Below are positions 1-64,000 of a stretch of DNA of 64,000 nucleotides, one piece after another (positions within the stretch are counted from its first letter, which is position 1; the number at the start of each line of letters is the position of its first letter). Origin of the DNA: Poseidonia sp. (lineage in GTDB: Archaea; Thermoplasmatota; Poseidoniia; Poseidoniales; Poseidoniaceae); NCBI GenBank assembly GCA_049412325.1, contig JBMSEL010000007.1, positions 4,626 to 68,625 on the forward strand, given 5' to 3'. A model generated the notes under the pieces. It saw only the letters and a list, made by a program, of their open reading frames with translations, was not told the DNA's origin and made no database searches. The position numbers and the translations under genes are program-made.

Positions 1-1
1 C

Positions 2-73
2 GAAGACGGTGACATCAACGTCGACGACGGCGTGGTCGATGCCGACTTCGAAGTCGTTGAAGACGAGGACTGA
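2..73 (+). CDS. 3' end of an upstream gene; the product ends in an acidic tail (...DGDINVDDGVVDADFEVVEDED*)
   Basis: In-frame translation of the window start runs to a TGA at 71-73. Only 23 codons are visible. Confidence 0.3.
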   Translation, partial: EDGDINVDDGVVDADFEVVEDED

Positions 74-96
74 ACCCGAGCCTGAGCCCCAAGCGC

Positions 97-1725
97 TTGG
101 CTTATGGGGAAGAGGTCGGTGGACGGCGTATGAGCGAAGTCCCCATCCTCAAGGAGACGACGCGAACGACCGGTCGTGAAGCCCTTCGCAACAACATCAC
201 GGCCGCCATGGCCCTTGCAGGGGCAGTGCGGACCACGCTAGGGCCACTGGGACAGGACAAGTTGCTCATCGACGACGAGGGGCGGACGATGGTCACCAAC
301 GATGGGGTCACCGTCCTTGAATCGGCCAAAGTTGAACATCCGGTGGCTCGCATGCTCATCAACGCCTCCACCACCCAAGACCGAATCGCTCGGGACGGGA
401 CGACCAGCGCCGTGCTCTTTTCTGCAGAATTGTTGCAGAATGCTTGGGAGTTGGTGCTGCAGGGCGTCCACCCTTCGGCCATCGCACGAGGTTATCGTCT
501 CGCTGAAGAGGCGTGCAGGCAACATTTCGACTCGTTGGTGATCGATGCAACCGGCGACCAAATGTTGGCCGCGGCCAAGACCTCGCTCTCTGGAAAGATT
601 CACCGGGCCATGCAACAACATCTCGCTGGCCTCGCCATCGAGGCTGCCCAAGCGGTGGTGGAAGAGCGCCCAGACGGCCCCCTTGCCGACCCAACCCGCG
701 TGAAAATCCTCACGCAAACGGGTGGAAGCATGACGGATTCATCGCTCGTCACCGGTTTGGTGTTGGCCAAAAAAAGAGTCACAGACCGCATGCCAAAGTC
801 GCTGACATCGGGTAAGGTTGCACTGGTTGACGGTGGCCTTGAACGGCGAGAGATGATGAGCAATCTCAAGCTCAATGTCGCCAACACCGGCGTGTTGGAA
901 AGCTTCCGCCAGCAAGAAAAAACGATGCTCCTTGACCAAATCAACCATCTTGTTGACCTCGGAGTTACGCTCCTCGCCTGCAAGGAGGGGATCGACGACG
1001 ACGTTCACGCAGCCCTCGCCGACGCTGGCATCCAGGCCTACCGTCGCGTGGCTCGTTCTGACCTTGATCTGTTGGCTCGAGGAACAAACGCTACCCTGAA
1101 CAACGACGTCAAAGGGCTCACCGCTTCTGATTTAGGCGTGTTCATCGCCAGCCGAAACGAACGGTGGAACGGCGTCATGCACTGGATTGTCGAAACCGAA
1201 GAGGGCGGAGCGACCTTCATTGCGAAGGGTTCAACCAACGAAACCGTGGGCGAAGTTGAACGATGTTTTGCAGACGCCCTCGGTGTGGCATGTCAACTGC
1301 TTGAAGAGCCGTACCTGCTGGCTGGTGGTGGTGCAACACAAATCGCTCTCGCTCGGCACCTGCGGCGCTTTGCCGAAGGGTTCGCTGGTCGCGAGCAATT
1401 GGCCATCGAAGCCTTCGCTGATGCGCTTGAAATCATTCCACGCACCCTCGCCCAAAACGCGGGTCTTGACCCGTTGGATTCCCTCTTACAGACAGTGGCC
1501 AAGCAAAGCACGCACGATGGTCCAGACGCCCACCACATCGGCCTGAACGTGGAAGAGAAAGTCCCCTCAAGCATGGTGGACGACGGTATTGTTGAACCAT
1601 TACGCATCACCCGCCAGGTGCTTGCTGGCGCCACCGAAGCGGCGCTTTCCGTCCTTCGCATCGACGATGTCTTGTGGGCCAAACAAGACCCCTCGATTCC
1701 AGAAATGCCTGAAGAAGACGATTGA
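97..1725 (+). CDS. ths: Thermosome subunit (group II chaperonin, CCT/TCP-1 family). The true start may be the M at ~130 (MSEVPILKE...).
   Basis: 542-aa ORF with ILKEGT-like N-terminus, an (R)DGTTS ATP-binding motif and a VEPLRI...RIDDV C-terminus. Full-length chaperonin architecture. Confidence 0.9.
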   Translation: MAYGEEVGGRRMSEVPILKETTRTTGREALRNNITAAMALAGAVRTTLGPLGQDKLLIDDEGRTMVTNDGVTVLESAKVEHPVARMLINASTTQDRIARDGTTSAVLFSAELLQNAWELVLQGVHPSAIARGYRLAEEACRQHFDSLVIDATGDQMLAAAKTSLSGKIHRAMQQHLAGLAIEAAQAVVEERPDGPLADPTRVKILTQTGGSMTDSSLVTGLVLAKKRVTDRMPKSLTSGKVALVDGGLERREMMSNLKLNVANTGVLESFRQQEKTMLLDQINHLVDLGVTLLACKEGIDDDVHAALADAGIQAYRRVARSDLDLLARGTNATLNNDVKGLTASDLGVFIASRNERWNGVMHWIVETEEGGATFIAKGSTNETVGEVERCFADALGVACQLLEEPYLLAGGGATQIALARHLRRFAEGFAGREQLAIEAFADALEIIPRTLAQNAGLDPLDSLLQTVAKQSTHDGPDAHHIGLNVEEKVPSSMVDDGIVEPLRITRQVLAGATEAALSVLRIDDVLWAKQDPSIPEMPEEDD

Positions 1726-3350
1726 TGGGCCCGTGGCTGAAACCTTCCCTTCATATACTGAAGGTCAGAGCAACAAAGGTGCCCGTAGAAAGTAACAGCC
1801 CTGTCGGCATTGACGACATAGCGATTCATTTTCCTCGCTTGTACATGGACATGAAGGATTTCGCTGACCTTCGCGGAGCGGACTACGGCAAACTCAGCAA
1901 AGGCCTCGGGCTTGAAGCGATGGCCATCCCCGATGTCCATGAAGACACCGCCACGATGGGCGCCATGGCCGTGATGCAACTCATCGACCGAAACGGCCTC
2001 GACCCGAGGACCATCGGCCGCATGTACCTCGGCACCGAATCCGCTCTCGACGGGGCAAAGCCCACTGCGACCTACATCGTGGACATGCTCACTCAACGCT
2101 ACGCCGAGCGCTTTGGTGAAGACTGCTTCCGTACCTGCGACGTCGTCGACATGACCTTTGCATGCATTGGCGCTGTTGACGCCCTCCACACCACGCTGGA
2201 CTGGGTGGCGCGATCGAGTGAAAACGATGAGCGCCTTGGTATCGTGATCTTCTCTGACAACGCCAAGTACGCCTTGGAATCCTCCGGTGAATACACGCAG
2301 GGAGCAGGCGGCGGCGCCTTGCTCATTCGACGCAACCCTCGATTGCTCGAAATCCCCGACTGCATCGGCGTCTCGACCACACCGGTTCACGATTTCTTCA
2401 AACCCCGCCGAGAGGTATCCATTCGTTCCGTGATCTCCAACGTGATTCAGCTCGCCCAAGAAGCCGGTCAAACCGTCAAGAAAGGCCTCGTTGAGCGCAT
2501 GATCCGTCATCTGCCCAAATCCACCGTCAGGAAACTCGGCATCTTTGCGCACGGAGAGGAAAAGGTCAGCGTCCACCGAGACGACCCTATCTTTGATGGA
2601 CAATTCTCCAACCTGTGCTACCAAAACGCTGTTCGCCAAGCTTTCTTTGATTTTAGTAACAAAGCCGAGCGAGCGGGACGCATTGAGCCGAAGACGGACG
2701 ACCCCTTTACGCAGCAGTGGTCTCGCATCATCATGCATTTACCCTACGCCTACCAAGCCAAGCGAATGTTCCCTGACGTGTTCCGCCATGACCGTGAGCA
2801 CACGGCGATGTGGGACGATGTTGTGTCCGAGATCGGCCCCATGCCCGAACGCCCAGCCACCGAAGATGAAGAGTCGCTGGCCGCTTGGGAAAAGGAAAAG
2901 GACGCCTACCGCAGGAAGATTTCCAAAACCTCCCAGTACACCGAATTTCACGCTGAGCGCATCGAGAAAGGTCAGCGTGCGAGTAGCCTGATTGGCAACC
3001 AATACACCGGTTCCATCTTCCTGGCCTTGATGTCGACGTTCGAATCTGACCTCGAAGATAACAGCAACCTCGACAACACGTTGTTCGGTATGTGCGGTTA
3101 TGGGTCTGGAGCGAAAGCGAAAGTCTTCGAAGGCAAAGTGAATCCTCGATGGCGAGAGGTCGTGGCGACCTGGCGCTTGTTTGAACGACTTGCAGGGCGC
3201 ATGGCCATCGACCACGTGACCTACGAAAACCTCCACAAGGGAACCCAAGACAACAGCGTGATTGAGCCCAAAGGAGAATTCGCTCTCGTCGACATTGGTG
3301 AAGAAGGCGTTGAGGAAGGAGCACGCCGGTACCGGTGGATCAAGGCTTGA
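1722..3350 (+). CDS. Hydroxymethylglutaryl-CoA synthase (MvaS-like, bacterial/eukaryotic type) with a C-terminal extension
   Basis: VGIDDIAIHFP, DNAKYALESSGEYTQGAGGGALLI, GNQYTGSIFLAL and GYGSGAKA blocks align to MvaS/HMGS motifs. A catalytic-Cys region is present (TFACIGA). The start overlaps the thermosome stop, suggesting an operon. Confidence 0.8.
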   Translation: MMGPWLKPSLHILKVRATKVPVESNSPVGIDDIAIHFPRLYMDMKDFADLRGADYGKLSKGLGLEAMAIPDVHEDTATMGAMAVMQLIDRNGLDPRTIGRMYLGTESALDGAKPTATYIVDMLTQRYAERFGEDCFRTCDVVDMTFACIGAVDALHTTLDWVARSSENDERLGIVIFSDNAKYALESSGEYTQGAGGGALLIRRNPRLLEIPDCIGVSTTPVHDFFKPRREVSIRSVISNVIQLAQEAGQTVKKGLVERMIRHLPKSTVRKLGIFAHGEEKVSVHRDDPIFDGQFSNLCYQNAVRQAFFDFSNKAERAGRIEPKTDDPFTQQWSRIIMHLPYAYQAKRMFPDVFRHDREHTAMWDDVVSEIGPMPERPATEDEESLAAWEKEKDAYRRKISKTSQYTEFHAERIEKGQRASSLIGNQYTGSIFLALMSTFESDLEDNSNLDNTLFGMCGYGSGAKAKVFEGKVNPRWREVVATWRLFERLAGRMAIDHVTYENLHKGTQDNSVIEPKGEFALVDIGEEGVEEGARRYRWIKA

Positions 3351-3353
3351 GCC

Positions 3354-4406
3354 TTAGAAATCAAGCACGACTTTGCCGCAGTTTCCATCCATGGCCAATT
3401 GGACGGCTTGTTCGAACTCGTCAATTCCCATGCGATGGGTGACGACTTTGTCCACGTCGATGAGGCCGCGTTCCAGCAAATCGTGCATGGTGTCCCATGT
3501 TGACCACATCTTTCTCCCGTTGATGCCTTTGAGATGCAAATAGCGGAACACGACCTCGTTCATGGGAACCTCAGGAGCGCCGCCGCCGTACACGGACAGG
3601 ACGTTGACATAGCCTCCCATACGGGTGGAATAAATGGCGTTGGAAAGTGCTGAGGCAGCCCCTGAAAACTCGCAGCTGTTGTCCACGCCGCGCCCGCCGG
3701 TAGCCTCGAGGATGCTGCCGACCACGTCGTCGTCTTTTCCAAGCACCAGGTCGGCGCCGAGTTCTTTGGCAAGCGTCATTCGGTAGGTGTTGTCCCAATC
3801 CACAGCGATGACCTTGGCAGCGCCCATGGCTTTGGCGGCGTTCACAGCAAACAATCCAATGGGACCGAGGCCGTGAACAGCAACGGTTGCCCCCTCTACG
3901 GGGCCGCCCGTCAACGTGTGAATGGCGTTGCCTAACGGGTCCTGAATGGAAGCATGCCCGGGATCGAGCCCTGCGGGTACATGACGAGCGTTGACGGCAG
4001 GGACCACAAAGTAAGGGGCAAAGGCACCGTGGCCGTGGACGCCGAAGATTGAACCGTTCTCGCACACATGGGCGTTTCCTTCGTCGCAACGTGGGCAATT
4101 CCAGCAGGCAAGATGGCACTCAACGGCGATGAGGTCGCCGACCTTGTGAGATGAGACCCCTTCACCGACGGCCACGACCGTCCCGCTGGTTTCGTGCCCG
4201 GTGACGGTGCCGAGCGGAACGTTGTCCTGGCTCCATTGGTCCCATTTCCAGATGTGAATGTCCGTGCCACAAACCGAAGTGGACTGGGTCTTGATGAGCA
4301 CTTCGCCAGCAGCCGGCGTCGGCACGGCGTGTTCCTCCTTGGAAAAGCCACCAACCTCGGCGCGGGTCTTGGTCCACGCCATCATGATTGTCGGTATCGA
4401 TGCCAT
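3354..4406 (-). CDS. tdh: L-threonine 3-dehydrogenase (Zn-dependent MDR family). The start is possibly the internal M at ~4382.
   Basis: CGTDIHIWKWDQWSQ, GHETSGTVVAVG, a structural-Zn Cys cluster (CHLACWNCPRCDEGNAHVC) and a GLGPIG Rossmann motif. End-to-end similarity to E. coli Tdh. Confidence 0.85.
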   Translation of the reverse strand: MASIPTIMMAWTKTRAEVGGFSKEEHAVPTPAAGEVLIKTQSTSVCGTDIHIWKWDQWSQDNVPLGTVTGHETSGTVVAVGEGVSSHKVGDLIAVECHLACWNCPRCDEGNAHVCENGSIFGVHGHGAFAPYFVVPAVNARHVPAGLDPGHASIQDPLGNAIHTLTGGPVEGATVAVHGLGPIGLFAVNAAKAMGAAKVIAVDWDNTYRMTLAKELGADLVLGKDDDVVGSILEATGGRGVDNSCEFSGAASALSNAIYSTRMGGYVNVLSVYGGGAPEVPMNEVVFRYLHLKGINGRKMWSTWDTMHDLLERGLIDVDKVVTHRMGIDEFEQAVQLAMDGNCGKVVLDF

Positions 4407-4539
4407 GGCCCGCCCTCGGTGTATTGTTCGTCGGACCCCTTTTCATCCTTCGCTCACCATGACTTGGAGAACATTTGTCGAGAAGTTTCGGTATGTTGAT
4501 TAGGTAGGCGCGACGGCCTAAAAGCCCGTTGATGTTGCA

Positions 4540-6171
4540 ATGAAGTACGTCGTGGTGAGCGGGGGGGTCCTCTCAGGACTCGGAAAAGGCGTCACCGCCA
4601 GCAGCATCGGGGTGCTGCTCAAAGCCGCTGGACTGCGTGTCACTTCCATCAAAATCGACCCCTACCTGAACAGCGATGCTGGGACGATGTCACCGTTTGA
4701 ACACGGTGAAGTCTTCGTGCTCGATGACGGTGGTGAGGTTGACCTTGACCTGGGCAATTATGAACGCTTCCTTGACATCAACCTCTCCAAAGACAACAAC
4801 CTGACGACCGGCAAAATCTACGCCAAGGTCATCGAAGCCGAGCGTCGAGGCGATTACCTCGGGAAGACGGTGCAGGTGATTCCGCACATCACCGATGCCG
4901 TTCAAGATTGGATTGAGGATGTGGCAGCACGACCGGCCGATGGTAGTGAAGAAACACCCGATGCCTGCATCATCGAACTTGGTGGTACGGTAGGCGATAT
5001 TGAATCATCGCCGTACGTGGAGGCACTCCGCCAATTCCAGTTCCGAGTTGGGCGCGAGAATGTCACCTTCGTCCATGTTTCGCTGGTTCCTGTCCTTGGC
5101 CCCGTGGGTGAACAGAAAACCAAACCCACGCAACACACGGTCAAGGAACTGCGTGGGTTGGGCATCACGCCTGACATCCTCGTTTGCCGCTCCTCCTCGC
5201 CGCTCAACGAGGAAACCCGCAACAAGCTCGCAGCGTTTTGCCACGTCAAGCCCGAGGCCGTCATGTCGACCCACGACGTGCCCAACATCTACCACGTGCC
5301 GTTGATGCTTCAGGAACAAGGTTTGTGCGACATCCTCGGCGTTGACTGTTCCGCTACAGGGATGTTGGAGGAATGGAAAGCCATGGCCTACCACCTCGAC
5401 ACCTTGACCGAAGAAGTTCACATCGCGATGGTCGGGAAGTACACCGATCTTTCCGACGCCTACCTCTCCGTCATCAAAAGCCTGCAGCACGCCGCCATGG
5501 CCGTGGACCGAAAACTCGTGATCGACTGGATTGAGGCCAGCCACCTTGAGGACGGCTGGGACACCGACGAGCACAACATGGCCTGGACCATCCTCCGTGA
5601 TGCGGATGGCGTCTTGGTTCCCGGTGGGTTCGGGGACCGCGGCATCGAGGGAAAAATCAAGGCCGCGCACTATGCACGAACCGAAAGCGTCCCCTACCTC
5701 GGCATTTGCCTCGGGTTGCAAATCGCCACGATTGAATTTTGCAGAAACGTCTTGGGCATGACAGGAGCGAACTCCACCGAGTTTGAGGACAACCCCGAAC
5801 ACGCCGCCGTCATCTTCATGCCTGAAATCTCGAAAACACACCTCGGCGGCACGATGCGACTGGGGAGCCGACCGACCCTTTGGCAGCACGACGGTTCAAC
5901 CATTCGAGGCTTGTATGGTTCAGGGGAAGCGGTGGACGAGCGTCACCGGCACCGCTACGAAGTCAACCCCGACCTCATCGAACGCATCGAAGAAGCCGGG
6001 CTTGTCTTTGTTGGAAAGGACGAGTCGGGCCAACGGTGCGAAATTTTCGAACTCAACGACCACCCGTACTATGTTGGCGTCCAGTTCCACCCCGAATTCA
6101 AATCACGGCCCGGCAAGCCAAGCCCACCGTTCCTTGGCCTGCTGAAGGCTGCTTCAGGCCAATTGAACTAA
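4540..6171 (+). CDS. pyrG: CTP synthase
   Basis: N-terminal [16 protein letters not shown], a C-terminal GATase domain with GICLGLQ and HRHRYEVN. Length 543 aa. Confidence 0.95.
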
Positions 6172-6701
6172 TCGACCAGCGCATGGCCAATGAGCAACAA
6201 CGCCACCGCCAAGACGGACATGGCTCGCTGCATGTGCAACAAACGAGATGCCTTCCGAATCTGTCGAGGAGGCGTTTTCCACATCATGAGCCCGCCGCTG
6301 ACCACCAACAACCAGAGGAAGAGCATCGCCACCCACAGCGTCCAATGCCACTCCAGGACATAGCCGTGAACCGTCCCAAGAACAACCGCCCCTAATCCAA
6401 TCCAAACATGGACCCGCATGAAGCGCCGGTTGAAGACACCGAGTTTCTTCTTGAACGGTCGGGCCTCAACACCAAAGCGTTCCGGGCCGTTGGTTCGCAG
6501 CCACTTGAACAACGGTTTCCACACCACGATCAGCAAGGTACCGACCATCAGCCATTGGGCCACTTCGCCCAGGCCCTCTGCGTCCAACCCGAACACTTGA
6601 GCCTCGTCGTCCTCCTCATCATCAACATCACCATCGGCGGATGCGACGGTCATCGGGACGAGAAGGAAAAGAACCACCAAGAGAGCCCTGAGATTGGCCA
6701 T
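6168..6701 (-). CDS. Hypothetical membrane protein (signal/TM N-terminus, acidic stretch, ~4 TM helices). The ORF is trimmed to the internal M.
   Basis: Hydrophobic segments [28 protein letters not shown] and [16 protein letters not shown]. No recognisable domain. Overlaps the pyrG stop convergently. Confidence 0.45.
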
Positions 6702-6818
6702 GGATGGTGTGCAATGACACTCCTGCTTAATGCATACGGATTCACGGTGAAGTTTCAAAGGTGGACGAGGAAGTTCTCGACCATGCTGAGGCGAGTCAGT
6801 GGCATGGAGTGATTCCGG

Positions 6819-7532
6819 TCAAACCCCTGATTGAAGCCACGCCTCGACAAGCCCGGGAAGCAACTCGCCGGCCTTGCCCAGATGAACCTCATCAAACGCT
6901 TCGACATTGAGCGGAGCCTCGGCGTTAACCAGCACGGTACGCGCCCCGTTGGCTTTGGCGATGTGAACAAGGTCGGCGGCCGGGTAGACATGGCCCGAGC
7001 TTCCCACCACCACGAACACCTCGCATGCATCCACAGCCGTGTAAATGGCTTCCATGTGCATCGGCATTTCACCGAACCAAACGATGTCTGGGCGAAGACG
7101 TGCGGGTTCGCTGCAGCACGAGCAGAGCAGAAAGTCATCGACGAGGTCACCGTCGTTCATTCGCACCTCGCTTCGTCCGCTCGCTTCGCAACGCAGTGTC
7201 TCAAGTTGACCGTGCATGTGAACCACATCGACACTACCTCCTCGTTCGTGAAGATCATCGACGTTCTGCGTGATGAGGGTGAAGTTGTCCAAACCGTCCG
7301 CCAGTTGTGCGAGGGCGCCATGAGCGGGGTTCGGTTTTACCTCATTGAGTTGGCGTCGGCGCGCCTGATAGAAGCGCCATACAACGGCGGGATTGGCTCG
7401 CCATGCTTCGGGTGTAGCCACGTCCTCCACCCGATGATTTTCCCACAGTCCATCGTTATCTCGAAAGGTTCGAATGCCAGATTCAGCCGATATCCCTGCT
7501 CCCGTCAACACCACAACACGTTTTCCTTGCAT
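6819..7532 (-). CDS. cobB: NAD-dependent protein deacylase, Sir2/CobB family
   Basis: GAGISAESGIRTFRD, TQNVDDLHERGG, a Zn-ribbon cysteine pair (CSCC...) and a 237-aa length typical of class III sirtuins. Confidence 0.9.
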   Translation of the reverse strand: MQGKRVVVLTGAGISAESGIRTFRDNDGLWENHRVEDVATPEAWRANPAVVWRFYQARRRQLNEVKPNPAHGALAQLADGLDNFTLITQNVDDLHERGGSVDVVHMHGQLETLRCEASGRSEVRMNDGDLVDDFLLCSCCSEPARLRPDIVWFGEMPMHMEAIYTAVDACEVFVVVGSSGHVYPAADLVHIAKANGARTVLVNAEAPLNVEAFDEVHLGKAGELLPGLVEAWLQSGV

Positions 7533-7619
7533 AACGGTGTGACCTCCTCGACGCTATTTGAAATTCACAAGAACGATTCATGTCAGCCATGTTTCACAAA
7601 ATCGGACGATGTTCTGGCC

Positions 7620-8804
7620 TCAAAGTTCAGCCACCCGAATCAAGCGTGTGGTTCGGAAGCCCTGAAGGATTTTGATGAACCGCTTGGCTTGGAACTCAGC
7701 GTCAAGATCGTCGTCGCCTGTGTCGATGCGAACCGCTTCCAAGCCAATGAGTTTGGACGGCGTGGCAACACCGAGAATGTTTCCGTGGCCGATGGCGCGG
7801 AGGACATCGGGCGAGAGTTGGAGATTCCCTCGACCGATGAGAAAACCTTGGCCGCCCATAGGCGAAAGCAACAGAAGCAATGGACGCAGACCGTCGCCGT
7901 TGGTGTGAGCGCCAATCACCTCCAACAAGCCTTGTTCGTTGAGGTCTTGATGCAATGTGCCATCGTGCTGTATGTCGATACCAAGCAGCGTCAATTCAAG
8001 GTCCAAGTGCTCTCCCATCCTACGCAGGGTCCCACCGCTCCCCCAAACGACCATGAGGTCGGGCTCGTCTTCGAGCAACGTGCTGACGTGGTGGGCCAAG
8101 CCCTCGATGGTGTCCTCTTCGCTCACGCGCTCAACCTGCTCTTTCGCGCCCTGCATGAATCGTGGCGAGGAAGGCGTCCAGGCTTCGCCGTACATGCGCA
8201 CCTTCCACTCACCCTTGGCGTACACCGTTTCGTCAAGGTCCATGACTTCGGTGATGGCCGTACGAAGGTCACCTAGCGCAAAGGCCAAGGCCACTTCAGC
8301 AGCGGCTTTCGGTGTGGTTGCAAAGCAACCCGAGTGCATTTTTACGCCGCCAGGAACGCCGATGAGGGCAATGGTTTGCGCCTCCGGACCTGCTGCTTCC
8401 AAGGCGTTCACGATGTCGCGGGTCGTCCCGTCTCCACCGGCATAGAGGATGGCTTCAACCCCCGCCGCAACAAGTTCGCTCACCAATCGAGCGGTGTCCT
8501 CGGGTACGGTGCTCGGGGGGGTTGACCCTGAAGTGACAACAGAAACATGCGCCTCGTCGGCGAGTTCGGGCACCCAGGTATCGCCCATGCGACCCTCCCA
8601 AGCCACGAGGGTCAACTGGACCCCCGAACGGTTGAGCGATGATGAGGCGAGGGTGGCCAGATGGACAAGGCACTGGTTCATGCGAGGACCTGCACGGTCT
8701 TCAGCGCCCGCCGCTCGGGCTTCTGCTGCTCGGCCATCGCTTCCCTTGAAGCCCAATTTTCCACCGAGACCCGCGTCGGGGTTGACCACCAAACCGATGC
8801 GCAT
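7620..8804 (-). CDS. ATP-NAD kinase family protein (predicted polyphosphate/ATP-NAD kinase-like, COG3199-like)
   Basis: GGDGT motif (ILYAGGDGTTRDIV), N-terminal MRIGLVVNP and a ~390-aa length. Lies immediately upstream of cobB on the same strand. Confidence 0.6.
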   Translation of the reverse strand: MRIGLVVNPDAGLGGKLGFKGSDGRAAEARAAGAEDRAGPRMNQCLVHLATLASSSLNRSGVQLTLVAWEGRMGDTWVPELADEAHVSVVTSGSTPPSTVPEDTARLVSELVAAGVEAILYAGGDGTTRDIVNALEAAGPEAQTIALIGVPGGVKMHSGCFATTPKAAAEVALAFALGDLRTAITEVMDLDETVYAKGEWKVRMYGEAWTPSSPRFMQGAKEQVERVSEEDTIEGLAHHVSTLLEDEPDLMVVWGSGGTLRRMGEHLDLELTLLGIDIQHDGTLHQDLNEQGLLEVIGAHTNGDGLRPLLLLLSPMGGQGFLIGRGNLQLSPDVLRAIGHGNILGVATPSKLIGLEAVRIDTGDDDLDAEFQAKRFIKILQGFRTTRLIRVAEL

Positions 8805-8851
8805 GGTTCACGCTGGCGACACTCCCTCAAATAGCCCTGCTTTGGCCATTC

Positions 8852-9217
8852 TTGAGCCCAATTCACCCGAGGCTTCATGAGGAAGAGGAAGGATGGTCCA
8901 ACATGAAAAGGGCACCAACCGACGAACCGAACCTTGACGACATTCTGGCCCGAGATTTTGCTGAGTTGAAGGTGGGGGAGGCCAACATCGCCTCGACCGA
9001 ACCCCCCAAAGAAGCAGAACAAAAAGCGGAGAACCCCTCCCTTCCAAAGGTGTACAATCAGCGTATTGATGCCGTGGAGGAACGAACCTCCTTTGCCGTA
9101 AAACCACCAAATTCGGCCCCCTCCGATGAAGCCTCGAAACCCACGCCTCCTGCGCCGCCGGAGGTGCTCAAATCACCCAGCGCACAACTTGGCGATGACT
9201 TCGATGTGGACTGGTAG
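8852..9217 (+). CDS. Small acidic, Pro/Glu-rich hypothetical protein ending ...LGDDFDVDW. The ORF uses a TTG start, and an ATG 17 codons in is an alternative.
   Basis: ORF only. Low-complexity composition, no recognisable domain, and a C-terminal acidic/aromatic motif. Confidence 0.35.
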   Translation: MSPIHPRLHEEEEGWSNMKRAPTDEPNLDDILARDFAELKVGEANIASTEPPKEAEQKAENPSLPKVYNQRIDAVEERTSFAVKPPNSAPSDEASKPTPPAPPEVLKSPSAQLGDDFDVDW

Positions 9218-9264
9218 AACGGTCATCAACGGCACGCTGCAAAGCGCGGGATTCATAGCGAGGT

Positions 9265-9283
9265 GGCAACCCCGTAGGGGTTG
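9265..9283 (+). promoter_or_regulatory. Perfect GC-rich palindrome CAACCCC-GTA-GGGGTTG immediately upstream of, or overlapping, the thrS start region
   Basis: 7-bp stem and 3-nt loop seen directly. Lies between the stop of the upstream small ORF and the thrS ATG. Could be a terminator hairpin or an operator. Confidence 0.4.
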
Positions 9284-11323
9284 AGGAGCGCGACCTGCAT
9301 GACGATGATTCACATCACGTTGCCGGATGGTACGGTGAACGAATACGCCGCTGGCATCACCTGCGCCGATGTCATCACCGATGCGTTGGGCAAGAAACAC
9401 GGCTGCCTCGCCGCCAAAGTCGACGGGCAAGAATGCGATTTGTCCACGATCTTGAACGACAACTGCTCCGTGGAAGGAATCCTCTCCGAATCCGACGAAG
9501 GCATGCACATCCTCCGACACTCGGCCGCCCACTTGCTCGCTCAAGCGGTGATGGCGCTCTATCCGGGTGCCTTGCCCACGATTGGCCCGGCCATTGACCG
9601 AGGCTTCTACTACGATTTTGCCATGGAGCCCATCACCGAAGGCGATTTGAAAACCATCGAGAAGAAAATGCAAGAGATCGCTCGGCGAAACCTGACGGTT
9701 GAGCGGGTTGAGCTCGACCAAACAACGCTCCGGGAGCACTTTGAATCCAATCCATACAAACTCGAAATCATCGACGACAAGCTGGAAGCCGGCGACGGTT
9801 CAACCATCTACAAACAAGGCGAGTGGTACGACCTGTGCCTCGGCCCCCACGTGCCAAGCACGGCCAAACTGATGTTTGTCCGATTGACATCCGTATCCAC
9901 GGCGTACTGGCGAGGCGACCAAGATCGCGAGCAGTTGGTTCGAATCTACGGCATGGTCGAGCCGACCAAAGAGGCTCTCAAAGCAACGATGACACGCATG
10001 GAGGAAGCCAAGAAGCGCGACCATCGTAAGCTGGGCAAGGACCTGCAACTCTTCCACATCGACGAAGAAGTTGGCCAGGGGCTCATCCTGTGGACGCCTC
10101 GTGGCGCCATCGTTCGTCAAGAACTGCAGGATTTCATCTCCTACCACCTCCGAAGGCAAGGCTATTCACAAGTATTCACGCCTCACATCGGAAAGTTGGA
10201 CCTTTACCGAACATCCGGCCATTTCCCCTATTACCAGGATTCGCAATATCCACCACTCGTTGAGCGCGACCTGATGAAGAAACTCGCTGATGAAGGATGC
10301 ACGTGCGGCGAACTCTCCAACATGATGAAAGTCGGTGAAATCGATGGCTACATGCTCAAACCGATGAATTGCCCGCATCACGTGAAAATTTACGCCAGCC
10401 AAGCGCGCTCCTATCGCAACCTTCCGTTGCGCCTTGCTGAATTCGGTACCGTGTATCGATGGGAACAATCCGGAGAGATTTCAGGAATGACCCGCGTGCG
10501 AGGCTTCACACAAGACGACGCCCATTTGTTCGTCACCGAGGACCAGCTCGCTGACGAGGTGCTCGGCTGCATTGAACTCGTGCAGATCATCTTCGACAAA
10601 CTCGGCATGGAAGACTACCGTGTTCGAGTGGGTCTTCGAGACCCGGACTCCTCCAAGTACGTTGGCGACCCTCAGCGCTGGGACAAGGCCGAGGAAGCCT
10701 GCAGGGCAGCCGCTGAATCTCTCGGGGTGCCGTGGTCGGAGGAAGAAGGTGAAGCGGCCTTTTACGGGCCAAAAATCGACTTCGTCGTGAAGGATGTGAT
10801 CGGTCGTGAATGGCAACTGGGAACCGTTCAGGTGGATTACAACCTTCCCGAGCGGTTTGACTTGACCTACAAGGGCCGAGACGGAGAACTCCATCGCCCG
10901 GTCATGATTCATCGTGCTCCGTTCGGCTCGATGGAGCGGTTCTGCGGCGTCCTCATCGAACACTTTGCCGGTCGCTTCCCGACTTGGCTCACACCAACGC
11001 AATGTCATGTCATCACCATCCGCGAAGAGCACGCCGAATACGCTGGCCGGGTTGCTGATGGCTTGCGTGAAGCAGGTGTTCGGGTTGAACTCGACGATTC
11101 AGACAACAACATCATGAAGAAAATCAGAAACCATCGTAAACTCCAACCCGCCTACCTCATCATCCTCGGCGATGAAGAAGTCCAGCAAGAAACGGTCAGC
11201 CTTCGAGCCAGAAACGGCGATCAAACCGCTGGCATTCCCTTGGCGACCTTCATTGAAGACATCGCTCGCGAGATCAGCGACAAAACACCTCAGCCTTCCC
11301 TTGTTCCCCCGTCAACCGAGTGA
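9281..11323 (+). CDS. thrS: Threonine--tRNA ligase (TGS-domain, bacterial/eukaryote-like class II architecture). The likely ATG start is at ~9299.
   Basis: N-terminal TGS fold (MIHITLPDGT...), second-domain HxxxH (RHSAAHLLA), a CPHH zinc site and HRAPFGSMERF (class II motif 3). Confidence 0.95.
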   Translation: MRSATCMTMIHITLPDGTVNEYAAGITCADVITDALGKKHGCLAAKVDGQECDLSTILNDNCSVEGILSESDEGMHILRHSAAHLLAQAVMALYPGALPTIGPAIDRGFYYDFAMEPITEGDLKTIEKKMQEIARRNLTVERVELDQTTLREHFESNPYKLEIIDDKLEAGDGSTIYKQGEWYDLCLGPHVPSTAKLMFVRLTSVSTAYWRGDQDREQLVRIYGMVEPTKEALKATMTRMEEAKKRDHRKLGKDLQLFHIDEEVGQGLILWTPRGAIVRQELQDFISYHLRRQGYSQVFTPHIGKLDLYRTSGHFPYYQDSQYPPLVERDLMKKLADEGCTCGELSNMMKVGEIDGYMLKPMNCPHHVKIYASQARSYRNLPLRLAEFGTVYRWEQSGEISGMTRVRGFTQDDAHLFVTEDQLADEVLGCIELVQIIFDKLGMEDYRVRVGLRDPDSSKYVGDPQRWDKAEEACRAAAESLGVPWSEEEGEAAFYGPKIDFVVKDVIGREWQLGTVQVDYNLPERFDLTYKGRDGELHRPVMIHRAPFGSMERFCGVLIEHFAGRFPTWLTPTQCHVITIREEHAEYAGRVADGLREAGVRVELDDSDNNIMKKIRNHRKLQPAYLIILGDEEVQQETVSLRARNGDQTAGIPLATFIEDIAREISDKTPQPSLVPPSTE

Positions 11324-11329
11324 GGTAGC

Positions 11330-13858
11330 ATGACATCACCGTCCATCATCCACGCTTACGATGGCGACATGGTCGGGCCCCTGCTCCTCGCCATCCTCAC
11401 TGCGGCCTTCTTTTGGAGGAACGTGGTTCCACGGCAACTGAAAGGGTTGCAAGTCGCGTTTCCCACCGGGCCTCGAACCTACGAAGTGCACAAGGTTACA
11501 GCCACGTTGGACGACGTGCGCAAATTGTTGGGTCGCCGAGGGACGCGCTTAGGCGTCATCTCCTACTTGATGGCCCTGACCGGGTCGCTGGTGTTGTTGT
11601 TTGAATTCCTCAATTTTCGAGCAGGTAACTCAGCAGGTTACCATGCGCCCTCGGTCATGTTCGCGTTGGTGCTCATCGTCATCCCCGCTATCGTTTCAAG
11701 TGGGACCTCCCTGGGCGCTCAAATCATCAAACCTCACGGCGTGAGCAGGGCGTCCCTCCAAAGCAACTCCACCCTTCGAAACGCCTCCTACTTCGCCCTC
11801 ACCTTGGCGTGGTTATTGCTCGCCATGGGGGTTGGCGTCATGATGATGACACGCAACGTGTCAAGCACCACCCTCTACAGCACCATGGCCCTTGTTGCCT
11901 TCAGTCCAGCCATTCTCGCCTACGGCCGAGTGCTCGGTTCGTCGTGGCACGCCCTGAAACAGTCGTCTGAACAAATTGCCAAGGGACGGGCTTCACCGTT
12001 CCACAACCATCTCCCGAACGCCCGACAGCAATTCATCGCTCAAGTGGTTCACCTCAACTTGGTGGTGATGCCGTTTGTGGCTGCCAACACCGTCCTCTCG
12101 CTGATTCTTTTGGCGTACAATCCGGACATGTTTGTGCATTCAGACCGCGTGCTGAATCTCCCTGAATACCGCCTTCAATCCACCTACATGGAAGAAGGCG
12201 GACTGCTCGGGTTTGGTCTGATTGAGTTGTTCTCTCATATCCCACAAGCAGGCATTCGTGTACCCATCGTCACCACCTTGCTGTTGTTCCTCTTGCTCAA
12301 CGTCGCCGCCATCGGTTTCCTCTTCGTTTACGAAGTGGCTCGCATCTTGTTCCTCGATATCCAGGATGTTTCCGGACGTGGCGGCATCCGACTGGCTGAC
12401 AGTCGGTTGCTCCGTGCCGAGCCCATCCAGCAAGCCCACGTGCTCAACTTCTGCTTCACGGGTTTCGCCGGCCAGTCCATGTTGTTGCTCGCTCTGGCGA
12501 TGATCACCTTCTGGGACTCCAGTTTCCTGCCTCAGGGCGCACAGTGCGGTAAGTGGGAGGCCGATGTCTGTGCGGTCTTGGAAAAAGACATGCTCGAACA
12601 ATTGACGTGGATGCTGGCATCGGCCGGTCAAGTGGCGTTCTTGGTGGTGTGGGGTCTGTCTCGGAGCCGATCCACGCAACTTGACGAAATCACGTTCGAC
12701 GCGTCAATGGATGAAGATCGAACCCGCCTGCGAGGCATGAGCGACATGATTTACCTCAAGCAGCGCCCTACTGCAGAACTGCTTGGCAACGATGATTGGA
12801 ACACCGCCATCGAACGCTACGAGGCTTCAACGCAGGGCCACGAAGCCATGCTGGTGGGGTTGGACATGATCCGCTCCACGCAAGCGAAGATGTTACTTCA
12901 TGTCGGTTTAGGTCGATGGGACGAAGCCGAAGAGATGGCTGTTGACCTTCTCGCCCTTCAAGGAGGGCGGGACGCCCAAACCGCACGGCTCGTGCTGTGC
13001 GCAGCCAGTCTGGCTCAACGAGACTACCAAGAGGCCATCCCCCGATTGGCGCTGCTCAACAACGACGATGTTGAGGCGGTTCGGTTGCGCTGGGTGGCCA
13101 GTCTTCTCACCGGCAAGCAGCACCTTGACCCAGACGGCCAATCCATGCTCAGCGTTGATCCACTTCGTAAAAACAACATTCGCCTGTTGAACGAATTCGA
13201 GCAAGGCGAGACCTCCTTGCGAAACACCCCCGTTCGCCAACCTGCTCAACGCAGCATGTACCTTGCCGAAATCGCCCGCTTGCGCATGATGGGTCGAAGC
13301 GAAGAAGCGCTCAATCACCTTGAGCGAACGATGAGCGCGCTGGATGATTCAGGATGGGTTCAGGGAAGGTTGGTGGAGGCCTTGTTAAATTTTGATGACG
13401 GACGCACGCTGACGGCCATCAACACCGTGAAAGAACTCGCGAAGAACCACCCTCGCCATCCTCACGTCAGGGCCGTACTTCACCAACTTGCGTTGCTCGG
13501 CAAGGCGACGCGCCCTCCTTCCGAACCCACCAACATTCACTGGATGCTCGAGCGGGAAACCGACTGGAGGCAGGCGTGGCCACTGCACAATGTGGCCGTC
13601 GCACCCGTCCTCGACACGCAAGAACTCAAGCAGCACGCCCTCAAGGCCAACGCATGGTCACTTCTCCTCAGTGGCCAAGGCGTAGGGAAACACGCTGGAA
13701 AGAAGGCGTACAAGCGGCTTCCCGATGAAGTGCCAATCGGCTTGTACACCCATCTCGGAGGCCTCACCATCACCATCGCCGGCATGCCGGTCGACCTTGG
13801 CCTCCCATCAGACATTGACATCGGTTCAGCACGGAAGCTCGGGTTGCTTGAGGCCTGA
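11330..13858 (+). CDS. Large polytopic membrane protein (~10 TM) with a C-terminal TPR-like helical domain
   Basis: 842-aa ORF. The N-terminal 450 aa are rich in hydrophobic helices; the C-terminal 390 aa are helical-repeat-like (LALQGGRDAQTARLVLCAASLAQRDYQEA...). No catalytic motif. Confidence 0.5.
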   Translation: MTSPSIIHAYDGDMVGPLLLAILTAAFFWRNVVPRQLKGLQVAFPTGPRTYEVHKVTATLDDVRKLLGRRGTRLGVISYLMALTGSLVLLFEFLNFRAGNSAGYHAPSVMFALVLIVIPAIVSSGTSLGAQIIKPHGVSRASLQSNSTLRNASYFALTLAWLLLAMGVGVMMMTRNVSSTTLYSTMALVAFSPAILAYGRVLGSSWHALKQSSEQIAKGRASPFHNHLPNARQQFIAQVVHLNLVVMPFVAANTVLSLILLAYNPDMFVHSDRVLNLPEYRLQSTYMEEGGLLGFGLIELFSHIPQAGIRVPIVTTLLLFLLLNVAAIGFLFVYEVARILFLDIQDVSGRGGIRLADSRLLRAEPIQQAHVLNFCFTGFAGQSMLLLALAMITFWDSSFLPQGAQCGKWEADVCAVLEKDMLEQLTWMLASAGQVAFLVVWGLSRSRSTQLDEITFDASMDEDRTRLRGMSDMIYLKQRPTAELLGNDDWNTAIERYEASTQGHEAMLVGLDMIRSTQAKMLLHVGLGRWDEAEEMAVDLLALQGGRDAQTARLVLCAASLAQRDYQEAIPRLALLNNDDVEAVRLRWVASLLTGKQHLDPDGQSMLSVDPLRKNNIRLLNEFEQGETSLRNTPVRQPAQRSMYLAEIARLRMMGRSEEALNHLERTMSALDDSGWVQGRLVEALLNFDDGRTLTAINTVKELAKNHPRHPHVRAVLHQLALLGKATRPPSEPTNIHWMLERETDWRQAWPLHNVAVAPVLDTQELKQHALKANAWSLLLSGQGVGKHAGKKAYKRLPDEVPIGLYTHLGGLTITIAGMPVDLGLPSDIDIGSARKLGLLEA

Positions 13859-15616
13859 TCAGATACGACGACGCAAGCGTTCCATCGCCCCGTCAGCGAC
13901 GCCCAAGGCCTCCAATGCTTCCTCGAGGCGTGCCACGGAGAGGTGATCCTCTGCCAAGGCCACCGCCTCTTCAACGGCGCGGCGGTCTTCGTCCGTGGCC
14001 TTGATGTGGGCGGCCTCGCACTGATTGCGAAGCACGGCCCATTGCTGCGCCACGAAGTCGTAGAGTTCCTTTGCTTCCTCGGCGGCATGGCCTTCCCGGT
14101 CCAAAGCCGTGGTCATCTGCTCCAGCAACATCGCAGCATGACTCCAAATTCGGTCGTCAGCAGCGGCGACAATGTCGACCAGCATCGCTTCCCAGCGGTC
14201 CTTGTCATCCCGCCCTTCGTAGCGTTGCTTGAGTTTCTTTTTCTGCTTCAGTGCACGCAACACGTCATCCATCGCCGCCCGCTCACGCTCAAGTGTTCGT
14301 ACCACTCCGTCTGCCAACCCGATGGCTTGACTGGCATTACCACTGGCGAGGGCCTGCGAGGCCTGTTCCAATCGCATTTCCATGTCCGACGTGTCAAGGC
14401 CATCGCTCTGTTCAACACTGCGATGTGCCTCCTCAACCGACCGTTCAGCCCGCTCGATGGCATCGGCATCGGCTTCCAATTGCGGAAGAATCACGATGGC
14501 GATTTCGTAGGCCTCTTTTGGTTGCTCTTTGGCGAGATGCGCCTTCGCCTCTGCCAACATCTCTCGAAGTTGTTTGGCACCCGCGCCGCTCTTGCCGTCC
14601 AACGCCCGTGTGGCTTCCGTGATGGCTTCCTCGGCCTTGGCCCACCACGAAATGGTCTCAGAAGCACGCTTCTTGGCCTGGCGATAGAGTTGCTCACCTT
14701 CCCGAAGCGACCCGAGTTTCACCTCGCGCTCGCCCATCTCGTAGGCTTTCCGAGGGCGTTTCACCGTGGGTGCAATGGCTTCGGCTTGTTCAACCGCTGT
14801 CAAGGCGTCTTGACGGATGATTTCAACATCATCGGCGAAGGAAAGAGCACGTTCCATGTCCTCCTCGCTTTCATCGAGCAGACGCATGCCATAATCAGGG
14901 TCGAGATGACCCTCTTCCTTTGCCGTGGTCAACAAGCTGGCTGCCTGGGCAACAGCGGCCCCTTGGGCCTTGAGTTCCAACAATCGGGTTTCCAGACGAT
15001 CAAGGCGCTGCCTGAATCGCTTTCGTTCAACCTTCTGGTCGTCGCCTACCGTCCAAGTGTAGGTGGTGTCGGCCACCGCCACGGCACATACACCAAGCGC
15101 CAGCAACATCGGCGGCTCGGCGTACGCCTCTCCGGAGGTGAGCGTGAGGGCCAAGGCAGAGAGTGTGCCAATGCCGGTCAGGATGGCTCGATAGCGGAGG
15201 ACGCCGAAATGACCGCGCATTGTGCGATGGGAAAGGTGCCTGCACATCACACCGGAAATGAAGATCAATCCGCTACCGGCCATCGTAGCAACCTCGCCTT
15301 CAAACCCAAGTCCGCCAAGGCACATCAAGAGTGGCCAGGCGACTGAAGTCGCTGAAGCCACTCGGGAACGGGCTGCACCGTCATCGAGGGTCAAGTCCTG
15401 AACGAAAATACCCCAAATGAGCACGAGGAGCGGCGCTCCAAAGCTCGCAAGCACCACGCCGTCCCCGTTGCTCAATCCTCGTATAGAGGGCCAAGCAAGC
15501 CACACGGCACAGAGCAGGAGAGAGAGCGCCGACACCAGGGTGGCATTTTCCACACGCTTGATGCGTAAGGCCCGCTCGGCTTCAACGGCTGCATCTGCAT
15601 CCGCCCACGTGACCAT
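13859..15616 (-). CDS. Membrane-anchored protein with a long cytoplasmic coiled-coil/alpha-helical region
   Basis: N-terminal ~200 aa with 5-6 TM helices, then ~380 aa of E/A/R/L-rich heptad-like sequence. The antisense ORF 13943..15346 has junk composition. Confidence 0.5.
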   Translation of the reverse strand: MVTWADADAAVEAERALRIKRVENATLVSALSLLLCAVWLAWPSIRGLSNGDGVVLASFGAPLLVLIWGIFVQDLTLDDGAARSRVASATSVAWPLLMCLGGLGFEGEVATMAGSGLIFISGVMCRHLSHRTMRGHFGVLRYRAILTGIGTLSALALTLTSGEAYAEPPMLLALGVCAVAVADTTYTWTVGDDQKVERKRFRQRLDRLETRLLELKAQGAAVAQAASLLTTAKEEGHLDPDYGMRLLDESEEDMERALSFADDVEIIRQDALTAVEQAEAIAPTVKRPRKAYEMGEREVKLGSLREGEQLYRQAKKRASETISWWAKAEEAITEATRALDGKSGAGAKQLREMLAEAKAHLAKEQPKEAYEIAIVILPQLEADADAIERAERSVEEAHRSVEQSDGLDTSDMEMRLEQASQALASGNASQAIGLADGVVRTLERERAAMDDVLRALKQKKKLKQRYEGRDDKDRWEAMLVDIVAAADDRIWSHAAMLLEQMTTALDREGHAAEEAKELYDFVAQQWAVLRNQCEAAHIKATDEDRRAVEEAVALAEDHLSVARLEEALEALGVADGAMERLRRRI

Positions 15617-15708
15617 AAAGAGCGCTCACCATGATTCCCCCATAATCACTCCGCTAACCTGTCCGACCGTGAGCGACACTCAAGGCAAACCAGCGGCAAG
15701 GTTCAAGG

Positions 15709-16686
15709 GTGTTATCGGGTTGTATTCTCAACCGAGGGAACACGATGCCGGGACTCATTACCATGGATGACTTATCCAACGAAGACATCTTGAGCATTCT
15801 TGACGATGCTGAGCGCCTGCTGCCCGTGGCCAAAGGCGAGCACTATCTTCCCCTCCTCCAAGGGAAAATCCTCGGCAACCTGTTCTTCGAACCCAGCACC
15901 CGCACACGTATGTCCTTTGAAACGGCCATGAAGCGCTTGGGCGGCGATGTTGTGAACCTGGGTGATGTCAAGACATCGTCGGTGGTCAAAGGCGAAACGC
16001 TGTTTGATACCATCCAAATGGTGGACGGCTACACCGACATTATCGCCATGCGCCACCCGCGTCAAGGGGCTGCGCAATACGCACAGGATGCTGCTCGCGT
16101 CCCCATCCTCAACGGAGGAGACGGCGCAGGCCACCACCCCACGCAAACCATGCTCGACCTGTTCACGATTCGCCAAGCCCACGGCCGCCTTGAGGGGCTG
16201 AAAGTCATCCTCGCCGGAGATTTGCGCTACGGGAGAACCGTCCACTCCCTGAGTCACGCACTGACCCGTTTCGGATGCGAACTCATCTTTGCCAGCCCCG
16301 AACTGCTCAAAATGCCTCGAGAGATTGTTTCGGACCTCACAGCCCATGGCGCCAATGTCACCGAAACCGATGACCTGCTTGGCTCCATTGCGTCGGCCGA
16401 CGTGGTCTACATGACCCGTATCCAAAAGGAACGTTTTGCTGACGAAGACGAATACGCCAAGGTAGCGGGCGCCTACAAACTCCACGCCTCAAACCTTGAG
16501 GGGTCAAAAGAGAGCATGATCATCATGCACCCGCTTCCCCGAGTGGACGAAATTCACCCCTCCGTTGACGCCACCCGGCATGCACGCTATTTCGAACAGG
16601 CCTTCAACGGCGTCGTGGCCCGAATGGCGTTGCTCTGCAGGCTGCTGAACGTGGAAGTCCCTGCCACCGTAGGAGGTGAGGCCTGA
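15709..16686 (+). CDS. pyrB: Aspartate carbamoyltransferase catalytic subunit. The probable true start is the MPGLITMDD methionine at ~15745.
   Basis: STRTR motif (FFEPSTRTRMSFE) and HPLP motif (IMHPLPRVDEI). The stop overlaps the pyrI start. Confidence 0.95.
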   Translation: MLSGCILNRGNTMPGLITMDDLSNEDILSILDDAERLLPVAKGEHYLPLLQGKILGNLFFEPSTRTRMSFETAMKRLGGDVVNLGDVKTSSVVKGETLFDTIQMVDGYTDIIAMRHPRQGAAQYAQDAARVPILNGGDGAGHHPTQTMLDLFTIRQAHGRLEGLKVILAGDLRYGRTVHSLSHALTRFGCELIFASPELLKMPREIVSDLTAHGANVTETDDLLGSIASADVVYMTRIQKERFADEDEYAKVAGAYKLHASNLEGSKESMIIMHPLPRVDEIHPSVDATRHARYFEQAFNGVVARMALLCRLLNVEVPATVGGEA

Positions 16687-17162
16687 TGTCTCAAGAACAC
16701 AACATGCGCCGTGTGACGGCCATTCGAAACGGCACCGTCATCGACCACATTCCTGCCGGACAAGCCATGCGTGTGCTGGAGATGCTCGGCATCAACAAAG
16801 GCACCTCCGTCCCCGTGTCGCTGGTCATGAACGTCCCCTCCAAGAAAAAAGGAACCAAGGACATCATCAAGGTCGAGGACCGGGAACTCAACCAAGACGA
16901 ACTCAACCGACTGGCCTTGGTGGCTCCTGACGCTCACGTCGCCATCATCCGTGCTTACATCGTCGCCGAGAAGTTGACCATTGAATTGGGTGATGAGATC
17001 AACAACGTGGTTCGTTGCACCTTTTCCAACTGCATAACAACCAACCCACGTGAACCTCTCGCTCATCGCCTCAAGGTCATGAGCAGGGTCCCCCTGGAGC
17101 TGCGCTGCCACTATTGTGGACGACCTCAAGACCTTGACAAATTGGTTCACAACGTGCTCTGA
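16686..17162 (+). CDS. pyrI: Aspartate carbamoyltransferase regulatory subunit
   Basis: N-terminal allosteric domain (VTAIRNGTVIDHIP) and a C-terminal Zn domain (CTFSNC...CHYCG). Translationally coupled to pyrB. Confidence 0.9.
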   Translation: MSQEHNMRRVTAIRNGTVIDHIPAGQAMRVLEMLGINKGTSVPVSLVMNVPSKKKGTKDIIKVEDRELNQDELNRLALVAPDAHVAIIRAYIVAEKLTIELGDEINNVVRCTFSNCITTNPREPLAHRLKVMSRVPLELRCHYCGRPQDLDKLVHNVL

Positions 17163-17165
17163 TGG

Positions 17166-18170
17166 TCATTCAACCCCGAGCAAGTCCCGCATATCACAGG
17201 CCTTGCATTGGGCTGCTGAAGTTGGGCTACCGCAACGAAGGCAAGGCGTTGGTGGAGCAGGCCGACCTTCGTCACCACCTAAGGCTACGACCTGATCCCT
17301 CAGTCCTTTGATTTGATCGGCCATTCGAACCAGACCATGTCGGGTGCCGGGCACATCCGCCTCCATGTGGGCCACCATTTCTCGGTGTCGCCACCGAAGA
17401 GCACCACGAGCGTTGGGGCACTCCTCATGGTGCATAGGGAGGGATTTGTGCAAGGCGTAGAGGTGGATTTCCTGTTCAGGAACCCAGCGCAACGGAACAA
17501 TTCTCGGCGCAAGACCGTCAACGGGCGTGGCCGTGTGTGGCGCGAGACGAAGGGTACGCTCAAGATCGGCGTTGGCCATGTTCATGAGAACGGTTTGGGC
17601 CATATCATCCAGATTGTGGCCCAAAGCGATGACATCAGCACCGACCTTGGTCGCAAGATGGTTGATGCCCTGTCGACGAAAGACGCCGCAATACGAGCAA
17701 GCCATGCGGGGCGCATCGTTGTCTTTGGCCATCACCATCGGCAGGCGTTGCACGACTTCGTCAATCTCAATAAACGATAATTCAGGGTACGTCACCACGT
17801 GATGTTCAACGCCCAACTGATTGCACAACGCTGCTGCACACTCAATTGATGGTGGCCGATAACCCTCAATGCCTTCGTCAACGGTTCCTGCGATGATGGT
17901 CACGTCTCGGCGCTTGCCCACCAAATCCACGATGGCATCGAGAAGCACAGCGGAGTCCTTGCCGCCGGAAACGGCCACGAGGATGGTCGTATGCTCGCCC
18001 TTCACCAGCGGAAGTTGGAGTCGGAGTTCCTTGCTGATCTTTTTCCTCACAGACTTCGCCAGGTGCTTTCCACAGAGGATTCTTCCTGAGTAGGCTTGTT
18101 CGACCACAGCGGGCTTGTCACAGGCATCGCAACGAGGCACAGCAAACAAGGCGCTCGGCGATTCCCCCAT
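17166..18170 (-). CDS. tRNA 2-thiolation PP-loop ATPase (TtuA/Ncs6/TtcA family)
   Basis: SGGKDS PP-loop, an N-terminal CxxC pair (CDAC...C) and a C-terminal CLRC...CKAC zinc-finger pair. Confidence 0.8.
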   Translation of the reverse strand: MGESPSALFAVPRCDACDKPAVVEQAYSGRILCGKHLAKSVRKKISKELRLQLPLVKGEHTTILVAVSGGKDSAVLLDAIVDLVGKRRDVTIIAGTVDEGIEGYRPPSIECAAALCNQLGVEHHVVTYPELSFIEIDEVVQRLPMVMAKDNDAPRMACSYCGVFRRQGINHLATKVGADVIALGHNLDDMAQTVLMNMANADLERTLRLAPHTATPVDGLAPRIVPLRWVPEQEIHLYALHKSLPMHHEECPNARGALRWRHREMVAHMEADVPGTRHGLVRMADQIKGLRDQVVALGGDEGRPAPPTPCLRCGSPTSAAQCKACDMRDLLGVE

Positions 18171-18235
18171 GATGTGGCGTGCATGGGATGAGGTTTGAAC
18201 TCAACGGAAAAGGATGAGGGGTCACCGGCGTTGAA

Positions 18236-18320
18236 ATCCACTGAAAAAAATGTTGAATATTACAGTTGAAGAATTAAATTTGCAATTGAAATATTTTATC
18301 AGACATGGCCGCCCAATCCT
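18236..18320. promoter_or_regulatory. AT-rich island in the 335-nt divergent intergenic region between the tRNA-thiolase gene and the roadblock operon; candidate TATA/BRE elements
   Basis: gaaaaaaatgttgaatattacagttgaagaattaaatttgcaattgaaatattttatc shows a local GC drop against the ~60% GC background. Confidence 0.4.
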
Positions 18321-18505
18321 CTACCGTTCTCGCCGTGTTTGACCAAAATCCCGCGCACTGAAGGCGATTCACGCACATCATGGCAACGACAAAAAATCTG
18401 CATTTCCAGTTGGAAAATGAGAAAGGGTGCCCAAACCTGCAAAATCCGACGCTCAAGCGCAAAACTTCTTGAAGGCTACAGCGGTGTCTGTGGGATTGAG
18501 CACCC

Positions 18506-18847
18506 ATGCTACAGCGCTTGTTGAAGGAATTCTTGAACGTCGGAGGGGTGGAACAGGCCACCGCCATCGACGACCGGGGGCGATTGCTCGCCAGCGTTGG
18601 AACAGAGGGCCAACTCCCTCTCACTCAGCGTGCCGTGGACATCACGGTCGCCGCCCTTGATGTGGCACAAGCCAGCGATTTAGGCGAACTCCAAGAAGTC
18701 TGGATCGAAGGCCAAACCACGACTTGCATCGACATTGTAACTCCCTATCGCATCCTGATGTTGTCAGGAGGCAAGAGCAACATTGCTCGCTGGCGCCACA
18801 GCGTTGACCGATTGCGTCGACAACTGGCCACAACCCATGAATTGTAG
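18506..18847 (+). CDS. Roadblock/LC7 (MglB-like) domain protein
   Basis: 113-aa ORF with a roadblock-like alpha-beta pattern (VEQATAIDDRGRLLASVG...VWIEGQTTTCIDIVTPYRILMLSG). The stop TAG is immediately followed by the GTG start of the next gene. Confidence 0.65.
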   Translation: MLQRLLKEFLNVGGVEQATAIDDRGRLLASVGTEGQLPLTQRAVDITVAALDVAQASDLGELQEVWIEGQTTTCIDIVTPYRILMLSGGKSNIARWRHSVDRLRRQLATTHEL

Positions 18848-21800
18848 GTGAACACCGTGTTTGAACTGCCATTTGGAAAGCCCGTCAATGAATCCATTTC
18901 GCTTGAGGAGGGGGTGCTGCAGCCGTTTGCTCACGGCGTCATCTCAACCTTCGCAGGGCGACGCAAGACCCCGCAAGGGCATCGGCTTGTCCGTGCTGGC
19001 CGGGTCGTCGGTTACCTCTGTGACGCCGACAAAAAAGGCGTGATGCTGGGTGGAGAGGAAGCCAAAACGGCCCTCGAAGCCCTCGAAGCTCAACAGAAGG
19101 TGCGCCACGTCGCCTCATCCTACACCATCGCCCGCCTCGGTGCCCTAGCCGAACTTGTTCCGGAGGCCTTCGTTCACCAAGCCGACCGGCAGGGGCTGAA
19201 ATCGAGCAGCAATGCCGTTGAACGACTGCTTGCACGAGACCTCTCCACCGTGGTCAGAACACTGGCAGACAACATGACGGTACGGGGCGCCATGGCCATC
19301 GACAGCGGCATGCTCATCGACCATGCTGGCGATTTGCCCGGGCTGGGGGAAGAGGAACGCTTGGCCAGTGAACTCCACGAGTTAATGAGCGGCATGGGCC
19401 ATCAGTCCCTGCATGACGGCTGGGGCATGTCCGGTCAAAGCCACTGGACGCTCCATACCGATCGTGGTGCCTTGCTTCTGGCCCAAAGCGGCGAGATTTC
19501 CATTGCGGCATGGACAGAAAAGGACGCCAATCATGCCCGCCTGCTCTCCTCTGCCTCCATTGCGCTTGAAGGCGACCTCGTCGCTGCAGGCGCACACGGT
19601 TCGAAACTGCCCGAAGGATTCACGCTCCGAGAGGGACGTGGTGGACCTGATGCGGTGCTCTCCATGTTGAAAGCCGCCATGCAGGAAGAGGTGACAGGAC
19701 ACCTTCAGTCCGGCTCATCCAGCAAAGCGGTCTCACTCATCCTGTCCCGGGGGGTACCACTCGCCCTTTGGGCACCTTCGATGGACACGGAAGAAGAGGC
19801 CATGCTCGCCCTCACCGAAGCGAAACGCAAAGTGCAACTCATTCGCTTCCCAGCAGGCACCATCGTTTCGTCCAACTCAGGAACCGTGGAAGGGTTCACG
19901 TTGGCTGGTTTCATCGAAACCCTGGCCACCGTCCGTACTCGGTCGGAGGCTCGTCAAGCCTCACTCAAAGCGATGTTGGACGACCTGTTGGGCTTTGAGG
20001 CCAGCTTGGAGGCGCTCCGAGACGCACGTTCCAAACTCAAGTTCAACACCGGCGGTGCCGATGTTGCAGAGGCTTTGCCGGTGATGCGAGATCAAGCCGT
20101 CAGCGCCGTCGATGCAGGGCTGCGCCGCAAGCTCGAAATGGCTGAACAGCGCATTGATACACTCAACAAGGAGAAAGCCGTGTTGTCATCTCAGGTCAAA
20201 GCCCTCGAGAAGAAGAAAGATGCTGCACAAATCGTTGCGCGGGAAGCCACCGAATCACGCCAAGAAAACACCTCAGCGTTGGAAGAGGCGCACGCTCAAT
20301 TGAACACCATGCAAGTTGACCTCGCCCAAGCCCGATCTCAATGGGAAGAAGCCGAGTCCCGTGCAGAACGTCTCGTTCGGCGGGTCAACGAACTGGAGCA
20401 CCAAGTCAGCCAGCGGGCTGCCGAACTTGCGAAAGCGGTCGGTGATGCAGAAAGCAGTGCTGAACTGCAAACGATGCTTGAGGAACTCTCGTTGAAGGAA
20501 GCCGAACTGCAAGCCAACATCGCCGAAGGAAGCGAGCGCCTCAGCACCATTCGAAAGCAAAGCGAAGATGAAGAACGCCGCCTCCGGGTCTTGACCGAAC
20601 AGGTCAACACCAGCCGTGAGCGGCATGCACGCGCACAAGCCGACCTCATCAGCGTCCAAGAGCAAGTCCATGTCAACAACCTCGAGCTTGAAGCGGTTCG
20701 AAGCGAGGAGAAGCACGCACGCCAGCGCACTGAGGAAGACCGCCTTCGACGAGCCGAGGACGAAGCACGGCGAGCAAACATCCAGGCGGAGTTGCGAGAA
20801 CTCATGGACGAACGCCGCCAAGTACTCCGTGAATTGGGCGATCTTGGTGCACGTCGAGGGCACGCTGAAGCCGAATTGTCGACCTTGGTTGACAAAGCCA
20901 CCTCCCTGGCTGAGGCTCACGAAGAAGCCCTCGCTGACATCCAAGAAGCAGAGCGTTTGCGCGCCCGCTTGGCCGAAGAACCGCTTGCACAAGCCCTCTT
21001 GGATGACAACACGACCTTCCAGGGCTTGGGCCCTGTGCTGGAACGGCTCGAACACGCCCGGAGCCTCGGGTACTCGGTCACGATGCTTGACCGGGCGGTT
21101 GAACGAGCATTGCAAGTGATTCAAGGAACGGTCGACCATGTCGCTGCAACGCCACGACACCTGCTCTCCTCCGAGGTCATGACGCTGTTGGAGCGCCAAG
21201 TCCCACAAACAGCAGGAGCCGTCCGAGGATTGGCTCGCTGGTCAGTGCAACAACGATTGGAGCAACAACTCGGCGAAACCGTCAATCATGTCGTCGTGGA
21301 CCTTGAGCACCTGCTCGAAGATTTCGACCGTTCCATCACGATGCTTCGCCGTATCCGAAACGTGCTCGAGCAAGTCGAGCGACTCGGTGCACCGTCCCAT
21401 GAGGTCCACGCTCTGCTGGCCAATTGTCAGCGGCCTGAAGCCCTCCCAACCTTGGCCATGGGCACTCGGAAACTGATTCAGGTTGCGCTTGACGAGATCT
21501 ACCTCGAAGCCGACCAGCGTGATGCTGGCGAAGCCATTGGTTTGGAAGAGACGGCACGCGTCCTTGAGGAACTCATCACTCAACTCGATGCTTCGGGACT
21601 GACGGACGGACGACCCCGCGGCATGATGTGGGACTTCCAACGTGACGGGCTGCTTCCGTTTGAACGCGAATCCATTCCAGCCGAGCAACGCATTCCGGTG
21701 AACGAGGCCATGCTCGACGGCATGGAGCCTCACCTTGTGCAGGCAGAGGCCGTGGAAACCGTCGCTCCGGAGGCGAATGAAACCGTGGACGACGAGGGGT

Positions 21801-22039
21801 GGTCCCCCCTGCCGCCTCCCACCGATGAATCTCCTTCCGTGAACGAGACCGCTCCAGGAAGCGAATCGATCACATCAATGGACTCACTGGAAGACGAACG
21901 GGCCCAACTTGAGGCGGAACTTGCTCGCTTGGACGCTGAGCGCAGTCATCGCATCGCACATACTCCCGCTCCAGCAAGCAACGGTGCCGACACAGCGCTG
22001 GCCGACCTTGAGTCTCGCCTGTCCGACATTGAATTCTGA
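18848..22039 (+). CDS. Large (1063 aa) protein with N-terminal roadblock/LC7-like repeats, a ~600-aa coiled coil and an acidic C-terminus
   Basis: The N-terminal 330 aa contain roadblock-like segments (VRGAMAIDSGMLIDHAGDLPG...LLLAQSGEISIAAW). Residues ~400-1000 are heptad-rich (E/R/A/L/Q). GTG start coupled to the upstream roadblock gene. Confidence 0.6.
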   Translation: MNTVFELPFGKPVNESISLEEGVLQPFAHGVISTFAGRRKTPQGHRLVRAGRVVGYLCDADKKGVMLGGEEAKTALEALEAQQKVRHVASSYTIARLGALAELVPEAFVHQADRQGLKSSSNAVERLLARDLSTVVRTLADNMTVRGAMAIDSGMLIDHAGDLPGLGEEERLASELHELMSGMGHQSLHDGWGMSGQSHWTLHTDRGALLLAQSGEISIAAWTEKDANHARLLSSASIALEGDLVAAGAHGSKLPEGFTLREGRGGPDAVLSMLKAAMQEEVTGHLQSGSSSKAVSLILSRGVPLALWAPSMDTEEEAMLALTEAKRKVQLIRFPAGTIVSSNSGTVEGFTLAGFIETLATVRTRSEARQASLKAMLDDLLGFEASLEALRDARSKLKFNTGGADVAEALPVMRDQAVSAVDAGLRRKLEMAEQRIDTLNKEKAVLSSQVKALEKKKDAAQIVAREATESRQENTSALEEAHAQLNTMQVDLAQARSQWEEAESRAERLVRRVNELEHQVSQRAAELAKAVGDAESSAELQTMLEELSLKEAELQANIAEGSERLSTIRKQSEDEERRLRVLTEQVNTSRERHARAQADLISVQEQVHVNNLELEAVRSEEKHARQRTEEDRLRRAEDEARRANIQAELRELMDERRQVLRELGDLGARRGHAEAELSTLVDKATSLAEAHEEALADIQEAERLRARLAEEPLAQALLDDNTTFQGLGPVLERLEHARSLGYSVTMLDRAVERALQVIQGTVDHVAATPRHLLSSEVMTLLERQVPQTAGAVRGLARWSVQQRLEQQLGETVNHVVVDLEHLLEDFDRSITMLRRIRNVLEQVERLGAPSHEVHALLANCQRPEALPTLAMGTRKLIQVALDEIYLEADQRDAGEAIGLEETARVLEELITQLDASGLTDGRPRGMMWDFQRDGLLPFERESIPAEQRIPVNEAMLDGMEPHLVQAEAVETVAPEANETVDDEGWSPLPPPTDESPSVNETAPGSESITSMDSLEDERAQLEAELARLDAERSHRIAHTPAPASNGADTALADLESRLSDIEF

Positions 22040-22047
22040 AGATCGCC

Positions 22048-22293
22048 ATGACGACCGACGCCACCACACTCATGGCCAGACAAGAGACCATCGGGAAGCC
22101 GTACCCGCTTTGGATGGAACGGTTGCTGCTCTTGGGAGCGGTCACGGTGTTCATCTTCTCCCGGTCAACGGTCGCTGACATCGTGGATCAACCCGTGGTG
22201 AGCGTGTTGTTAACCTACATCGCCTTCCCGCTCGCCTTACTGGCAGGCGTGGAACTCTTGGGCCGGGCAATTCAAGGTTCAATGCGCTCATAA
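22048..22293 (+). CDS. Small (81 aa) two-TM membrane protein, last gene of the roadblock operon
   Basis: Hydrophobic helices LLLLGAVTVFIF and LLTYIAFPLALLAGV. Begins 9 nt after the upstream stop. Confidence 0.45.
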   Translation: MTTDATTLMARQETIGKPYPLWMERLLLLGAVTVFIFSRSTVADIVDQPVVSVLLTYIAFPLALLAGVELLGRAIQGSMRS

Positions 22294-23505
22294 TTGCGTG
22301 AAATCCTTGGTTTCCGGCTCAGGTGGAAGACGGCTTGTTTTGGATTGGATGAACCCAATCACGCGCTGCCACGGTATGAAGAAGCGCAGCACAGCCATGA
22401 TGCTCAGGAACAACAGCGCAGAGATGACCAGGCCGTAGGTCAGCGTCAGTTCAATCGATTCTGAGACTTGCCCAGCCCACTGACTTCCAGTGGTGTCCGA
22501 TACGATGGTCAGCAAGACCTTGTGGAAGCCCAACGCGACCATGGTGGCCAAACCGGTCAACCCCAAGAACAGGAAGGTATGTCGAAGATGGGTGTTGAGG
22601 ACGTTGTCCATCTGGCGGACATATTCGGGGTCGCGCTTGCATGATTCAGGGAGGCGGAAAGCGTACTCAAGGTTGCGAATCACGCCGTAGCTGGCCTCTT
22701 GAAACACCATGATGAGCACGGCGATGAGGATCAGGTTGAATTGTTCCTGTGTCACGAGTTTGAGCCCGAACAAGCCGATGGTAGGGTCGGAGGTTTGACT
22801 CTCCAACGTGGCCAACGCCCCGCCGTAGGAGCCCAACTGAGATTTGATGAGCGGGAAGGTCAAGATGGCGTGAATGCCGAGGAACAGGAGCGTGAAACCG
22901 ATAGCCCATGCGATGGAACGGCGAGACAGGCCCCAAATGCCACGTGTTCCCATGATGACTGGGAGGAGATAGATGAAGAGAATAAGCAAGGACATGATCA
23001 TGAGCAACGGCCACTGAAGGGTTTCCAGCTCGTCGTTGGTCGGGAATCGTAGGTCAAAGGAAAACAACATACCAGCAAACCAAGACAACACCAAACGCCC
23101 GATCAACAACAGAATGAGGCCAACGATGAAACCGAGTTTGATGCGTTGTTGCACCTTGGGGGACTGGAAGGCAATGAACGCCATGACACCACCAAGGCCC
23201 AATCCCAACACGAGCGGTACAAAGAACCGGGCCATACCTGTACGGCCCTCACCGGTCAGCCAGTCGCCGAGTGGGAGTTGGTCTGAAATGAGCAACTCGA
23301 TGGAATCGAACAGGATGGTATGGTCGATGGAACCGACAACATAGGTCGAAACGACCTCGAGGTACATACCGATCAGCGCGATGGTGGCGACCACCTGCAG
23401 CGCAATGATTTGCCATTGACGTCGAAGCGTCTTGAGGTGCAGCGTACGGGGCTTCGCCGCCCCGTCAAGGTAGACGTCCGATTGGAGACCCACTTCGCCT
23501 GCCAT
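22288..23505 (-). CDS. Polytopic membrane protein (~9 TM), terminal gene of the DUF4350/DUF58 operon
   Basis: 405-aa ORF with many hydrophobic helices. Its start overlaps the DUF58 gene stop (ATGA-type coupling). Confidence 0.55.
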   Translation of the reverse strand: MAGEVGLQSDVYLDGAAKPRTLHLKTLRRQWQIIALQVVATIALIGMYLEVVSTYVVGSIDHTILFDSIELLISDQLPLGDWLTGEGRTGMARFFVPLVLGLGLGGVMAFIAFQSPKVQQRIKLGFIVGLILLLIGRLVLSWFAGMLFSFDLRFPTNDELETLQWPLLMIMSLLILFIYLLPVIMGTRGIWGLSRRSIAWAIGFTLLFLGIHAILTFPLIKSQLGSYGGALATLESQTSDPTIGLFGLKLVTQEQFNLILIAVLIMVFQEASYGVIRNLEYAFRLPESCKRDPEYVRQMDNVLNTHLRHTFLFLGLTGLATMVALGFHKVLLTIVSDTTGSQWAGQVSESIELTLTYGLVISALLFLSIMAVLRFFIPWQRVIGFIQSKTSRLPPEPETKDFTQL

Positions 23506-23507
23506 CG

Positions 23508-24761
23508 CTAGTACCCCCTCACCTGCATCAAGGCCTGCGACAAATCCATGTCAGGCATCCAATCAATCACTTGGGCTCCGGAACCGGCGAGCGTGGTCAA
23601 ACGGTTTTGGCGTTCCAGCTTCAGCACTTCATAGGACATGCGAGGGATACGACTCACCAAGCGTTCGAAATCAACACTGGACGGTGAGAGCACGGTGACT
23701 TCGTGGCCGCGACCAACCAGGTCTCGAACAGCGGCCGGCACGGTACCGTCGCCTTCACACGAGGAAATGATGAACACCGGGCTGCCTCGGCTAAATCGTC
23801 CACTCAGCGAGTTGGTGACGGCTTGAAGCGGCATGGCGCCTTTGGGAAGGACGCCCGCAAGGGCACTCAGGATCTTGAAGTACTGCTTGTCCCCGGTGTC
23901 GGGCGGCAAGTAAGCGAGCTTCTCGTCGTAAATGGCCAAGGCCACGGAATCCCGGCGCTTCAAGAAGAACGCTGCGAGACTGGCGGCCGAGACGGTGCCC
24001 ATTTCGAGAGGATTCTTGAGCACGGTACCGATTCGAGCTAAGTCACGGCTATCGAGAATGAGGTAGAGGTCGGTGACGGCGTCTCGACACTTTTCGTTGA
24101 CCATCAACTCCCCGGTTCGAGCGAAGGCTTTCCAGTTGATGTTCTTGAACGGGTCGCCGGGAACGTACTCTCTGAGGGAGTAGAATTCTGAGCCTTGACC
24201 GGGCGTGCGTAGGGTCGTCGCACCGGTGTACATCTTTGGCGTACGGCTGCGCAGGAAGGCTTCCTCAATGTCCTTGATTTGCGGGAAGATGACGATGTCG
24301 CTGTGATGGTCAACGTACATCTCTTCAACACCCAAGTTGAACGTGTTGCGGGCACGCAACGACACCGGACCGATGGAATAGTGGCCTCGAAGTGGGCAGC
24401 GAAGGACGTAGCGAATGCGGGCGCTTTCCCCGGGTTTGAGGTTGAGTTGCATTTGGTTGAGTCCACTGCGCAACTTCATCTCGTGAGGGATGTTATCGTA
24501 GATGTCGAGCATCTGCGTCTTTCGATTGCTGCGGTTGGTCACCAGCAATTCCACGTACAGGTCGTCGCCCTTGTACAAGTTGTCAGCCGAGAGCGTTCGC
24601 TGAACTTCAACATCGCCATGACCGGAAATCCATGAATTCACCACAATGAAGGCGATGAGGCTCAAGCCGAGGATCATCATCTGTTGGTTGGAAATCATCA
24701 TTCCGATGAGCACCAGCGCAATGCCGCCGGTGAAGGTGAAGGCTGCTTTTCTCGTCCACAT
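23508..24761 (-). CDS. DUF58 family protein (vWA-like, usually MoxR-associated), N-terminally membrane-anchored
   Basis: Hallmark block EFYSLREYVPGDPFKNINWKAFARTGELMVNE, two N-terminal TM helices, ~417 aa. Confidence 0.8.
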   Translation of the reverse strand: MWTRKAAFTFTGGIALVLIGMMISNQQMMILGLSLIAFIVVNSWISGHGDVEVQRTLSADNLYKGDDLYVELLVTNRSNRKTQMLDIYDNIPHEMKLRSGLNQMQLNLKPGESARIRYVLRCPLRGHYSIGPVSLRARNTFNLGVEEMYVDHHSDIVIFPQIKDIEEAFLRSRTPKMYTGATTLRTPGQGSEFYSLREYVPGDPFKNINWKAFARTGELMVNEKCRDAVTDLYLILDSRDLARIGTVLKNPLEMGTVSAASLAAFFLKRRDSVALAIYDEKLAYLPPDTGDKQYFKILSALAGVLPKGAMPLQAVTNSLSGRFSRGSPVFIISSCEGDGTVPAAVRDLVGRGHEVTVLSPSSVDFERLVSRIPRMSYEVLKLERQNRLTTLAGSGAQVIDWMPDMDLSQALMQVRGY

Positions 24762-24772
24762 GGCCTTTCACC

Positions 24773-26395
24773 TCACTGGCGCCCCCACGCCTTGATCCGT
24801 TTGACCAGCGCCACCGTTTGCTCAAGCGTGTATTTGTTGCTGGATTCAATGGCAAATTTGGCCAACACGGGGTCGTTGATCATCGAGACCAGTTCGTTGG
24901 CCTGCATCGCCTGGAATTCCTCTCGGTTCAGTCCGTTTTGATTGCGGACCTTGGACAGGAATACCTGTCGGATTTTCTCAACTTTGGAATAATAGGCGTA
25001 GCGATTCGCATCGCCAAAGCCGTAGTAGATGATGCTGAAGACGTGACGCCATGGTTCGGGGTCGCGCTTCTTGATGAGAACCGCCTCGAAGGTGATGAAC
25101 AAAATCAGGAACAACAAGAGCATGGCCAGACCCTCACCGGTGAAGTAGACCAGGAGGAAATAGACGGTGTTGTAGGAATCAGCCGCCAAGGCGCTTTGGG
25201 GATGGCGGCTCTCATCAAAGATGACCATGGCGTTCTCGGCAGGTTCACCCACTTCGTCAACGAGTTCACTCATGAGGGCCTCAGCAATGAAGTCCAACGC
25301 CCACTTGCGGTTGTCGTTCGCGGGCATCAGCGTGTCGGTTGGTCCATATTTTCCTTCGTTGAACCCTTCGTAGTCGTACATGGCGTTGATCAGCGCAGAG
25401 CCGTCGGCCACGAAGACGATGCGCCCCCCGTCCGAAGGGGAGCAACTCGCACGGGCGCAGGCCTCGATGCTGAGGTTGAATTGCCCCCAACGGTCAGGCG
25501 TTTCGGGTGTGATTTCGTTGCCCACCCAAATTTCACCGTCGCCGTTGACGTCGACCGTTGCTTCGTTGCTGGTCAAGGCGCGAACAGCGACCTCACTGAG
25601 CGGCCCACGCACACCGGGGATGACCTCAAGACCGGTGATGTTGTTGAGAAGCAACTGGTAGCTGCCGTTGTAGTCCACGCGGCCGTTGATCATGTGCTGA
25701 GCACACAGCGGTGCTTCGCCCACCACGAAGCTCTGTTCATCGAGTTTCGAACAAGGATGCTCGCCGGGCCCACCAACGTCGGCCCAGCGGTCGTGGGAGG
25801 AAAGGGTTGAGGGGTCCAACTGGGTGCCGTTCATGCCGCATGGGTTGCTTTGCACGCACATCCAGATGTAGTTGAAATCCAATTCCGTGGCGTAGGTTGT
25901 GTCAAACACCTGTTCACCCGTGAAGCGAATACCGAACGCCTCTGCGATGGTGTTCGCATAGCCGTAGTCTTCCATCACCATGGCGGTGCCGCCGGCTTCA
26001 ACAAACTCAACGATGGCGTTGATTTCAGAGGGAGAATAGCCGTTGCCTGAGGCGATGGTGATGAAACCGTCGTCATCAAATTGAGGCAGTGAAAGGGTAT
26101 CTCGCTCAACTCCGGCCAAGATGTAGGTGGTGTTGCGAGGGTCCTCAATGTCCGCCAACAAAAGCGGACTGCTCACCAAGGAGCGGGTTTCGATGCCCAT
26201 GGATTTGATATCGGCACGGAAGGCCGACATGTCGTCCCAATCGTCATCGTAGGCCGATAGCTGGTCGGTAGCACTGAGGTTGATGAAGTTCAACAATATG
26301 GTCATCAGCAAGATGAGCATGACCGCCCAAAACGACGCTTGAAGGGCGAGCCTTCGGGCGTTGATGTTGGCAGGAAGACCGAGCATGCAAATCAC
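24773..26395 (-). CDS. DUF4350-like membrane protein (N- and C-terminal TM segments flanking an extracytoplasmic domain)
   Basis: N-terminal TM (FWAVMLILLMTILLNF), blocks ...AIVEFVEAGGTAMVMEDYGYANT... and ...AENAMVIFDESRHPQ..., a C-terminal TM (VYFLLVYFTGEGLAMLLLFLILFI). First gene of the operon. Confidence 0.55.
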   Translation of the reverse strand: MICMLGLPANINARRLALQASFWAVMLILLMTILLNFINLSATDQLSAYDDDWDDMSAFRADIKSMGIETRSLVSSPLLLADIEDPRNTTYILAGVERDTLSLPQFDDDGFITIASGNGYSPSEINAIVEFVEAGGTAMVMEDYGYANTIAEAFGIRFTGEQVFDTTYATELDFNYIWMCVQSNPCGMNGTQLDPSTLSSHDRWADVGGPGEHPCSKLDEQSFVVGEAPLCAQHMINGRVDYNGSYQLLLNNITGLEVIPGVRGPLSEVAVRALTSNEATVDVNGDGEIWVGNEITPETPDRWGQFNLSIEACARASCSPSDGGRIVFVADGSALINAMYDYEGFNEGKYGPTDTLMPANDNRKWALDFIAEALMSELVDEVGEPAENAMVIFDESRHPQSALAADSYNTVYFLLVYFTGEGLAMLLLFLILFITFEAVLIKKRDPEPWRHVFSIIYYGFGDANRYAYYSKVEKIRQVFLSKVRNQNGLNREEFQAMQANELVSMINDPVLAKFAIESSNKYTLEQTVALVKRIKAWGRQ

Positions 26396-26489
26396 GAGGG
26401 AAGGATTCCCAGCCTAAACACGCCCCGTACTGACTTTAGAAGGTTGTCCACACGAGTGGGGAAAATGCTCACGCGTACTTCGTTTCGCC

Positions 26490-26735
26490 TCATACATTGA
26501 GGTGGATGTTTTCGGCTATTCGAGCCACGGCCGTCCCTGGTATGTGAACGGTAGCGCCGGTGTTCTCAAACGGCAACGCAGCGGCGTCCACGGTCGCTTC
26601 AACTTGGACGAGCAGTTCGCTGATCACACCCGTGTTCAAATCAAAACTCAGGTCCACGAGCGATCCCAACACGGCCCCGGTACGGTCCACCACGTTGTTT
26701 CCGATGATTTCACGACCAAAAATCGCCACTTGCAT
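26490..26735 (-). CDS. PRC-barrel domain protein (81 aa)
   Basis: VAIFGREIIGNNVVDRTGAVLGSLVDLSFDLNTGVISELLV matches PRC-barrel topology. Confidence 0.55.
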   Translation of the reverse strand: MQVAIFGREIIGNNVVDRTGAVLGSLVDLSFDLNTGVISELLVQVEATVDAAALPFENTGATVHIPGTAVARIAENIHLNV

Positions 26736-26793
26736 CGGCCTCCTGTGCCGTTCGTCCGGGCTGGAATCACATCAATGCGTCGGTGTTCAATCC

Positions 26794-29022
26794 TCACATC
26801 GTTTCGATGCCACGACTGAAATCTCGGTTTCGCTTGATGTTGGTCAAGCCCGAGGTCAGGCGGGTTTCCATCTTCTGGTAGTAGTCAAGCATGTCAGGGG
26901 TCACGGTCGGTCGAACACGAGAAATCGCTTCTTCGAAATGCCCCTTGGTGACCTTCTTCTTGCCTGCTCGCATGCAAATCAGCGCTGCTTCACGACACAC
27001 CGCTTCGATGTCGGCACCGGTGAAGCCGTCCATGCCCGTCAAGATGTCCTTGAACGAGAATTTGGACAGCGGCATGCCTTCGCTGTGAATTCGGAAGATG
27101 GATTCACGAGCCCCTGCGTCGGGCGGTGGCACGTGAAGCACACGCTCAAAGCGCCCACTGCGCAACAGAGCAGGGTCGATCATCTCAGGTCGGTTGGTCG
27201 CCGCCACGATGATGACGCCATCAAGGGATTCAACACCGTCCATGCTGGCAAGGAGTTGGTTGACCACGCGGTTGCCAACATCGCTGCCTTCGGAGGCGCT
27301 GCCACCGCTTCGCATCGAAGCAATGGACTCGAATTCATCAAGGAAAATGATGGACGGCGCTGATTGCTTGGCCTTCTTGAAGATCTCGCGAATGGCTCGC
27401 TCGGATTCACCCACCCATTTGGAGATGAGTTCTGGACCCTTGATGCTGATGAAGTTCGCCTGTGCTTCGTTGGCGATGGCCTTGGCCAGCAGCGTCTTGC
27501 CGGTCCCGGGAGCGCCGAACAGAACGATGCCTCGAGGCGGCTTGATGCCGAAGTGCTCAAACAACTCAGGTTTGGTCAACGGCCATTCCACCGATTCCTT
27601 CAGACGGTCCTTGACCTCCAACAGACCACCGACGGCGTCCCAGCCGACTTCGGGGACTTCAACGTAAATCTCACGAAGCGCAGACGGTTCAATGTCTCGG
27701 ATGGCTTCCTTGAAGTCGTCCATGCAGACCTCCATCTTCTCGAGCACCTCGGGTGGAAGCGTCTCTTCATCAAGGTCGATTTCAGGGAGGTAGCGACGTA
27801 GCGCACGCATGGCCGCCTCACGAACAAGGGCCGCAAGGTCAGCACCGACAAACCCGTAGGTGTTGTCGAGGACCCATCCAACATCAAAGTCATCGGCGAT
27901 GGGCATCTGACGGGTATGAACGTCCATGATTTCGCTTCGACCATCTCGGTCGGGCACGCCAATCTCAATTTCTCTGTCAAAGCGGCCCGGGCGTCGCAGG
28001 GCTGGGTCGAGTGCATCGCGTCGGTTGGTGGCGCCGATGACCACCACGTTGTCACGGCCCTGCATGCCGTCCATCAGGGTCAGCATCTGAGCGACCACAC
28101 GTCGCTCAACCTCACCGGTGACGTCTTCACGCTTGGGGCAAATGGAATCAATTTCGTCAATGAACACGATGGCTGGGGCGTTGTCGGCGGCCTCATCAAA
28201 AATTTCACGGAGTTGTTTTTCGGATTCTCCGTAATACTTTGAGATGATTTCTGGGCCGTTGATGCTCTTGAAGTGGGCGTTGACCTCGGTGGCCACCGCC
28301 TTGGCGATCATCGTCTTCCCTGTGCCGGGTGGCCCGTGGAGCAGGACACCCTTGGGCGGGTCGATGCCGAGGCGACGGAAGAGTTCGGGATGCTTGAGCG
28401 GCAGCTCGATCATCTCACGCACCTTCAGAAGTTGCTGACCTATCCCACCGACGTCTTCGTAGGTGATGCCTTCGGATTGCCCGACGTCTTCCTCGGCAAC
28501 CGCTTCGTCTTTGATGACGATCTCGGTGTCGGTTGTGACGACCACGATGCCCTTGGGCACGGTTTGGACGACAGCGAACGGCAAGGCCTCAGCAAAGAGG
28601 GTCATACCGGGGATGAATATGCGGTCGCCGGCCACGACCGGTCTTTTCGCAAGGCCTCGCTTGGCAAAGCCTTCAATGCCGGGGCCGAACTTGACCTTCT
28701 GCTTGTTGGCCATCACCGGTGAAATCGTGAGTTTGGTGCAGGTCTTGGCCTCCACCTTGCGAACCGTGACACGATCACCCAGGCTGACACCAGCGTTCTT
28801 GCGGATGATGCCGTCCATTCGAATGATGTCCATCTTGGCATCCTCGGGGCGGCTGCGCCAGTAAATGGCGGCCGTAGAACGCTCATCACCGCTGATTTCA
28901 ACGAAGTCACCGGGTTTGAGGTCCAACCCCATTTCCGAGGAGATGCGTGCCCTACCGAACCCGACGTCGGAGGGGATGGCTTTCGATACGCGCAATTCAG
29001 TGGTGTCATTCTTGTCTGCCAT
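26794..29022 (-). CDS. cdc48: CDC48/VCP-like AAA+ ATPase (N domain plus D1 and D2)
   Basis: N-terminal double-psi/beta-clam region, two Walker A motifs (GPPGTGKT and GAPGTGKT), Walker B DEID/DEFE, 742 aa. Confidence 0.95.
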
Positions 29023-29039
29023 GGTACTCCCTCTTCTCC

Positions 29040-29125
29040 AATCAACATTTCACGGTATATAATGAAATTCAAGCGGAACTTTCGCCTGTGGTGTATACTT
29101 GTCCCGAAGGGCCACTATAAACCCC
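29040..29125. promoter_or_regulatory. Divergent promoter region between cdc48 and the aldehyde dehydrogenase gene, with TATA-like boxes (ggtatataatg, tgtatactt, ctataaacc)
   Basis: AT-rich hexamers at archaeal TATA-like spacing from both start codons. Confidence 0.4.
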
Positions 29126-29242
29126 GGCCCGTGGGTCTTTGAACCTTGGAGGCCGATGCGTGGAAGCCACGCCATCACATTCAAGAGACGGGTCAAATTC
29201 GCCACAAGCATGGTTCACGTTCTCGAAACCGGATTAGAATAC

Positions 29243-30838
29243 ATGGAAATCGACAACCCCACAGGCAAACCTGCTGTGAGGGGTTACAACATCATCAACG
29301 GCCAACTCACCTCGGCCAGCGACGCCTCTACCTTCGCCTCCACCAACCCGGCCCATTTAGCGGACTGCCTTGGTGAATTCCCGCTCTCCACCAGAGAGGA
29401 CGTTCGCAACGCCCTCCATGCCGCTCGCGATGCGTTCCCCGCATGGGCGGCCACACCGGCACCTACCCGAGGCCAAATCATCGGCAACATGGGCCGCCTT
29501 CTGATGGAACACAAGGACGCCCTCGTTGCCCTCGAAACACGCGAGATTGGAAAGACCCTCAAGGAGTCCGGTGGCGAAATTCAGGAAGCGATCGACACCT
29601 GTCTCTTCTTCCAGTCTGAAGGTCGGAGACTTTACGGGCAGACCGTCAACTCTGAACTTCCCGACAAGGAGCTGTTCACCTACCGTCGTCCGCTCGGTGT
29701 CTGCGGCATCATCAACGCCTGCAACTTCCCTTCAGCCGTGCCGTTCTGGAAGATGATTCCCGCCATCATGTGCGGCAACACCTGTGTGTGGAAGTCGCCG
29801 CAAGACGCCCCCCTGCTCTCGTTCGCCCTGGCTCGCATCATGCACGAAGCAGGCCTGCCTGACGGCGTCATCAACCTCGTTCACGGGAAAGGCAGCGGTG
29901 CTGGCCAATACCTTGTCGACGCCGTCGATGAGGGACTGGTCAACAAGATTTCCTTCACGGGTTCAACCGGCGTGGGCAAGATGATCGGCGAGGTTTGCGG
30001 CCGCAACCTCGTCTCTTGCTCGCTTGAGTTGGGTGGAAAGAACCCGCTCGTCGTCATGCCTTCGGCCGACCTCAACAACGCTGTGGAAGGCGCCTACTGG
30101 GGCGCATTCGGCACCGCCGGCCAACGCTGCACCAGCCTGGGCAACCTCATCCTTCACGAGGATGTTTACGACGAGTTCATGGAGAAATTCATGGCCAAGG
30201 TCAAGTCCACCCGCATTGGAAACTCGCTGGTGCACAAGGACGTGCTTTACGGCCCCATGCTCTCGGAAAAATACGCCAAGGATTTCCTTGCCGGCATCGA
30301 GATGGCCAAGGCCAGCGGTGCCACGCAAATCTGGGGCGAAGGTCCCATCACGGCGGACAGCGCACCTGAGAACTTCCTCGGCGATGCCAGCGAAGGCGTC
30401 TTCATGTGGCCGCACGTCTTTGTTGACGTTACCGAAGACATGGATTGTTTCCACGAGGAAATCTTCGGTCCCGTGGTCACCGTGGTCAAGGCGAAGGATT
30501 TCGACCACGCTCTCCACCTCGCCAACGCCAGCCCTTACGGTCTTTCATCCGCCATTTACACCAACGACCGCCTCGAAGCCTACCGCTACAAGACCGGCAT
30601 CAAGGCGGGCATGACGGGCATCAACAACTCCACCACTGGCGCTGAAGCCCACCTACCGTTTGGCGGTGTGAAGGGCTCAGGAAACGGAACCCGGGAATCG
30701 GGTATTTGGGTCATTGAGGCCTACTCCTACTGGCACGCTGTGAACGACGAACTCTCGGGCAAACTCCAACTCGCCCAAATGGACGTTGACGAGATCGAAA
30801 TGGTCGAAGCTGAAGTCAATTGGTCGGAATTGGCCTGA
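29243..30838 (+). CDS. NAD(P)-dependent aldehyde dehydrogenase. The ORF-track start at 29099 adds an implausible 48-aa extension; the start is taken at MEIDNP.
   Basis: ELGGKNP, catalytic-Cys block FGTAGQRCTS and GSTGVG NAD-binding motif. A TATA-like AT-rich stretch lies in the divergent intergenic region upstream. Confidence 0.85.
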   Translation: MEIDNPTGKPAVRGYNIINGQLTSASDASTFASTNPAHLADCLGEFPLSTREDVRNALHAARDAFPAWAATPAPTRGQIIGNMGRLLMEHKDALVALETREIGKTLKESGGEIQEAIDTCLFFQSEGRRLYGQTVNSELPDKELFTYRRPLGVCGIINACNFPSAVPFWKMIPAIMCGNTCVWKSPQDAPLLSFALARIMHEAGLPDGVINLVHGKGSGAGQYLVDAVDEGLVNKISFTGSTGVGKMIGEVCGRNLVSCSLELGGKNPLVVMPSADLNNAVEGAYWGAFGTAGQRCTSLGNLILHEDVYDEFMEKFMAKVKSTRIGNSLVHKDVLYGPMLSEKYAKDFLAGIEMAKASGATQIWGEGPITADSAPENFLGDASEGVFMWPHVFVDVTEDMDCFHEEIFGPVVTVVKAKDFDHALHLANASPYGLSSAIYTNDRLEAYRYKTGIKAGMTGINNSTTGAEAHLPFGGVKGSGNGTRESGIWVIEAYSYWHAVNDELSGKLQLAQMDVDEIEMVEAEVNWSELA

Positions 30839-30905
30839 GATTCTTTCAAAAACGGCCTGCGGCTCAATGGTGAACCTCAAAGACCCTGCCCTTCTCGGAT
30901 AGCAT

Positions 30906-30933
30906 GTCCCCATAGGGGACAGGGGGATTTTGA
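30906..30933 (+). promoter_or_regulatory. Palindrome GTCCCC-ATA-GGGGAC followed by a GGGGGATTTTG T-tract, 14 nt upstream of the SDH operon start
   Basis: 6-bp stem and 3-nt loop plus a T-run. A terminator for the aldehyde dehydrogenase gene and/or a regulatory site for sdh. Confidence 0.4.
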
Positions 30934-31752
30934 ATGGGTGAAGGGATTAAACTCCCGGTCCTAAACGGGCTCGGGCGTACCAATCGTATCGATAATTGGT
31001 GGAGCCAACCGATGGCCATGTTCATCGGACTCACCGCCGCACTGGTCTACACCTTCTGGCGCCTCTTCCTCTACGACGCTGACATTTCCTACGCCCTTCA
31101 CGGCAGCACGGTCATGTCGCCCATCTTTTCGCCCAACGTCCTCGAATGGAGCCTGTTCGGCCTCAACGAGTGGAACCACCCCGAATGGGTCAACGCCGCC
31201 ATCCTCGTGCTGTGGATTCCTTTCGGTTTCCGTGGCACTTGCTATTACATGCGCAGGGTATACTACCGCACCTTCTTCGCCAGCCCAACCGCTTGCTGGG
31301 TTGACGAGCCCGACATCAACAAGGCCATCGGCTACAAAGGCGAGAAGCGCTTGTTCATCTTCAACAACCTTCACCGCTATTTCCTCTACGCAGCCATGAT
31401 CATCCTGGTCATCAAGTGGTGGGACGTCACCCACACCATGCATTTCCACTCCACCACCCACGACGGCTACGGTGTCTCGATTGGAACGTTTGTCATGGCG
31501 ATTGAAGCCTTCCTGCTCACGATGTATGTCACCTCCTGCCACGCCCTGCGCCACTTGGCCGGTGGCATGCTCGACCGCTGGACCACCGGCATCAGCCGAG
31601 TGCGCGGCGTTTTGTTTGGCAAGATCAGCGTGCTGAACCGATCCCACGGATTCTGGTTCTGGACCTCCCTGACCTTCGTCTTCCTCGGCGACCTGTGGGT
31701 TTTGGCGGTCGCAGAAGGTCGATTGAGCGATATGGTGCTCTTTGTTGTGTGA
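30934..31752 (+). CDS. Succinate dehydrogenase / fumarate reductase membrane anchor subunit (single ~272-aa polytopic subunit)
   Basis: 5-6 TM helices. Immediately precedes sdhA and sdhB on the same strand. Confidence 0.6.
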   Translation: MGEGIKLPVLNGLGRTNRIDNWWSQPMAMFIGLTAALVYTFWRLFLYDADISYALHGSTVMSPIFSPNVLEWSLFGLNEWNHPEWVNAAILVLWIPFGFRGTCYYMRRVYYRTFFASPTACWVDEPDINKAIGYKGEKRLFIFNNLHRYFLYAAMIILVIKWWDVTHTMHFHSTTHDGYGVSIGTFVMAIEAFLLTMYVTSCHALRHLAGGMLDRWTTGISRVRGVLFGKISVLNRSHGFWFWTSLTFVFLGDLWVLAVAEGRLSDMVLFVV

Positions 31753-31758
31753 GGTGAG

Positions 31759-33615
31759 ATGATGAGTGAGAAGATTACCGAACACGAATACGACGTCATT
31801 GTCATCGGAGCAGGTGGCGCCGGCCTCCGTGCCGCCATCGAAGCAGCCCGCAGCGGTGCCAAGACCGCCATCATCACGAAGTCCTTGCTGGGCAAGGCTC
31901 ACACGGTCATGGCCGAAGGGGGTTGTGCAGCAGCCTTGCAGAACGCAGACCCACGAGACGGTTGGAAAGTGCACTTCCACGATACGATGAAGGGCAGCAA
32001 GTGGCTCGCCAACTGGCGAATGGCCGAATTCCACGCCAAGGAAGCTCCCGACCGTGTTCGAGAACTCGAACAATGGGGTGCCGTGTTCGATCGTACACCG
32101 AAGAACCTCATCAACCAGCGAAACTTCGGAGGCCACACCTTCCCCCGTCTCGCTCACGTCGGCGACGCTACGGGCCTCGAGATCATCCGCACCCTCCAAG
32201 AGCGAGGCATTCACGAAGGGATTGACATCTTCATGGAATACACGGTTCGCACCCTGCTCAAGGAAGGCGACCGTGTCACTGGCTGTGTCGCCTACACCCG
32301 TGTTGACGGTGATATCCACGCGTTCTCCGCCAAATCAGTGGTGCTCGCCACCGGCGGCATCACACGCTGTTGGTCGGTGTGTTCTGGCTCGTGGGAATAC
32401 ACCGGCGACGGCCACGCTCTCGCCCTATGGGCAGGTGCAGAACTCCGCGACATGGAGTTCGTTCAATTCCACCCCACCGGGATGGTATGGCCTCCCTCTG
32501 TGCGCGGCATCCTGGTGACCGAAGGCGTTCGTGGCGAAGGCGGCCGCCTCACCAACAGCGAAGGCAGTCGATTCATGTTTGACTATGTGCCCGAGATGTT
32601 TGCCGGCGACCACGCCGACACCATCGAGGAAGCCGACCAATGGGTCGAAGAAGTCGTGAGCGGGAAGCTGGCGACCGTTCGCCGACCACCCGAACTCCTG
32701 ACCCGAGACGTCGTTGCCAAGGCCATCAACGAGGAGGTCAAAGCAGGCCGAGGCTCCCCTCACGGCGGTGCATTCCTCGACATTTCCCATCGCGGCGAGG
32801 AAGCCATCATGAAGAAACTCCCCTCGATGCACCACCAGTTCAAGGAACTCGCTGGGGTTGACATCAGCAAGGAACCCATGGAAGTTGGGCCTACCGCTCA
32901 CTACGTCATGGGTGGCGTCATCGTTGATGCAGAATCACAGGAGACCACGGTCCCTGGCCTCTTTGCCTGCGGCGAAGTGGCTTCAGGGCTGCACGGTGCC
33001 AACCGCCTCGGAGGTAACTCGCTCTCGGACCTCATCGTGTTCGGCAAGCGAGCAGGTGAATTCGCGGCCAAGCGAGCCAAAGATTTGGCTCAGCCCTCCA
33101 TCGACGAAGCCCAAGTGGGCAGGGCCATTGACGACATACTGGCCCCGCTTCAGCGAGACGGTGGAGAAAACCCTGGTGTCATCTACGACGAGATGCGCGA
33201 CATGATGCAGGCCAAAGTCGGCATCATCCGTACCAAGAGCGAACTCGAGGAAGCCCTCGAGGACATCAAGGCGTTCAAGGCACGAGCGCTCGCTTGCTCC
33301 TCGGGCACCTCCCGCAAGTACAACTCCGGATGGCACCAAGCCCTCGACCTCATCAACATGGCCGACGTGTCCCATGCTGCTACGCTTGCCGCCATCACCC
33401 GAGAGGAAAGCCGAGGCGGCCACACCCGGGATGATTTCCCAACACCAGAGGACGACTATTGGGGCAAGACCCTGAACGTCATCTGGATGGAAGACGGCGA
33501 GATGAAAATTCGACAGGAACCCGTTGAGGAAATTCGCGACGACCTCAAGGACGCCCTCACCGAGGTGAAGGCGATGATCGCTGAGCGCGCAGCAGAAGCA
33601 GGAGGTGGAAACTAA
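31759..33615 (+). CDS. sdhA: Succinate dehydrogenase / fumarate reductase flavoprotein subunit
   Basis: VIVIGAGGAGLRAA FAD fold, covalent-FAD His block (AHTVMAEGG), RLGGNSL, 618 aa. Confidence 0.95.
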   Translation: MMSEKITEHEYDVIVIGAGGAGLRAAIEAARSGAKTAIITKSLLGKAHTVMAEGGCAAALQNADPRDGWKVHFHDTMKGSKWLANWRMAEFHAKEAPDRVRELEQWGAVFDRTPKNLINQRNFGGHTFPRLAHVGDATGLEIIRTLQERGIHEGIDIFMEYTVRTLLKEGDRVTGCVAYTRVDGDIHAFSAKSVVLATGGITRCWSVCSGSWEYTGDGHALALWAGAELRDMEFVQFHPTGMVWPPSVRGILVTEGVRGEGGRLTNSEGSRFMFDYVPEMFAGDHADTIEEADQWVEEVVSGKLATVRRPPELLTRDVVAKAINEEVKAGRGSPHGGAFLDISHRGEEAIMKKLPSMHHQFKELAGVDISKEPMEVGPTAHYVMGGVIVDAESQETTVPGLFACGEVASGLHGANRLGGNSLSDLIVFGKRAGEFAAKRAKDLAQPSIDEAQVGRAIDDILAPLQRDGGENPGVIYDEMRDMMQAKVGIIRTKSELEEALEDIKAFKARALACSSGTSRKYNSGWHQALDLINMADVSHAATLAAITREESRGGHTRDDFPTPEDDYWGKTLNVIWMEDGEMKIRQEPVEEIRDDLKDALTEVKAMIAERAAEAGGGN

Positions 33616-34382
33616 TGTCCCTCAAAGGCACCAAACAATCGTTCAACATTCTACGCGGCGAAGGCGACGACGCCAAACTTCAGGCCTACGAACTGGAACT
33701 TGATGAGGGCATGGTCGTGCTTGACTGCCTGCATCGCATCCAACACGACCAAGAACCCGACATGGCGGTTCGCTGGAACTGCAAAGCCGGTAAGTGCGGC
33801 TCGTGTTCGGCTGAAATCAACGGTCGCCCTCGTCTGATGTGCATGACACGCATGAGCGACGTGGTCGCAGAAACCCCTGCAGGCCAACCCATTGAGATTC
33901 GACCGATGAAGACCTTCCCGCACGTCAAGGACCTGGTGACCGACGTGAGTTGGAACTACGACGTCGCTCAGCGAATCGCCCCCATCAACGGCCCTGAGTC
34001 GATGGATTGGGAGTTCAACCAAATGGAAGCCGACCGTGTGCAGCATTTCCGTGAATGCATCGAGTGTTTCCTGTGCGTCAACACCTGTCACGTGCTCCGA
34101 GACCACGAACTCTTCGATGATTTCGCTGGCCCACGCAACCTTGTTCGCTTGGCGCAGTACGAGATGCACCCGCTTGACACCGAGGACCGTGTTCCAGAGA
34201 TCAAGAAGGAATTCGGCGTTGAATACTGCAACATCACCCGATGTTGCACCGAAGTGTGTCCTGCTGGCATTCAGATCACGGACGATGCCATCATTCAGCT
34301 CAAGGAACGCGTGGTTGACCGCTACTACGACCCGCTGCAGCGGATCTGGCGCACCCTCACCCGCCAGAAGGTCCGCTATTGA
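33615..34382 (+). CDS. sdhB: Succinate dehydrogenase / fumarate reductase iron-sulfur subunit
   Basis: [2Fe-2S] CKAGKCGSC...C, [4Fe-4S] CIECFLCVNTC and [3Fe-4S] CTEVCP clusters. ATGA overlap with sdhA. Confidence 0.95.
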   Translation: MSLKGTKQSFNILRGEGDDAKLQAYELELDEGMVVLDCLHRIQHDQEPDMAVRWNCKAGKCGSCSAEINGRPRLMCMTRMSDVVAETPAGQPIEIRPMKTFPHVKDLVTDVSWNYDVAQRIAPINGPESMDWEFNQMEADRVQHFRECIECFLCVNTCHVLRDHELFDDFAGPRNLVRLAQYEMHPLDTEDRVPEIKKEFGVEYCNITRCCTEVCPAGIQITDDAIIQLKERVVDRYYDPLQRIWRTLTRQKVRY

Positions 34383-34412
34383 CCATCGGTCAGCGTGTAT
34401 CAGAAAGAGGCG

Positions 34413-35360
34413 TCATCCCCGAGCGATGAGCCAGTCTCGTACCCAGGACTCTCCAAAGCCGTCGTAAACCACATTGGGTGGTTGGAGGGGCCGCACGATG
34501 ACCAGGATATCCAACTGGCCGCCCCACGAGGCTTTGGCAACCACCGAGACCTCACCGACCTTCGTCCCTTCCGGGTCTGAACCAAACGCCGTGGTGTTGA
34601 TGTTGTAGAACCTGTGCACCACCGTTTCAACATCGCCAGAATCCCAACTGCCGATGATGATGTCAATGGAGGACGGTGCCGGCTCGGGTTGCAGCGTGAT
34701 CTCCTCTGGGTTCAGACGCACGAACGGGACCTCCTCGTCAATCAACTCAATCGCTTGATGCAATCGACCGGTTTCCATGTTCATGAGCGAAGCAAGGGTG
34801 AGCGCCACCGTCTCAGCGCTCATCACGCCAGGTTGATGCGGGAGGCGCAATGTCATGGACAGCAGCACCTCAACATCCGAGGTGAACCACGTGTATTGCT
34901 GACCAGCAGGGTACATCGGTGCATGCGGGTTCTCGGTGAACAGAGGTTGGCCCCAATCCTCTGGAGAAACGGGCTGGGAAACAGGAAGAAAGCCGGTGGC
35001 CCCCATGCAAAGAACCGCTACACACAGCGCCAGCAATCGAGGCGTCCGCTGGACAGACCATTCTTGACGCCCTGCCGGACTCAGGATGGAAAGCAGCAAG
35101 AGCAAAGGAAGTGCCAACAACGCACCTGCCGGAACAACCCAAATGAGGACGGTGAAGGCCAGCGCCATGCGTACGCCGCCCACGCCAATGGCATCGGTCC
35201 AGTGGCCCCCTTCTTCATCCACGGCAGTACGCCGATGATGGAGGTACAGTGCAAGGCCTCCCCCCGCCAACGGAGCCAACGACTGGAGGACACCTTGCCA
35301 CATCGTCACTACCACTGCTGTGTCATCACAAGCCCGCCATAGAGGTTCGCCTCTCGCCAA
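34413..35360 (-). CDS. Hypothetical membrane protein (N-terminal TM helices plus a soluble domain). The start may be an internal M.
   Basis: ORF with hydrophobic segments (ALAFTVLIWVVPAGALLALPLLLLL). No domain recognised. Divergent from the ABC transporter operon. Confidence 0.4.
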   Translation of the reverse strand: MARGEPLWRACDDTAVVVTMWQGVLQSLAPLAGGGLALYLHHRRTAVDEEGGHWTDAIGVGGVRMALAFTVLIWVVPAGALLALPLLLLLSILSPAGRQEWSVQRTPRLLALCVAVLCMGATGFLPVSQPVSPEDWGQPLFTENPHAPMYPAGQQYTWFTSDVEVLLSMTLRLPHQPGVMSAETVALTLASLMNMETGRLHQAIELIDEEVPFVRLNPEEITLQPEPAPSSIDIIIGSWDSGDVETVVHRFYNINTTAFGSDPEGTKVGEVSVVAKASWGGQLDILVIVRPLQPPNVVYDGFGESWVRDWLIARG

Positions 35361-35392
35361 GGTTGATGCAAGGGTTTCCCGTGGGTTTGGTC

Positions 35393-36415
35393 ATGGCGGA
35401 GGCGGTTCTTTCCTTCCGGTCGGTCCAACACCGCCATGTCGTACCCGCCCCAAGGTTGACCAAACCGTGGGCCACACGGGAGGGGCCCGGTGTCGTTGGT
35501 GTCTCGCTCGACCTTCACGAAGGTGCCGTCTTGGGACTCATCGGACCGAACGGAGCAGGGAAAACGACGCTGCTGCGATTGATGGCGGGCATTCTTCCGA
35601 TTCAATCGGGTGAAATCAAAAGCCGATTTGATGGAACGACATGGACCGATGTGCATGATTTGCGCACTTTTGTTGGCCACATGCCCGAACAAGTTCGCTG
35701 GCAAGGGCGTGCAACGGTGCTGCACGCCCTCACACAACTCGGTGATATGCGCGGCACGTCGGCGAAGACCATCGAACGCTTGCTCGCATTGGTGGGATTG
35801 CGTAGCCGCCGTGATGAACCGCTCGACAACCTAAGTCAAGGCATGCGACAGCGCCTGTCCATCGCCGCCGCCCTGCTGGGCTCACCCAAGGTGCTGCTCC
35901 TCGATGAACCGTTCAACGGCCTTGACCCGGTCGCCGCGCAAGCCTTCGCGGCCCTGGTGAGGACCTTGGCCTCAAAGGGCGTCAGCGTCGTCATCTCCTC
36001 CCACATGGTCGCACAGCTTGAAGGATTGATCGACCGGATCGCTCTGCTTCATCGAGGGCAACTGCTCGACGAAGGACCTCTCGGTGAGGTCGAACAGCGG
36101 CTGGGCTTGAACGGCAGGTACGCCATCACGGGCACCGGCGAGGTGGACCCCAAGGTCTTGGTGAAAGAAAAGGACATCCTGACGTTTGAGCAGCGGGAAC
36201 ACGATTGGACACTGACCGTGAACGGACCCTCGACTGAAGCGTTGAAGGCGGCCGACCACAACGGTGTTGCCTTGACCTCCTGGGCGCCAGTTCGCCCGAA
36301 TTTGGTGGAATGGTTATGTGCGGCCACCGGGATGAGCGTGGATGACATCTCCCTGGAAGTTGCTTCGTCCGCTTTGTTGCCCATGCAATCGTTGGAGGTG
36401 CGTGAAGATGAGTGA
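35393..36415 (+). CDS. ABC transporter ATP-binding protein. The start is taken at MAEAV, since the ORF-track 5' extension overlaps the divergent gene.
   Basis: Walker A GPNGAGKTTLL, signature LSQGMRQRLS, Walker B LLLDEPFNGLD and H-loop SSHM. Confidence 0.85.
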   Translation: MAEAVLSFRSVQHRHVVPAPRLTKPWATREGPGVVGVSLDLHEGAVLGLIGPNGAGKTTLLRLMAGILPIQSGEIKSRFDGTTWTDVHDLRTFVGHMPEQVRWQGRATVLHALTQLGDMRGTSAKTIERLLALVGLRSRRDEPLDNLSQGMRQRLSIAAALLGSPKVLLLDEPFNGLDPVAAQAFAALVRTLASKGVSVVISSHMVAQLEGLIDRIALLHRGQLLDEGPLGEVEQRLGLNGRYAITGTGEVDPKVLVKEKDILTFEQREHDWTLTVNGPSTEALKAADHNGVALTSWAPVRPNLVEWLCAATGMSVDDISLEVASSALLPMQSLEVREDE

Positions 36416-37238
36416 CCTTCAGCGAATTTTCAACGTCGCTGCACGAATTCGAAGGGAACGGTTGGCCGGCATTCGCCTGAAAATCATGATGCCCATCCTG
36501 TTACTGTTCCTCCCGGGCATGGCGTGGGGCTTTTCCGACCCCAACATCGTGCTCCCCGGTGGTCATCGTCCCGACACCGCCATGGAGGTCTTGTTCTATG
36601 CCTCGCTCGGCGTGGTGTTTGGTGCCACCATGTGCGCTGTGTTGATGGCCTTTGACGGCGTGAGCAAAGACCGAGCCAGCGGCATGCTCGAAGTCCGTTT
36701 GGCTCAGCCGATGCCACGACGCCACCAAGCGACGGCCCTCATCCTCGGCCACGCACAAAGCATCCTTCTTCCGGTGTACGTGTTGCTCGCTGCCGCCGTC
36801 GTGGTGGTCCGCCTTCGAATGGGTGAATGGCCAACCGTGGGTGAATTGTTGGTGTACGCTGTTTCAACCGGCCTCATCGTGGTGTGGTACACTTTGTTCG
36901 CCTTGCTGGCTTCAACCTCAGCAAAGGAACAGGGAACCGCCATTGCGTTTGGTGTCGGCGTGTGGTTCTTTTTCACCTTTCTTTGGGCCTTGGTGACCAC
37001 CATGGTGGCTTATGCGTCCGGCGTTGCGGTTGGGGAAGCCAACGACCCTGCATGGGTCGCGCTCGAAGGCATGCTGGACTTGCTGTCGCCCAACGGCGTC
37101 TACCATCACCTCTTGGAAACCCAACTTCCAACGGTTGACCGTGGCGTTGCAGTGTGGCAATCATGGTTCGCAGCCCTGCTATGGACGGCGGTGCCTTGGT
37201 GGGCCCTCCACCGGCGCATGGAACGCCTTGTTCCGTGA
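36408..37238 (+). CDS. ABC-2 type transporter permease (start MSDLQRIF, 8-nt overlap with the ATPase stop)
   Basis: ~6 TM helices. Typical ATPase-permease coupling. Confidence 0.7.
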   Translation: MSDLQRIFNVAARIRRERLAGIRLKIMMPILLLFLPGMAWGFSDPNIVLPGGHRPDTAMEVLFYASLGVVFGATMCAVLMAFDGVSKDRASGMLEVRLAQPMPRRHQATALILGHAQSILLPVYVLLAAAVVVVRLRMGEWPTVGELLVYAVSTGLIVVWYTLFALLASTSAKEQGTAIAFGVGVWFFFTFLWALVTTMVAYASGVAVGEANDPAWVALEGMLDLLSPNGVYHHLLETQLPTVDRGVAVWQSWFAALLWTAVPWWALHRRMERLVP

Positions 37239-37250
37239 AGGAATCATCCA

Positions 37251-39236
37251 ATGCTTCATGAAGGCGAAAGTCAAGGGAATGCTATGGCACGCCGATTGAC
37301 CGCACCGATGCTCGCCTTCCTCATCACGTTCGTTTTGCTTGGCGTGACCTCAGCCCCAGTCTTCACCGATGCAGCCGATTCCGCTGTGGTTTCCTCCACT
37401 CAAGGACGTCAAGATACACTTGACGTGGATTGCAGCGGGTACTCATTTGAAGACCTCTTCGAGTATGATTTTGCGCTGTTTGAACTCGATGTGCTCGACG
37501 ACTGGGCCACCGGCGACATGTTCGCTAACGCCTGGGTGAACGGCTCAAACTCAGCCATTGTTCGCGATAACCTTGACGGGCTCTTCGAGGGGCTGCCGGG
37601 AGGCGACAACGACTGGATCAGTACCGACGAGCGAGACGCTGTTCGCAGCATCGGACCCAAGTGCATCGCCGACATGGAAACCCGACTTGGCATGCGGGAA
37701 GGCATCCCTCACTCGGGTGGCGTGGATTGGAACGACTTTGAGTTCGTTGAGGACGGCATCGGCCTTGACGAGGTGAACCTCGTTCCCGAAGGCCATCCTG
37801 ACGCCCGAACATGCACCAATTTTGGTGCAGCGGCCGACTGCAAAGAAGTGCCCACCTCAACCACCGATGACATGGAGATCAGCCTCTCGGTAGCCGACGG
37901 CCAGGCCAACAACGTGCGCTGGGACCAACTCCCGAACAGTGGCGTGTCCAACTTTACGCTGGCCATGAACATCAGCAACATGAGCAACGCCGCCCTTGTC
38001 GTGACTTTCCCTGTGCTGCAGGGCCTGCGAATGTATGATTTCCGCGTCACCGACAACCAACCTGCCAGTGGCCAAACCTGTGATCATATTGGCCAACCCT
38101 CCTTCATGTACCTCCCCGATGGGGCCCTCCGAGTCACCCAACTCGTCAACTTTGATCGAACCCAATGGGATTTGTACTGTGATATGTTCATGGATTTCAC
38201 CACCCAAGAGCCAGCGACGAACGACGTACCCGCTTGGACGGATGAGGCTCCAGCCAACGGCACGGTCGTGCCCACCTCCGGAACGGGCACGTGGCGGTTT
38301 GCCTCGGCCGATGTTGGAAACGCTTGGGCTGCCGATGAAAACGGCTGGTCGCTTCAATGCACCTTTGATGAAGCCGGCTGGAGTGTTTCCACCAACGTCA
38401 TCGGTGATTTCTTTGTCACCCAGCCCGCCGAGTCTACACAAGCCACAGCGAGCTGTTTGCCGGTGGACCCCTTGGGGGCCGTCGATGAAAACAACACGCG
38501 AACCTGGACCTTCGGAACGCTCTACACCGCCACAGCCACCGTGGACGATGACGGCAAGACCGCTCGGTTGACCATCACCTCCACCGGCTTGGTCAACGAA
38601 TTCCTGTTCTCTGCTCGCGCCGTTCAAGACGGTCAGATGGGCGGCGCCGGCGAAACGATCACCGTAGCCGCAGCACCGACGGTGACCGCCGTTTCCCTGC
38701 AGAGCATTCGCCCCGGAACGTTCGCTTTCGCCGTGATGGCCGAGGCCAGCAACATGCTGGACCATCAGGCTGACCTCGCCCTTGGTCTCACCAAACCAAA
38801 CTCACCGCCCGTCGTCTCTGTCGCTGTGAACTTCGACGGGGAGAACGCCACATGGGACGAGAGTCAACTCAAATTCGAGATGTACGGCTTGGTCTCTGAC
38901 CCCGACCTTGAAGCCGTCACGATGAGCCTCACCATCTGTGGAGCGGACTACCAAGGGTTCAACATCGACGGCATCAACTGGGTCGTGGAAGTCTCCACCG
39001 CCATCTGCCTCGCCAACGGCTTGACCAATTACGATGTGCTCATCACTGCGGTTGATGAATCCGGTGCTAGCACGCAACTTGCTGTCAGCATCCCCAGCCC
39101 CGTTTCCGAGGAACCACCTGAAGTGGCCCCGCCACTGGTTGACGATGAAAGCGGTGCCCTCCCGTCTCTCTCGTTCCTGGCCACGCTCACGATGCTCGGC
39201 GCCGCCATGCTGCTTCAGCGACGGAAGCCTGAGTGA
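37251..39236 (+). CDS. Secreted/cell-surface protein (~650 aa) with a signal peptide and a C-terminal PGF-CTERM-like membrane anchor, co-oriented with the ABC-2 transporter
   Basis: N-terminal MARRLTAPMLAFLITFVLLGVTSA. Thr/Asp/Asn-rich body (beta-rich composition). C-terminus ...PSLSFLATLTMLGAAMLLQRRKPE (short motif, TM helix, basic tail). Confidence 0.55.
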   Translation: MLHEGESQGNAMARRLTAPMLAFLITFVLLGVTSAPVFTDAADSAVVSSTQGRQDTLDVDCSGYSFEDLFEYDFALFELDVLDDWATGDMFANAWVNGSNSAIVRDNLDGLFEGLPGGDNDWISTDERDAVRSIGPKCIADMETRLGMREGIPHSGGVDWNDFEFVEDGIGLDEVNLVPEGHPDARTCTNFGAAADCKEVPTSTTDDMEISLSVADGQANNVRWDQLPNSGVSNFTLAMNISNMSNAALVVTFPVLQGLRMYDFRVTDNQPASGQTCDHIGQPSFMYLPDGALRVTQLVNFDRTQWDLYCDMFMDFTTQEPATNDVPAWTDEAPANGTVVPTSGTGTWRFASADVGNAWAADENGWSLQCTFDEAGWSVSTNVIGDFFVTQPAESTQATASCLPVDPLGAVDENNTRTWTFGTLYTATATVDDDGKTARLTITSTGLVNEFLFSARAVQDGQMGGAGETITVAAAPTVTAVSLQSIRPGTFAFAVMAEASNMLDHQADLALGLTKPNSPPVVSVAVNFDGENATWDESQLKFEMYGLVSDPDLEAVTMSLTICGADYQGFNIDGINWVVEVSTAICLANGLTNYDVLITAVDESGASTQLAVSIPSPVSEEPPEVAPPLVDDESGALPSLSFLATLTMLGAAMLLQRRKPE

Positions 39237-39285
39237 TACCGACAACACCAAAAGCACTTGGCCGCAGGATTGAACAGGTCTAGAG

Positions 39286-40479
39286 ATGTTCACAGGCACC
39301 GTAGAAGCGAAAAGCCACGAAGGTGGCCTACTGGTGCACTTTGACGGTTCATCGCCAGCCTTGAACGCCATCATGGTCCGAGCCGACGACGGCGCCTACA
39401 TCGGCAAAGTGGACGGAGTCATCGGTAGCACCGACCGACCGCTCGCTCACGTAGCCCACATCGACCGCTCGCTCGACATGGACAGCTTGATTGGAATCTC
39501 GGTCTCCGTTCGCGCCAAGAAAAAGCCGACTGAGCAGCGTCAGGACCGCCGGCAAGGCGAGCGAAGAGAAGGGAACACGCGCCACTGGGACCGACGAGGT
39601 GACGACCGTCGCCAAGATGGACGAAACAACCGTGGGTACCGAAATGACAGAGGTGGCGACCGACGCTCCAACGACCGCCAAGGCGGCCGAGACCATCGAG
39701 GCTCCCGAGATGGAGGTCAAGACCAGCGAACCTACGACGATTGGACCTGTCCAAAATGCAACAACTCCAACTTTGCCCGCCGCACGGTCTGCAACCGATG
39801 CGAAGAGCCCCGACCCGGTGGTGGCGGCCAGCGTAACGACCGTGGCGGTGATCGACACTTCAACAACCGGCAAGGCGGACGGGATAACCGTGGATTCAGA
39901 AACGACCGTGGCGGAGATAACCGTGGATTCAGAAACGACCGTGGCGGGGATAACCGTGGATTCAGAAACGACCGTGGGCGTCGAGACCAGGGCCGACCCC
40001 AACGGAACACCTTCAACGATAACGATTGGACCTGTCCGCAATGTAACAACTCCAACTTCTCGTTCCGAAACGCCTGCAACCGATGCGAGGCACCTCGACC
40101 AGGTGGCGGCGGTGGCGGTGGTCAACGAGGCGGAGGCCGCCCTTCCTATGGTGGCCAACGCAACGACCGGCGTCAAAGTGGCGGGTACCGAAACGATCGT
40201 GGTGACCGAGGTGGAGACCGACGCTCATCTTACGGCGGACAGCGCAACGAAGGGGGCCGAGGCTTCCGGGACGGTGGGCGACGAGACGGTGGCGGCCGCG
40301 GACAAGGTCGCTGGCAAGGCGGCCGTGACGACCGCCCACGTGGTGGAGGTGGCCCTCAACGTCGTGGCCCCTCTGATGGAAGCTTTCGAAGAGCCAAAGG
40401 CAAGCGCTCCGGCCATGCCCATAACCGTCCACCTCAAGATTTCAGAGCGCCCCGTTCATTTGAACGAAAAGAAGACTGA
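39286..40479 (+). CDS. Gar1-like (H/ACA RNP) domain protein fused to two RanBP2-type zinc fingers and an extended RGG/Gly-Arg-rich (GAR) region
   Basis: N-terminal 80 aa match the Gar1 barrel pattern (GTVEAKSHEGGLLVHF...YIGKVDGVIGSTDRPLAHV). Two W-C-x2-C-x3-N-x6-C-x2-C fingers (WTCPKCNNSNFARRTVCNRC and WTCPQCNNSNFSFRNACNRC). There are more than 25 R-G-G/N-D-R-G-G repeats. Confidence 0.6.
   Translation: MFTGTVEAKSHEGGLLVHFDGSSPALNAIMVRADDGAYIGKVDGVIGSTDRPLAHVAHIDRSLDMDSLIGISVSVRAKKKPTEQRQDRRQGERREGNTRHWDRRGDDRRQDGRNNRGYRNDRGGDRRSNDRQGGRDHRGSRDGGQDQRTYDDWTCPKCNNSNFARRTVCNRCEEPRPGGGGQRNDRGGDRHFNNRQGGRDNRGFRNDRGGDNRGFRNDRGGDNRGFRNDRGRRDQGRPQRNTFNDNDWTCPQCNNSNFSFRNACNRCEAPRPGGGGGGGQRGGGRPSYGGQRNDRRQSGGYRNDRGDRGGDRRSSYGGQRNEGGRGFRDGGRRDGGGRGQGRWQGGRDDRPRGGGGPQRRGPSDGSFRRAKGKRSGHAHNRPPQDFRAPRSFERKED
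39883..39981 (+). repeat. Three tandem 33-bp direct repeats (gataaccgtggattcagaaacgaccgtggcggr) encoding DNRGFRNDRGG x3 inside the Gar1-RGG gene, within a wider degenerate RGG-repeat array (~39560-40330)
   Basis: Visible near-perfect periodicity in the sequence. Confidence 0.8.
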
Positions 40480-40493
40480 ATGGACGTGAGACC

Positions 40494-41534
40494 ATGAGCG
40501 CCGAATCGCATTACCTCAATGCGTTGGAAGCCCTCGACGAAGGCGACCGGGACCTTGCCAAAACCGAGGCAAAAAAGGCAGTTACACTTGACCCTGACCA
40601 CCTTGAAGCGTGGTCGGTCTATGTCGAGGCGTGCCTTCCACCAGCCCCTACGCCACCGACGATGGTCCAAGCTGCCCAAGCGCTTTCTGCGGTGAAGAAG
40701 ATCGTCGCCGCTGACCCAAGTCGAATGGACATGTGGGTTCGTGGTGGACGTTTGATGGCCGACGACTTGGGTATGCTCCACGATGCCCTTCACTGGTGGC
40801 AATCCTGCCGAGACGTCGCCCCTGACGAAGTCACCCCCGTTGTTGAGATGGCGTCCATTTTGGCCGATATGGGTGAATACAGTCTCGCTCAGGAACGTCT
40901 TCAATCCATTTTGGACGATAACATGGACGTGGGGATGACGCAATTCAGGAAAATCAACAGCCTGCTCCAACTGGTGCGTGCGGCTGCCACGCAACAGCCA
41001 CAGGACATCTTCAAGCCCTACGAGCGTCATCACGACGGTTGGATTGCTATTCGCAACAAGATGGTCAAGCCACCAATGTCGCAGAACTTCATCTTCCTCA
41101 TCACGGCGTTGCCAATTTTGCTCATTCTCTTGATTCTCCTTCAGGGAATGCGCCCCGAGAGTTTCAACATCGTCACCCTGTGTTTCAACACCCTCGCCAT
41201 CCTCATCGTGATTCTGGTGTGCGCCCGTAACGCCAAACGCTGGTTCCAAATCATCAATCGGCCAGCGTTTAACTTGCTCCGAGCCATGAATTTTGAGGCT
41301 GCTACCGGATACACCGTCATGGACGAGGAGATCCGCACCTCCGTGCTCTACATGTACATCATGCAGCGAAAACCACTTTCGTGGCAAGAACGCATGCTCA
41401 AAATCATTGACAAGGGCAAGCCACTGCCCAACAACTGGCGGATGCGTCTTCCTGATTTCGACTCACACATGGATGCAGAGGGGCACATTCCCATCGAGGA
41501 AGGACCCCTGCTCGAAGCCTACGAAGAAGAGTGA
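40494..41534 (+). CDS. Hypothetical protein with an N-terminal TPR-like helical domain, two central TM helices and a C-terminal cytoplasmic domain
   Basis: ORF. TM segments FIFLITALPILLILLILLQG and IVTLCFNTLAILIVILVCA. TPR-like N-terminus (NALEALDEGDRDLAKTEAKKAVTLDPDHLEAW). Confidence 0.45.
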   Translation: MSAESHYLNALEALDEGDRDLAKTEAKKAVTLDPDHLEAWSVYVEACLPPAPTPPTMVQAAQALSAVKKIVAADPSRMDMWVRGGRLMADDLGMLHDALHWWQSCRDVAPDEVTPVVEMASILADMGEYSLAQERLQSILDDNMDVGMTQFRKINSLLQLVRAAATQQPQDIFKPYERHHDGWIAIRNKMVKPPMSQNFIFLITALPILLILLILLQGMRPESFNIVTLCFNTLAILIVILVCARNAKRWFQIINRPAFNLLRAMNFEAATGYTVMDEEIRTSVLYMYIMQRKPLSWQERMLKIIDKGKPLPNNWRMRLPDFDSHMDAEGHIPIEEGPLLEAYEEE

Positions 41535-41690
41535 TCCTGCTCCCGGCATGCTGTTCACGCCAGGGTTGCGTCGGTGAATGAGGCGCATTGTTTCCACCAA
41601 AATTCACAACGAGGTTCGAACCACGTCAACAACCCCGCCTGCAATCATCATCACCATGGGCAGGACAACGGCGACCGTTCACCATCCGGT

Positions 41691-41885
41691 TCAGCGCCGA
41701 ACCGTAGCGTGCAGTGGGTGGTCCGGCAGCGCTGGGCCTTGCTCCCACACGTCGTGGTTCAAGGCAAATCCAAGCAGGCCGATCAGCAAACCAAGACCCA
41801 TGACGGGCCCAAGCGGAATCCCAACAATTCCCATCCATTTCCCGAGGCGAGCCTGACGGCCCAGCCGCTCAAGGTCTTCGGACAC
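41691..41885 (-). CDS. Candidate small membrane protein (64 aa, GTG start) in the 376-nt convergent intergenic region
   Basis: Single clear TM helix (WMGIVGIPLGPVMGLGLLIGLLGFAL). No other support. Confidence 0.25.
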   Translation of the reverse strand: MSEDLERLGRQARLGKWMGIVGIPLGPVMGLGLLIGLLGFALNHDVWEQGPALPDHPLHATVRR

Positions 41886-41911
41886 GGGAGGAATTCCCCG
41901 CCCTCAAAGCC

Positions 41912-44900
41912 TCACTGTTGCGATTGAGCGTACTGGACAGCGTACTGCTGTGCATATGCTGCGGCCGTCGCTGCATCGTAGCCTTGAGCCACGAACTGCT
42001 GGTAGTACTGTTCGTACACCGCTTGGTCGAAGCCTGCTGCGGGTTGTGCTGCTGGCTGCGCTGCTGCGGGCTGAGCTGCTGCTGCGGGCTGAGCCGCTGC
42101 ACCGCCAACGTACTGCGCTGCAAAGGCCCTCGCTGTTTCCTCAGGGTAGCCCTGAGCGATGAGTTGTTGCACGTACTGCTCGGTCGGGTCAAGCGCATCA
42201 GCGCCAAATGCCCCTTCCATACCGCCGAAGGCATCGTCCTTGTCCGAACCCTTGCGCATGAACATCAGCGAACCACCGATGATCAAGAGCAACACGATGC
42301 CGCCAATGAGGAGCACCATGGGGTCAAGACCACCAGAAGCATCGTCGCCATCGGTGGTGGTTTGGGTGTTGTCGGTCCACTCACCGGTGAGCGGGTCGTA
42401 GGACCAAGCACCTTCCCATTGACAGTCGCCGTTCGCGTCGAGCACAAACTCGCCACCGGCATCGATGGCTCGCTGATCTGCCTCAAGGCCCTGACAGGCA
42501 GGGAGTTTGAGTTCAATCGATTTGGTCGTGACCCAACGCTCGTTAGGGTAGGTGCCCTCGTAATACTTGAGGAAGACCGTACGAGTGACGGGCTCGTTCG
42601 TGTAGAAGCTGCTCATATCGAGCGTCAACTCGAAGTTCTCACCGTCGCTGAGGTTGTCGCTCTTGGCCCAGAGGTCCTGTTGGCCCAACTGGTACTTGAT
42701 GGCCGCAGATGCACTGAGGTTGTCCAAGAAGAACGCCGCTTCGACGTAGACTTCACCGGTCTCCGAGCCCGAGAGGACCTTGCCGGTGAGGGTGATGGTG
42801 TCGTCGACGAATTGGGTGCCGTCCAAGTTAGCGTTGTCCCACTGCACGTCGGGCTCCTCATCGCCGAAGCCATCGGGCACGACGACGAAGTACATGCGGT
42901 GCTTCTCAGAGAACTTGCCTGCACTGTCGTAAACGACCAGTTCAATTCGAATCTGGTTCTCTGTCGTAGCGGTTGAATCAACGGTCACGTTCTTGAATTT
43001 GTACGACCATTGGCCACCGCTTGCTGCGGTTTGGGTGAACGTGTGGCCGTCCAAGTCGAACGAATCGTCGCCGTAGGGTGCGTCAAAGAGAACCTTCCAT
43101 TCGTAGGTCTCAATGCCGTTGCCGTCAAGGGCGTCCATATCCATGGATTCGCTGGCATCGAAGTGGATGATCAGTTCGGCGTCGTCGCCTTCACCTTGCA
43201 GAATGAGACGGTGAACGTCCCATTCCACATTGGAGACCGTCTTGGTGCCCATGAACTCAACGTTGTCTTCGTAGTCCGTTCGCATGTCGATCACAGCGTC
43301 GGCCTCGGGTCGGAATTCATCAGCGTAGACATCGTTGGTCTCGACCACGACGTCGATGGTTCGGGCGTGGCCGTTGTCGTCGTGGAGCATCAGCGTGATG
43401 TGCCATTGCTCGCCCTGAGCGCAGCCGGTTTGCGACGCAAGGTCAGCCTTACAGAAGGACATCACGGGAGACATCTCGGTGGAGTGCCCGGTGACACCGG
43501 CAGCAAGGGTGCTGCCGTCCCAGTTGGTGGGGCCGTCGATGATCCAGTCGGCTTCCAAGGTCTCGGTGGTCGAGGTCGTGAAGCCGAAGGTCAAGGTGGC
43601 GTCGCTCTTCATGTAGCGGAGCGCATACTTGCCGGTGCTGGGGTCGATACCGGGGACTTCACCGTTGATGGTCAAGTCCAGGCCGTTGCCGAGCGTGCCA
43701 AAGCCGTCGGGGTACGGGTTGACTTGGTACTGCAGGAGGTTGCCCATGAGCGGGAAGGTGGAGCTGTCGGCTCGCTCAGAGTGTGTGGCAATGTCAATGG
43801 TCGAGATGATCATCCCGCCAGAGAAGTAGCTGCAGACACCCAGAACGGTGTCCTGAATGTCCTCGGTTGAGCGAATAAGGCGCTGGAAGTAGCCGCCATC
43901 TTCCATGTAGCCGTTGCAGGTCTCAGGCACGTTGTTGGTGCTGACCGACTTGGTGTTCAACACAGCTTGGGCTACACCGGAGTTGGCGTCAAAGCCCTGG
44001 AAAGCGTTCACGTCAATGTTGTCCATGACCGGGTGGTAGGGGTCAGCGAGATCCATGGTAGCGTAGGTGACCTGGGTGCTGGCCGTGTCTCGACTCTGGA
44101 TGTCGAGGCCGAACGGCAGGCGACCGGCCAATCCCTGATCGAGACCGTAGATTTGGCTGCCGAGCGGGCCAAGATGGGCCTGCACGGTACCGCCGGCGGA
44201 CATGAAGTTCTCAAGCACCGTTCGGCGAGCAGGCTCACCAAGGTACTGATAGTAGCCATCACCGCCAAATTGCGTGTCCTTCGCCACCAACACATCCTGC
44301 CATGGCAGCACAATCTTGTCGTAGTGGGTGAACCAACCGGCATCGAAGTATGTACTCCAGTCGTTGATCTCGTACTGGGTGTAGGACATACCGAGGATGG
44401 CCAAATCTTGCTTGATGGCCGTGGTGCGTGATGAGGTGTCCGAAAGGATGGCGACGTCAACATGGTCGGCAAAGGTGGCGTGGAAGTAACGCTCGTTACC
44501 AGTTTCGCTGCCATCTGCCAAGCGTCCATAGAAGCTGATGTTGTAGGTCTTGCCATCCATCCATCCGTTCCAGGGTGTGAACGAGACCGTGGTCTTCTGT
44601 TGACTCTGGAGGGTGACAGCCGGTCCAGAGTCCACGATGTGGGCTTGGCTACCGTCAGCCATGTCAGTGACTTCCATGTAAAACACATAATCACCGGCAA
44701 GCACACCGTTGGTGGCTTGGATGTCCCAAGAGTGCGTCAAGGCACTGTCGATGGGCAGGACACACGCCAGGCTCTGGTCGTCGTGGCAAGCGAGGATATT
44801 GGGCTTGCCAATGGAGATGTCAACCGATTCGACGTTGAAGATGACACGCTCGATGTTGTTGGCTTCAGACAGTTCGTTGTCGTTATACCATGACTTACCA

Positions 44901-47900
44901 ATCGTGGTGTTGTCAAAGACGGTCTTGACATCCAAGCGATACACGCCCGAAAAGAACTCGTGGCTGGCGATGACGTTCGTAGCAGCATCTTCAGCGTCCA
45001 CATTGGTCCGAGAATCGGTGTAGACTGCATCTTGGACGAAGGTGTACTCTTGCAGGGAGATGTTGTTGAATCCAATGCCCTTGAAGCCATCGTTGATGCC
45101 GTTGCGGCCGTCATCGTCCGACTGGAAGTCAAAGTGGACGTCCACCATGGAACCCTGGAGCGACATGCACTCGGTTCGCCACTGGCTGGAGTCTGGGGAA
45201 GACCGGTTTTGGATGTACAAGTGAGTCAAGTCAATGCTCGTGGTCTTGACAAGTTCATCGGAGTTGAAGAACACGTTGTAGTTGCCGCTGCCATCGGTGT
45301 TCGCCGGGTCGCCGATGAAGGACAACTCGGTTTGGTCGATGGATTCGGTTGCGTTGACGATCCCGTTGCCATCGTCGTCGTTCTGACAGGTACCGTCTTC
45401 GTTGTAGTCATTCCATTGAGCGAAGACCAAACCGGTGTAATTGGCGCCGTCTTTGTCGTAGTCAACCGACATGGTGGCGTAGTCACTAGGATCGACATTG
45501 CCGTTCTGGTCGATGGTGTAGAACGTGTCAGCATAGTATTCGAAGTTGAGTGAAACGAAGTCGCCGCTCATGCTCGTCAGGTCGATGTTGGGGATGGTCA
45601 GGGTTTCGTTGGCCCAAGCATCGTCGTAGCCGAGGGTACCGGTATCACAGGGGTGGCCGAACCAGTAGGCGTTGTTGTTGAAGATCTTGGTCGAACACGA
45701 GTTTTCGTTGTAAATGGCACCCTTCGGTTGCTGGTTCTCTTCGTAGCGGTAGCCTTGACTTCCGCCCTCAAAGGTTTCCTCACAGACCGCTGAAGGTGTA
45801 CCGCAGTACACGTCCGATGGCGTAGCGGAATAGACCGTTGCCTCGATACCAAAGTCCACCGGGGTGTTACCGTAGTTGTTGGTGGTCACCGAGATGTCAA
45901 ACGTACCTTCAGCATAAAGGCCACCAGGATTGAAGAAGTCGATGGACTCCACGGTGGGGTCGTACAAATTGAACGGTGTGACATAACCGATGACGTCATC
46001 GTTGATGTCCTGTTCATCCCAAGCGTTGTTGGAAATGGTCGCCGAGATTCGATAGGTGGTATCGTTGAGCAGGTTAGCCTGAATGGACGTGGTGTACTCT
46101 TGGCCGGGCTCGAGGTTGCTGAGCGGCCCGATGGTGGTGGATTGCGTTTGCGGGTTGGGCAAGAAGGCGGTGTTTTGCTTCCAGATGGTCAGGTTGTCAA
46201 CGGCATAGCCATCACGGCCACTCCATTGGGATTCGTTGTCGTTTGCCGTTGAACCTTCGAAACCGGTGCGGAAACGGAAGCGGATGTCAACGGTTTCGCC
46301 AGCCCAGAAGGACAGGTCGAAAGCCCCGAGGTCTTCCTCGGTGAAGTTGTCCCAACCGTAGTAAGTTCCAGCAGAGAAGAGACCGTAGTACACGATGTTT
46401 TCTGGGGCTGCACCCCAGGAGTTTTGCTTGAAGAGACGGTCGTTGTCAAAGCCACCCCAAATGGTAGCACCAGAAGGACAGGCGCCTTCAATGGCCGCTT
46501 GCTGTGGGCAACCGATAAGGTTCCAGCCAGTTTCCTCGCTTCCAACCTCAACGATGGCCAAGTCATCCCAAACATCCCCGACGATGAAGCCGGTTCCGTC
46601 AGAATTTCCGAGGGCCCCAAGCCCAAGGTGGCGGAAGAGTTCAACGCTCATGAAGGCACGGTCGGCGCCGGTCAAATCAACATCGTTGAGCACCATGGCG
46701 TCGTCCCAATTCTTACCAAAGCCGCTCCAAGTGTCGCCAGAGGAATTGGTCTTCATGTTCCCGGCCCACATGAAGTCGGTCGGATTGATGTAGTTCGCAG
46801 AAACGTTGGCGTCGTTGTTGCCCCCGCCAGTGGCGCCGGTCGAATGGTTCGTTTCCAAGTGCCAGTTGGTTGTACCGTCGACGTACTCCTCAAAGCTCCA
46901 TGAACAGCCAGATCCGCAACCGGTCTTGTCCTCAGCTGAGTCCCAATCGTTGGCGTAAACAGTGTTGTTGGTGGAGTTGGCTTCATCAACGATCTTCAGT
47001 TCGACATCAAGGTCAGCAGTTTGACCGTTGAGGGTGTCCATGCCGGTGTTGGTGACGGTGACGTTGATCGTGCGTGTTCCTTCACCAACCAAGCCAAAGA
47101 AGCGGTCGGTCGGAGAGATATCAAGGGAGGTGACGGCCAAGTCTTTGTTGTCCATTTCAACAACCGTGAGCGTATCGTATTGACCAGCCCATCCGAAGTT
47201 GTCTCGCCAACCACCGAAGTTGTAGTTGGTGTGACCGACCACGAGGTCTGGGGCCGAGCTCGAACCACCCTGAAGTTGACCAACGGCCACGGCGGAGGGG
47301 CGGCGGCCTGCTGGGTAGGACAATGGGCTCACGTGTCCACCGTTGCCATCAGAAAGCGTGACTTGAACGGTGGTAGGGAAGTTGAGGAAGAAACTCGAGG
47401 TGACTCCACCAGCGGAGTCCGAGGTGTTTTGCTGGAAAGCGATGGTGGGGTTGATGAAATCAGGTTCGCTATCGCCGTTGAGGTCGGCCACTTGGATTGC
47501 CCACGAGATGTAGGGGCCAAAGTAGGCGAGTTGTGAATTTCCGAAGGTGCCTTGAGCAGAGGCTTGCTTGAAGCTCACATTTTCGAGGTTGCTGTCCATC
47601 ACAGCAATGGTGTCGACGTAGCCGACGCCGCCGATGTCAGCGATGGAGAAATCTTCGGTGGTGCCAACGCCCATGTTGATGACGTGGGTGTTGGCTTGGT
47701 TGGTGCCGTAGGAATAGGTGGCGGGGTAGTTCTGGAGTTGACAGTCGTACTCAATGACAGTGATGTTGTCGTCGTTGCCGGGGTTGGTGACTTGCCCGGT
47801 GGAGTAATCGAGACCTTCGCTTCGCAGAAGGAAGATGTCGTCATCGGTACAAGCGCCGGTCAGCCCGCTCTGAGATTCACCGTAATCGCCGACCTCGATG

Positions 47901-48655
47901 GACCGGTACGTGTTGGATTGCGAGGATCCCAGTGCTGTGGGAATGCCGTTGGTGGCCGAGGTGATCGGGCTGCGATAAGTCACGACCCGCTGCGTGGTGA
48001 TGTCGCTGAGAAGGTCGAGCACGTAGATGTCGTCGTTGCCGTCTTGGTCTGCGTCGCCAACGGTCATGTCCCACACCCAAAAGTGGGTAAACCGCTCGCC
48101 GATGGACCAGTCTCGGTTGCTACAACCGCCGTTCTCAATGATGGTGACGTTGCCGGGCTCAGCGGCAGGTGCGCCTTGGTCGTTGGTCTTGAACGGATTG
48201 TTCTTCTGATAGATGACGATGTCAATGGCTGAGTCGCCGGTGAATTCACCCACTTCCACCTGCTCAACGTTTGCAAACTCATCCCAGTCAGCATTGCGGC
48301 TTTGGTTGCCAGCCACCCAAATGTCCTGGCGTTCGTTGAAGTTGCCGAAGCCGTCGTTGTAGAGGATGGTCATCGAGTGCGTGCCGTCCGTAGCGACAGC
48401 CATGTCGTTGTGGCCATCACAGTCGAAGTCACCGATGGCGACATCCATGGGGTCGCGATTGGTGGTGTAGGTTCGTGCAACCGATGCACTGGCGGTGGTT
48501 GCCAGCGCGGCGGTGGTGCTGAGCACCATCAGCAGCGTGAGGAAAATACTGCGCATTCGGGCTTTAGAGAGGTCGTTTTGGGTTGACATGGACATCACTT
48601 GTCCTCGCGACGGCCTGTTCGGATATAATGCCTTTGCACTCAAGTTCCCCTTCAA
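41912..48655 (-). CDS. Giant (~2,230 aa) cell-surface protein with FG-GAP/integrin-alpha-like repeats, a C-terminal TM anchor and a low-complexity cytoplasmic tail. The likely start is the MSMSTQND methionine at ~48595.
   Basis: Signal peptide (IFLTLLMVLSTTAALATTASA), DxDxDG-type FG-GAP-like motifs (DFDCDGHNDMAVATDG, DADQDGNDDIYV, DLNGDSEPDF) and T/N/D-rich beta composition. C-terminal TM (LLIGGIVLLLIIGGSLMF), then AAQPAAAAQPAAAQPAAQPAA and a Q/Y/A-rich tail. A TATA-like ttatat lies ~30 nt upstream on the minus strand. Confidence 0.7.
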   Translation of the reverse strand: MKGNLSAKALYPNRPSRGQVMSMSTQNDLSKARMRSIFLTLLMVLSTTAALATTASASVARTYTTNRDPMDVAIGDFDCDGHNDMAVATDGTHSMTILYNDGFGNFNERQDIWVAGNQSRNADWDEFANVEQVEVGEFTGDSAIDIVIYQKNNPFKTNDQGAPAAEPGNVTIIENGGCSNRDWSIGERFTHFWVWDMTVGDADQDGNDDIYVLDLLSDITTQRVVTYRSPITSATNGIPTALGSSQSNTYRSIEVGDYGESQSGLTGACTDDDIFLLRSEGLDYSTGQVTNPGNDDNITVIEYDCQLQNYPATYSYGTNQANTHVINMGVGTTEDFSIADIGGVGYVDTIAVMDSNLENVSFKQASAQGTFGNSQLAYFGPYISWAIQVADLNGDSEPDFINPTIAFQQNTSDSAGGVTSSFFLNFPTTVQVTLSDGNGGHVSPLSYPAGRRPSAVAVGQLQGGSSSAPDLVVGHTNYNFGGWRDNFGWAGQYDTLTVVEMDNKDLAVTSLDISPTDRFFGLVGEGTRTINVTVTNTGMDTLNGQTADLDVELKIVDEANSTNNTVYANDWDSAEDKTGCGSGCSWSFEEYVDGTTNWHLETNHSTGATGGGNNDANVSANYINPTDFMWAGNMKTNSSGDTWSGFGKNWDDAMVLNDVDLTGADRAFMSVELFRHLGLGALGNSDGTGFIVGDVWDDLAIVEVGSEETGWNLIGCPQQAAIEGACPSGATIWGGFDNDRLFKQNSWGAAPENIVYYGLFSAGTYYGWDNFTEEDLGAFDLSFWAGETVDIRFRFRTGFEGSTANDNESQWSGRDGYAVDNLTIWKQNTAFLPNPQTQSTTIGPLSNLEPGQEYTTSIQANLLNDTTYRISATISNNAWDEQDINDDVIGYVTPFNLYDPTVESIDFFNPGGLYAEGTFDISVTTNNYGNTPVDFGIEATVYSATPSDVYCGTPSAVCEETFEGGSQGYRYEENQQPKGAIYNENSCSTKIFNNNAYWFGHPCDTGTLGYDDAWANETLTIPNIDLTSMSGDFVSLNFEYYADTFYTIDQNGNVDPSDYATMSVDYDKDGANYTGLVFAQWNDYNEDGTCQNDDDGNGIVNATESIDQTELSFIGDPANTDGSGNYNVFFNSDELVKTTSIDLTHLYIQNRSSPDSSQWRTECMSLQGSMVDVHFDFQSDDDGRNGINDGFKGIGFNNISLQEYTFVQDAVYTDSRTNVDAEDAATNVIASHEFFSGVYRLDVKTVFDNTTIGKSWYNDNELSEANNIERVIFNVESVDISIGKPNILACHDDQSLACVLPIDSALTHSWDIQATNGVLAGDYVFYMEVTDMADGSQAHIVDSGPAVTLQSQQKTTVSFTPWNGWMDGKTYNISFYGRLADGSETGNERYFHATFADHVDVAILSDTSSRTTAIKQDLAILGMSYTQYEINDWSTYFDAGWFTHYDKIVLPWQDVLVAKDTQFGGDGYYQYLGEPARRTVLENFMSAGGTVQAHLGPLGSQIYGLDQGLAGRLPFGLDIQSRDTASTQVTYATMDLADPYHPVMDNIDVNAFQGFDANSGVAQAVLNTKSVSTNNVPETCNGYMEDGGYFQRLIRSTEDIQDTVLGVCSYFSGGMIISTIDIATHSERADSSTFPLMGNLLQYQVNPYPDGFGTLGNGLDLTINGEVPGIDPSTGKYALRYMKSDATLTFGFTTSTTETLEADWIIDGPTNWDGSTLAAGVTGHSTEMSPVMSFCKADLASQTGCAQGEQWHITLMLHDDNGHARTIDVVVETNDVYADEFRPEADAVIDMRTDYEDNVEFMGTKTVSNVEWDVHRLILQGEGDDAELIIHFDASESMDMDALDGNGIETYEWKVLFDAPYGDDSFDLDGHTFTQTAASGGQWSYKFKNVTVDSTATTENQIRIELVVYDSAGKFSEKHRMYFVVVPDGFGDEEPDVQWDNANLDGTQFVDDTITLTGKVLSGSETGEVYVEAAFFLDNLSASAAIKYQLGQQDLWAKSDNLSDGENFELTLDMSSFYTNEPVTRTVFLKYYEGTYPNERWVTTKSIELKLPACQGLEADQRAIDAGGEFVLDANGDCQWEGAWSYDPLTGEWTDNTQTTTDGDDASGGLDPMVLLIGGIVLLLIIGGSLMFMRKGSDKDDAFGGMEGAFGADALDPTEQYVQQLIAQGYPEETARAFAAQYVGGAAAQPAAAAQPAAAQPAAQPAAGFDQAVYEQYYQQFVAQGYDAATAAAYAQQYAVQYAQSQQ
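41990..42115. repeat. Low-complexity GCTGCKG(C/G) repeat tract encoding the (A/Q/P)n cytoplasmic tail of the giant surface protein
   Basis: Direct observation of repeated gctgctgcgggctgagc units. Confidence 0.6.
48618..48640 (-). promoter_or_regulatory. TATA-like box (minus-strand ttatat) ~25-30 nt upstream of the probable ATG of the giant surface-protein gene, suggesting a leaderless or short-leader transcript
   Basis: Plus-strand ggatataatg at 48621-48630. Confidence 0.35.
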
Positions 48656-48730
48656 CTTGGGCGCAAGCCCTCGTTTATGTTCAAAAAATGAAGGCTTTTC
48701 TCCCTTCGTTTCTCAGTGGAAAGAACGTGT

Positions 48731-49423
48731 TCAAATCCTGCCGGACAACCACTTCGGCGAAGGACCCCATCCGGTGGCATCCCCGCCGTGAATTTTCACC
48801 AGTTTTCCTGCGGAAAACAACGATTCCAACCAGACTTCAAGTGCGGTGCCTTCTCGCCCACCCAACTTGTTGCTGGCAATCTCCTCGATGTCTTCGGTTC
48901 GAAGACCGGTGCTCCCGTGGTCGCGGACGACGAGTTGGAGCAATTCTCGCAACCACGCCTCAGCCATCGGATCAACACTGGTGGCGCCTTGGGCAGGGAT
49001 TGGTGGGTCCATGTCTTCGATGATGTCCATCAATTCGATGATGTCCGGACGTTCAGCTGGTTCAAGCCCGGCTTGACTCAATTTTTCCTGAAGGTTTAGC
49101 TCGCCGATGGGGCGACGCACGATGGGGATTCGGCTCGGGTCTGGCGTGGGCCCCATGTCGGCCGGAGGTTGGTCCTCTGGTGCGTCCTCCATCTCGATAT
49201 TCTCGCCAGCCTCTTGGCGCTCTCGGCTGACGGTGGAGAGGTTACTGGCCTTGACCTGTGTCCCCGTAGGCATGGTCCAACCCACGCCGGTCAAGCCGAG
49301 TTCATCAACGTGCTTGGCCACCCATTCAGCATCGCCTTCAATGACGATGTTGACATCGTGATCATCAGACCGGAATCGGTACCTGACGTTGCCTCGGAGT
49401 TGACGCATTGAACGGGTCTCCAC
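48731..49423 (-). CDS. Hypothetical protein (230 aa) with an acidic/Pro-rich central linker, between aconitase and the giant surface-protein gene
   Basis: ORF only. Same strand as its neighbours. No domain recognised. Confidence 0.4.
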   Translation of the reverse strand: METRSMRQLRGNVRYRFRSDDHDVNIVIEGDAEWVAKHVDELGLTGVGWTMPTGTQVKASNLSTVSRERQEAGENIEMEDAPEDQPPADMGPTPDPSRIPIVRRPIGELNLQEKLSQAGLEPAERPDIIELMDIIEDMDPPIPAQGATSVDPMAEAWLRELLQLVVRDHGSTGLRTEDIEEIASNKLGGREGTALEVWLESLFSAGKLVKIHGGDATGWGPSPKWLSGRI

Positions 49424-49449
49424 TTCATCTGATTTTCAATCTACTGCAT

Positions 49450-52119
49450 TCATGCGGTGGATTGAGCCATCTCACGAAGGACGGTGTGGAGGATACCACC
49501 GTTGCGGTAATATTCAACCTCAACCGGCGTGTCCAGGCGAACCTGAGCCTCAAACGTCGTCGAGGTCCCGTCGCTTCGGTCAGCCGTGACCGTGATCCAC
49601 TGGAGCGGTTGGACATCATCGCTGAGCGGGATGGTGAACGCCTCGTGGCCGGTCAGGCCCAAGTGTTCGTGGGATTCGCCGTCTTTGAAGGTCAACGGAA
49701 GCACCCCCATGCCGACCAGATTGGAGCGATGGATGCGTTCAAACGACGTGGCGATCACCGCTTTAACCCCAAGAAGGTAAGTCCCTTTGGCCGCCCAGTC
49801 CCGTGATGAGCCGGTGCCGTACTGGCTGCCAGCCAAGACGACCTTGGGGGCCTCGATTTGTGCGGCATCGTAGACCGACATGACCTCATTCGTTTCGTGG
49901 TTGAGTGCATACCCGCCCTCCGTTCCTGGCGCCATCTGATTGCGGATTCGAACGTTTGCAAACGTGCCTCGCATCATGATCTCATGGTTGCCACGGCGGC
50001 TACCGAAGGAGTTGAAATCGCCCTGCTCGACCTTCCTCTCCACCAACCACTGACCCGCAGGGCCGTCGGCTGGGAAGGAGCCGGCTGGTGAAATGTGGTC
50101 GGTTGTAATGGAATCGCCCAACTTGAGCAACACCTTGGCGCCCTCGATGGAGGTGATGGGCTCAGGGGTCGCAGAGAGGCCGGAAAAGAAGGTCGGTAGG
50201 CGAATGTACGTCGAGGCGTCTTCCCAAGGGTAGAGCGGTGATGCTTCGGCTGGGATGCTGTTCCAACGTGGCTCATTCATGGCGTCAGCGTAGCGCTGAC
50301 GGAACATATCGGGCGTGATGACCTTCATGGCCTCGTCAATATCGGCCTCTGAAGGCCAGATTTCGTCGAGCATAACGGCCTTGCCGTCGTGGTCGTAGCC
50401 GATGGGTTCCGAGGTCAAATCGACTTCCAAGTTTCCGGCGATGGCGTACGCCACGACAAGGGGTGGGCTGGCCAAATACGAAGCCTTGACCTTCCCGTGA
50501 ACTCGACCCTCGAAATTGCGGTTTCCAGAAAGCACTGAGCCGACGATCAAGCCAGCCTCATCAATGGCCGCCTCGATGGCCTCGGGCAGTGGCCCGGAGT
50601 TGCCGATGCACGTGGTACAACCGTAACCAACGGTATGGAAACCCATGGCGTTGAGGTCGTCCTGAAGGCCTGTAGCTTCGTAGTATTCCGTGACCACCCG
50701 GCTACCCGGGGCCAAGGACGTTTTCACCCACGGCTTGACCGAAAGGCCACGCTGGCGGGCGTTTCGAGCCAGCAAACCAGCCGCCATCATGACGCCGGGA
50801 TTGGACGTGTTGGTGCACGAGGTGATGGCCGCGATGACCACGTCGCCGTGGTTCAAGTCGAACATTTCACCGTTCATCTCCACAATGGCGCCTTTCGACA
50901 AGTCTTCAGCCGCCAGACCGTGCCCCTGATGACCCACCTCATGGGTGAGGCTCTCGACGAAGTGCGACTTCATTTCATTGAGGTCCACGCGGTCCTGAGG
51001 GCGCTTGGGACCCGCCAGGGCGGGCACGACATCATCGAGGTTCAATTCAAGGACCGCTGTGTAGGATTTCTCTTCGGCGCCTTCACCGCACCAAAGACCC
51101 TGAGCCTTCGCGTAGGCTTCCACACCGGCCACAGCATCGTCCTCGCGCCCTGTGAGACGAAGGTAATCGAGGGTGCGTTCATCCACCGGGAAGAAGCCAC
51201 AAGTGGCACCGTATTCCGGTGCCATGTTGGCGATGGTGGCCCGGTCGGCCAACGACAGCGCCTTCATGCCAGCACCAAAGAACTCAACGAACTTCCCGAC
51301 CACACCGTGTTCACGAAGCATCTCAACGATGCGGAGCGTCATGTCGGTGGCGGTTACGCTGGGCTGGAGGCTGCCTGTCAAGCGAACACCGATGACATCA
51401 GGGGCGAGCATGTAGATGGGTTGGCCGAGCATCACAGCCTCGGCTTCAATGCCGCCAACGCCCCATCCAAGGACGCCGAGTCCGTTGACCATCGTGGTGT
51501 GAGAATCCGTCCCGACCAAGGTATCGGCCAGCCACACGCCTTCTTCTTGGCGAGCCACGCTGGCGAGGAATTCGAGGTTGACCTGATGGACAATGCCACG
51601 GGAAGGGGGGACGGCTTGGAAGTTCGCCAAAGATTGCTGGCCCCATTTGAGGAAGGTGTAGCGTTCCATGTTGCGGTGGTATTCAATGTCGAGGTTCATG
51701 TCAAGAGCGTCGCTGCTCGCACCCGAAACATCGACCTGAACCGAGTGGTCAATGACCAGATCCACGGGCACTTGGGGGTTGACCTTCTCGGGGTCGCCGC
51801 CCATTTCCACCATAGCGTCACGCAGGGCAGCCAAATCCACCACGGCGGGGACACCGGTGAAGTCCTGAAGGATGACACGTGAAGGGCGGAAGGGAATTTC
51901 GCCGCGCTCACCGTCAGGCGTCCATGCAGCAATCTTGCGAATGTCATCCTCGGTGATGAGAAACCCATCGTTAGCGCGCAAAGCGCCTTCGAGGAGAATG
52001 CGGATGGAGTAGGGCAAGTGAGCCGTGGAAATACCGTTGGCATCAAGGGCGTCAAGGGCGTAGTAATCGCCACCAACGCCGAGGGTCTTGCGTGCGTTAA
52101 AGGGGTCCAAGGTCGCCAT
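49450..52119 (-). CDS. acnA: Aconitate hydratase A (aconitase/IRP family)
   Basis: 889 aa. Fe-S cysteine ligand blocks TSCTNTSNP and [10 protein letters not shown], and an SRRGNHE swivel-domain motif. Confidence 0.95.
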
Positions 52120-52219
52120 GATTTATGGGAAAACCCCCCCGTCTATGAAGAAAACCCTTCACCCCTCACGCCGGTTTGGCCCATCGCTGCTGCGTGGGTT
52201 CCTCTCACTGACGCTCGCT

Positions 52220-53266
52220 TCACCAGAACTCGTACCAAGGCTTGGTTTCAGAACCGACAAAGGTGGCCGACACCAACTCAACGTTTTGGGCTGGACGGTC
52301 ATTTTGACCCGTTTCGACTCCGGAAATGGCCGTGACATGGTCGCAGCCGCTGGTGACTTCGCCAAACACGGTGTGAACACCGTCCAGCCAGGAGGGCGTG
52401 CTGTCGCTGGGGATGAGGAAGAATTGGCTTCCTCCCGTGTTGGCAGCGCTGGTCTTGGCCATCGAGATGGTGCACGGCTCGTGATTGAGGCCGTTGTCAG
52501 CTTCATCGGGAATGGTATACGATGTCTTTCCGGCGCACTCCGCTTCGGTTGTCTCGGCTCCATTACAGTAACCGAACCACTTGGCTGCGTGGCCGCCGGT
52601 GCCGTCACTGTTGGTGAAATCGCCACCCTGAATCATGAAATCATCGATGACGCGATGGAAGATGGTCCCGTCGTAATCGCCGTTCTGCACGAGGAGTTTG
52701 AAATTCTCAACGTGAACAGGAGCCAAGTCGGGGTACAGCTCAATGGTGACCGTCCCGCTGTTGGCGCCGCCGTTCCACGTCAATTCAAATTCGACGATGT
52801 CGGTCGTGGTGTCGCCTCGGTTAGCGACGTTGATCATCGCCAGCAAAAGCACACCCGCCAGGACGATGGCCACGATCCCCGCAGGTGTTGGCGTGCCATC
52901 GTTGAGCAAACGAGGGAAGGTGGTCTCGCTGATGCCCTTGTCCTGCATCTCGTTGAGGAGTTCGTTGTAAAGGCGGTCAGCCTTCTTGTCCCGAGGGTTC
53001 TTCTTGGTGGATTCTCGAAGCAGCGAGGCGGCACGACGGTAGTCGCCGCGGTTGTTGCGTGCCTTGGCCTCGAGCCAGGTCGCATGGCCTGCCAGACGCA
53101 GCGTGGTGGGCTCCTTGCCGTCGGCGTCAATGTCCCGAAGAATCTTCAGGGCTGAATCGCCTTTTCCTTTCGTGATGGCTTTCTCAGCCTTCTCCCATCC
53201 GGCCGTCATCGCATCGTCCGCCATGCTTCTGCCCAACCACCCTATGGTTTTGAGCCGTTCGCTCAA
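52220..53266 (-). CDS. Membrane-anchored cyclophilin-type peptidyl-prolyl cis-trans isomerase with an N-terminal TPR-like cytoplasmic region
   Basis: FHRVIDDFMIQGGDFTNSDGTGG cyclophilin core, a central TM helix (AGIVAIVLAGVLLLAMI) and TPR-like N-terminal helices. Confidence 0.85.
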   Translation of the reverse strand: MSERLKTIGWLGRSMADDAMTAGWEKAEKAITKGKGDSALKILRDIDADGKEPTTLRLAGHATWLEAKARNNRGDYRRAASLLRESTKKNPRDKKADRLYNELLNEMQDKGISETTFPRLLNDGTPTPAGIVAIVLAGVLLLAMINVANRGDTTTDIVEFELTWNGGANSGTVTIELYPDLAPVHVENFKLLVQNGDYDGTIFHRVIDDFMIQGGDFTNSDGTGGHAAKWFGYCNGAETTEAECAGKTSYTIPDEADNGLNHEPCTISMAKTSAANTGGSQFFLIPSDSTPSWLDGVHTVFGEVTSGCDHVTAISGVETGQNDRPAQNVELVSATFVGSETKPWYEFW

Positions 53267-53317
53267 GCAAACTGTTCGGCGCCCTACGGGCGTCAGCCTG
53301 CTGAATGGAGCGGCAAC

Positions 53318-55180
53318 ATGTTGAAAGAGTGCTTGGCCAGCCCGAACTCAAGGACGGGTTCCCCGCCAGCCCCACGAGGGATGTTTCACATGGACCGCAT
53401 CATCAATGACTTCACCATCAACATCGCCACCGCCAACGGAACCGGGTCGCAATCCGCCAACCTCATTTTGTTGCAATCGCTCTTTGACATGGGGGTTCCC
53501 GTCAGCGGGAAGAACCTCTTCCCGTCCAACATTTCCGGCCTCCCCACTTGGTACATCGTCCGTCTCTCGGACAAGGGCTATCAGGCCCCCGGCGACCGCA
53601 CGCACATCCAGGTGTTGGTCAACCCTGCCACGTGGGACGAGGACCTCGCCGCACTTGAGCCAGGTTCCGTCGTGATTTGGAACAGCGACACGAAGAAGAA
53701 AACCGTCGAGCGCGACGACATCATCTCCTACCCGGTGCCGATGAGTTCCTTGGCTCGAAAAATCAACCCGAAAATCGCCAAACTCGTTACCAACATCATC
53801 TACGTCGGGATCCTCGCCGAACTGCTTGGAATCGATCAAGCCTGCCTCGAATCTGCTGTTGCCAAGCAATTCAAGGGCAAGGCCACCGCTGTTGAACTCA
53901 ACATCACGGCGCTCGGTTTGGGCCGAGACTACTGCAAAGAGCACCTGACCAAGGAGGACGCTTACGCTGTGGAACCCCGCGACGTTGAGGTGCCCCAGTT
54001 CTTCATCGAAGGCAACGAAGCAGCCGCGCTCGGCGCCCATTACGGCGGCGTCCAATTGCTGGCCTGGTACCCCATCACGCCCTCGTCCTCGATGGCTGAA
54101 GGCATCATCAATTACATCCCAAGGCTGCGAACTGACGACGAAGGCAACGCCACCATGGCCGTGATTCAGGCGGAGGACGAACTCGCCGCCGCCGGCATGG
54201 TGCTCGGGGCCGGTTGGGCCGGTGGCCGTGGCATGACCGCTACCTCTGGACCCGGTATTTCGCTGATGCAGGAATTCATCGGCCTGGCCTACTTTGCTGA
54301 AATCCCCTCGGTCTTCTGGGATGTCACTCGTGTCGGCCCTTCCACCGGCCTGCCTACTCGCACTCAACAATCCGACATCGCCATGCTCTACGAGGGCAGC
54401 CACGGCGATACGCAACACATCGTGCTCATCCCGGGAACCGTGGAGGAGTGCTTTGAGTACGGTTGGCGAGCCTTCGATTACGCCGAGCGTTTCCAAACGC
54501 CGGTCTTCGGCATGAGCGACCTCGACCTCGGCATGAACCGCTGGGCTTGTGGCGGTTTCACGTATCCTGACCAGCCCATGGACCGTGGCAAGACCGTCCG
54601 TGAGAAGGACGTGTTCGAAGCCTTCGAAACCTTTGGTCGCTACCTCGACGTGGACGGCGACGGCATTCCTTATCGTACGCTCCCCGGCTCTGGCATGGCT
54701 CCCATCCTCTACCGAGGAACAGGCCACAACCCCATGGGCGTCTACTCCGAAAAACCGGAGGATTACTACAACCTCATGCAACGTCTACGAACGAAGATCG
54801 ACAACGCCCGAGACCAATTACCTGCCCCTCTCCTTCGAGAAGAAGATGAGTGCGAGGTCGGAATCGTCTTCCTCGGCAGCATGGAAAATTCGATTCAAGA
54901 AATCGACGACATCCTCGAAGAAACGGGTCTCAAGGTCAGCCAGTGCCGTGTTCGCGCCCTACCTCTACACTCCGAGGTGGAGGAATTTGTGCGCCGACAC
55001 GATGTTGTCATCGTCCTTGAGATCAACCGCGACGGGCAACTTTACGGCATTCTGCGCCGCGAACTCCCCAACGACCTGGTCACCAAGGTGCACTCGGTTG
55101 CCTACAGCGACGGCATGCCGCCACGGGCACGCATCTACGCTGAGCGTATTCTGCAAACCCTCGAGGAGGTGAAGCAATGA
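53318..55180 (+). CDS. korA: 2-oxoglutarate/2-oxoacid:ferredoxin oxidoreductase alpha subunit. The probable start is MDRIINDF at ~53390.
   Basis: N-terminal gamma-like domain (DFTINIATANGTGSQSAN) followed by a pyruvate-flavodoxin/ferredoxin oxidoreductase core domain. Operonic with the TPP-binding beta subunit (4-nt overlap). Confidence 0.85.
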   Translation: MLKECLASPNSRTGSPPAPRGMFHMDRIINDFTINIATANGTGSQSANLILLQSLFDMGVPVSGKNLFPSNISGLPTWYIVRLSDKGYQAPGDRTHIQVLVNPATWDEDLAALEPGSVVIWNSDTKKKTVERDDIISYPVPMSSLARKINPKIAKLVTNIIYVGILAELLGIDQACLESAVAKQFKGKATAVELNITALGLGRDYCKEHLTKEDAYAVEPRDVEVPQFFIEGNEAAALGAHYGGVQLLAWYPITPSSSMAEGIINYIPRLRTDDEGNATMAVIQAEDELAAAGMVLGAGWAGGRGMTATSGPGISLMQEFIGLAYFAEIPSVFWDVTRVGPSTGLPTRTQQSDIAMLYEGSHGDTQHIVLIPGTVEECFEYGWRAFDYAERFQTPVFGMSDLDLGMNRWACGGFTYPDQPMDRGKTVREKDVFEAFETFGRYLDVDGDGIPYRTLPGSGMAPILYRGTGHNPMGVYSEKPEDYYNLMQRLRTKIDNARDQLPAPLLREEDECEVGIVFLGSMENSIQEIDDILEETGLKVSQCRVRALPLHSEVEEFVRRHDVVIVLEINRDGQLYGILRRELPNDLVTKVHSVAYSDGMPPRARIYAERILQTLEEVKQ

Positions 55181-56223
55181 GCGACAAACCCGCACGAGCC
55201 ATCAAACTGAACGTTCTCAACGAGCCAAAGGACAGCTACACCGGCGGACCATCCTCGCTATGTCCTGGTTGTGGCCACGACCAGATTTCCAACGTCATCA
55301 TCACGGCTGCATGGGAAAACGGGATTGAACCTCATCGCATCGCCAAGATGTCGGGCATTGGATGTTCATCGAAGACGCCTGCCTACTACCTCGGCCAGTC
55401 CCACGGTTTCAACACCGTTCACGGCCGCATGCCCTCGGTGACCACCGGTGCCTATGCGATCAACAAAGACTTGCTCTACCTCGGCGTTTCTGGTGACGGT
55501 GACTCCGCCTCCATCGGTATTGGACAACTCATCCACGCCATTCGCCGTAACATGGACATGGTCTACATCGTCGAGAACAACGGCGTCTACGGCCTGACGA
55601 AGGGCCAGTACTCCGCCACCGCTGACGTGGGCTCAAAGAAGAAGAAGGGGCCAGCCAATGAAACCCAACCCATTGACTTGTGCGCCCTGGCCATCAATCT
55701 CGGTTGCACCTTCGTTGCTCGCTCGTTTTCGGGTTCCAAAAAGCAACTGACCTCCCTGCTCAAGGCCGCCATGTCCCACAAGGGCTTTGCTCTGATCGAC
55801 GTCATCTCGCCCTGTGTCACGTTCAACAACAACGACGAGTCCATGCGGTCTTACGGCTACGTCAAGGAGAATGAAATCACGCTCCACATGGCTGATTACA
55901 TTCCCCACTTCAACCCCGTAGAAGAGATTGAAGTCCCTGAAGGTCACTTCCGAGACATCACGCTTCACGACGGTTCGACCATCCGATTGGAAACCATCTC
56001 GGCTGAACACGACCCCGGCGACGCCATGGCGGCCCTCACGGCGTTGCACGAAGCCGAGACCACCAAGAAGCACGTCACTGGTCTGCTCTACTTTGACGCC
56101 AGCAAACCGTCGTTGGCCGAAGACCTCGGTTTGGTCGACACCCCACTGCTCGATGTTCCTGACGAGGTGCTCCGCCCCGACCAAGCCTCGCTTGATGCGT
56201 TGAACGCAGAATTCCTTGCTTGA
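55177..56223 (+). CDS. korB: 2-oxoacid:ferredoxin oxidoreductase beta subunit (TPP-binding)
   Basis: TPP motif GDGDSASIGIGQLIHAIRRNMDMVYIVENNGVYGLTKGQ and an N-terminal Cys cluster (CPGCGH). Confidence 0.9.
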   Translation: MSDKPARAIKLNVLNEPKDSYTGGPSSLCPGCGHDQISNVIITAAWENGIEPHRIAKMSGIGCSSKTPAYYLGQSHGFNTVHGRMPSVTTGAYAINKDLLYLGVSGDGDSASIGIGQLIHAIRRNMDMVYIVENNGVYGLTKGQYSATADVGSKKKKGPANETQPIDLCALAINLGCTFVARSFSGSKKQLTSLLKAAMSHKGFALIDVISPCVTFNNNDESMRSYGYVKENEITLHMADYIPHFNPVEEIEVPEGHFRDITLHDGSTIRLETISAEHDPGDAMAALTALHEAETTKKHVTGLLYFDASKPSLAEDLGLVDTPLLDVPDEVLRPDQASLDALNAEFLA

Positions 56224-56273
56224 GTGGCCCCGAACCGCTTCTCTCATTAAGGAGCCCGAACAAATACAAGGCT

Positions 56274-57176
56274 ATGGTGGACCCTCTCACCCTAGGAACC
56301 AGCCTCGGTTTGGGGGGGTTTGGTTTCTACCTGCTGAACCGATATTGGCAACAACGCCAAGCCCAACTGCGAGCCCTGGCCTTGCTTGACAAGTACAGCA
56401 CGCGTTCCCGTATCGGGCTCCATCAAGGGGAGATGCGCCTTCTCGTCTCCATGCCGCAGGTGGGGGAACTTCCACTTGCTGAGCAAGCGGCGTGGCAGGA
56501 ACGGGATGAACGACGCAATCGCAATTTCCTCGAACTCGGCCTGCTCCAAGCCAACGCCGAAGAGGAAGATGACCCGCCTGCCGTCGACGATGACGTCATG
56601 GACGAGGACGAGCGTTTGATCGAACTTGAAGTACGCCAAACCTGGACAAGTGAACACCAAGCCCCGATGACCGAACACGCCGCCGTGGTGGCGGAGGAAC
56701 ACGTCGGGAGCGGCGTGATCGTAGCCACCGAAGAGGACGAGGAACCCGAAGTCAACATGGATGAGCGTCTTGAGCGGGAAGGTGGCGCTTCCGGTGAGGT
56801 GCAAATTTCACTGGCTTGGGACGACTACAATGACCTTGACCTTCACCTCTTTTGTCCGTCTGGTGAACGCATTTACTTCAACAACAAGAAAAGTGAATGC
56901 GGCGGCCACTTGGACGTGGACATGAACGTCCGACCCGTATCCAATACGCCGGTGGAAAACATCGTGTGGGCGGGCGATGCACCGCTTGGCACCTACAAAG
57001 TGGGCGTCCATTTCTACAAACATCACCGAAAGCGACGAACCAAGCGCGTCTGCAAGTACCGCTTGCGAGTGGTCACCCACGGACGAAGCCGAGAGTACCT
57101 CGGGAGCATCAAGTACGGGCAAGCCATGCAGATGGTGACGTCGTTTTCACTTGCGAACGCGGCTCACAAAGGCTGA
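56274..57176 (+). CDS. Hypothetical membrane-anchored protein with an acidic linker and a Cys/His-containing basic C-terminal domain. The ORF-track start at 56220 is trimmed to MVDPL.
   Basis: N-terminal TM (LGTSLGLGGFGFYLL), an acidic stretch (ANAEEEDDPPAVDDDVMDEDE) and a C-terminus LHLFCPSGERIYFNNKKSECGGHLDVDMN...KHHRKRRTKRVCKYR. SD-like AAGGAG upstream. Confidence 0.4.
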   Translation: MVDPLTLGTSLGLGGFGFYLLNRYWQQRQAQLRALALLDKYSTRSRIGLHQGEMRLLVSMPQVGELPLAEQAAWQERDERRNRNFLELGLLQANAEEEDDPPAVDDDVMDEDERLIELEVRQTWTSEHQAPMTEHAAVVAEEHVGSGVIVATEEDEEPEVNMDERLEREGGASGEVQISLAWDDYNDLDLHLFCPSGERIYFNNKKSECGGHLDVDMNVRPVSNTPVENIVWAGDAPLGTYKVGVHFYKHHRKRRTKRVCKYRLRVVTHGRSREYLGSIKYGQAMQMVTSFSLANAAHKG

Positions 57177-57904
57177 GTTGCCAGCGCAGCGCCGAGGGGA
57201 CCTGCCGTTTCCAACAGCGAAGCAGGGACCAATTCTGCCCGCGTGGATAGGAGCGGACGAATCGTGTCCCAGTGTTCCATCAAGCCGCCGTAGAGGATGA
57301 TTCGGTCGGGCTCAAGGCTCGCTTCAAGATGCACGAGGCCTTCCTGAAAACGTCCTGCCCATGCCTCAAGGCTCAATCCTTCAATCCGACGGGCCTGCCC
57401 GGAGAGATGTTCCTCTAAACAGCCCGGTCGTGTCGGGTGAGGCCATCGCCCATACTCTAAGTTCGGCACCATCGTTCCGTTTTGGTGGAGGGTGGTGCCG
57501 AGCCCTGTCCCAACGGTCAAGGTCAACACACACGCAGCCTTGCCGTGTCCAGCGCCGTGATGGCACTCAGCCACGGCCACGGCATCGGCGTCGTTGATGA
57601 GGGAAAACCGGCCACCGTGATAGGGCTCAAGGCTCGCTCCAACGTCATAACCAATCCAAGCATCGCCCAGATTGGGGGCGGTGATGGGGCGCCCGTCGAC
57701 CACGGCGCCAGGAAAACCCATCCCGATGGGGCCCTGCCAGCCGATGGTGTCCAGCACTGTTCGGATGGCAGAAAGAACAGCCGCCGGCTCGGTTGAATCA
57801 CCGTGAGTGAAGCGTTCCAATTCTCCCACAAGCTCGCCGGAGTCGAGGTTGAACACCCCCGTCCGGAATCCACTGCCGCCCACATCGATACCAAGCGCAT
57901 TCAA
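57164..57904 (-). CDS. ppgK: Polyphosphate glucokinase-like ROK-family sugar kinase
   Basis: GIDVGGSGFR phosphate-1 motif, LINDADAVAVAECHHGAG and TVGTGLGTTLHQNGTMVPNLE align along the full length of actinobacterial PpgK (~250 aa). Confidence 0.7.
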   Translation of the reverse strand: MNALGIDVGGSGFRTGVFNLDSGELVGELERFTHGDSTEPAAVLSAIRTVLDTIGWQGPIGMGFPGAVVDGRPITAPNLGDAWIGYDVGASLEPYHGGRFSLINDADAVAVAECHHGAGHGKAACVLTLTVGTGLGTTLHQNGTMVPNLEYGRWPHPTRPGCLEEHLSGQARRIEGLSLEAWAGRFQEGLVHLEASLEPDRIILYGGLMEHWDTIRPLLSTRAELVPASLLETAGPLGAALATQPL

Positions 57905-57907
57905 CGG

Positions 57908-58723
57908 TTAACCCTCCGTTGTTCGTTGAAGGATGGCGTCAACCAGTGGCGGGAACGTGTCACCGTGCAGATGTGGCGACCTGACATCGGCGGCCTGAGA
58001 AACGGCATCAAAGGCGCCACCTACGGCGACCGACCAGTGCAACAGGTCGAACATGGGAAGGTCGTTGGGTGCATCGCCAACGCACAGAGCATCTTCAACC
58101 GACCAGCCCATACGGTCAAACAGGACACGAAGGCCTTCCCCCTTGCTCAAGTGTGGCTCCATCAGATGAATCGCAAACCCGGTTCGCACGACGCTGAGAT
58201 GTGGCCAGGGTCCAGTGGCCATGGCCGCTGTTACGGCTTCCAGATTTTCATCGGGAAAGAGGCACCATTCGCTTTCTCGCCACCGGTTGGTGGCGATGCC
58301 GTCGGGATCCAGGCCGTCGATCTCCCCGGCCAACCAATGCGCGGCTTCTTTGGCCTCGGCAGCGGTCGCTCGCAGCATCGGTTCCTCCCAAGAAGGATGC
58401 CAAATCACGCCACCGTTTTCACAGCACATGGGGGCAGAGAGGCCCAAAAACCGCCACAAGCCGTACGTGACTGGACGGACATTCCCGGTCGCCAACACCA
58501 CAGGAATGCCAGCATCTTCCAGTTTCCGAACGGCCAAGACGGCGTCGGTGGAGAGGTGCTTCTTGCTGTCCGTGATGGTCCCATCAATGTCGATGACCAC
58601 CACGCTAGGACACCAATTCGGCGGCAGCCATTCCATGGTTTTGGCTGAGCCCATGCGCGTCATGAACCTTGCCTTGAACGGCCCATCAAACACGGTTGAT
58701 GAGATGGTTTCTTGAACGGCCAT
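57908..58723 (-). CDS. HAD-superfamily IIB phosphatase (phosphoglycolate / sugar-phosphate phosphatase-like)
   Basis: DxDGT motif (VVVIDIDGTITDSKK), a C-terminal GDAPND motif, 271 aa. Confidence 0.8.
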   Translation of the reverse strand: MAVQETISSTVFDGPFKARFMTRMGSAKTMEWLPPNWCPSVVVIDIDGTITDSKKHLSTDAVLAVRKLEDAGIPVVLATGNVRPVTYGLWRFLGLSAPMCCENGGVIWHPSWEEPMLRATAAEAKEAAHWLAGEIDGLDPDGIATNRWRESEWCLFPDENLEAVTAAMATGPWPHLSVVRTGFAIHLMEPHLSKGEGLRVLFDRMGWSVEDALCVGDAPNDLPMFDLLHWSVAVGGAFDAVSQAADVRSPHLHGDTFPPLVDAILQRTTEG

Positions 58724-58726
58724 TGA

Positions 58727-61447
58727 TTGGAGAATTTCATGGCGGGTTCGGAGGAGGGGGAAGTGTTTCTTTCCCTCGAGGACGACTTCCCTGCTGAATC
58801 CCCCGCCAGGACCGTGGGTTCAACCGACGGCAAGGCCGTCAACGCAGAGGACCCAGCACCCTCAAACGAACCAACCAGTGAGGACACGCCCGTGATCGAG
58901 GCGGACCTCGTTGACACCAGCGTGTTAACCGATGCCACCGGCTCCTACACGGTCAGTTGGCCCATTTTGGGCATGGACTGCCCCGATTGTGCTAGCAAAG
59001 CCACCCGTGCCATGAATCAGATGAAGCAGGTATCCAACCCCAATGTCTCGGTCACCTCGGGTGAAGTCAGGTTTGACATCGACCTTGAACTCGGCCCGCT
59101 GTTTGAGATCTCGTCCGTGCTGCGTTCCCTCGGCCATGCACCCGACGTGGAACATCACGAACTCGTCGGCGTGAAAGCCTCCGCAGTTGCACAACGCAAC
59201 GGCGTTCCCGTGCAACGTCTCGACCGTGTCATTCGACGTCAACCCGGGGTGTTGGACGTGGAAATTTCAGATGATGACCGCATTCTCTTGCAGTTGGTTG
59301 TGACCAGCGACAAAGCCCTCTTGGATTCACGACGCCAAGGACTTGAAGCGGTGCTCGGCCGCCCTCCTGAGTTTTCCAAAGCCACCTCCAATCGGGTTCG
59401 TCCCGACCAATGGCGCCTCATTGGCGGTGGTATTGCCCTCCCCGTACTCATCATCGTGATGGCGGCCGAATTGCTGGGCTACCATGGGCCGCTGATTCCC
59501 GTGTTGGCTGCTCCGGGCGTGGCCATCGGTGGAATTCAAATGTTCAAAGAGGCCTACGGTTCCCTCCGAAGTTTCCAGATGGGGTTCCAAGTCCTCACCA
59601 GCCTTGCCGTGATCGGTGCGTGTATTCTCGGCATGTGGGAAGAAGCCCTCATCGTCACCATCTTGGTGGCGTTCACCGTTCATCTCGAAGGCGATGCTCT
59701 CCTCAAGGCACGTGAAGCCATGCAGGGCGGACTTGACCGCTTGCCCCGAACCGCACGCAAGGTCAACAAATCACCGGCATTTTCCTTGAAGAACGTCGCC
59801 TCCATTGGCGCTGCCCCAACGACCTTTGCCCTTCCGATGGCCACAGGACCCACCTTGGCGCCCGGTCATGACGAGGAGGAAAACGTCGTTCCCATCGACC
59901 TCATTCATCCGGGCGACCACATTGAGATTCGAAGCGGCGAGCTCATTCCAGCCGACGGCCGGATCGTTGAGGGAACGGGAGCGCTCAACAAGGCCCCACT
60001 CACCGGTGAATCGGTGCCCGTTGACGTTGGCGTTGGTGATGTCATTGAAGCCGGGCTGGTCTTGGCGCAGGGACCGGTCGTTTGCGAAGTCCTCGCGGTG
60101 GGCGACAACACACGCCTTTCCGGGCTCATCGATGCGGTCCACACCTTCCGAGAAGTCCCCCCACGACTTCACAGCGGCATTGAGAAATTCACCGCCATCT
60201 GGGTCCCGTTGGTGCTCTTTGGTGCCTTTGCTGTCTGGTACTTCGCTTTCCCAGATGACTGGAAAATCATCCTTCTGCTGTGGGTTGTCTCCTGCCCGTG
60301 TGCCCTCCTGCTCGCCACGCCTGTTCCTCACGCTGCCGCCCTCTCCAACGCTGCGCAGAGCGGGGCGGTTGTCCGAGGTGGCGACGCATTGGAGCGAATG
60401 GCGAATGTGAATCACATTCTGCTTGACAAGACCGGAACCCTGACCTCCGGCAAACCCAAGATCGGGACCATCGTTCTTGGAAAAGGCCGGCGAATGAAAT
60501 CAGCCCTGCAAGTCATGATGGGGCTCGAAGCCCGATCCAACCACCCCTATGCCTTGAGCATCTTGGAGCATGGCCAAACCGAAGGCATCGAGGCGGCCAG
60601 CATCAAGGGGCTGACCGACATTGATGCCGGTGTGGCTGGAAAGCACGGCACGGCCGACGTGGCGTTTATTCGACCGGACAAGGCTGAAGCCATGGGCGTC
60701 GCCGTTGAAGAGCGGTTGCTCGAAGCCTTTGAGGCGGCCAAAGCCGTGGGGCACGGTGCGAGCCTGTTGGTGAAAGACAAGACGGGTATTGCGCTGGCGA
60801 CCTTCGTTCACGATGATACCCGTGACGGTTCGATGGAACTCATCAGCGCCATGCGTGAGCGAAACATCAACGTGGAAATTCTCTCCGGAGACCACCAGCA
60901 AGCCGTTTCGGAATTTGCACGCTCCGTTGGACTTCCAGAAAGTTCAGCCCACGGTGGCTTGAGTCCCGAGGAAAAGGTCCAGTGGGTTCAGGCCCGTTCA
61001 AGTTCGCACGTGACCATGATGGTGGGCGATGGATTCAACGATGCTGCAGCCCTTGCCGTGGCCGACGTAGGGGTCGCCATCGGTACAGGAGAATCGGTCA
61101 ACCTCGAGGCGGCCGATGTCCTCATCCCCGGTGATGACCCTCGGCTGCTTACCGACATGATCGACCTGGCGCGCCAAGCCCAACGAACCTTGATGCAAAA
61201 CCTGTTTTTCTCTGTCTTCATCACCGTAACCTTGGTGTTCGCTGTGATTCAACAGTGGTACGACCAACTTTGGGTTGGTGTGTTGATTCACGAACTCTCG
61301 GTGATCATCGTCATTCTCAACGGTGCGCGATTGGCACAAAACGGACAGTCGTTTGAACTCCTCAAACAAACGCTCAGTACGATGGTGGACGACACAAAAC
61401 TTGCTTTTTCCACCTTGAGAGCCCGCTATTTCCCCGCCAAAAGCTGA
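58727..61447 (+). CDS. Heavy-metal (Cu/Zn/Cd-type) translocating P1B-type ATPase with an N-terminal HMA domain
   Basis: HMA CxxC (GMDCPDCASK), a TM CPC motif (VVSCPCALLLATP), DKTGTLT phosphorylation site and GDGFNDAAAL hinge. Confidence 0.9.
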   Translation: MENFMAGSEEGEVFLSLEDDFPAESPARTVGSTDGKAVNAEDPAPSNEPTSEDTPVIEADLVDTSVLTDATGSYTVSWPILGMDCPDCASKATRAMNQMKQVSNPNVSVTSGEVRFDIDLELGPLFEISSVLRSLGHAPDVEHHELVGVKASAVAQRNGVPVQRLDRVIRRQPGVLDVEISDDDRILLQLVVTSDKALLDSRRQGLEAVLGRPPEFSKATSNRVRPDQWRLIGGGIALPVLIIVMAAELLGYHGPLIPVLAAPGVAIGGIQMFKEAYGSLRSFQMGFQVLTSLAVIGACILGMWEEALIVTILVAFTVHLEGDALLKAREAMQGGLDRLPRTARKVNKSPAFSLKNVASIGAAPTTFALPMATGPTLAPGHDEEENVVPIDLIHPGDHIEIRSGELIPADGRIVEGTGALNKAPLTGESVPVDVGVGDVIEAGLVLAQGPVVCEVLAVGDNTRLSGLIDAVHTFREVPPRLHSGIEKFTAIWVPLVLFGAFAVWYFAFPDDWKIILLLWVVSCPCALLLATPVPHAAALSNAAQSGAVVRGGDALERMANVNHILLDKTGTLTSGKPKIGTIVLGKGRRMKSALQVMMGLEARSNHPYALSILEHGQTEGIEAASIKGLTDIDAGVAGKHGTADVAFIRPDKAEAMGVAVEERLLEAFEAAKAVGHGASLLVKDKTGIALATFVHDDTRDGSMELISAMRERNINVEILSGDHQQAVSEFARSVGLPESSAHGGLSPEEKVQWVQARSSSHVTMMVGDGFNDAAALAVADVGVAIGTGESVNLEAADVLIPGDDPRLLTDMIDLARQAQRTLMQNLFFSVFITVTLVFAVIQQWYDQLWVGVLIHELSVIIVILNGARLAQNGQSFELLKQTLSTMVDDTKLAFSTLRARYFPAKS

Positions 61448-61515
61448 ATGAATTTGATTCGGTTTGACACGACATCTTCAAACCATAGAAGCCTTTCTTA
61501 CCAAACGGTGAGCGA

Positions 61516-62028
61516 ATGGGAAGAGTACGCGGCGACCCCATCACCACCGCTCTTGCTCACCCGACACGCCGTGGTGCCTATGTTGAATTGGCCCAGGCCG
61601 AAGAGATGAGCACCGTACAGCTGCAGAAAGCGTTGGGCGTTGACCGGTACAACCTGTACCACCACCTGAAGAAACTCGCATCCCTTGACCTCATTGAAAA
61701 CCATCGAGACGAAGGCCGTGCACGATGGTGGCGCAAGAACCTCCATGTCGACCTCCCTGAACTGCTCAATGCCTCTGCAGCGCCTGCTGTATCTGCAGCA
61801 CCCCGTGCACCTGCGCCGCAGCCTCCGGTAGCATCTCGAACCACCTTGGCCTCGTTAGCGGTCGATGAAGAGGGACGAGAGGTCATCGTGCTTGACCTGG
61901 AAGGTTCCCGCGACCAAGTTAGCGCCAAACAACTGATTGTTCGCCTTTCCGAGGAATTTGGATTGACCCTCGACGTACCGTGGAACTTCATCCCCGAGCA
62001 ACTCGTTCTCTACTCCAAGAAGAAGTGA
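61516..62028 (+). CDS. Winged-helix (ArsR-like) transcriptional regulator with a C-terminal extension, downstream of the metal ATPase
   Basis: LAHPTRRGAYVELAQAEEMSTVQLQKALGVDRYNLYHHLKKLASLDLIENHRDEGRARWW matches ArsR/SmtB HTH topology. Confidence 0.55.
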   Translation: MGRVRGDPITTALAHPTRRGAYVELAQAEEMSTVQLQKALGVDRYNLYHHLKKLASLDLIENHRDEGRARWWRKNLHVDLPELLNASAAPAVSAAPRAPAPQPPVASRTTLASLAVDEEGREVIVLDLEGSRDQVSAKQLIVRLSEEFGLTLDVPWNFIPEQLVLYSKKK

Positions 62029-62032
62029 TTCC

Positions 62033-62425
62033 ATGGTTGAGGAACTGAGCGTGGAATCCAAGGTGGCCCCGCCACCACTTTCCTGTCCCAAATGCACTGG
62101 ACTTCTACCCTCAGGCTTGGGCGAACTCCAGTGCACGCTGTGCGAAGCTCGGGTCCGCGTGGACCACCCAGCCACACGTCGAAAATGGAAGGAGGAGAAA
62201 TTGTCCTGTCCCGAATGCTCGAAGGTGCTCGTGGCAGGTGTGGACACTCGCCCGGCCGACCTCAAATGCGGTTCATGTGATTCATACTTCACACTCAAGG
62301 CGAACGTGCCAAGGGTCGAGATCGAATGCCCTGGGTGTCATCGCAATCTCAGGATGAAACGCCGACCAGGAAAACGCGAGATTTCCTGCCCTGCGTGCGA
62401 CAAGGAATTCACGGTTCGATTTTGA
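62033..62425 (+). CDS. Triple zinc-ribbon protein (130 aa, six CxxC pairs)
   Basis: CPKC...CTLC, CPEC...CGSC and CPGC...CPAC. Begins 5 nt after the regulator stop. Confidence 0.5.
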   Translation: MVEELSVESKVAPPPLSCPKCTGLLPSGLGELQCTLCEARVRVDHPATRRKWKEEKLSCPECSKVLVAGVDTRPADLKCGSCDSYFTLKANVPRVEIECPGCHRNLRMKRRPGKREISCPACDKEFTVRF

Positions 62426-62532
62426 GGGACTCCGTGCCTCCGTAAGGGTGGAAAAAGCGCGTGCTACGCCCATGGCTTCGTCGCGCTCCTTATCTATGAA
62501 GAGAAGTCCATGAAGAAGTGGATGGGATTCCA

Positions 62533-64000
62533 ATGGGTATGAGCGAAAGCCATGACGGTGAGGCTTTTGATGCGGCGCACGCAGGCCACGAGGCCACCGA
62601 ACGCATCACACTTGCTTCGTTGCGGTCCCAATTTACCTCCACTGACACCTCAACCCTTGACGAAGCGATGGGGACCCGGGCTCGATTCCGCCAAGAGGAA
62701 CGGCTGAGAGCCGATCTCCGTCGGGAGCGTCGCCTCCGCCAACAAGCGATCACCGAACGTGTGAACGCCATGAAGGCGAACATTGCCAAGGACCTCGCCA
62801 CCCAGCATGAACTGACCCTCGATGCCCTTGAGAATGAACTGCGTGGCACGATGGAAGCGGAACTCGAAACGATGGAACGGGACGCCCTGGCGGCTGAAGA
62901 ATCCCGCATCCGGCATGAACTTGACCTCCGACTTGACCGTCAAGTCCAAGCCCTCCACGAAAAGTACGGCGTTGAACAGCATCAACATCTCGAGACGCGA
63001 AAGGCTGAGATGAAATCCAACATCGAAACCCAACTCCACGAGGAATACGATCGCAGACTGGCCATTCAAAAAGAACGGTTGCGCTTGGACTACAACCAAG
63101 CCCTCCAACTGCGCCTTCGAGACATCGAGGCTAACCTCGAAGAAGAAATGGAGCGCCGATTTGTTGAGATGGAGGGTTTGGAAATCAGCCGCCTTGAAGA
63201 GGGGCATGAGGCGCTTTTATCCGAGCGAGAGGAACAACTCCGCCGAGGCATTCGTACCCGTCTTGAACAACAACTTCGTCAGCGCCTCAAGCAACGTGAA
63301 GCCCGCCTCAAGGTGGAATATGAGCGTCGTAGCCTCCGCCTCGAGGAAGACATCGCTCAGCAACTTCAACAGGACATCGAGCAGCAGCTCCGTCGTGAAA
63401 CCGACGACCTTGAAGAGCGTATGCGAGAGGATGTTGAATTGGCCATCGCCAAACGCCGCGACGAATTGCGAGGTCAAATCGAGGCACAGCTCAACGAACA
63501 ACAAGCCGAACGATTAGCGGAGCGAAAGGCACGTCTCAAGGCCAAGTACGACCTGACGTTCAGCAAAGCCATTGATGACATTTCTCGAAGCCTACAAACC
63601 GAGATTGAGGCCGAACTTGAACATCGCAAGGAGAACGAATTCGCCTCCTACAGGCATGCTCGTGAGGCGGAAATCCAAAACCGATTATCCAGGTATCGCT
63701 ATGAGCGAGAAGCCGAGTTGCGTGAACAACTCGAGGCTCAGTACGACGTCAGCAAACAGGATTGGACAGAACGATTGGACCTTGAATTCCAATCCAGAGA
63801 AGCCGCAGCTCGCAAGGCGATCATGTCTGAAGTGGATGCCCAACTTCGCAACGAACGACTGACCCATGAGACAGACCTTGACTTGCTCAAAGAGGAAACC
63901 GCCCTCGAATTGGAGGTCGAAATGGAGGAACGGCTTCAAGCCTTCAAGTCCCGCAAAGAAGAGGAAGTCGCCACACAACTCGAACGCCAACTCGACAAGC
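62533..64000 (+). CDS. Long coiled-coil protein, 5'-partial view (no stop within the window, more than 489 aa)
   Basis: Open frame from ATG 62533 to the window end, not in the ORF track because it is incomplete. Extremely E/R/L/Q-rich heptad-like sequence (RLRADLRRERRLRQQAITERV...). Confidence 0.55.
   Translation, partial: MGMSESHDGEAFDAAHAGHEATERITLASLRSQFTSTDTSTLDEAMGTRARFRQEERLRADLRRERRLRQQAITERVNAMKANIAKDLATQHELTLDALENELRGTMEAELETMERDALAAEESRIRHELDLRLDRQVQALHEKYGVEQHQHLETRKAEMKSNIETQLHEEYDRRLAIQKERLRLDYNQALQLRLRDIEANLEEEMERRFVEMEGLEISRLEEGHEALLSEREEQLRRGIRTRLEQQLRQRLKQREARLKVEYERRSLRLEEDIAQQLQQDIEQQLRRETDDLEERMREDVELAIAKRRDELRGQIEAQLNEQQAERLAERKARLKAKYDLTFSKAIDDISRSLQTEIEAELEHRKENEFASYRHAREAEIQNRLSRYRYEREAELREQLEAQYDVSKQDWTERLDLEFQSREAAARKAIMSEVDAQLRNERLTHETDLDLLKEETALELEVEMEERLQAFKSRKEEEVATQLERQLDK

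Follow-up and report, generated by a model that had tools for sequence, protein, structure and literature searches.

What does a roadblock protein do when it is encoded beside a long coiled-coil protein rather than beside a GTPase? The question arises from three tightly packed genes of an archaeon of the Poseidoniales (Marine Group II): a roadblock gene (gene 1), a large gene (gene 2) and a gene for a two-transmembrane (2-TM) protein (gene 3). We analysed them within a 64-kb stretch of DNA, referred to as the window. Read mechanically, the three open reading frames encode 113, 1063 (from the first GTG) and 81 aa, and they are far beyond what chance would give. They form a Poseidoniales-specific, vertically inherited operon; the likeliest reading, at somewhat less than even confidence, is that it encodes a membrane-associated scaffold complex. 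The roadblock fold family is already known; what is new is the architecture.

Table 1. Features of the roadblock operon, in positions of the window.
Feature	Residues or length	Position	Strand	Basis or remark
Conserved non-coding block, candidate leader/operator		18402..18505	+	31-species alignment; upstream of the roadblock gene
Gene 1, predicted stand-alone roadblock/LC7 protein	113 aa	18506..18847	+	Pfam Robl_LC7, PDB profile search
SD-like GGTGA		18847..18851	+	overlaps the gene 1 TAG stop; 5 nt upstream of the gene 2 start
Gene 2, multidomain protein	1060 aa	18857..22039	+	mechanical ORF starts at 18848
Domain d1, alpha/beta	1-105	18857..19171	+	AF2 model
Domain d2, predicted embedded roadblock/LC7	115-240	19199..19576	+	AF2, Foldseek, profile against PDB
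Domain d3, second alpha/beta	245-360	19589..19936	+	AF2 model
Coiled-coil rod	409-708	20081..20980	+	composition, heptad scores
C-terminal helical-bundle domain	709-945	20981..21691	+	alignment, AF2
Acidic tail, largely disordered	946-1060	21692..22036	+	charge, pLDDT, motif conservation
Tail amphipathic helix DERAxLExELARLD	1013-1026	21893-21934	+	conserved
C-terminal peptide LxxLExxLS[DN][LIV][ED][FIL]-COOH, amphipathic helix	1045-1060	21989-22036	+	conserved
Gene 3, two TM segments	81 aa	22048..22293	+	hydrophobicity, synteny

The trio is syntenic across Poseidoniales, in both families of the order, with only a few nucleotides between the genes, and the gene set is core and single-locus in MGIIa as well as MGIIb. 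At least 240 species-representative genomes encode a homologue of the large protein. The roadblock and large genes stay paired even where the N-terminal identity falls to 27-33%, and cluster members of the distant subfamilies P0129 and P0130 are named Thalassarchaeaceae. Among 1.84 billion proteins, the large-protein family comprises only 65 cluster representatives, all of identical architecture. The locus is flanked by pyrB, pyrI, a ttuA-like gene, DUF58 and DUF4350.

The 113-aa product of gene 1 matches Pfam Robl_LC7 (PF03259) with an E value of 8.9e-5 and 22.6 bits, 0.4 bits short of the cut-off of 23. The same family is matched by 19 of 23 diverse gene 1 family members (best E 7.7e-6), and for six orthologues a precomputed annotation already lists PF03259. 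Against the PDB, the profile of the gene 1 family aligns over its full length (residues 5-110) with the Asgard roadblock 9jue_D at E 1.4e-4; further matches are 7f8m (E 2.7e-3) and MglB (E 0.11). From the full-length alignment to 9jue_D we infer a roadblock fold. By these profiles the protein is a canonical stand-alone roadblock/LC7 protein, as the sequence-only reading had supposed.

That reading had also coupled genes 1 and 2 tightly, with a GTG start directly after the first stop codon. The coupling holds: of 80 loci, each from a species-representative genome, 78 have the end of the roadblock gene at -8 to +11 nt relative to the large gene. The start codon has to be moved. All of the homologues listed (at least 120) begin with MFELP, which corresponds to the second GTG of the window, at 18857. 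At this position relatives carry ATG, preceded by a conserved TAGGTGAAC. Because of this agreement, gene 2 most likely starts at GTG 18857, encoding 1060 aa after a 9-nt spacer. The junction TAGGTGA is kept in the Poseidonia-like clade, and other clades have a spacer of 4-11 nt or an 8-nt overlap. The GGTGA element within it is presumably SD-like, by complementarity to the 3' tail of 16S rRNA.

The listed gene 2 homologues are 1055-1062 aa long and share 71-94% identity. Their order of parts is an alpha/beta domain (d1), a predicted roadblock domain (d2), another alpha/beta domain (d3), a coiled coil, a helical bundle and an acidic tail. The AF2 model of d2 displays the topology H120-137, E142-149, E152-158, H166-179, E195-200, E205-211, E214-220, H226-238. 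In Foldseek searches of the PDB, the best 50 matches of d2 are all of roadblock type (Asgard Robl, CvnB, LAMTOR, MglB; E 1.5e-5 to 6e-4), and its profile finds CvnB5 (3leq, E 3.9e-5) and 7f8m (E 0.009). Pfam Robl_LC7 is matched by 4 of 12 gene 2 members, for example by residues 132-215 of the relative P0125 (E 6e-4); the window's own protein gives no match to this family at E up to 1. Since the modelled fold and the profile match agree, d2 is assigned as a roadblock/LC7 domain.

The sequence-only reading had seen several roadblock-like repeats in the N-terminal part, of which this one domain stands. In d1, AF2 places strands at 26-33, 41-46, 49-56 and 62-65, a helix at 66-79, a strand at 82-88 and a helix at 91-98 (pLDDT about 80-87); Pfam, PDB profiles and hhalign returned no match. 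The model of d3 reads strand-helix-strand-strand-strand-helix-strand...helix (pLDDT 81-89). For d3, Pfam gave no consistent match at E up to 10 and the PDB none, and comparison with d1, d2 and the small protein revealed nothing significant. As neither d1 nor d3 gives a roadblock fold or profile signal, we reject both as further repeats.

The coiled-coil rod comprises 300 residues rich in E, R, A, Q and L, with no proline and six glycines. Several of its heptad-score windows exceed the 99th percentile of shuffled sequences, and AF2 models residues 636-707 as a single helix (pLDDT 92-95). The coiled coil proposed earlier is present, at about 300 residues instead of about 600, and is followed by a distinct conserved helical domain that the sequence-only reading did not have. 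Glycines at 529, 558 and 661-668 may interrupt the rod. In the domain behind the rod, some 240 residues punctuated by prolines, conservation is the highest of the whole protein. An alignment that reaches down to members of 33% identity has its greatest density of invariant columns in this domain, in motifs such as EEPLAQALL, LLDRAVERGL, VRGLTRWSVQQRL, RPEALP and LWxFQxxGxLP. AF2 models it as all-helical (pLDDT 80-92); Foldseek against the PDB gave nothing better than E 0.3, and a sequence search of the PDB gave no match. The tail bears a net charge of -22 and no lysine, in agreement with the acidic tail described before. Its pLDDT is below 50 apart from helices 373-399 and 408-421 (model numbering), and its two motifs are conserved in 36 distinct tails as well as in the divergent alignment.

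In nearly all loci of Poseidoniaceae, gene 3 begins -11 to +34 nt from where the large gene ends. Two hydrophobic 19-mers, beginning at residues 27 and 48, bear out the two-TM protein of the sequence-only reading, now as a conserved third member of the operon. The consensus of 70 distinct sequences contains TLxGRxExxGxxYPxxxER in the N-terminal part and ExxGRxxQ in the C-terminal part, and searches of Pfam and PADLOC gave no match. At one distant locus (L085) a gene of similar size (85 aa) occupies this position, and at another (L086) gene 3 is replaced by another gene. Given this replacement in one distant lineage, membrane anchoring through the gene 3 protein may not be universal.

Upstream of the roadblock gene, the 31-species alignment reveals 34 invariant columns, while the positions in between vary. 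The invariant elements are CAGTTGG (18407-18413), GCGCAAAACTTCTTGAAGGCTACAGCGGTG (18457-18486) and TTGAG (18496-18500). RNAalifold found no conserved structure in this block (-0.78 kcal/mol, 0 compensatory pairs), and Rfam gave no match. The block is probably a regulatory site at the DNA level, which would belong to the control of the operon.

How might these parts work together? Roadblock proteins are obligate dimers, onto which helices of partner proteins dock (PMC10933270). Because characterised roadblock domains all act as homo- or heterodimers, the small protein probably pairs with d2, as the general behaviour of the fold and the linkage of the genes suggest. This pairing would give the rod a roadblock pseudo-dimer platform at its N-terminal end. 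Profile-profile comparison of the small protein with d2 by hhalign gave insignificant similarity (P 0.011-0.16), and the small protein could equally be a homodimer that binds elsewhere. The rod would reach about 40 nm if it is one continuous helix. A conserved cytoplasmic N-terminal peptide of the 2-TM protein would hold the complex at the membrane, and the conserved helical bundle and the two tail helices may recruit a partner or fold back on the platform. This anatomy is consistent with the membrane-tethered scaffold organised by roadblock dimerisation that had been put forward before.

Alternatively, the operon may encode a GTPase-regulating platform. In this case the roadblock pair, like MglB, Ragulator or CvnB, would act as GAP, GEF or docking site for a Ras-, MglA- or Rag-like GTPase encoded elsewhere, and the coiled coil and TM protein would place the switch at the membrane. 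Both roadblock modules are nearest to the GTPase-linked prokaryotic/archaeal branch (CvnB5 3.9e-5, Asgard 1.4e-4, MglB 0.11), and the structural matches include LAMTOR and MglB in complex with MglA. Members with a descriptive source name are all "hypothetical" except one, on which a JGI automatic COG-style label reads "predicted regulator of Ras-like GTPase". The roadblock superfamily is also implicated generally in NTPase regulation (PMC4316618). Against this, Pfam found no small GTPase (Ras/MglA/Arf) within the window, where the only real genes with a Walker A motif encode an ABC ATPase and CDC48. None was found either within +-10 kb in four other genomes, distant members included, so that the earlier remark that no cognate GTPase lies nearby now extends to relatives. 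Wuichet and Sogaard-Andersen define an MglA-coupled MglB system by an MglA-family GTPase at most four genes away, and there is none within that distance of the roadblock gene here or at the loci L001-L004, L085 and L086. Orphan MglB homologues without an adjacent GTPase are common (328 of 749 prokaryotic homologues), and none has been characterised (PMC4316618). In these terms the Poseidoniales roadblock proteins are orphan MglB homologues. We regard the GTPase platform as improbable but not negligible, and because no GTPase is linked in the order-wide synteny, we lean slightly, from gene content, towards a structural or adaptor role.

Such a role could also lie in cell division or cell shape, with a lineage-specific membrane tether of the division or envelope machinery, in function like adaptors of the EzrA, DivIVA or SepF type, in which the roadblocks would be dimerisation modules only. 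We find this cytoskeletal adaptor a little less probable still than the GTPase platform. The core, single-locus and order-wide distribution of the gene set speaks for it, as does an architecture in which a long rod has a partner in the membrane. CDC48 and a PRC-barrel gene (26490-26735, minus strand) follow some 4.5 kb downstream, and this synteny is conserved; PRC-barrel proteins are listed among the components of archaeal FtsZ-based division (PMC11188069). However, these two genes are on the other strand behind three unrelated genes, the link being one of synteny only, and no similarity to known division proteins was found by Pfam, PDB sequence or Foldseek searches. It is highly improbable that the large protein is an ATPase of the SMC/Rad50 kind that organises chromosomes, or a defence protein of SMC type like JetC or LmuB. 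The coiled-coil-like composition would fit this, and PADLOC gives weak matches to JetC and LmuB (best E 2.9e-6). These matches are confined to residues 352-776 and span only the coiled-coil arms of the models; the rod's only PADLOC or Pfam matches, all weak, are to other coiled coils such as these two and KIF21A. Moreover, the Walker A pattern [AG]xxxxGK[ST] is absent from the whole large protein, and neither it nor 11 relatives matched SMC_N, Rad50 or AAA in Pfam at E up to 1. The N-terminal part consists of alpha/beta domains including the predicted roadblock fold, the C-terminal side is a helical bundle, and the gene belongs to the syntenic core and lies outside variable islands. With neither P-loop nor ATPase head domain, we rule out an SMC/Rad50/MukB-like identity. 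Judged by hydrophobicity and domain content, we also reject an S-layer or secreted surface protein: the N-terminus MFELPFGKPVNESISLEEG lacks a hydrophobic segment, and an acidic protein that contains a coiled coil and a roadblock fold of cytoplasmic type does not look like one. The findings that the sequence-only reading had held would speak against it, a missing roadblock fold or an SMC/Rad50 or S-layer identity, thus do not appear: d2 is a predicted roadblock fold, and the large protein belongs to neither class.

We return to the membrane-associated scaffold complex. In its boldest form, which we think improbable but not negligible, it would be an archaeal cytoskeletal or membrane-tethering system that has so far gone unrecognised, with a roadblock heterodimer platform covalently joined to a long coiled-coil rod, a dedicated two-TM anchor and a new, highly conserved helical effector domain. 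If true, the system would give prokaryotes a counterpart of coiled-coil tethers or of eukaryotic roadblock scaffolds such as Ragulator and the dynein LC7-IC complex. It would occur throughout the archaea that are most abundant at the ocean surface, and it may work with a GTPase encoded elsewhere.

Compared by sequence and fold, MglB/MglC, the polarity module of Myxococcus and Thermus, shares the fold (Foldseek 6hjm, 6izw, 6h5b and 3t1r, E about 3e-4), and MglB is matched by the small-protein profile (E 0.11). MglB acts as a roadblock dimer and cooperates, at the cell pole or membrane, with adaptor or coiled-coil proteins. However, it is a stand-alone homodimer, usually with mglA adjacent, whereas the Poseidoniales operon has no adjacent GTPase and builds one roadblock module of its two into a 1060-aa coiled-coil protein. 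AglZ and FrzS of Myxococcus combine a small N-terminal alpha/beta regulatory domain with a long coiled coil and work with the GTPase polarity module, but they carry receiver domains instead of roadblocks and are not known to have a counterpart of the conserved C-terminal helical bundle or of the TM partner.

CvnB of the Streptomyces conservon (CvnA-D), which forms a membrane-associated complex, is the best sequence-level match of d2 (3leq, CvnB5), and 3kye is among the top Foldseek matches. A conservon needs CvnA (sensor kinase-like), CvnC (DUF742) and the GTPase CvnD, none of which lies within +-10 kb here. Of the four-gene set the roadblock component alone is present, and we reject a Streptomyces-type conservon. 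The Asgard roadblocks (Thor-RB 7f8m; MK-D1 RB 7yh1 and 9jue) are the top structural matches of the gene 2 N-terminal model (E 1.5e-5 to 2.5e-5), and 9jue_D is the best sequence match of the small protein. They are of the full RB type, which includes a C-terminal helix, and form stand-alone homodimers in genomes with many small GTPases. The system described here belongs to Thermoplasmatota/Poseidoniales, carries a rod as a fusion partner and has a TM protein coupled to it.

A parallel in design is found among eukaryotes. In Ragulator (LAMTOR1-5) and the dynein LC7-intermediate chain complex, platforms of roadblock hetero- or homodimers dock the helices of an extended partner and are tethered to a membrane or motor (PMC10933270). 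LAMTOR2/3/4/5 are among the structural matches of the gene 2 model; the likeness is one of analogy only, with nothing shared in sequence beyond the fold. Ragulator is anchored by the lipidated LAMTOR1, and in the Poseidoniales operon the 2-TM protein would take this place.

The coupling claimed in the sequence-only reading for the two genes at the 5' end of the operon, encoding a small roadblock protein and a long coiled-coil protein, is confirmed and holds across the order. The roadblock gene (112–119 aa) ends −8 to +11 nt from the large-gene start in 78 of 80 species loci; of the remaining two, one is truncated at a contig end, while the other escaped the automated scan. The pair is retained even in the distant members L085 and L086, at 33% and 27% N-terminal identity, respectively. 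In the window, which has a G+C content of about 58%, all three named open reading frames are present. The large gene had been read from a GTG directly after the roadblock stop codon; a 9-nt spacer between the two is more likely. MFELP is the N-terminus of all 120 listed homologues and aligns with the second in-frame GTG of the window, at 18857, where relatives carry ATG. In relatives, this start is preceded by the conserved TAGGTGAAC, within which the roadblock stop codon overlaps an SD-like GGTGA. On these grounds the true start is most likely 18857, with a predicted product of 1060 aa.

The two-TM gene lies −11 to +34 nt after the large gene in nearly all Poseidoniaceae loci. Two motifs mark its consensus, TLxGRxExxGxxYPxxxER in the cytoplasmic N-terminal part and ExxGRxxQ at the C-terminal end. 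The gene that comes after the large gene in L085 is close to the two-TM gene in size (85 aa), and in L086 a gene for an FG-GAP protein occupies this position.

The 335-nt intergenic region 5' of the roadblock gene carries non-coding motifs conserved in 31 species, including three copies of a CA(A/G)TTG(G/A)AA-type motif (18264, 18283 and 18407). The conservation of the block nearest the gene shows no 3-nt periodicity. A structured 5' leader RNA or riboswitch was considered and rejected, as no Rfam match and no covarying structure were found; the block is therefore probably an operator, promoter or leader motif. Within the region that separates the divergent ttuA-like and roadblock genes, an AT-rich segment (about 18255–18300) holds two CA(A/G)TTG(A)AA motifs (18264, 18283) conserved across species. 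Their resemblance to CAGTTGGAA at 18407 suggests that a transcription-factor site is repeated here and that the promoter is bidirectional.

Coordinates of the operon genes and of the conserved upstream elements in the window
Feature	Position	Strand	Remark
Non-coding block	18402-18505	+	34 invariant columns in 31 Poseidoniales species
CAGTTGG	18407-18413	+	within conserved block 18402-18505
GCGCAAAACTTCTTGAAGGCTACAGCGGTG, near-invariant 30-nt block	18457-18486	+	within conserved block 18402-18505
TTGAG, just 5' of the roadblock ATG	18496-18500	+	within conserved block 18402-18505
ORF of 113 aa	18506-18847	+	present as named in the sequence-only reading
ORF of 1063 aa, counted from the first GTG	18848-22039	+	present as named in the sequence-only reading
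ORF of 81 aa	22048-22293	+	present as named in the sequence-only reading

Poseidoniales (Marine Group II) are uncultured and among the most abundant archaea of the surface ocean, and to our knowledge their cell biology is essentially unknown. In a collection of 5.8 billion proteins, the large protein has 466 significant relatives; the 120 matches listed share 71–94% identity with it and span 989–1066 aa, nearly all 1046–1066 aa. Where descriptive source names are given, the protein is called 'hypothetical protein' and its source is a Poseidoniales, Poseidonia or Thermoplasmatota MAG; the sole other descriptive label among the operon members seen is one JGI automatic COG-style label. Scanning one genome per GTDB species located relatives in at least 240 species, of which the best 80 matches are nearly all titled Poseidoniales or Poseidoniaceae, or bear just a higher archaeal rank. 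The original MG-II genome, CM001443, is among the carriers. An exhaustive phmmer search of 1.84 billion cluster representatives with the N-terminal 400 residues returned only 65 matches, all of them fragments or full-length proteins of 1020–1089 aa matched in their N-terminal region, and the most distant clusters bear the names Thalassarchaeaceae (MGIIb) or Poseidoniaceae. This single layout and this distribution indicate a narrow, order-wide family of fixed architecture. No operon paralogues were found in the 64-kb window, and our literature search found no description of the large-protein family. Separately, the public entry for one locus (L014, NZEQ01000033.1), whose copy of the large gene is 83% identical, carries the title 'Verrucomicrobiales bacterium', probably through misbinning or a wrong taxonomic assignment.

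The neighbourhood of the operon is conserved from Poseidoniaceae through the most distant members. On its upstream side are the genes for ThrRS and for two large proteins that are uncharacterised, along with pyrB, pyrI and the gene of a TtuA-like PP-loop enzyme. The genes downstream run on the opposite strand and encode a membrane protein of 405 aa, DUF58 and DUF4350 proteins, a PRC-barrel protein and CDC48. The two uncharacterised genes (11330–13858, +; 13859–15616, −) keep their synteny. One product has 842 aa and a weak TPR match; the other, of 585 aa, is hydrophobic in its N-terminal region and continues as a helical part rich in E, A and R. Neither gave an informative Pfam or PADLOC match. 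The cluster of the 405-aa multi-TM protein, DUF58 and DUF4350 (22288–26395, −) has no adjacent MoxR ATPase and is syntenic in all related loci examined; the end of the 405-aa gene overlaps that of the convergent two-TM gene by 6 nt. The 81-aa PRC-barrel gene (26490–26735, −) stands directly beside CDC48 (26794–29022, −), an adjacency kept in L086 and in four further relatives' loci, L001–L004. PRC-barrel proteins are listed as archaeal components of FtsZ division (PMC11188069). Elsewhere in the window, a giant 2227-aa ORF (41912–48595, −), in which Pfam recognises only an FG-GAP-like repeat close to the N-terminus, probably encodes a large surface or adhesion protein. A 397-aa protein (39286–40479, +) has two matches to the RanBP2-type zinc finger (PF00641, E 5e-18), a domain best known from eukaryotes.

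The assignment of the small protein to the roadblock/LC7 family holds. Its own match to Pfam Robl_LC7 (E 8.9e-5, 22.6 bits) lies slightly below the curated cut-off of 23 bits, and the family is matched by 19 of 23 diverse orthologues (best E 7.7e-6). The family profile matches the Asgard roadblock structure 9jue_D over its whole length (E 1.4e-4), as well as 7f8m (E 2.7e-3) and MglB (E 0.11). On the strength of these profile matches we accept the small protein as a roadblock/LC7 member, predicted to be of the full type that includes a C-terminal helix.

In the large protein, the claimed N-terminal roadblock repeats reduce to one roadblock domain. An AF2 model of the N-terminal 400 residues (16-sequence alignment, mean pLDDT 72.5) contains three alpha/beta domains joined by low-confidence linkers, of which the middle one, d2 (residues ~115–240), shows its elements in roadblock order. 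All of the top 50 Foldseek PDB matches are of roadblock type (Asgard Robl, CvnB, LAMTOR2–5, MglB, EGO), with E 1.5e-5 to 6e-4 over about 110–124 aligned columns, one domain's worth. Independently of Foldseek, the d2 profile matches CvnB5 (3leq, E 3.9e-5). Pfam Robl_LC7 is found at residues 132–215 of the relative P0125 and in 4 of 12 diverse members. A close paralogy between d2 and the small protein was rejected (hhalign P 0.011–0.16), and the two share a fold family without being recent duplicates.

The flanking domains d1 (residues 1–105) and d3 (245–360) differ from d2 in their order of elements and carry no roadblock signal. Neither gave a match in Pfam (E up to 10) or PDB profile searches, nor an hhalign match to d2 or the small protein; as mutual repeats they are not significant (P 0.12–0.13, 53–54 columns). 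DUF4388/PATAN, suggested by the sequence pattern, had no Pfam match for either domain among 20 members at E up to 10, and this identity was discarded as unsupported. VMAP-C (vWA-MoxR associated) matched d3 in 5 of 20 members, close relatives only (best E 0.054), and in none of 10 more divergent members on a separate re-scan, and is treated as noise.

Residues 409–708 contain no proline and six glycines, are rich in E, R, A, Q and L, and in several windows have a heptad periodicity that exceeds the 99th percentile of shuffled sequences; residues 636–707 are modelled as a single helix (pLDDT 92–95). These features define a coiled coil of about 300 residues, half the length of some 600 residues first supposed, and a conserved helical bundle follows. 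This bundle (residues 709–945, pLDDT 80–92) is the most conserved part of the family, with the motifs EEPLAQALL, LLDRAVERGL, VRGLTRWSVQQRL, RPEALP and LWxFQxxGxLP. It has no Foldseek PDB neighbour below E 0.3 and no profile match among PDB sequences, and this 240-residue domain is a candidate new protein family. The acidic tail is as described: the last 115 residues have a net charge of −22, lack lysine and are mostly disordered. The tail holds two conserved amphipathic helices, the second forming the extreme C-terminus (LxxLExxLS[DN][LIV][ED][FIL]). A MIM1-like (ESCRT-III) role for this helix was rejected, as the required arginine is not conserved (R, D, E or K at position −7).

We tentatively propose that the operon as a whole encodes a membrane-associated scaffold, a reading that falls a little short of an even chance. 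Characterised roadblock domains form homo- or heterodimers on which partner helices dock, as dynein IC does on LC7 and LAMTOR1 on LAMTOR2–5 (PMC10933270). By this analogy, the small roadblock protein probably pairs with the embedded d2, and the pair would form a platform at one end of the coiled-coil rod. The two-TM protein may hold the complex at the membrane through its conserved cytoplasmic N-terminal peptide. As for the conserved bundle and the terminal helices at the C-terminal side, they would either be the end that acts as effector or binds a partner, or bend back onto the platform.

The best-known settings of the roadblock fold are GTPase regulation and the scaffolds of eukaryotes (MglB, Ragulator, dynein LC7). 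As a rival reading, which we consider rather unlikely, the operon would encode a GTPase-regulating platform whose partner is encoded elsewhere. That no cognate GTPase is encoded nearby had been noted before, and annotation together with a P-loop search of all ORFs confirms it: the 64-kb window contains no small GTPase, and the only real genes in it with Walker A motifs are those of an ABC ATPase and CDC48. Among MglB homologues, 328 of 749 are 'orphan', and no 'orphan' roadblock protein of prokaryotes was characterised as of that 2014 survey (Wuichet and Sogaard-Andersen, PMC4316618); in its terms, the roadblock proteins of the operon are 'orphan' MglB homologues. A division or envelope adaptor, which overlaps with the membrane-scaffold reading, is unlikely. 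An SMC-like or defence protein is very improbable: the large protein has no Walker A motif, Pfam gave no SMC, Rad50 or AAA match in it or its relatives, and the PADLOC matches to JetC and LmuB are noise from coiled-coil arms. What is established is the layout of the domains, the close linkage of all three genes throughout the order, and the absence of both an ATPase head and a linked GTPase.

The operon is itself a core, order-wide gene set of very abundant, uncultured archaea. Its architecture is suggestive, uniting the roadblock fold with a long rod, with a conserved domain that is new and with a membrane anchor. Should the operon prove to encode a membrane scaffold or polarity device, roadblock platforms fused to coiled-coil tethers would be shown to exist beyond Asgard archaea and eukaryotes, and the many 'orphan' roadblock proteins of prokaryotes would gain one concrete function. 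The sequence-only reading placed the architecture outside the standard annotated families, and our searches likewise turned up neither a curated family nor a solved structure nor a paper for it. The roadblock parts themselves are ordinary members of a known fold family, their nearest sequence relatives being CvnB, MglB and the roadblock proteins of Asgard archaea. In that sense the novelty lies in a roadblock domain that is set between two unassigned domains and joined to a rod, in the conserved helical domain of 240 residues and in the dedicated two-TM partner.

Follow-up and report, generated by a model that had tools for sequence, protein, structure and literature searches.

A DUF4350-DUF58 membrane-protein operon in Poseidonia and a MoxR ATPase gene 43 kb away as its likely partner

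Three genes in a compact group

The window analysed here is the whole 64,000 nt stretch of contig JBMSEL010000007.1 from Poseidonia sp. (GCA_049412325.1). Positions 22288–26395 are occupied by three minus-strand ORFs with exact boundaries (Table 1), referred to here as the trio, whose products are a DUF4350-like protein, a protein of the DUF58 family and a polytopic membrane protein designated X. These ORFs and the Pfam matches of the first two products agree with the initial annotation of a DUF4350-like, a DUF58 and a polytopic membrane gene in this interval. It had also described the three genes as overlapping, which was incorrect as they are separated by gaps of 11 nt (DUF4350/DUF58) and 2 nt (DUF58/X). 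The neighbours of the trio are a PRC-barrel gene and a CDC48 gene, a gene for a 1063-aa protein without family matches and an 81-aa ORF.

Table 1. Features of the trio locus and of the MoxR locus beyond the right end of the window
Feature	Position	Strand	Basis
Polytopic membrane protein X, 405 aa, 8–9 TM	22288..23505	-	BLASTP, hhalign, operon position
DUF58 protein, 417 aa	23508..24761	-	PF01882 65.4 bits, AlphaFold2, Foldseek
DUF4350-like (arCOG01314-type) membrane protein, 540 aa	24773..26395	-	PF14258, TM scan, BLASTP
Non-coding spacer 5′ of trio, 94 nt	26396..26489	-	Spacer length and motif conservation
BRE/TATA-like element ACAACCTTCTAAA	26435-26447	-	Conserved in spacer
Upstream element TGAGCATTT, 9-mer	26463-26471	-	Conserved in spacer
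PRC-barrel protein, 81 aa, separate module	26490..26735	-	PF05239 31.8 bits
CDC48/VCP-type double AAA+ ATPase, 742 aa, outside system	26794..29022	-	TIGR01243 984 bits
Zinc-ribbon protein, 130 aa, walking anchor, outside system	62033..62425	+	Exact-sequence look-up leading to L092
MoxR, 333 aa, intact	Window-equivalent 69186-70187 (L092 17154-18155)	-	PF07726, AAA_lid_2

The order CDC48-PRC-DUF4350-DUF58-X was kept in 80 of the 85 Poseidoniales sequences examined, was also present in the family Thalassarchaeaceae and was retained in a divergent 3-Mb contig with different flanks. The arrangement of the trio is not a chance pattern of ORFs, and all three ORFs were intact in every locus examined. 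The first homologue search was saturated by Poseidoniales, and a scan of the genome collection with a single DUF58 query returned only relatives at least 93% identical; a profile made from distant representatives was used for other lineages.

The 540-aa protein matched DUF4350 (PF14258) with 42.9 bits (gathering score 30.4), bearing out the initial assignment; the profile was partly covered, with the best stretch at residues 98–167. The predicted architecture consists of an N-terminal TM anchor (approximately residues 20–38), a large extracytoplasmic GldG/flavodoxin-like domain, a C-terminal TM segment (423–441) and a cytoplasmic tail of approximately 100 aa. BLASTP comparison with the proteins encoded just 5′ of MoxR in four operons (L085, L086, L087 and L088) gave E values of 1e-13 to 1e-23, and the alignment with the operon DUF4350 proteins spans the C-terminal TM segment and the tail. 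A search of PDB sequences with this protein returned nothing useful. DUF4350 and DUF58 are joined in fusion proteins elsewhere, as DUF58 relatives of 730–758 aa that were suspected to be MoxR-DUF58 fusions were found by Pfam to be DUF4350-DUF58 fusions.

The match of the 417-aa protein to DUF58 was equally as predicted, with a score (Table 1) above the cut-off of 23.4. It comprises an N-terminal TM hairpin (residues 4–46), an Ig-like beta-sandwich (51–159) and a VWA-like alpha/beta domain (231–416). When the AlphaFold2 model (mean pLDDT 83.3) was compared with the PDB using Foldseek, the matches were to TRAP-beta and complement MG-like beta-sandwiches and to the VWA domains of CMG2, Rpn10 and CLCA1. 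The canonical MIDAS motif DxSxS...T...D was absent from this protein, in which the first motif is D237-S-R239-D. The D and R at the MIDAS position are invariant across the subfamily, MoxR-linked members included, and all 14 invariant and 21 of the 25 near-invariant residues of the MoxR-linked relatives are retained. Identity between two Poseidoniales families is 76–77%, on par with CDC48. From the positive-inside rule alone, the globular domains are predicted to be cytoplasmic, which contrasts with the vWA protein of the archaeal arCOG01314 system, drawn as secreted (PMC5898192).

A Kyte-Doolittle scan of the 405-aa protein revealed eight hydrophobic segments, making 8–9 TM segments a fair estimate (nine were originally proposed). 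No match was found in Pfam, NCBIfam or PDB sequences. BLASTP against the X proteins of L096, L095 and L088 gave E values of 4e-7, 6e-6 and 8e-5, respectively, and hhalign aligned it with X over 116 columns (probability 66%, E 5.5e-5). The gene also occupies the same operon slot as X, directly after DUF58, and its product is an enlarged homologue of the 6-TM X protein (271–318 aa) of canonical operons.

Promoter-like motifs in the upstream spacer

The spacer that precedes the trio contains a BRE/TATA-like element and an upstream 9-mer. Across 80 loci, this PRC-DUF4350 spacer is 81–133 nt long, compared with 11 and 2 nt between the genes of the trio. ACAACMTTCTAAA was found in 79 of the 80 spacers and TGAGCATT in 74. 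Within the window, ACAACMTTCTAAA occurs only once, even with one mismatch, and there is a single exact occurrence of TGAGCATTT. The spacer is probably the promoter of a three-gene operon.

Adjacent CDC48 and PRC-barrel genes

Profile matches (Table 1) confirmed that a small PRC-barrel gene and a full CDC48 gene lie upstream on the same strand, as first reported. The CDC48 protein includes CDC48_N, CDC48_2 and two AAA domains, and the gap between the two genes is 52–66 nt in most Poseidoniales loci. As regards a possible kinship with the CdpB-type cell-division proteins CdpB1/CdpB2, matches of the PRC-barrel protein to solved archaeal PRC-barrel proteins were only marginal (8qzo, E 0.028; 8onw, E 0.06), and its identity between Poseidoniales families is only 33–35%, less than half that of DUF58.

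Adjacency of Cdc48 and PRC-barrel genes is widespread in archaea and is a known neighbourhood that does not include DUF58 or DUF4350 (Zhao et al. 2023, bioRxiv 10.1101/2023.03.28.534520). The Poseidonia locus is like it in that a small single-domain PRC-barrel gene comes after a full CDC48 gene and shares its strand, but the likeness is limited to these two upstream neighbours and does not extend to the trio. In other Thermoplasmatota, the 10 kb on either side of the homologous operons contained no CDC48 gene. The co-occurrence of the operon with CDC48 and PRC-barrel genes, which had been suggested as a check, held within the Poseidoniales, but CDC48 was absent from the neighbourhoods of the homologous operons outside this order. 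The synteny in Poseidoniales also takes in unrelated genes, namely those for aldehyde dehydrogenase, SdhAB and TtuA, so gene order alone tells little. The CDC48 and PRC-barrel genes are an unrelated module adjoining the trio.

Related operons in other Thermoplasmatota

In other Thermoplasmatota the operon order is (transglutaminase/DUF4129 giant)-DUF4350-MoxR-DUF58-X. The closest DUF58 relatives outside the Poseidoniales (approximately 38–40% identity) were all found in DUF4350-MoxR-DUF58-X operons, several of which also hold a DUF4129 or transglutaminase giant. Bacterial MoxR-DUF58-TgpA transglutaminase clusters resemble these canonical operons. When the trio was compared with the canonical operons (L085–L088, L091, L095 and L096), the DUF4350, DUF58 and X genes were orthologous and in the same order, and the Poseidoniales MoxR ortholog described below was 62–76% identical. 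Unlike in those operons, MoxR is gone from the slot between DUF4350 and DUF58, where there is an 11-nt gap, and no DUF4129/transglutaminase giant was found in the window, where neither the 1063-aa neighbour nor any other large protein resembles such giants. There was also no VWA_2 or TPR gene adjoining the trio to indicate a Bacteroides-type Bat/aerotolerance operon (MoxR-DUF58-BatA/BatB VWA-TPR).

A MoxR gene beyond the right end of the window

The initial annotation found no MoxR gene in the window, and a tblastn search with three operon-type MoxR queries likewise detected nothing at E<1e-3. Using the same queries and threshold, none was found within 10 kb of the trio in 84 related Poseidoniales loci. 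The classical P-loops in the six frames of the window are two in CDC48 and one in an ABC ATPase. As P-loop regular expressions would miss a MoxR subfamily with the Walker A sequence PGLAKT, tblastn was used instead.

The gene for a zinc-ribbon protein was used as an anchor for walking, and an exact-sequence look-up led to L092, a public contig from the same population. Bases 1–11968 of L092 correspond to positions 52033–64000 of the window with 99.79% identity and no gaps, and the contig reaches 7.2 kb past the right end. It includes an intact MoxR gene 5.2 kb beyond the window and approximately 43 kb from the trio. With this gene lying just outside the window and on the same strand as the trio, the earlier view of a MoxR-less system does not stand.

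The L092 MoxR matched PF07726 (AAA_3) with 219 bits and PF17863 (AAA_lid_2) with 65 bits, and contains the Walker A sequence PGLAKT, the Walker B sequence DEINRA (in LLADEINRA) and ATQNP. Its nearest relatives, with 75.5% and 71.8% identity, are the operon-embedded MoxRs of L095 and L096, and the best DUF58 scores came from the same lineage, so the phylogenies of MoxR and DUF58 agree. Judged by its sequence, the relocated MoxR is an ortholog of the operon type.

In the metagenome loci, aIF5B was upstream of MoxR in 68 of 68 and a ParA/MinD-like gene was downstream in 78 of 79. A homologue of DUF58, DUF4350 or X was found within 4 kb of MoxR in none of 80 loci, and thus no VWA partner adjoins MoxR. 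In Poseidoniales, MoxR has gone from the DUF4350/DUF58 slot and now lies between aIF5B and the ParA/MinD-like gene, and this stand-alone position is stable. Between L090 and L092, the MoxR proteins are 90% identical and the flanking proteins 47–62% identical; for L090, tblastx synteny was decisive, with tetranucleotide similarity dominated by GC content. Both MoxR and DUF58 are under strong constraint. A literature search for MoxR jointly with Marine Group II or Poseidoniales found no paper, and a preprint on divisome positioning held no relevant link to MoxR or ParA.

The 9-mer TGAGCATTT was found only twice in 71 kb, once ahead of DUF4350 and once ahead of MoxR. Its presence upstream of MoxR is limited to the closest relatives (10 of 80 loci; absent in L090), and it is therefore only a weak hint that the trio and MoxR may be co-regulated.

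Relationship to known systems

The locus belongs, in rearranged form, to a system already predicted in 2015, in which arCOG01314 (DUF4350), vWA (arCOG02742, arCOG02747) and MoxR (arCOG00434, arCOG00435) proteins form an archaeal secretion or membrane-remodelling system (Makarova, Galperin and Koonin 2015, PMC5898192). MoxR (COG0714) was present in 'the majority' of those operons (PMC5898192), hence a MoxR gene in the same operon is typical but not obligatory. The Poseidonia genes share with this system a DUF4350 protein that is anchored at its N-terminus and has one TM segment near its C-terminus, an Ig-like plus vWA (DUF58) protein, a small polytopic membrane protein encoded downstream of the vWA gene and, in the genome, a MoxR ATPase that belongs to the same subfamily. 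They differ in that MoxR is outside the operon, between aIF5B and the ParA-like gene, that X is enlarged (405 aa versus 271–318 aa) and that no partner genes of the S-layer-like, Ig-domain or giant kinds were found at the trio locus.

MoxR-class AAA+ ATPases are paired with VWA partners in RavA-ViaA, NorQ-NorD, CbbQ-CbbO and BchI-BchD, and these pairs are the basis for proposing ATP-driven remodelling or assembly via a VWA adaptor. Poseidonia likewise has a MoxR-type AAA+ ATPase and a partner with a VWA fold, but that partner is membrane-anchored, has D-S-R in place of DxSxS in the MIDAS, and is encoded at a separate locus.

Proposed function and alternative explanations

We consider it likely that the trio encodes the membrane and adaptor subunits of an arCOG01314/MoxR/DUF58-vWA system with MoxR acting in trans. 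As the gene for the 'missing' ATPase has moved approximately 43 kb, the locus represents an ordinary operon split, and the ATPase of the trio would most likely be supplied in trans by the relocated MoxR. This pairing is indirectly suggested by the orthology of MoxR, the congruent closest lineage, the lack of any other adjoining VWA partner and the shared 9-mer; elsewhere, the genome may encode a second MoxR or a further VWA/DUF58 client. Service by a distant MoxR was among the options initially raised, and an intact gene on the same strand favours it. In the proposed complex, DUF4350 would place its GldG-like domain outside the cell and its conserved tail inside, the TM hairpin of DUF58 would tether this protein to the cytoplasmic side of the membrane, with the Ig-like and VWA-like domains facing the cytoplasm, and X would form the polytopic membrane core. 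A MoxR hexamer supplied in trans may dock on the VWA-like domain, with ATP driving assembly or remodelling of the complex. The complex would probably serve to mature, export or remodel cell-surface proteins, in line with the 2015 proposal (PMC5898192).

The trio could instead be independent of MoxR, forming a passive DUF4350-DUF58-X membrane complex, with MoxR serving other clients, for instance one connected with the ParA/MinD-like gene beside it. The genes are unlinked throughout the sampled MoxR clade, the ParA-like gene is an almost constant neighbour of MoxR and the MIDAS of the DUF58 VWA domain is non-canonical, all of which fit this explanation. However, the non-canonical MIDAS is common to the MoxR-linked relatives, with the same invariant D and R, DUF58 retains every residue that is invariant in those relatives, and no other VWA partner adjoins MoxR, making independence unlikely. 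That the trio is a functionless, decaying remnant of a MoxR operon, as in the degenerate system considered in the initial annotation, is scarcely credible. The locus lacks both MoxR and the DUF4129/transglutaminase giant, but the intact ORFs in all loci, a DUF58 as conserved across families as CDC48 and with its invariant residues retained, the compact spacing and the conserved promoter-like motif effectively refute decay.

Use of a different ATPase had also been suggested. Functional replacement of MoxR by CDC48, with the PRC-barrel protein perhaps acting as an adaptor, would explain why the five genes keep their order in 80 of the 85 Poseidoniales sequences, the Thalassarchaeaceae and the divergent 3-Mb contig. 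We regard it as very improbable. The genome still holds an intact, strongly conserved MoxR of operon type, adjacency of Cdc48 and PRC-barrel genes is general in archaea and does not involve DUF58 or DUF4350, CDC48 is not found near the homologous operons of other Thermoplasmatota, and the conserved order extends to unrelated genes. In addition, the spacer between PRC and DUF4350 is never shorter than 81 nt and includes a conserved promoter-like motif, and the PRC-barrel protein is poorly conserved relative to DUF58. A broader rewiring in Poseidoniales, with the complex handled at least partly by Cdc48 and a PRC adaptor, or tied to the cell-division/envelope cycle, and MoxR taking a new job beside the ParA/MinD-like ATPase, would be a long shot.

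Implications

With the trio read as part of an arCOG01314/MoxR/vWA system served by MoxR in trans, the 405-aa 'hypothetical' protein of the Poseidoniales, which are abundant marine archaea, can be assigned to that system along with their DUF4350/DUF58 pair, and the stand-alone MoxR adjoining aIF5B can be annotated as a tentative partner ATPase. The Poseidonia locus brings the function of the arCOG01314 system no closer to reach. An operon that seems to be without a gene in one window can reflect operon fragmentation, as here MoxR was 5 kb past the edge. The split also provides a natural case in which to ask whether MoxR and its VWA partner must be co-translated or co-encoded.

Gene content of the locus

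The minus-strand genes for the DUF4350-like, DUF58 and 405-aa membrane proteins form a real, conserved three-gene operon. Their ORF ends agree exactly with the span 22288–26395 in the initial annotation, and its assignments of the 540- and 417-aa proteins, together with the PRC-barrel gene and full CDC48 gene upstream on the same strand, were borne out by profile matches (Table). The three genes had been described as overlapping, but they are tightly packed without overlap, with gaps of 11 nt (DUF4350/DUF58) and 2 nt (DUF58/405-aa). The 405-aa protein had no match in Pfam or NCBIfam. The reported absence of MoxR from the window also held, as tblastn with operon-type MoxR proteins found none there or in 84 related loci, and the only classical P-loops in the window are those of CDC48 and one ABC ATPase.

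Two plus-strand ORFs are convergent with the trio. The 81-aa ORF, with two hydrophobic segments, shares 6 nt with the 3' end of the 405-aa gene and has a positional counterpart in a Thalassarchaeaceae locus, where a gene for 83 aa is called (L081, 12478–12729). The 1063-aa protein has no Pfam match and no predicted TM segment, and it does not resemble the DUF4129/transglutaminase giants that canonical operons encode. Thalassarchaeaceae have a called gene of 1062 aa in the matching place, which is missing from the divergent locus L084. Elsewhere in the window, the 2247-aa protein, with weak FG-GAP repeats as its sole Pfam signal, is probably a giant surface protein.

Table. Features of the window and of contig JBMTKH010000012.1 (L092); positions are those of the window unless stated
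Feature	Position	Strand	Match or property
DUF4350-like protein, 540 aa	26395–24773	−	PF14258, 42.9 bits (gathering score 30.4; profile covered in part only)
DUF58 protein, 417 aa	24761–23508	−	PF01882, 65.4 bits
405-aa membrane protein	23505–22288	−	8 strongly hydrophobic segments
PRC-barrel protein, 81 aa	upstream of trio	−	PF05239, 31.8 bits
CDC48, full-length	upstream of trio	−	TIGR01243, 984 bits
PRC-DUF4350 spacer	26396–26489	−	footprints at 26435–26447 and 26463–26471
1063-aa protein	18848–22039	+	
81-aa ORF	22048–22293	+	
2247-aa protein	41912–48655	−	
MoxR, 333 aa	L092 17154–18155 (window-equivalent 69186–70187)	−	AAA_3, 219 bits; AAA_lid_2
aIF5B to 84-aa gene string	L092 15518–19170	−	
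TGAGCATTT upstream of MoxR	L092 18225–18233 (window-equivalent ~70257–70265)	−	

Relationship to DUF4350-MoxR-DUF58 operons

Relatives of the DUF58 protein were sought first among 1.84 billion representative proteins and then with a profile. Those from outside the Poseidoniales were reached at approximately 38–40% identity, and in every readable context MoxR was found directly upstream of DUF58. Most of these loci read, in full, (DUF4129 or TgpA-transglutaminase giant), DUF4350, MoxR (AAA_3), DUF58 and X, an unannotated 6-TM protein of 271–318 aa. The same system was reported by Makarova, Galperin and Koonin (2015; PMC5898192), who found arCOG01314 (DUF4350) together with a vWA protein and a MoxR ATPase of COG0714 and predicted a complex for secretion or membrane remodelling.

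The window DUF4350 protein could be aligned with those of the operons, including the C-terminal TM segment and cytoplasmic tail. The 405-aa protein matched X both in BLASTP (E values of 4e-7, 6e-6 and 8e-5 for loci L096, L095 and L088, respectively, from other Thermoplasmatota) and in a profile comparison (E 5.5e-5, probability 66%), and the motifs E..(S/T)..IR and S(L/I)E....YG are common to both. About eight representative proteins of 730–758 aa contained the DUF58 match in their C-terminal part. All four that were checked using Pfam (P0200, P0201, P0220 and P0255; ~28–32% identical to the window DUF58) were fusions with DUF4350 N-terminal and DUF58 C-terminal, giving independent Rosetta-stone support for joint action of the two proteins. 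Unlike the canonical operon, the Poseidoniales have only the 11-nt gap in the slot of MoxR.

A relocated MoxR gene

A search with a profile built from three operon MoxRs brought up a set of MoxRs of 330–334 aa. One of these, in locus L090, stands alone between aIF5B and a ParA/MinD-like gene, and tblastx revealed synteny between this locus and the window's right-hand end. The last complete gene of the window (62033–62425), looked up by exact sequence, led to the NCBI contig L092, from the same population, which is 99.79% identical to window 52033–64000 (11,968 nt, gap-free) and reaches 7.2 kb further. It carries an intact MoxR gene on the same strand, 5.2 kb past the window end and ~43 kb from the trio. 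A MoxR in such a place is what the initial annotation itself had named as refuting its reading, and the idea of a MoxR-less system does not stand. The gene lies in a conserved same-strand string of aIF5B, MoxR, a 319-aa ParA/MinD-like ATPase (AAA_31/CbiA) and 80- and 84-aa proteins. Its Walker B is DEINRA and its Walker A is PGLAKT; in this MoxR and those of L085–L087 (PGLAKT/S) alanine replaces the second glycine, and simple GxxxxGK[ST] scans therefore overlook the subfamily.

This position is stable among 80 metagenome loci with MoxRs 80–100% identical: aIF5B was upstream in 68/68 and the ParA-like gene downstream in 78/79, and none of the 80 has a DUF58, DUF4350 or X homolog within 4 kb of MoxR. 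The Poseidonia MoxR is 62–65% identical to five operon-embedded MoxRs, which are 64–87% identical among themselves. Outside the clade it is closest, at 75.5% and 71.8% identity, to the operon-embedded MoxRs of L095 and L096, the lineage that also gave the best DUF58 scores. Between L090 and L092, MoxR is 90% identical and the flanking proteins 47–62%. All 14 invariant residues of its MoxR-linked relatives, and 21 of the 25 near-invariant ones, are retained in the window DUF58. On these grounds the system is neither degenerate, as had been suggested, nor without an ATPase gene. The trio belongs, in rearranged form, to a known but functionally uncharacterised system, and its ATPase gene has been relocated, not lost.

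Conservation and the CDC48-PRC neighbours

The window comes from Poseidonia (Marine Group IIa, Poseidoniales), and its DUF58 gene was found on 80 genome contigs at 93–100% identity. The order CDC48-PRC-DUF4350-DUF58-405aa was retained in 80 of the 85 sequences examined, and is also present in the family Thalassarchaeaceae and, with X in the last place and different flanks, in L084 (ENA ERZ26167216; 3.0 Mb, 67.5% GC in the fetched locus). The L084 CDC48-PRC gap is 663 nt, and its contig size and GC content are atypical for Poseidoniales. Synteny in the order extends to unrelated genes (aldehyde dehydrogenase, SdhAB, TtuA), making gene order by itself a weak guide to function. Between families, identity is 76–79% for CDC48, 76–77% for DUF58, 42–48% for DUF4350, 41–43% for the 405-aa protein and 33–35% for PRC.

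CDC48 had been proposed as a possible ATPase for the trio, and this is unsupported. Many archaeal PRC-barrel genes adjoin Cdc48 genes (Zhao et al. 2023), so the CDC48-PRC pair is a module of its own, and outside the Poseidoniales the homologous operons have no CDC48 nearby. In all 80 loci PRC and DUF4350 are 81–133 nt apart, and the spacer contains a BRE/TATA-like footprint, ACAACMTTCTAAA (79/80 loci), and a second footprint, TGAGCATT (74/80). These conserved footprints point to a putative separate promoter for the trio.

Window and extension, 71 kb in all, contain just two copies of the 9-mer TGAGCATTT. They lie in the DUF4350 spacer and upstream of MoxR, both with a TATA-like box ~20 nt 3' of them. 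The copy at MoxR is confined to close relatives (10/80 metagenome loci) and is absent in L090. The shared 9-mer gives a weak hint that the trio and MoxR may be co-regulated.

DUF58 structure and a possible mechanism

The AlphaFold2 model of DUF58 (pLDDT 83) consists of a TM hairpin (residues 4–46), a beta-sandwich (51–159) and an alpha/beta domain (231–416). Using Foldseek, the beta-sandwich matched Ig-like domains and the alpha/beta domain matched the VWA domains of CMG2, Rpn10, CLCA1 and MDN1. The MIDAS is non-canonical, with D-S-R-D at residues 237–240 (D237-S-R239) in place of DxSxS, and the D and R are invariant throughout the subfamily, including MoxR-linked members. Canonical metal-dependent ligand binding by this subfamily is therefore unlikely.

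From the basic N-terminus and hairpin, the globular domains of DUF58 would be cytoplasmic, alongside MoxR, while DUF4350 would place a GldG-like domain outside the cell and its conserved tail inside. A MoxR hexamer may dock onto the VWA-like domain of DUF58 and would thereby assemble or remodel a membrane complex of DUF4350, DUF58 and X that may act on cell-surface proteins.

What the first reader, a model, noticed from the sequence alone, without database searches (positions are those of the whole stretch)
39286..40479. Archaeal Gar1-like domain fused to two RanBP2-type zinc fingers and a long RGG/GAR tail, encoded by tandem 33-bp repeats
The N-terminal ~80 aa follow the Gar1 beta-barrel pattern of H/ACA pseudouridylation RNPs. 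The rest of the 397-aa protein does not look like known archaeal Gar1, which is ~75-100 aa with no tail. It carries more than 25 RGG/NDRGG repeats, comparable to the eukaryotic Gar1/fibrillarin GAR domains. It also has two canonical W-C-x2-C-x3-N-x6-C-x2-C RanBP2-type zinc fingers. The GAR plus RanBP2-finger layout is the domain logic of eukaryotic FUS/EWS/TAF15 RNA-binding proteins. The DNA shows near-perfect 33-bp tandem repeats (39883-39981), which suggests recent repeat expansion.
Basis: partly seen in the sequence, partly recalled or inferred. Interest (0 to 1): 0.8.

Follow-up and report, generated by a model that had tools for sequence, protein, structure and literature searches.

The report
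Archaeal Gar1 with RNA-finger and RG tail
In the abundant ocean archaea Poseidoniales, the small Gar1 subunit of the RNA-pseudouridylation machine carries a long disordered arginine/glycine-rich tail with FUS/ZRANB2-type RNA-binding zinc fingers, additions so far regarded as eukaryote-specific or eukaryote-typical.

The parts
39286..40479 (+). Whole gene (397 codons plus stop): Gar1 barrel, linker, ZnF1, repeat linker, ZnF2, G/R tail, C-terminal motif
   Evidence: ORF list and sequence. The protein is conserved and syntenic in 80 of 80 Poseidoniales loci examined.
39286..39525 (+). Gar1 beta-barrel domain (aa 1-80)
39526..39732 (+). Linker 1 (aa 81-149), R/D/G/Q-rich, predicted disordered
   Evidence: pLDDT <50 for residues 83-149. 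Composition R 30%, G 17%, D 16%.
39733..39822 (+). RanBP2-type zinc finger 1 (aa 150-179), ZRANB2-like 'NFARR' type
   Evidence: Pfam PF00641. Best PDB matches are FUS 6g99, ZNF265 1n0z and ZRANB2 2k1p/3g9y. pLDDT >90. D4, W5, F17, R19 and R20 are present.
39823..40014 (+). Linker 2 (aa 180-243), R/G/N/D-rich, predicted disordered; contains both tri-RG motifs
   Evidence: pLDDT <50 for residues 180-243. Composition. Tri-RG motifs at aa 202 and 219.
39883..39977 (+). 33-bp tandem repeat, 2.9 copies, 98% identical, encoding (DNRGFRNDRGG)n
   Evidence: TRF. This array is specific to the window's strain when compared with close relatives L002-L007.
40015..40107 (+). RanBP2-type zinc finger 2 (aa 244-274), FUS-like 'NFSFRN' type
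   Evidence: Pfam PF00641. Best PDB matches are FUS 6g99/5yvh/5yvg, TAF15 and ZNF265. pLDDT >90.
40108..40380 (+). C-terminal G/R-rich disordered tail (aa 275-365)
   Evidence: pLDDT <50 for residues 275-365. The segment aa 269-397 is G 30%, R 23%, net +19.
40381..40476 (+). Conserved C-terminal motif region; core FRRAKGKRSGHAHNRPP at nt 40384-40434
   Evidence: The GH[AS]HN core occurs in the last 60 aa of 49 of 54 complete family ORFs. pLDDT 50-67 with a short helix. No Pfam or PDB match.

Best explanation
This is the Gar1 subunit of the archaeal box H/ACA pseudouridylation RNP (Cbf5-Nop10-L7Ae-Gar1) of a Poseidoniaceae (Marine Group IIa) archaeon. In the order Poseidoniales it has been extended by a multivalent RNA-binding arm. 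The N-terminal barrel would dock on Cbf5 as in other archaea and control the thumb loop, that is, substrate loading and product release; this step is inferred. The added part consists of 1-4 (here two) RanBP2-type fingers of the ssRNA-binding, GGU/GGN-recognising subclass. They are separated by ~36-84-residue disordered R/G/D/N-rich linkers and followed by a G/R-rich tail. It would bind single-stranded stretches of substrate or neighbouring RNA such as pre-rRNA. That would raise the local substrate concentration, hold the RNP on its target, or help RNA folding, much as is proposed for the RGG domains of eukaryotic Gar1. The tail evolves by in-frame tandem duplication and deletion of repeat units and of whole finger-plus-linker modules. 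Shown: the fold, the finger subclass, the predicted disorder, the conservation, the taxonomic range and the repeat dynamics. Inferred: Cbf5 binding, RNA binding and specificity, and the effect on catalysis.
Against: The window protein alone is below the Pfam Gar1 gathering score (12.7 against 29.3 bits). The narrow profile A1 did not retrieve Gar1 from the PDB, so the barrel is divergent. No cbf5, nop10 or L7Ae is among the window's ORFs of 150 aa or more. The neighbours are transport and surface genes, so context gives no functional support. I could not show that no second, classical Gar1 exists in these genomes. Classical archaeal Gar1 does not contact RNA, so the proposed role of the arm has no archaeal precedent. 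The linkers are acid-rich and lack formal RGG boxes, so they may behave differently from eukaryotic GAR domains.
Confidence: 0.7

Rival explanations
1. A Gar1-fold paralogue that has left the H/ACA RNP. It would act on its own as a general RNA-binding protein or RNA chaperone built from fingers and RG linkers, while a classical short Gar1 elsewhere in the genome serves Cbf5. This would parallel the way eukaryotic Naf1 shares the Gar1 fold but has a different role.
For: The barrel is divergent: below the Pfam threshold, and classical Gar1 is not reached by the A1 profile in 1.84e9 proteins. Naf1 is also a strong structural match. There are no H/ACA genes nearby. Most of the protein's mass is RNA-binding arm.
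Against: Archaeal Gar1, not Naf1, is the best structural and sequence match. The gene is near-universal and syntenic in Poseidoniales, as expected of the single ortholog of a core gene. Annotation pipelines assign these proteins, and no other protein I saw, to Gar1. A conserved, strongly constrained barrel (26 invariant positions) implies a conserved partner.
Confidence: 0.15
2. The protein is Gar1, but the fingers serve protein-protein contacts, as in the Ran-binding or ubiquitin-binding (NZF) members of the RanBP2 family or Sulfolobus ArnA. The RG linkers would then be mere spacers or localisation elements.
For: RanBP2-type fingers include protein-binding members, and an archaeal example sits in the signalling protein ArnA (PMC6509490). 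Nup153, TAB2, HOIP and TRABID fingers appear lower in the hit lists.
Against: RNA-binding fingers score clearly better (FUS 31-36 bits against Nup153 at 26 or less and NZF at 19 or less). The residues that define the RNA-binding subclass (D4, aromatic 17, R/aromatic 19, R20) are invariant in 162 fingers. The NZF T-F/phi dipeptide signature is absent, as the sequences show directly.
Confidence: 0.07
3. Origin rival, compatible with either function: the finger-plus-RG module was acquired by an ancestor of Poseidoniales from a eukaryote (FET/ZRANB2-like gene) by horizontal transfer, and did not arise from an archaeal zinc ribbon.
For: ZnF2 is ~60% identical to the FUS finger over 29 residues (my count from the alignment). 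The RG-finger-RG arrangement matches FET proteins. The papers found describe this RNA-binding subclass from eukaryotic proteins. MGII archaea live among phytoplankton (abstract of PMC8821943).
Against: The fingers use C-x2-C where FUS and ZNF265 have C-x4-C. GC content and synteny show no sign of recent foreign DNA. RanBP2-type fingers already exist in other archaea. A 27-residue domain under strong functional constraint can converge and cannot carry a reliable phylogeny. No viral carrier was found.
Confidence: 0.15
4. Artefact: a chimeric assembly or a spurious ORF in GC-rich repetitive DNA.
For: Long shadow ORFs exist in other frames of the same stretch (39491..40489 +, 39349..40176 -). Public assemblies often break in this gene.
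Against: The same reading frame, domain order and flanking genes recur in 54 complete ORFs from independent MAGs, including long-read assemblies. All tandem-repeat periods are multiples of 3. The ordered modules are modelled at pLDDT >90.
Confidence: 0.01

Closest known systems
Archaeal Gar1 (P. furiosus, M. jannaschii; PDB 2HVY, 3HAY, 2EY4, 2RFK, 3MQK)
   Different: The solved archaeal Gar1 chains are 73-104 residues. The window protein adds ~317 residues: two RanBP2 fingers, three disordered R/G-rich segments and a conserved C-terminal motif. The barrel is too divergent for single-sequence Pfam detection.
Eukaryotic Gar1 (yeast Gar1p, human GAR1; PDB 3U28/3UAI, 7TRC)
   Different: Eukaryotic GAR domains lie on both sides of the core. 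They are classical RGG/FRGG boxes with few acidic residues (my knowledge, not tested here). Here all additions are C-terminal and acid-rich (13% Asp, 8% Asn), with no formal di- or tri-RGG box, and they are interrupted by zinc fingers, which eukaryotic Gar1 lacks.
FET proteins (FUS, EWS, TAF15) and ZRANB2/ZNF265
   Same: The fingers are the closest solved relatives and share the GGU/GGN-binding determinants. ZnF1 has the ZRANB2 'A-R-R' pattern and ZnF2 the FUS 'S-aromatic-R-N' pattern. RG-rich sequence flanks the fingers as in the FET RGG2-ZnF-RGG3 layout. Tandem fingers separated by linkers recall ZRANB2.
   Different: There is no RRM, no SYGQ prion-like domain and no SR domain. The first knuckle is C-x2-C, not C-x4-C as in FUS and ZNF265. 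The fingers are attached to an snoRNP subunit in a prokaryote that has no spliceosomal introns, so a 5' splice-site role is excluded.
Sulfolobus ArnA N-terminal RanBP2-type finger
   Same: It shows that the RanBP2-type C4 finger exists in archaea (PMC6509490).
   Different: It is a single finger on an FHA-domain signalling protein, with no RG linkers and no Gar1. Its RNA-binding determinants were not examined here.

Membership tests
Gar1 (H/ACA RNP subunit; Pfam PF04410) | Gar1-type six-stranded beta-barrel fold | tested here: met
Gar1 (H/ACA RNP subunit; Pfam PF04410) | Score at or above the Pfam gathering threshold (29.3 bits) | tested here: not met
   The window protein scores 12.7 bits, E=0.11. 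The best of the 11 family N-domains reaches E=2.8e-5. Two relatives (P0219, P0103) carry precomputed PF04410 hits.
Gar1 (H/ACA RNP subunit; Pfam PF04410) | Significant profile-level sequence homology to experimentally characterised Gar1 | tested here: met
   Profile A4 against PDB sequences: 2hvy_B, 3mqk_C, 2rfk_C and 2ey4_C at E~2e-4 are the top four, followed by yeast Gar1 at 0.018.
Gar1 (H/ACA RNP subunit; Pfam PF04410) | Binds the catalytic domain and thumb loop of Cbf5 | not testable with these tools
   No complex prediction and no coordinates were available. It needs AF-Multimer or pull-down with the cognate Cbf5-Nop10.
Gar1 (H/ACA RNP subunit; Pfam PF04410) | Partner genes (cbf5, nop10, L7Ae) in the same genome, and this gene as the only Gar1 | not testable with these tools
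   None is found among window ORFs of 150 aa or more. Whole genomes could not be fetched.
RanBP2-type zinc finger (Pfam PF00641) | Score above the gathering threshold, and the W-x-C-x2-4-C-x3-N-x6-C-x2-C consensus | tested here: met
   64.4 bits against 27, in two stretches. Both fingers fit the consensus. Both are modelled at pLDDT >90.
ssRNA-binding (GGU/GGN) subclass of RanBP2 fingers (ZRANB2, FUS, EWS, RBM10) | D4, aromatic residue at position 17, R19/R20 or aromatic19/R20 | tested here: met
   ZnF1 has D, F, R, R and ZnF2 has D, F, F, R. The pattern is invariant in 162 family fingers. The criteria come from PMC6384913. The best solved matches are FUS, ZNF265 and ZRANB2.
ssRNA-binding (GGU/GGN) subclass of RanBP2 fingers (ZRANB2, FUS, EWS, RBM10) | Demonstrated sequence-specific ssRNA binding | not testable with these tools
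   Needs SELEX, RBNS, EMSA or NMR.
RGG/RG (GAR) motif regions as defined for eukaryotic proteins | Tri-RGG or di-RGG box (RGG repeats spaced by 0-4 residues). The definition is recalled from Thandapani et al. 2013 and is my own knowledge. | tested here: not met
   None in the window protein. Tri-RGG occurs in 4 of 54 and di-RGG in 18 of 54 family members.
RGG/RG (GAR) motif regions as defined for eukaryotic proteins | Tri-RG or di-RG motif within a disordered R/G-rich region | tested here: met
   2 tri-RG and 5 di-RG motifs. R and G together make up 50% of the non-finger tail. pLDDT <50.
RGG/RG (GAR) motif regions as defined for eukaryotic proteins | Arginine methylation by a PRMT | not testable with these tools
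   No proteomic data, and PRMT presence in Poseidoniales was not examined.
FET family (FUS/EWS/TAF15) | N-terminal SYGQ-rich low-complexity domain plus RRM | tested here: not met
   No RRM or other such domain appears in the Pfam scan, and the N-terminus is a Gar1 barrel. The protein is not a FET member; only the RG-finger-RG module is analogous.

The most novel reading that the evidence does not exclude
Poseidoniales have independently built, or share through ancient inter-domain exchange with eukaryotes, a nucleolus-style multivalent scaffold on an snoRNP protein. In this reading the arrays of GGU-binding fingers strung on RG-rich disordered linkers make Gar1 a condensate-forming hub. That hub would concentrate pre-rRNA and the H/ACA machinery into a membrane-less ribosome-biogenesis body in a prokaryote. 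The conserved C-terminal motif would act as a docking site for a further partner.
Probability: 0.12. Interest if true: 0.85.

Novelty: new variant of a known kind. Interest (0 to 1): 0.62.

Why it matters
Reviews and primary papers treat the RGG extensions of Gar1 as eukaryote-specific and their role in H/ACA RNPs as unresolved (PMC8096250). [quoted passage not shown] It also carries zinc fingers that match the FUS/ZRANB2 RNA-binding subclass residue for residue.

This gives a natural, simpler system in which to ask what an RNA-binding disordered arm does for a pseudouridylation RNP: single-hairpin guides, four proteins, no nucleolus. It shows that the RG-linker plus RanBP2-finger module is not confined to eukaryotic nuclear RNA metabolism. 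It also offers a clean example of protein-module evolution by in-frame tandem duplication, with 0-4 fingers across the order.

On the practical side, the gene is systematically truncated or frameshifted in public assemblies, so its architecture is under-recognised in databases.

Tried and rejected
- **Weak or empty sequence searches for Gar1.** Pfam and NCBIfam on the whole protein gave no Gar1 hit. Single-sequence phmmer and the narrow profile A1 against the PDB gave no Gar1 either. Only the broader profile A4 worked.
- **Finger searches.** With a two-finger pseudo-alignment it returned only fragments of 59-94 aa and missed the family itself, so it says nothing on distribution. One hit, P0188, proved to be the same gene fragmented in a long-read assembly.
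- **Viral carrier.** The single-sequence scan found no relative, so there is no evidence for a viral carrier.
- **Unavailable or absent records.** The AFDB fold library was unavailable. The exact protein is not on record in public assemblies.
- **RNA genes.** Rfam found no RNA family and ARAGORN no tRNA in the window, so no H/ACA guide RNA was detected nearby.
- **C-terminal motif.** It has no Pfam or PDB match.
- **Promoters and terminators.** The bacterial-type scan is uninformative for an archaeon.
- **Composition.** GC content shows no foreign-DNA signal.
- **Literature.** Searches for Poseidoniales/MGII with Gar1 or Cbf5, and for RanBP2 fingers with archaeal Gar1, found nothing relevant.

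Full report
**Observation**

The window contains an ATG-initiated ORF at 39286-40479 on the + strand that encodes 397 aa. Pfam finds Zn_ribbon_RanBP (PF00641) at E=5.3e-18, 64.4 bits against a cutoff of 27, in two stretches. Both fingers fit W-x-C-x2-C-x3-N-x6-C-x2-C. A six-frame scan shows they are the only such motifs, and this ORF holds the only R/G-rich tracts, in the 64-kb window. Tandem Repeats Finder reports a 33-bp unit at 39883-39977 with 2.9 copies and 98% matches, encoding DNRGFRNDRGG.

The protein has 7 RGG, 4 NDRGG, 18 RG and 11 GR, not 'more than 25 RGG/NDRGG repeats'. The 33-bp array covers only about 95 nt of the tail.

**The N-terminal domain is Gar1**

The window protein alone gives only a sub-threshold Pfam Gar1 hit (E=0.11, 12.7 bits against 29.3), and NCBIfam gives nothing. 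A first homolog search found 23 relatives. Every hit that carries an organism name is from Poseidoniales, and several were named Gar1 by JGI or NCBI. All 11 N-domains tested have Pfam Gar1 as their top family, with a best E of 2.8e-5.

A broader family profile (A4, 32 N-domains) retrieves four archaeal Gar1 chains from PDB sequences at E~2e-4, then yeast Gar1 at 0.018.

**The fingers belong to the ssRNA-binding subclass**

Searched against solved structures, ZnF1 matches FUS (6G99), ZNF265 (1N0Z), ZRANB2 (2K1P/3G9Y) and RBM10 best. ZnF2 matches FUS (three entries), ZNF265, TAF15 and ZRANB2 best. Ran-binding Nup153 fingers and the ubiquitin-binding NZF fingers of TAB2, HOIP and TRABID score lower in both searches.

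PMC6384913 describes what characterises the GGU/GGN-binding fingers: D4, an aromatic residue at position 17, and R19/R20, with W19/R20 in FUS and EWS. ZnF1 has D, F, R, R (ZRANB2-like 'NFARR'). ZnF2 has D, F, F, R (FUS-like 'NFSFRN'). In 162 fingers from 80 related loci, D4, W5, F17 and R20 are invariant and position 19 is only F, R or W. That is strong purifying selection on exactly the RNA-contact residues.

**Overall architecture**

A full-length AF2 model shows three confident modules: residues 1-80, about 150-179 and about 244-274, all at pLDDT >90. Segments below pLDDT 50 separate them (83-149, 180-243, 275-365). The C-terminal stretch is intermediate at 50-67.

Outside the fingers the tail is R 25%, G 25%, D 13% and N 8%, with net charge +29. 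By the standard motif definitions it contains no di- or tri-RGG box but does contain two tri-RG and five di-RG motifs. It is an acid-containing RG-rich polyampholyte and not a classical eukaryotic FRGG-type GAR domain.

The C-terminus carries FRRAKGKRSGHAHNRPP. The GH[AS]HN core of this motif is present in 49 of 54 complete family ORFs, and the motif matches nothing in Pfam or the PDB.

**Distribution**

A scan of one genome per GTDB species found 161 loci, and the 80 returned are all Poseidoniales MAGs. The 54 complete ORFs among them are 240-516 aa. Counted together with the window protein, finger number per complete ORF is 0 (1 ORF), 1 (5), 2 (30), 3 (11) or 4 (8). Inter-finger linkers are 36-84 aa.

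An exhaustive profile search of 1.84e9 representative proteins found only 122 hits, so the family is a tight clade. Even its most divergent members carry R/G- or R/K-rich tails, and most also carry fingers or variant zinc ribbons. Named members include Poseidonia, Candidatus Thalassarchaeum and Thalassarchaeaceae, so both MGIIa and MGIIb are covered. JGI labels some members 'rRNA processing protein Gar1/predicted nucleic-acid-binding Zn-ribbon protein'.

The gene order is ABC ATPase, ABC-2 permease, 661-aa surface protein, this gene, TPR membrane protein, giant surface protein. It is conserved in 48-80 of the 80 loci, depending on how far each contig reaches. GC content matches the flanks. This is a vertically inherited core gene and not a recent import.

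**Repeat dynamics**

Relatives about 95% identical in the ordered parts differ almost only by in-frame indels in the linkers. One of them, L007, has an extra finger-plus-linker module. In 50 of 55 complete genes (window included) TRF finds tandem repeats. All 50 best periods are multiples of 3, none starts in the barrel, and periods of about 200-270 nt correspond to whole finger modules.

**Context**

The window is ordinary archaeal chromosome: thermosome, HMG-CoA synthase, CTP synthase, ThrRS, PyrBI, TtuA-like, Cdc48, SdhAB, aconitase, POR and a P-type ATPase. No cbf5, nop10 or L7Ae was found among ORFs of 150 aa or more. Rfam found no RNA family and ARAGORN no tRNA.

**Mechanism**

Archaeal Gar1 binds Cbf5, does not touch the guide RNA, and controls the thumb loop and hence turnover. 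Eukaryotic Gar1 has RGG domains, described as eukaryote-specific, whose deletion changes turnover in ways that point to substrate-RNA contacts (PMC8096250).

The most economical reading is that this is the Poseidoniales H/ACA Gar1 with a flexible, multivalent ssRNA-binding arm added. The GGU/GGN-type fingers and RG linkers would capture or hold substrate RNA, or help it fold. I give this a confidence of about 0.7. Cbf5 binding, RNA specificity and any catalytic effect are inferred, not shown.

The rivals are:
- a Gar1-fold paralogue acting independently of Cbf5, with a classical Gar1 elsewhere (0.15; not testable here);
- fingers used for protein contacts (0.07; disfavoured by the invariant RNA determinants);
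- an artefact (about 0.01; refuted by cross-genome conservation).

On origin, transfer from eukaryotes is possible but not required. RanBP2-type fingers occur in other archaea, for example Sulfolobus ArnA (PMC6509490). The first knuckle here is C-x2-C against C-x4-C in FUS. No viral relative was found.

**Novelty**

Literature searches combining Poseidoniales or MGII with Gar1 or Cbf5, and RanBP2 fingers with archaeal Gar1, returned nothing relevant. Only automatic database labels exist. I class the finding as a new variant of a known kind: a Gar1 ortholog with an undescribed, order-wide domain architecture that parallels the RG and zinc-finger modules of eukaryotic RNA-binding proteins.

Noticed in passing
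window 40384-40434 (aa 367-383): A conserved C-terminal motif, FRRAKGKRSGHAHNRPP. Its GH[AS]HN core is present in 49 of 54 complete family ORFs. AF2 confidence is intermediate. It has no Pfam or PDB match. It may be a partner-docking short linear motif.
   Followed up: partly
homologs P0005, P0007, P0010, P0012, P0114: Many public homologs stop inside the RG-repeat region at contig ends. Several end in 'LSLIHI' or 'CLLYTSPSPRD', which are translations of the Nextera adapter CTGTCTCTTATACACATCT.... So short-read assemblies break in this gene and some carry untrimmed adapter.
   Followed up: yes
L081 4001-4267 (2.0-Mb ENA contig); P0001 (1.59-Mb contig): In long-read assemblies the gene is called as fragments of 88 aa and 116 aa. 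L081 shows this in the same syntenic slot. Frameshift errors in the repeats are the probable cause, so the architecture is hidden in those annotations too.
   Followed up: partly
L008 (NZEQ01000076.1): A contig labelled 'Verrucomicrobiales bacterium ARS100' carries the Poseidoniales Gar1-finger gene (88% identical barrel), and the upstream 661-aa gene is also found on it. It is probably a mis-binned archaeal contig.
   Followed up: no
L018/L020/L030 (PBUZ01), L025/L035 (PAWY01), L039/L043 (QQSC01): Some MAGs hold two or three copies of the gene on different contigs. This could mean mixed-strain bins or true paralogues; it is undecided.
   Followed up: no
One type is 'W-x-C-x2-C-x-N-H-N-Y-A-S...C-N-R-x2-C', with a widened second knuckle. 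Another is a degenerate 'TWVCxxCxxxNSxTxKCxxC' ribbon that lacks D4, F17 and R20, followed by an R/K/S-rich tail in place of an RG-rich one.
   Followed up: no
window 39491-40489 (+) and 39349-40176 (-): Long shadow ORFs (332 and 275 aa) overlap the gene in other frames. They are by-products of the GC-rich repetitive coding sequence and are not genes.
   Followed up: partly
window 37251-39236 (+) and 41912-48655 (-): The gene is flanked by a 661-aa protein with hydrophobic stretches near both ends (from the sequence) and no Pfam hit; it is found in all 80 loci. On the other side lies a 2247-aa giant surface protein whose ortholog in L081 carries FG-GAP repeats. Its C-terminus has a hydrophobic stretch followed by an AQP-rich repeat. 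A 346-aa TPR membrane protein starts 14 nt after the Gar1 stop codon and may be co-transcribed.
   Followed up: no

Follow-up and report, generated by a model that had tools for sequence, protein, structure and literature searches.

In our study, the giant surface protein encoded in the window (the whole 64,000-nucleotide stretch of DNA analysed here) was found to end in a cytoplasmic tail whose tyrosine- and glutamine-rich parts correspond to a helix-loop-helix motif that is specific in sequence, occurs twice and has been kept by very strong purifying selection. The explanation that we favour as a whole, at a probability of roughly 0.55, is that an order-wide, integrin-like surface protein carries a selected, portable hairpin tail which acts as a cytoplasmic docking module. 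The gene, its neighbours and the parts of its product are located in the window as follows.

41912..48595, minus strand: coding sequence of the giant protein, 2,227 amino acids plus stop, with the ATG at 48595
48731..49423, minus strand: gene of 230 amino acids, directly upstream on the same strand, conserved and found with the giant gene throughout the order
40494..41534, plus strand: convergent downstream gene of 346 amino acids with an N-terminal TPR domain (Pfam TPR_19, TPR_14) and membrane segments
48482..48595, minus strand: signal peptide region, residues 1-38, from hydropathy; hydrophobic core at about 14-35, then ASA/SVAR
47156..48478, minus strand: FG-GAP beta-propeller head of integrin-alpha type, residues about 40-480 (Pfam, structure model, Foldseek)
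44474..47155, minus strand: beta-sandwich and jelly-roll domains in series, residues about 481-1374 (predicted secondary structure, conserved cysteine pairs)
43676..44473, minus strand: alpha/beta domain, residues about 1375-1640 (structure model), with the motifs VDVAILS, KI(L/V)LPWQ and GGT(V/L)QxHLGP
42326..43675, minus strand: membrane-proximal beta-sandwich domains and cysteine-containing stalk, residues about 1641-2090 (conservation, structure model)
42257..42325, minus strand: single transmembrane helix, residues 2091-2113 (hydropathy and structure model), followed by RK on the inside
42191..42256, minus strand: acidic, glycine-rich juxtamembrane spacer, residues 2114-2135 (pLDDT below 50; non-synonymous/synonymous ratio 0.50)
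42107..42190, minus strand: hairpin 1, residues 2136-2163, DPTEQYVQQLIAQGYPEETARAFAAQYV, a helix, a QGY loop and a helix
42035..42106, minus strand: low-complexity linker of (AAQP)n type, residues 2164-2187, whose DNA is an imperfect tandem repeat (pLDDT below 50)
41915..42034, minus strand: hairpin 2, residues 2188-2227, ending in ..YEQYYQQFVAQGYDAATAAAYAQQYAVQYAQSQQ, which repeats hairpin 1 in diverged form

The first-pass annotation had described a gene of about 6.7 kb at 41912-48655, the largest in the window. The open reading frame is present on the minus strand between these limits (2,247 codons if counted from TTG) and is the largest, the runner-up having 1,063 amino acids; its start has to be moved. 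Since a 99% identical protein (P0001) is 2,227 amino acids long and the orthologues align from the same methionine, translation almost certainly begins with the ATG at 48595, the TTG at 48655 being a mechanical reading-frame start only.

Hydropathy analysis of the whole protein showed only two hydrophobic segments. The first is the signal peptide claimed earlier, in which the structure model places a helix at residues 9-29 with low pLDDT, apart from the fold. The second peaks over residues 2086-2115 (maximum 2.71 at residue 2094) and coincides with a predicted helix at 2094-2111, in agreement with the single C-terminal transmembrane helix of the first-pass annotation. The signal peptide would export an acidic, disulfide-rich ectodomain of ~2,050 amino acids and the transmembrane helix would serve as the membrane anchor. 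The analysis supports a probably glycosylated surface protein that is anchored in the membrane in type-I topology and bears an FG-GAP propeller.

The ectodomain is rich in D (10.1%), G (9.7%), T (9.3%), S (7.4%) and N (7.1%), as the earlier description of its T/N/D/G-rich composition had it, and contains 312 acidic against 89 basic residues. The FG-GAP-like repeats were also confirmed. In the Pfam search PF13517 (FG-GAP_3) reached 27.5 bits in four stretches against a cut-off of 26.9, while PF01839 (FG-GAP) stayed below its threshold at 17.3 against 22.1 bits. In the model, residues 40-480 form successive four-stranded blades. Foldseek searches with the predicted N-terminal half returned integrin alphaV, alphaM and alphaIIb as top matches (E 1e-12 to 1e-8), at a TMt of 0.42-0.45 for integrin headpieces, and the ITFG2 propeller at a TMt of about 0.6. 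The predicted fold is a beta-propeller that superposes on integrin alpha heads. DxDxDG motifs are present, but the earlier 'many' was an overstatement, as three strict sites were found in the whole protein (residues 56, 181 and 1045) and five with a relaxed pattern; of the strict sites, the propeller holds only those at 56 and 181.

Behind the head, the alignment of orthologues contains invariant cysteine and tryptophan columns in residues about 481-1374, a region for which no Pfam or PDB sequence match was obtained. The alpha/beta domain gave no match in the Pfam search, and its motifs are kept in orthologues down to 31% identity. A marginal PDB profile match of half of this domain to cyanovirin-N (E 0.002) was distrusted because the model puts the segment within the alpha/beta fold. 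A possible catalytic dyad of H1474 and C1588 was also set aside by inference; no peptidase model matched, and C1588 is most likely in a disulfide with the invariant C1560. Residues about 1641-2090 are the least conserved part of the ectodomain. Foldseek matches of the C-terminal half (GH2 beta-galactosidases, PorU, mastigoneme, complement C5 and CD109) were generic multi-Ig matches with TM-scores of 0.10-0.17 and uninformative on function, and a PDB sequence search with the whole-protein profile gave nothing significant. The predicted architecture would place an integrin-alpha-like propeller at the tip of a long beta-sandwich chain that includes one alpha/beta domain.

Integrin alpha, a subunit of eukaryotic FG-GAP propeller receptors, is the best structural match of the giant protein in the PDB. 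Both have an N-terminal FG-GAP propeller followed by Ig-like 'leg' domains, a single transmembrane helix in type-I topology, and a cytoplasmic tail in which the best-conserved short motif of the whole chain is found. On the other hand, the giant protein is archaeal and restricted to one order, shares only about 9-13% sequence identity with integrin alpha, is about twice as large with additional jelly-roll and alpha/beta domains, has no known beta-subunit partner, holds three strict DxDxDG sites in all (two of them in the propeller), and its tail motif is unrelated to GFFKR.

The orthologues are annotated by NCBI as VCBS/FG-GAP repeat-containing proteins, and the giant protein shares with this group the PF13517 match and its large, acidic, secreted and beta-rich character. 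VCBS/FG-GAP repeat surface proteins are usually variable, repeat-expanding adhesins, whereas the giant protein is TM-anchored, conserved in length and syntenic, and carries a conserved cytoplasmic module. The window derives from a Poseidonia-like (MGIIa) genome. Orthologous proteins of 2,165-2,290 amino acids were found at 53-99% identity. A scan of species genomes gave at least 113 orthologues among the 120 matches listed, with 29-95% identity, all of them in Poseidoniales (Marine Group II); judged from these sequences, the gene is present throughout the order. When synteny was checked, the locus was found to be syntenic across Poseidoniales, with housekeeping genes as neighbours. The usual picture of a variable, island-encoded adhesin therefore fits poorly, as the gene is syntenic, length-conserved and present in all of the at least 113 orthologue genomes listed. 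With an archaeal S-layer protein, the order-wide conservation and the transmembrane anchor are the only compatible features.

The upstream 230-residue gene lies immediately next to the giant gene in all six loci with enough sequence, including those of 32%-identity orthologues, and a Pfam search assigned its product to no family. The downstream TPR gene is kept in 73 of the 79 loci having downstream sequence. A TPR gene also adjoins the gene of a zinc-ribbon hairpin carrier (P0252), and a recurring TPR partner of hairpin genes was considered and rejected; the two TPR proteins have no detectable relationship, and at the sequence level the shared neighbour is probably a coincidence.

The strongest conservation was found inside the cell. 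The tail of ~110 residues with an AAQP run and a Y/Q-rich run that had been noted earlier is indeed there; it comprises 114 amino acids (residues 2114-2227) and includes the AAQP run and YAQQYAVQYAQSQQ. The core of hairpin 1, DPTEQYVQQLIAQGYPEETARAFAAQY, is the most conserved 27-residue window of the protein (conservation 0.904, the protein-wide mean being 0.657), and in the orthologue set the motif retains 75.6% identity where whole-protein identity is 25-40%. Compared with 12 relatives, the codons of hairpin 1 differ synonymously 147 times and non-synonymously 2 times, counted pairwise between related genomes so that the events are not independent. The non-synonymous/synonymous ratio is 0.01 for hairpin 1, 0.17 for hairpin 2 and 0.42 for the ectodomain. 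The model predicts helices at 2137-2147 and 2152-2163 in hairpin 1, with a pLDDT of only about 65, and at 2191-2203 and 2208-2226 in hairpin 2, with a pLDDT of about 82; the two copies align without gaps at 44% identity. Hairpin 2 is present in 59 of the 102 species-level orthologues among the matches listed, the other 43 having a single hairpin. The linker between the copies has an entropy of 1.25-2.1 bits, is backed by tandem DNA repeats at 42034-42100 and gives a spacer of -4 to 37 amino acids across orthologues; it would be a disordered spacer whose length is altered by repeat slippage.

The tail had been likened earlier to prion-like low-complexity regions, with drift as the alternative should it be absent or variable in relatives. 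Its alanine (29%), glutamine (17.5%) and tyrosine (8.8%) contents and the (AAQP)n run are in line with such a composition-driven or non-functional tail. However, the tail is no Q/N-rich prion-like domain; asparagine is absent (0%), low entropy is confined to about 24 residues of the linker and helical hairpins are predicted. What is conserved is a specific sequence, kept position by position, and not a composition, and the ratio of 0.01 in hairpin 1 arises while synonymous sites vary freely. Loss or variation of the tail was looked for, and the motif was found in 111/111 orthologues with an intact C-terminus and in 102/102 species-level orthologues measured among the matches listed. A prion-like or drifting tail is thus scarcely credible. 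Literature searches returned no description of the giant protein or of its tail.

The hairpin is also found outside the giant protein. It was described by a C-terminal pattern of about 30 residues on the cytoplasmic side of a transmembrane helix, [DE]P.E.Y[VIT]QQ[LM][IV].QGY[PD]E..AR.YA.Q[YF], and a profile search returned 103 matches among 1.84 billion proteins. The carriers include TSP3-repeat, WD40/propeller, beta-helix/Ig-like, small-ectodomain, polytopic and zinc-ribbon proteins. Among the full matches, 63 of 66 lie within 45 residues of the C-terminus, and in 56 of 66 a transmembrane segment stands at most 110 residues upstream. Four thrombospondin-repeat proteins (P0143, L043, P0165 and P0223) end in a transmembrane helix, a spacer and a QGY hairpin, whereas the membrane protein P0208 has the hairpin at its N-terminus. 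One MAG encodes both an orthologue of the giant protein (L045) and the unrelated 1,288-residue L043, and their second hairpins are nearly identical to each other (NP[KR]MEAYIQQL..QGY.E.QARAYAMQ[FY]ADRF), unlike the second hairpin of the window. Among the matches listed, all but one of the genome matches are in Poseidoniales/MGII-type MAGs, and the DNA pattern matched nothing in viral contigs. No further copy was detected among all reading frames of the window and of four syntenic loci with a regular expression and a lenient HMM. By sequence, the QGY hairpin recurs C-terminally, after a transmembrane helix, in multiple unrelated proteins, and is a portable module shared by unrelated Poseidoniales surface proteins and by small soluble zinc-ribbon proteins.

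Thrombospondin type-3 repeat proteins of Poseidoniales have been reported as adhesion genes, and the relevant passages of that report make no mention of a shared tail (Rinke et al. 2019, PMC6461757). Some of these proteins have the same tail arrangement as the giant protein, but the ectodomains are unrelated.

No Pfam or NCBIfam model covers the hairpin, and its profiles found no significant match when searched against the PDB. The best match, which stays below threshold, is to UBA/TS-N (PF00627), the top Pfam match of the tail (E 0.0015, 18.8 bits) and the one seen most often among module instances, in 10 of 22 at E<=1. UBA/TS-N is itself a short cytoplasmic protein-binding module, a role that is putative for the hairpin, and both have a helix, an (M/Q)G(F/Y) loop and a helix, the invariant QGY sitting where UBA has its MGF/MGY loop. 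If the hairpin were a divergent UBA, its ligands would be ubiquitin-like proteins (SAMP, Urm1 or ThiS-type), and it would link the tails to ubiquitin-like modification or to Cdc48/proteasome turnover. This appears very unlikely. All the scores are below the gathering threshold of 22.4 bits (hairpin 1 alone gives 16.5-17.3, and 0 of the 22 instances reach it), and only profile positions 2-20 of 37 align. UBA is a three-helix bundle of ~40 residues, whereas each hairpin unit has two predicted helices and stands at the end of membrane-protein tails; many carriers end 8-12 residues past helix 2 and so lack the third helix. No UBA chain was found in the PDB profile searches, and there are just as weak similarities to SAM-domain helices (Caskin-2) and to NCBIfam perm_prefix_1, which suggests a generic helix-Gly-aromatic-helix pattern.

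From the sequence and the predicted structure, the hairpin is best read as a module for docking in the cytoplasm. A common intracellular partner would be bound through invariant and exposed Gln, Glu, Arg and Tyr side chains, with Y2141, Q2143, Q2144, Q2148, Y2150, E2152 and R2156 as the invariant positions in hairpin 1. Docking may tether or position the giant protein and its fellow carriers, or connect them across the membrane in the manner of integrin or receptor tails. The linker would be only a flexible tether between two docking units. The strong conservation of the hairpin by itself fits equally well with self-association or with a recognition signal in biogenesis.

Two-helix hairpins commonly dimerise, and the module often comes in two copies on a flexible linker. 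In the case of self-association, hairpins would pair into four-helix bundles within or between tails or with soluble zinc-ribbon carriers, and the giant protein and other carriers would be clustered in patches or a lattice beneath the membrane; the intracellular clustering suggested earlier would then come from a folded motif, not from low-complexity condensation. Soluble two-hairpin proteins do exist, P0252 having linkers and an ending (IQYAQSQQFS) close to hairpin 2 of the window, and the tails of different carriers in one genome are alike. Against this, 43 of the 102 species-level orthologues among the matches listed have a single hairpin, and the invariant polar Q, E and R point at least equally to a specific heterologous interface. 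We regard both the pairing and the resulting clustering as rather unlikely.

The strict placement of the hairpin after a transmembrane helix, at the extreme C-terminus of many different surface proteins, and its confinement to one archaeal order among the matches listed would also suit a sorting signal. Such a signal would be recognised once by a Poseidoniales-specific machine for insertion, glycosylation, secretion or processing and perhaps then removed, in a logic like that of PGF-CTERM/archaeosortase or of the C-terminal domains of the type IX secretion system (T9SS). The giant protein resembles archaeal proteins with PGF-CTERM/archaeosortase A signals and TM-anchored S-layer glycoproteins in being a large, acidic and probably glycosylated surface protein with a C-terminal transmembrane helix, and in a C-terminal element common to many surface proteins of one lineage. 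It differs in having 114 structured residues past the helix instead of a few basic ones, and in the cytoplasmic location of the shared element. A PGF or related motif is absent, and an NCBIfam search of the full protein and the tail matched no CTERM model, archaeosortase-type models included. The hairpin is moreover long and duplicated, lies in the cytoplasm past a complete stop-transfer helix with RK, and is carried by soluble zinc-ribbon proteins and, N-terminally, by P0208, for which such sorting would be needless. A biogenesis signal is therefore quite improbable.

Returning to the docking module, a further step can be put forward tentatively. The QGY hairpin might be the cytoplasmic end of a Poseidoniales-specific transmembrane linkage, by which unrelated surface proteins plug into one scaffold or adaptor; the order-wide integrin-like giant protein and the thrombospondin-repeat proteins could possibly form the family so linked.

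In surface ocean water, no archaea are more abundant than Poseidoniales (Marine Group II). To our knowledge none has been cultured, and we know of almost nothing about their cell envelope or their attachment to particles and algae. The giant protein is their largest widely conserved surface protein, with an integrin-like head and the strongest constraint inside the cell. The hairpin defines a new conserved domain, and its profile can list all the envelope proteins wired alike. The label of a 'VCBS repeat adhesin with a low-complexity tail' is also corrected. A short, defined cytoplasmic module common to several surface proteins also offers an experimental handle. If the transmembrane linkage is true, the planktonic archaea that are most abundant in the surface ocean would have arrived independently at an integrin-like link between outside and inside.

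The largest open reading frame of the window was found on the minus strand at 41912..48655, where a mechanical call counts 2,247 codons from TTG; the runner-up, at 18848..22039 on the plus strand, encodes 1,063 aa without a match to any Pfam family at E ≤ 0.001. Since a 99%-identical database protein also has 2,227 aa and all orthologues align from the methionine, the real start of the giant is the ATG at 48595 and its product has 2,227 aa. Hydropathy analysis has shown two hydrophobic segments only. The first-pass annotation of a very large gene for a protein with signal peptide, single C-terminal transmembrane (TM) helix and tail is borne out by hydropathy and model, with the start shifted to 48595; the 114 residues beyond the TM helix include both features it had pointed out, the (AAQP)n run and the Y/Q-rich end. 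Hairpin 1 and hairpin 2 denote the two helix-QGY-helix copies of this tail.

Segments of the giant protein (encoded on the minus strand)
Residues ~14-35: N-terminal signal-peptide-like segment, then ASA (hydropathy)
Residues 2086-2115: hydropathic peak of the TM segment, then RK; helix modelled at 2094-2111 (AlphaFold2)
Residues 2137-2147 and 2152-2163: predicted helices of hairpin 1, pLDDT about 65
Residues 2191-2203 and 2208-2226: predicted helices of hairpin 2, pLDDT about 82
Spacer and linker: pLDDT below 50

The ectodomain is abundant in D, G, T, S and N, with 312 acidic versus 89 basic residues, and its 22 cysteines are mostly invariant. DxDxDG sites are present, but three strict ones do not make the "many" first described. 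The sole Pfam match of the giant is FG-GAP_3, just above threshold (27.5 versus 26.9 bits), and no match was obtained in NCBIfam or, by sequence, in the PDB. The protein was modelled with AlphaFold2 as two halves using 34-sequence alignments (mean pLDDT 75.5 for the N-terminal and 79.0 for the C-terminal half). Residues ~40-480 of the N-terminal half fold into one four-stranded blade after another, with beta-sandwich and jelly-roll domains behind them, and the best Foldseek matches of this half were integrin alphaV, alphaM and alphaIIb (E 1e-12 to 1e-8), with a TM-score of 0.42-0.45 across about 590 columns for the integrin headpieces; the ITFG2 propeller also matches, at a TM-score of about 0.6. 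The Pfam, model and Foldseek results therefore establish the architecture of the head and confirm the FG-GAP assignment. For the C-terminal half Foldseek gave generic multi-Ig matches only; the model holds further beta-sandwich domains and one alpha/beta domain (residues ~1375-1640), whose motifs VDVAILS, KILLPWQ and GGTVQxHLGP are kept down to 31% identity, and for which no Pfam family and, by sequence, no solved structure was found. The profile of this domain matched each half of cyanovirin-N marginally (E 0.002, 20 bits, C..GG.....ID pattern).

43661..44482, minus strand: marginal cyanovirin-N match, residues ~1535-1608 (profile)

This match is probably due to chance, because the model has no cyanovirin-N-type fold there. 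The closest overall analogy of the giant is the integrin alpha subunit, with its propeller head, Ig-like legs, one TM helix and conserved cytoplasmic docking motif; the likeness is an architectural analogy, and membership is limited to the FG-GAP propeller.

Full-length orthologues have 2,165-2,290 aa and 53-99% identity and are annotated under Poseidoniales or "Euryarchaeota" as "VCBS repeat-containing" or hypothetical. Genomes were scanned with a DNA pattern of the tail motif, one genome per species, giving at least 120 records. Among the matches listed, the nearest orthologue belongs to a Poseidonia sp. MAG (95% identity), giant orthologues account for 113 of 120 hairpin carriers (identity 95% down to about 29%), and all but one record are Poseidoniales, MGII, Thalassarchaeaceae or unclassified Thermoplasmatota-type MAGs. 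The exception among these records (L062, CAXRJJ010000043.1) is a "Yoonia sp." MAG, an alphaproteobacterium, whose ORF is a giant orthologue with 50% identity; most likely a Poseidoniales contig has been mis-binned there.

Gene order around the giant was found to be kept in distant lineages among the syntenic loci compared. The order is pyruvate:ferredoxin oxidoreductase, cyclophilin, aconitase, a 214-230-aa gene, the giant and a variable gene; beyond the latter, on the opposite strand, lie a TPR/membrane protein, a zinc-ribbon protein, a 631-670-aa protein and an ABC-2 transporter.

48731..49423, minus strand (as the giant): 230-aa protein, Pro/acidic-rich middle, helical C-terminal part
40494..41534, plus strand (convergent with the giant): TPR/membrane protein, 346 aa, N-terminal TPR domain, then membrane segments
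39286..40479, plus strand: RanBP2-type zinc-finger protein, 397 aa, short N-terminal beta-rich domain, then Arg/Gly-rich "RNDRGGD" low-complexity region

In 6/6 loci with enough sequence, those of 32%-identity orthologues included, the 230-aa gene immediately precedes the giant on its upstream side; its product has no match in Pfam and is a candidate for a functional partner or a regulator of the giant. The TPR/membrane gene is downstream in 73/79 related loci. The gene of P0252, a small soluble zinc-ribbon hairpin carrier, also adjoins a TPR gene (L125 8683..9111), and no relationship was detectable when the two TPR neighbours were compared. The protein of 39286..40479 has two RanBP2-type zinc fingers (Pfam PF00641, E 5e-18) within its "RNDRGGD" region, one being WTCPKCNNSNFARRTVCNRCEEPRP and the other a further copy, and so recalls, in an archaeal setting, the RGG and RanBP2 zinc-finger layout of FUS/EWS/TAF15; its position is occupied by a 163-397-aa gene in distant Poseidoniales loci. 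The remaining window genes are housekeeping ones (ThrRS, Cdc48, aldehyde dehydrogenase, succinate dehydrogenase, P-type ATPase). Conserved order and housekeeping surroundings therefore mark the giant as a widely conserved chromosomal gene and not a variable island adhesin; of the proposed adhesin, the surface protein with FG-GAP head stands, whereas the typical variable adhesin does not.

Hairpin 1 (residues 2136-2162, DPTEQYVQQLIAQGYPEETARAFAAQY) is the most conserved 27-residue window of all 2,227 residues, with a mean identity of 0.904 versus 0.657 overall and 18/27 invariant columns in 34 orthologues of 54-85% identity. It is kept in 111/111 orthologues with intact C-terminus, 87 of which carry a second, diverged copy (YEQYYQQFVAQGYDAATAAAYAQQYA) and 24 one copy only; hairpin 2 aligns with hairpin 1 without gaps at 44% identity. 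Among 102 species-level orthologues binned by whole-protein identity (25-40%, 40-55% and 55-70%), hairpin 1 identity was 75.6%, 88% and 89%, respectively.

Codon differences, giant versus 12 relatives 78-95% identical (phylogenetically non-independent, though the contrast is very large)
Hairpin 1: 147 synonymous, 2 non-synonymous, ratio 0.01
Hairpin 2: 149 synonymous, 25 non-synonymous, ratio 0.17
Linker: 172 synonymous, 48 non-synonymous, ratio 0.28
Ectodomain (residues 1400-2090): 2,970 synonymous, 1,249 non-synonymous, ratio 0.42
TM helix: 75 synonymous, 88 non-synonymous, ratio 1.17

Synonymous sites of hairpin 1 vary as freely as elsewhere, hence the protein is constrained and not the DNA or RNA. 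These codon counts indicate that purifying selection acts very strongly on the hairpin and, with its conservation, strongly support the early hunch of a functional tail. Each copy is predicted as helix-turn-helix by AlphaFold2. Low entropy is restricted to some 24 residues of the (AAQP)n linker, for which the DNA has an imperfect tandem repeat (42034-42100). Motif-to-motif spacing is -4 to 37 residues among orthologues. In two distant ones (L115 1747..7998, minus strand; L069 1..4587, plus strand) the hairpins stand nearly head to tail, …TARQYANIEIYVQQLITQGYDEQTARQYAQQYY…, without linker, so the spacer can be lost completely. The tail is modelled as one folded hairpin or two, flexibly tethered. 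Because low entropy is so limited, Asn is absent from the tail and the helical copies are conserved position by position, the prion-like low-complexity reading is rejected; with a hairpin 1 ratio of 0.01, a merely compositional tail is very improbable.

Both copies were combined into a 36-column profile, with which a search of 1.84 billion representative proteins yielded 103 matches at E ≤ 0.001 and 41 at E ≤ 1e-10; a few are false positives (Big_2-like "FSAQGYDASN" repeats and the like). Apart from members and fragments of the giant family, clearly unrelated proteins were found, sharing an ending of TM helix, basic residues, acidic spacer and C-terminal hairpin. Carriers with this ending include thrombospondin-type-3-repeat (TSP3) proteins (P0143; L043, 1,288 aa), a WD40/propeller and TSP3 protein (P0165), propeller and TSP3 proteins (P0223, P0215), a beta-helix/Ig-like protein (P0195, 1,459 aa, from "Euryarchaeota archaeon" genomes, on contigs up to 1.86 Mb), a small-ectodomain protein (P0180, 205 aa) and a polytopic membrane protein (P0175). 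The hairpin is found as well in small soluble zinc-ribbon proteins (P0172/P0252, P0201, P0219). Near-full matches lie ≤45 residues from the C-terminus in 63/66 cases, with a TM segment ≤110 residues upstream in 56/66. In MAG SP3059, where the giant orthologue L045 and the unrelated L043 occur together, the second hairpins of the two are nearly alike (NP[KR]MEAYIQQL..QGY.E.QARAYAMQ[FY]ADRF), whereas that of the window differs; within a lineage, the tails of different carriers therefore follow one another, as would result if modules were exchanged or if the tails co-evolved with a partner they share. P0252 resembles the window's tail in its AAQPA linkers and the ending IQYAQSQQFS. The motif was not found in other ORFs of the window and four syntenic loci, nor in viral contigs. 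In P0185 (907 aa), from the representative search, a motif that looks related, QLQ.QLI.QGYPP..AA..ANQAVQ.LF, is repeated six times or more, neither C-terminally nor after a TM helix; this protein may represent a separate family whose helix-GY-helix unit is similar.

The hairpin stays below the threshold of every Pfam and NCBIfam model. Its best likeness, and the one that recurs most often, is UBA/TS-N (tail E 0.0015, 18.8 bits versus a threshold of 22.4; E ≤ 1 in 10/22 module instances), which has MGF/MGY where the hairpin has its invariant QGY. The aligned positions go no further than helix 1, the loop and the beginning of helix 2. The UBA domain has three helices whereas the hairpin has two, many carriers stop 8-12 residues past helix 2, hairpin profiles returned no UBA chain from the PDB, and SAM-domain helices and NCBIfam perm_prefix_1 give likenesses as weak; the hairpin is therefore not filed as a UBA domain, and a true UBA-like binder of ubiquitin-like proteins is distinctly unlikely. 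A biogenesis or sorting signal is also unlikely, an archaeosortase-type one being contradicted by the lack of any such model match and by the 114 residues after the TM helix. It is plausible that the hairpin works like a small helical protein-binding module. Our preferred reading (probability about 0.55, all docking forms counted) is that it would dock the giant and other carriers to one partner that they share in the cytoplasm, so as to position or anchor them or to signal; clustering of carriers by hairpin-hairpin self-association is possible, though doubtful.

Thrombospondin and flotillin genes are named as Poseidoniales adhesion traits in PMC6461757, and calcium-binding families specific to Poseidoniales are mentioned in PMC9258230; the literature searched, these papers included, describes neither the giant nor its tail. 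Our study reflects that the giant is a widely conserved, type-I, integrin-like surface protein, itself of a known kind. The hairpin is shared by several unrelated surface proteins and by cytoplasmic zinc-ribbon proteins of one order; as a conserved domain this tail module is undescribed, and its distribution is both clear and unusual.
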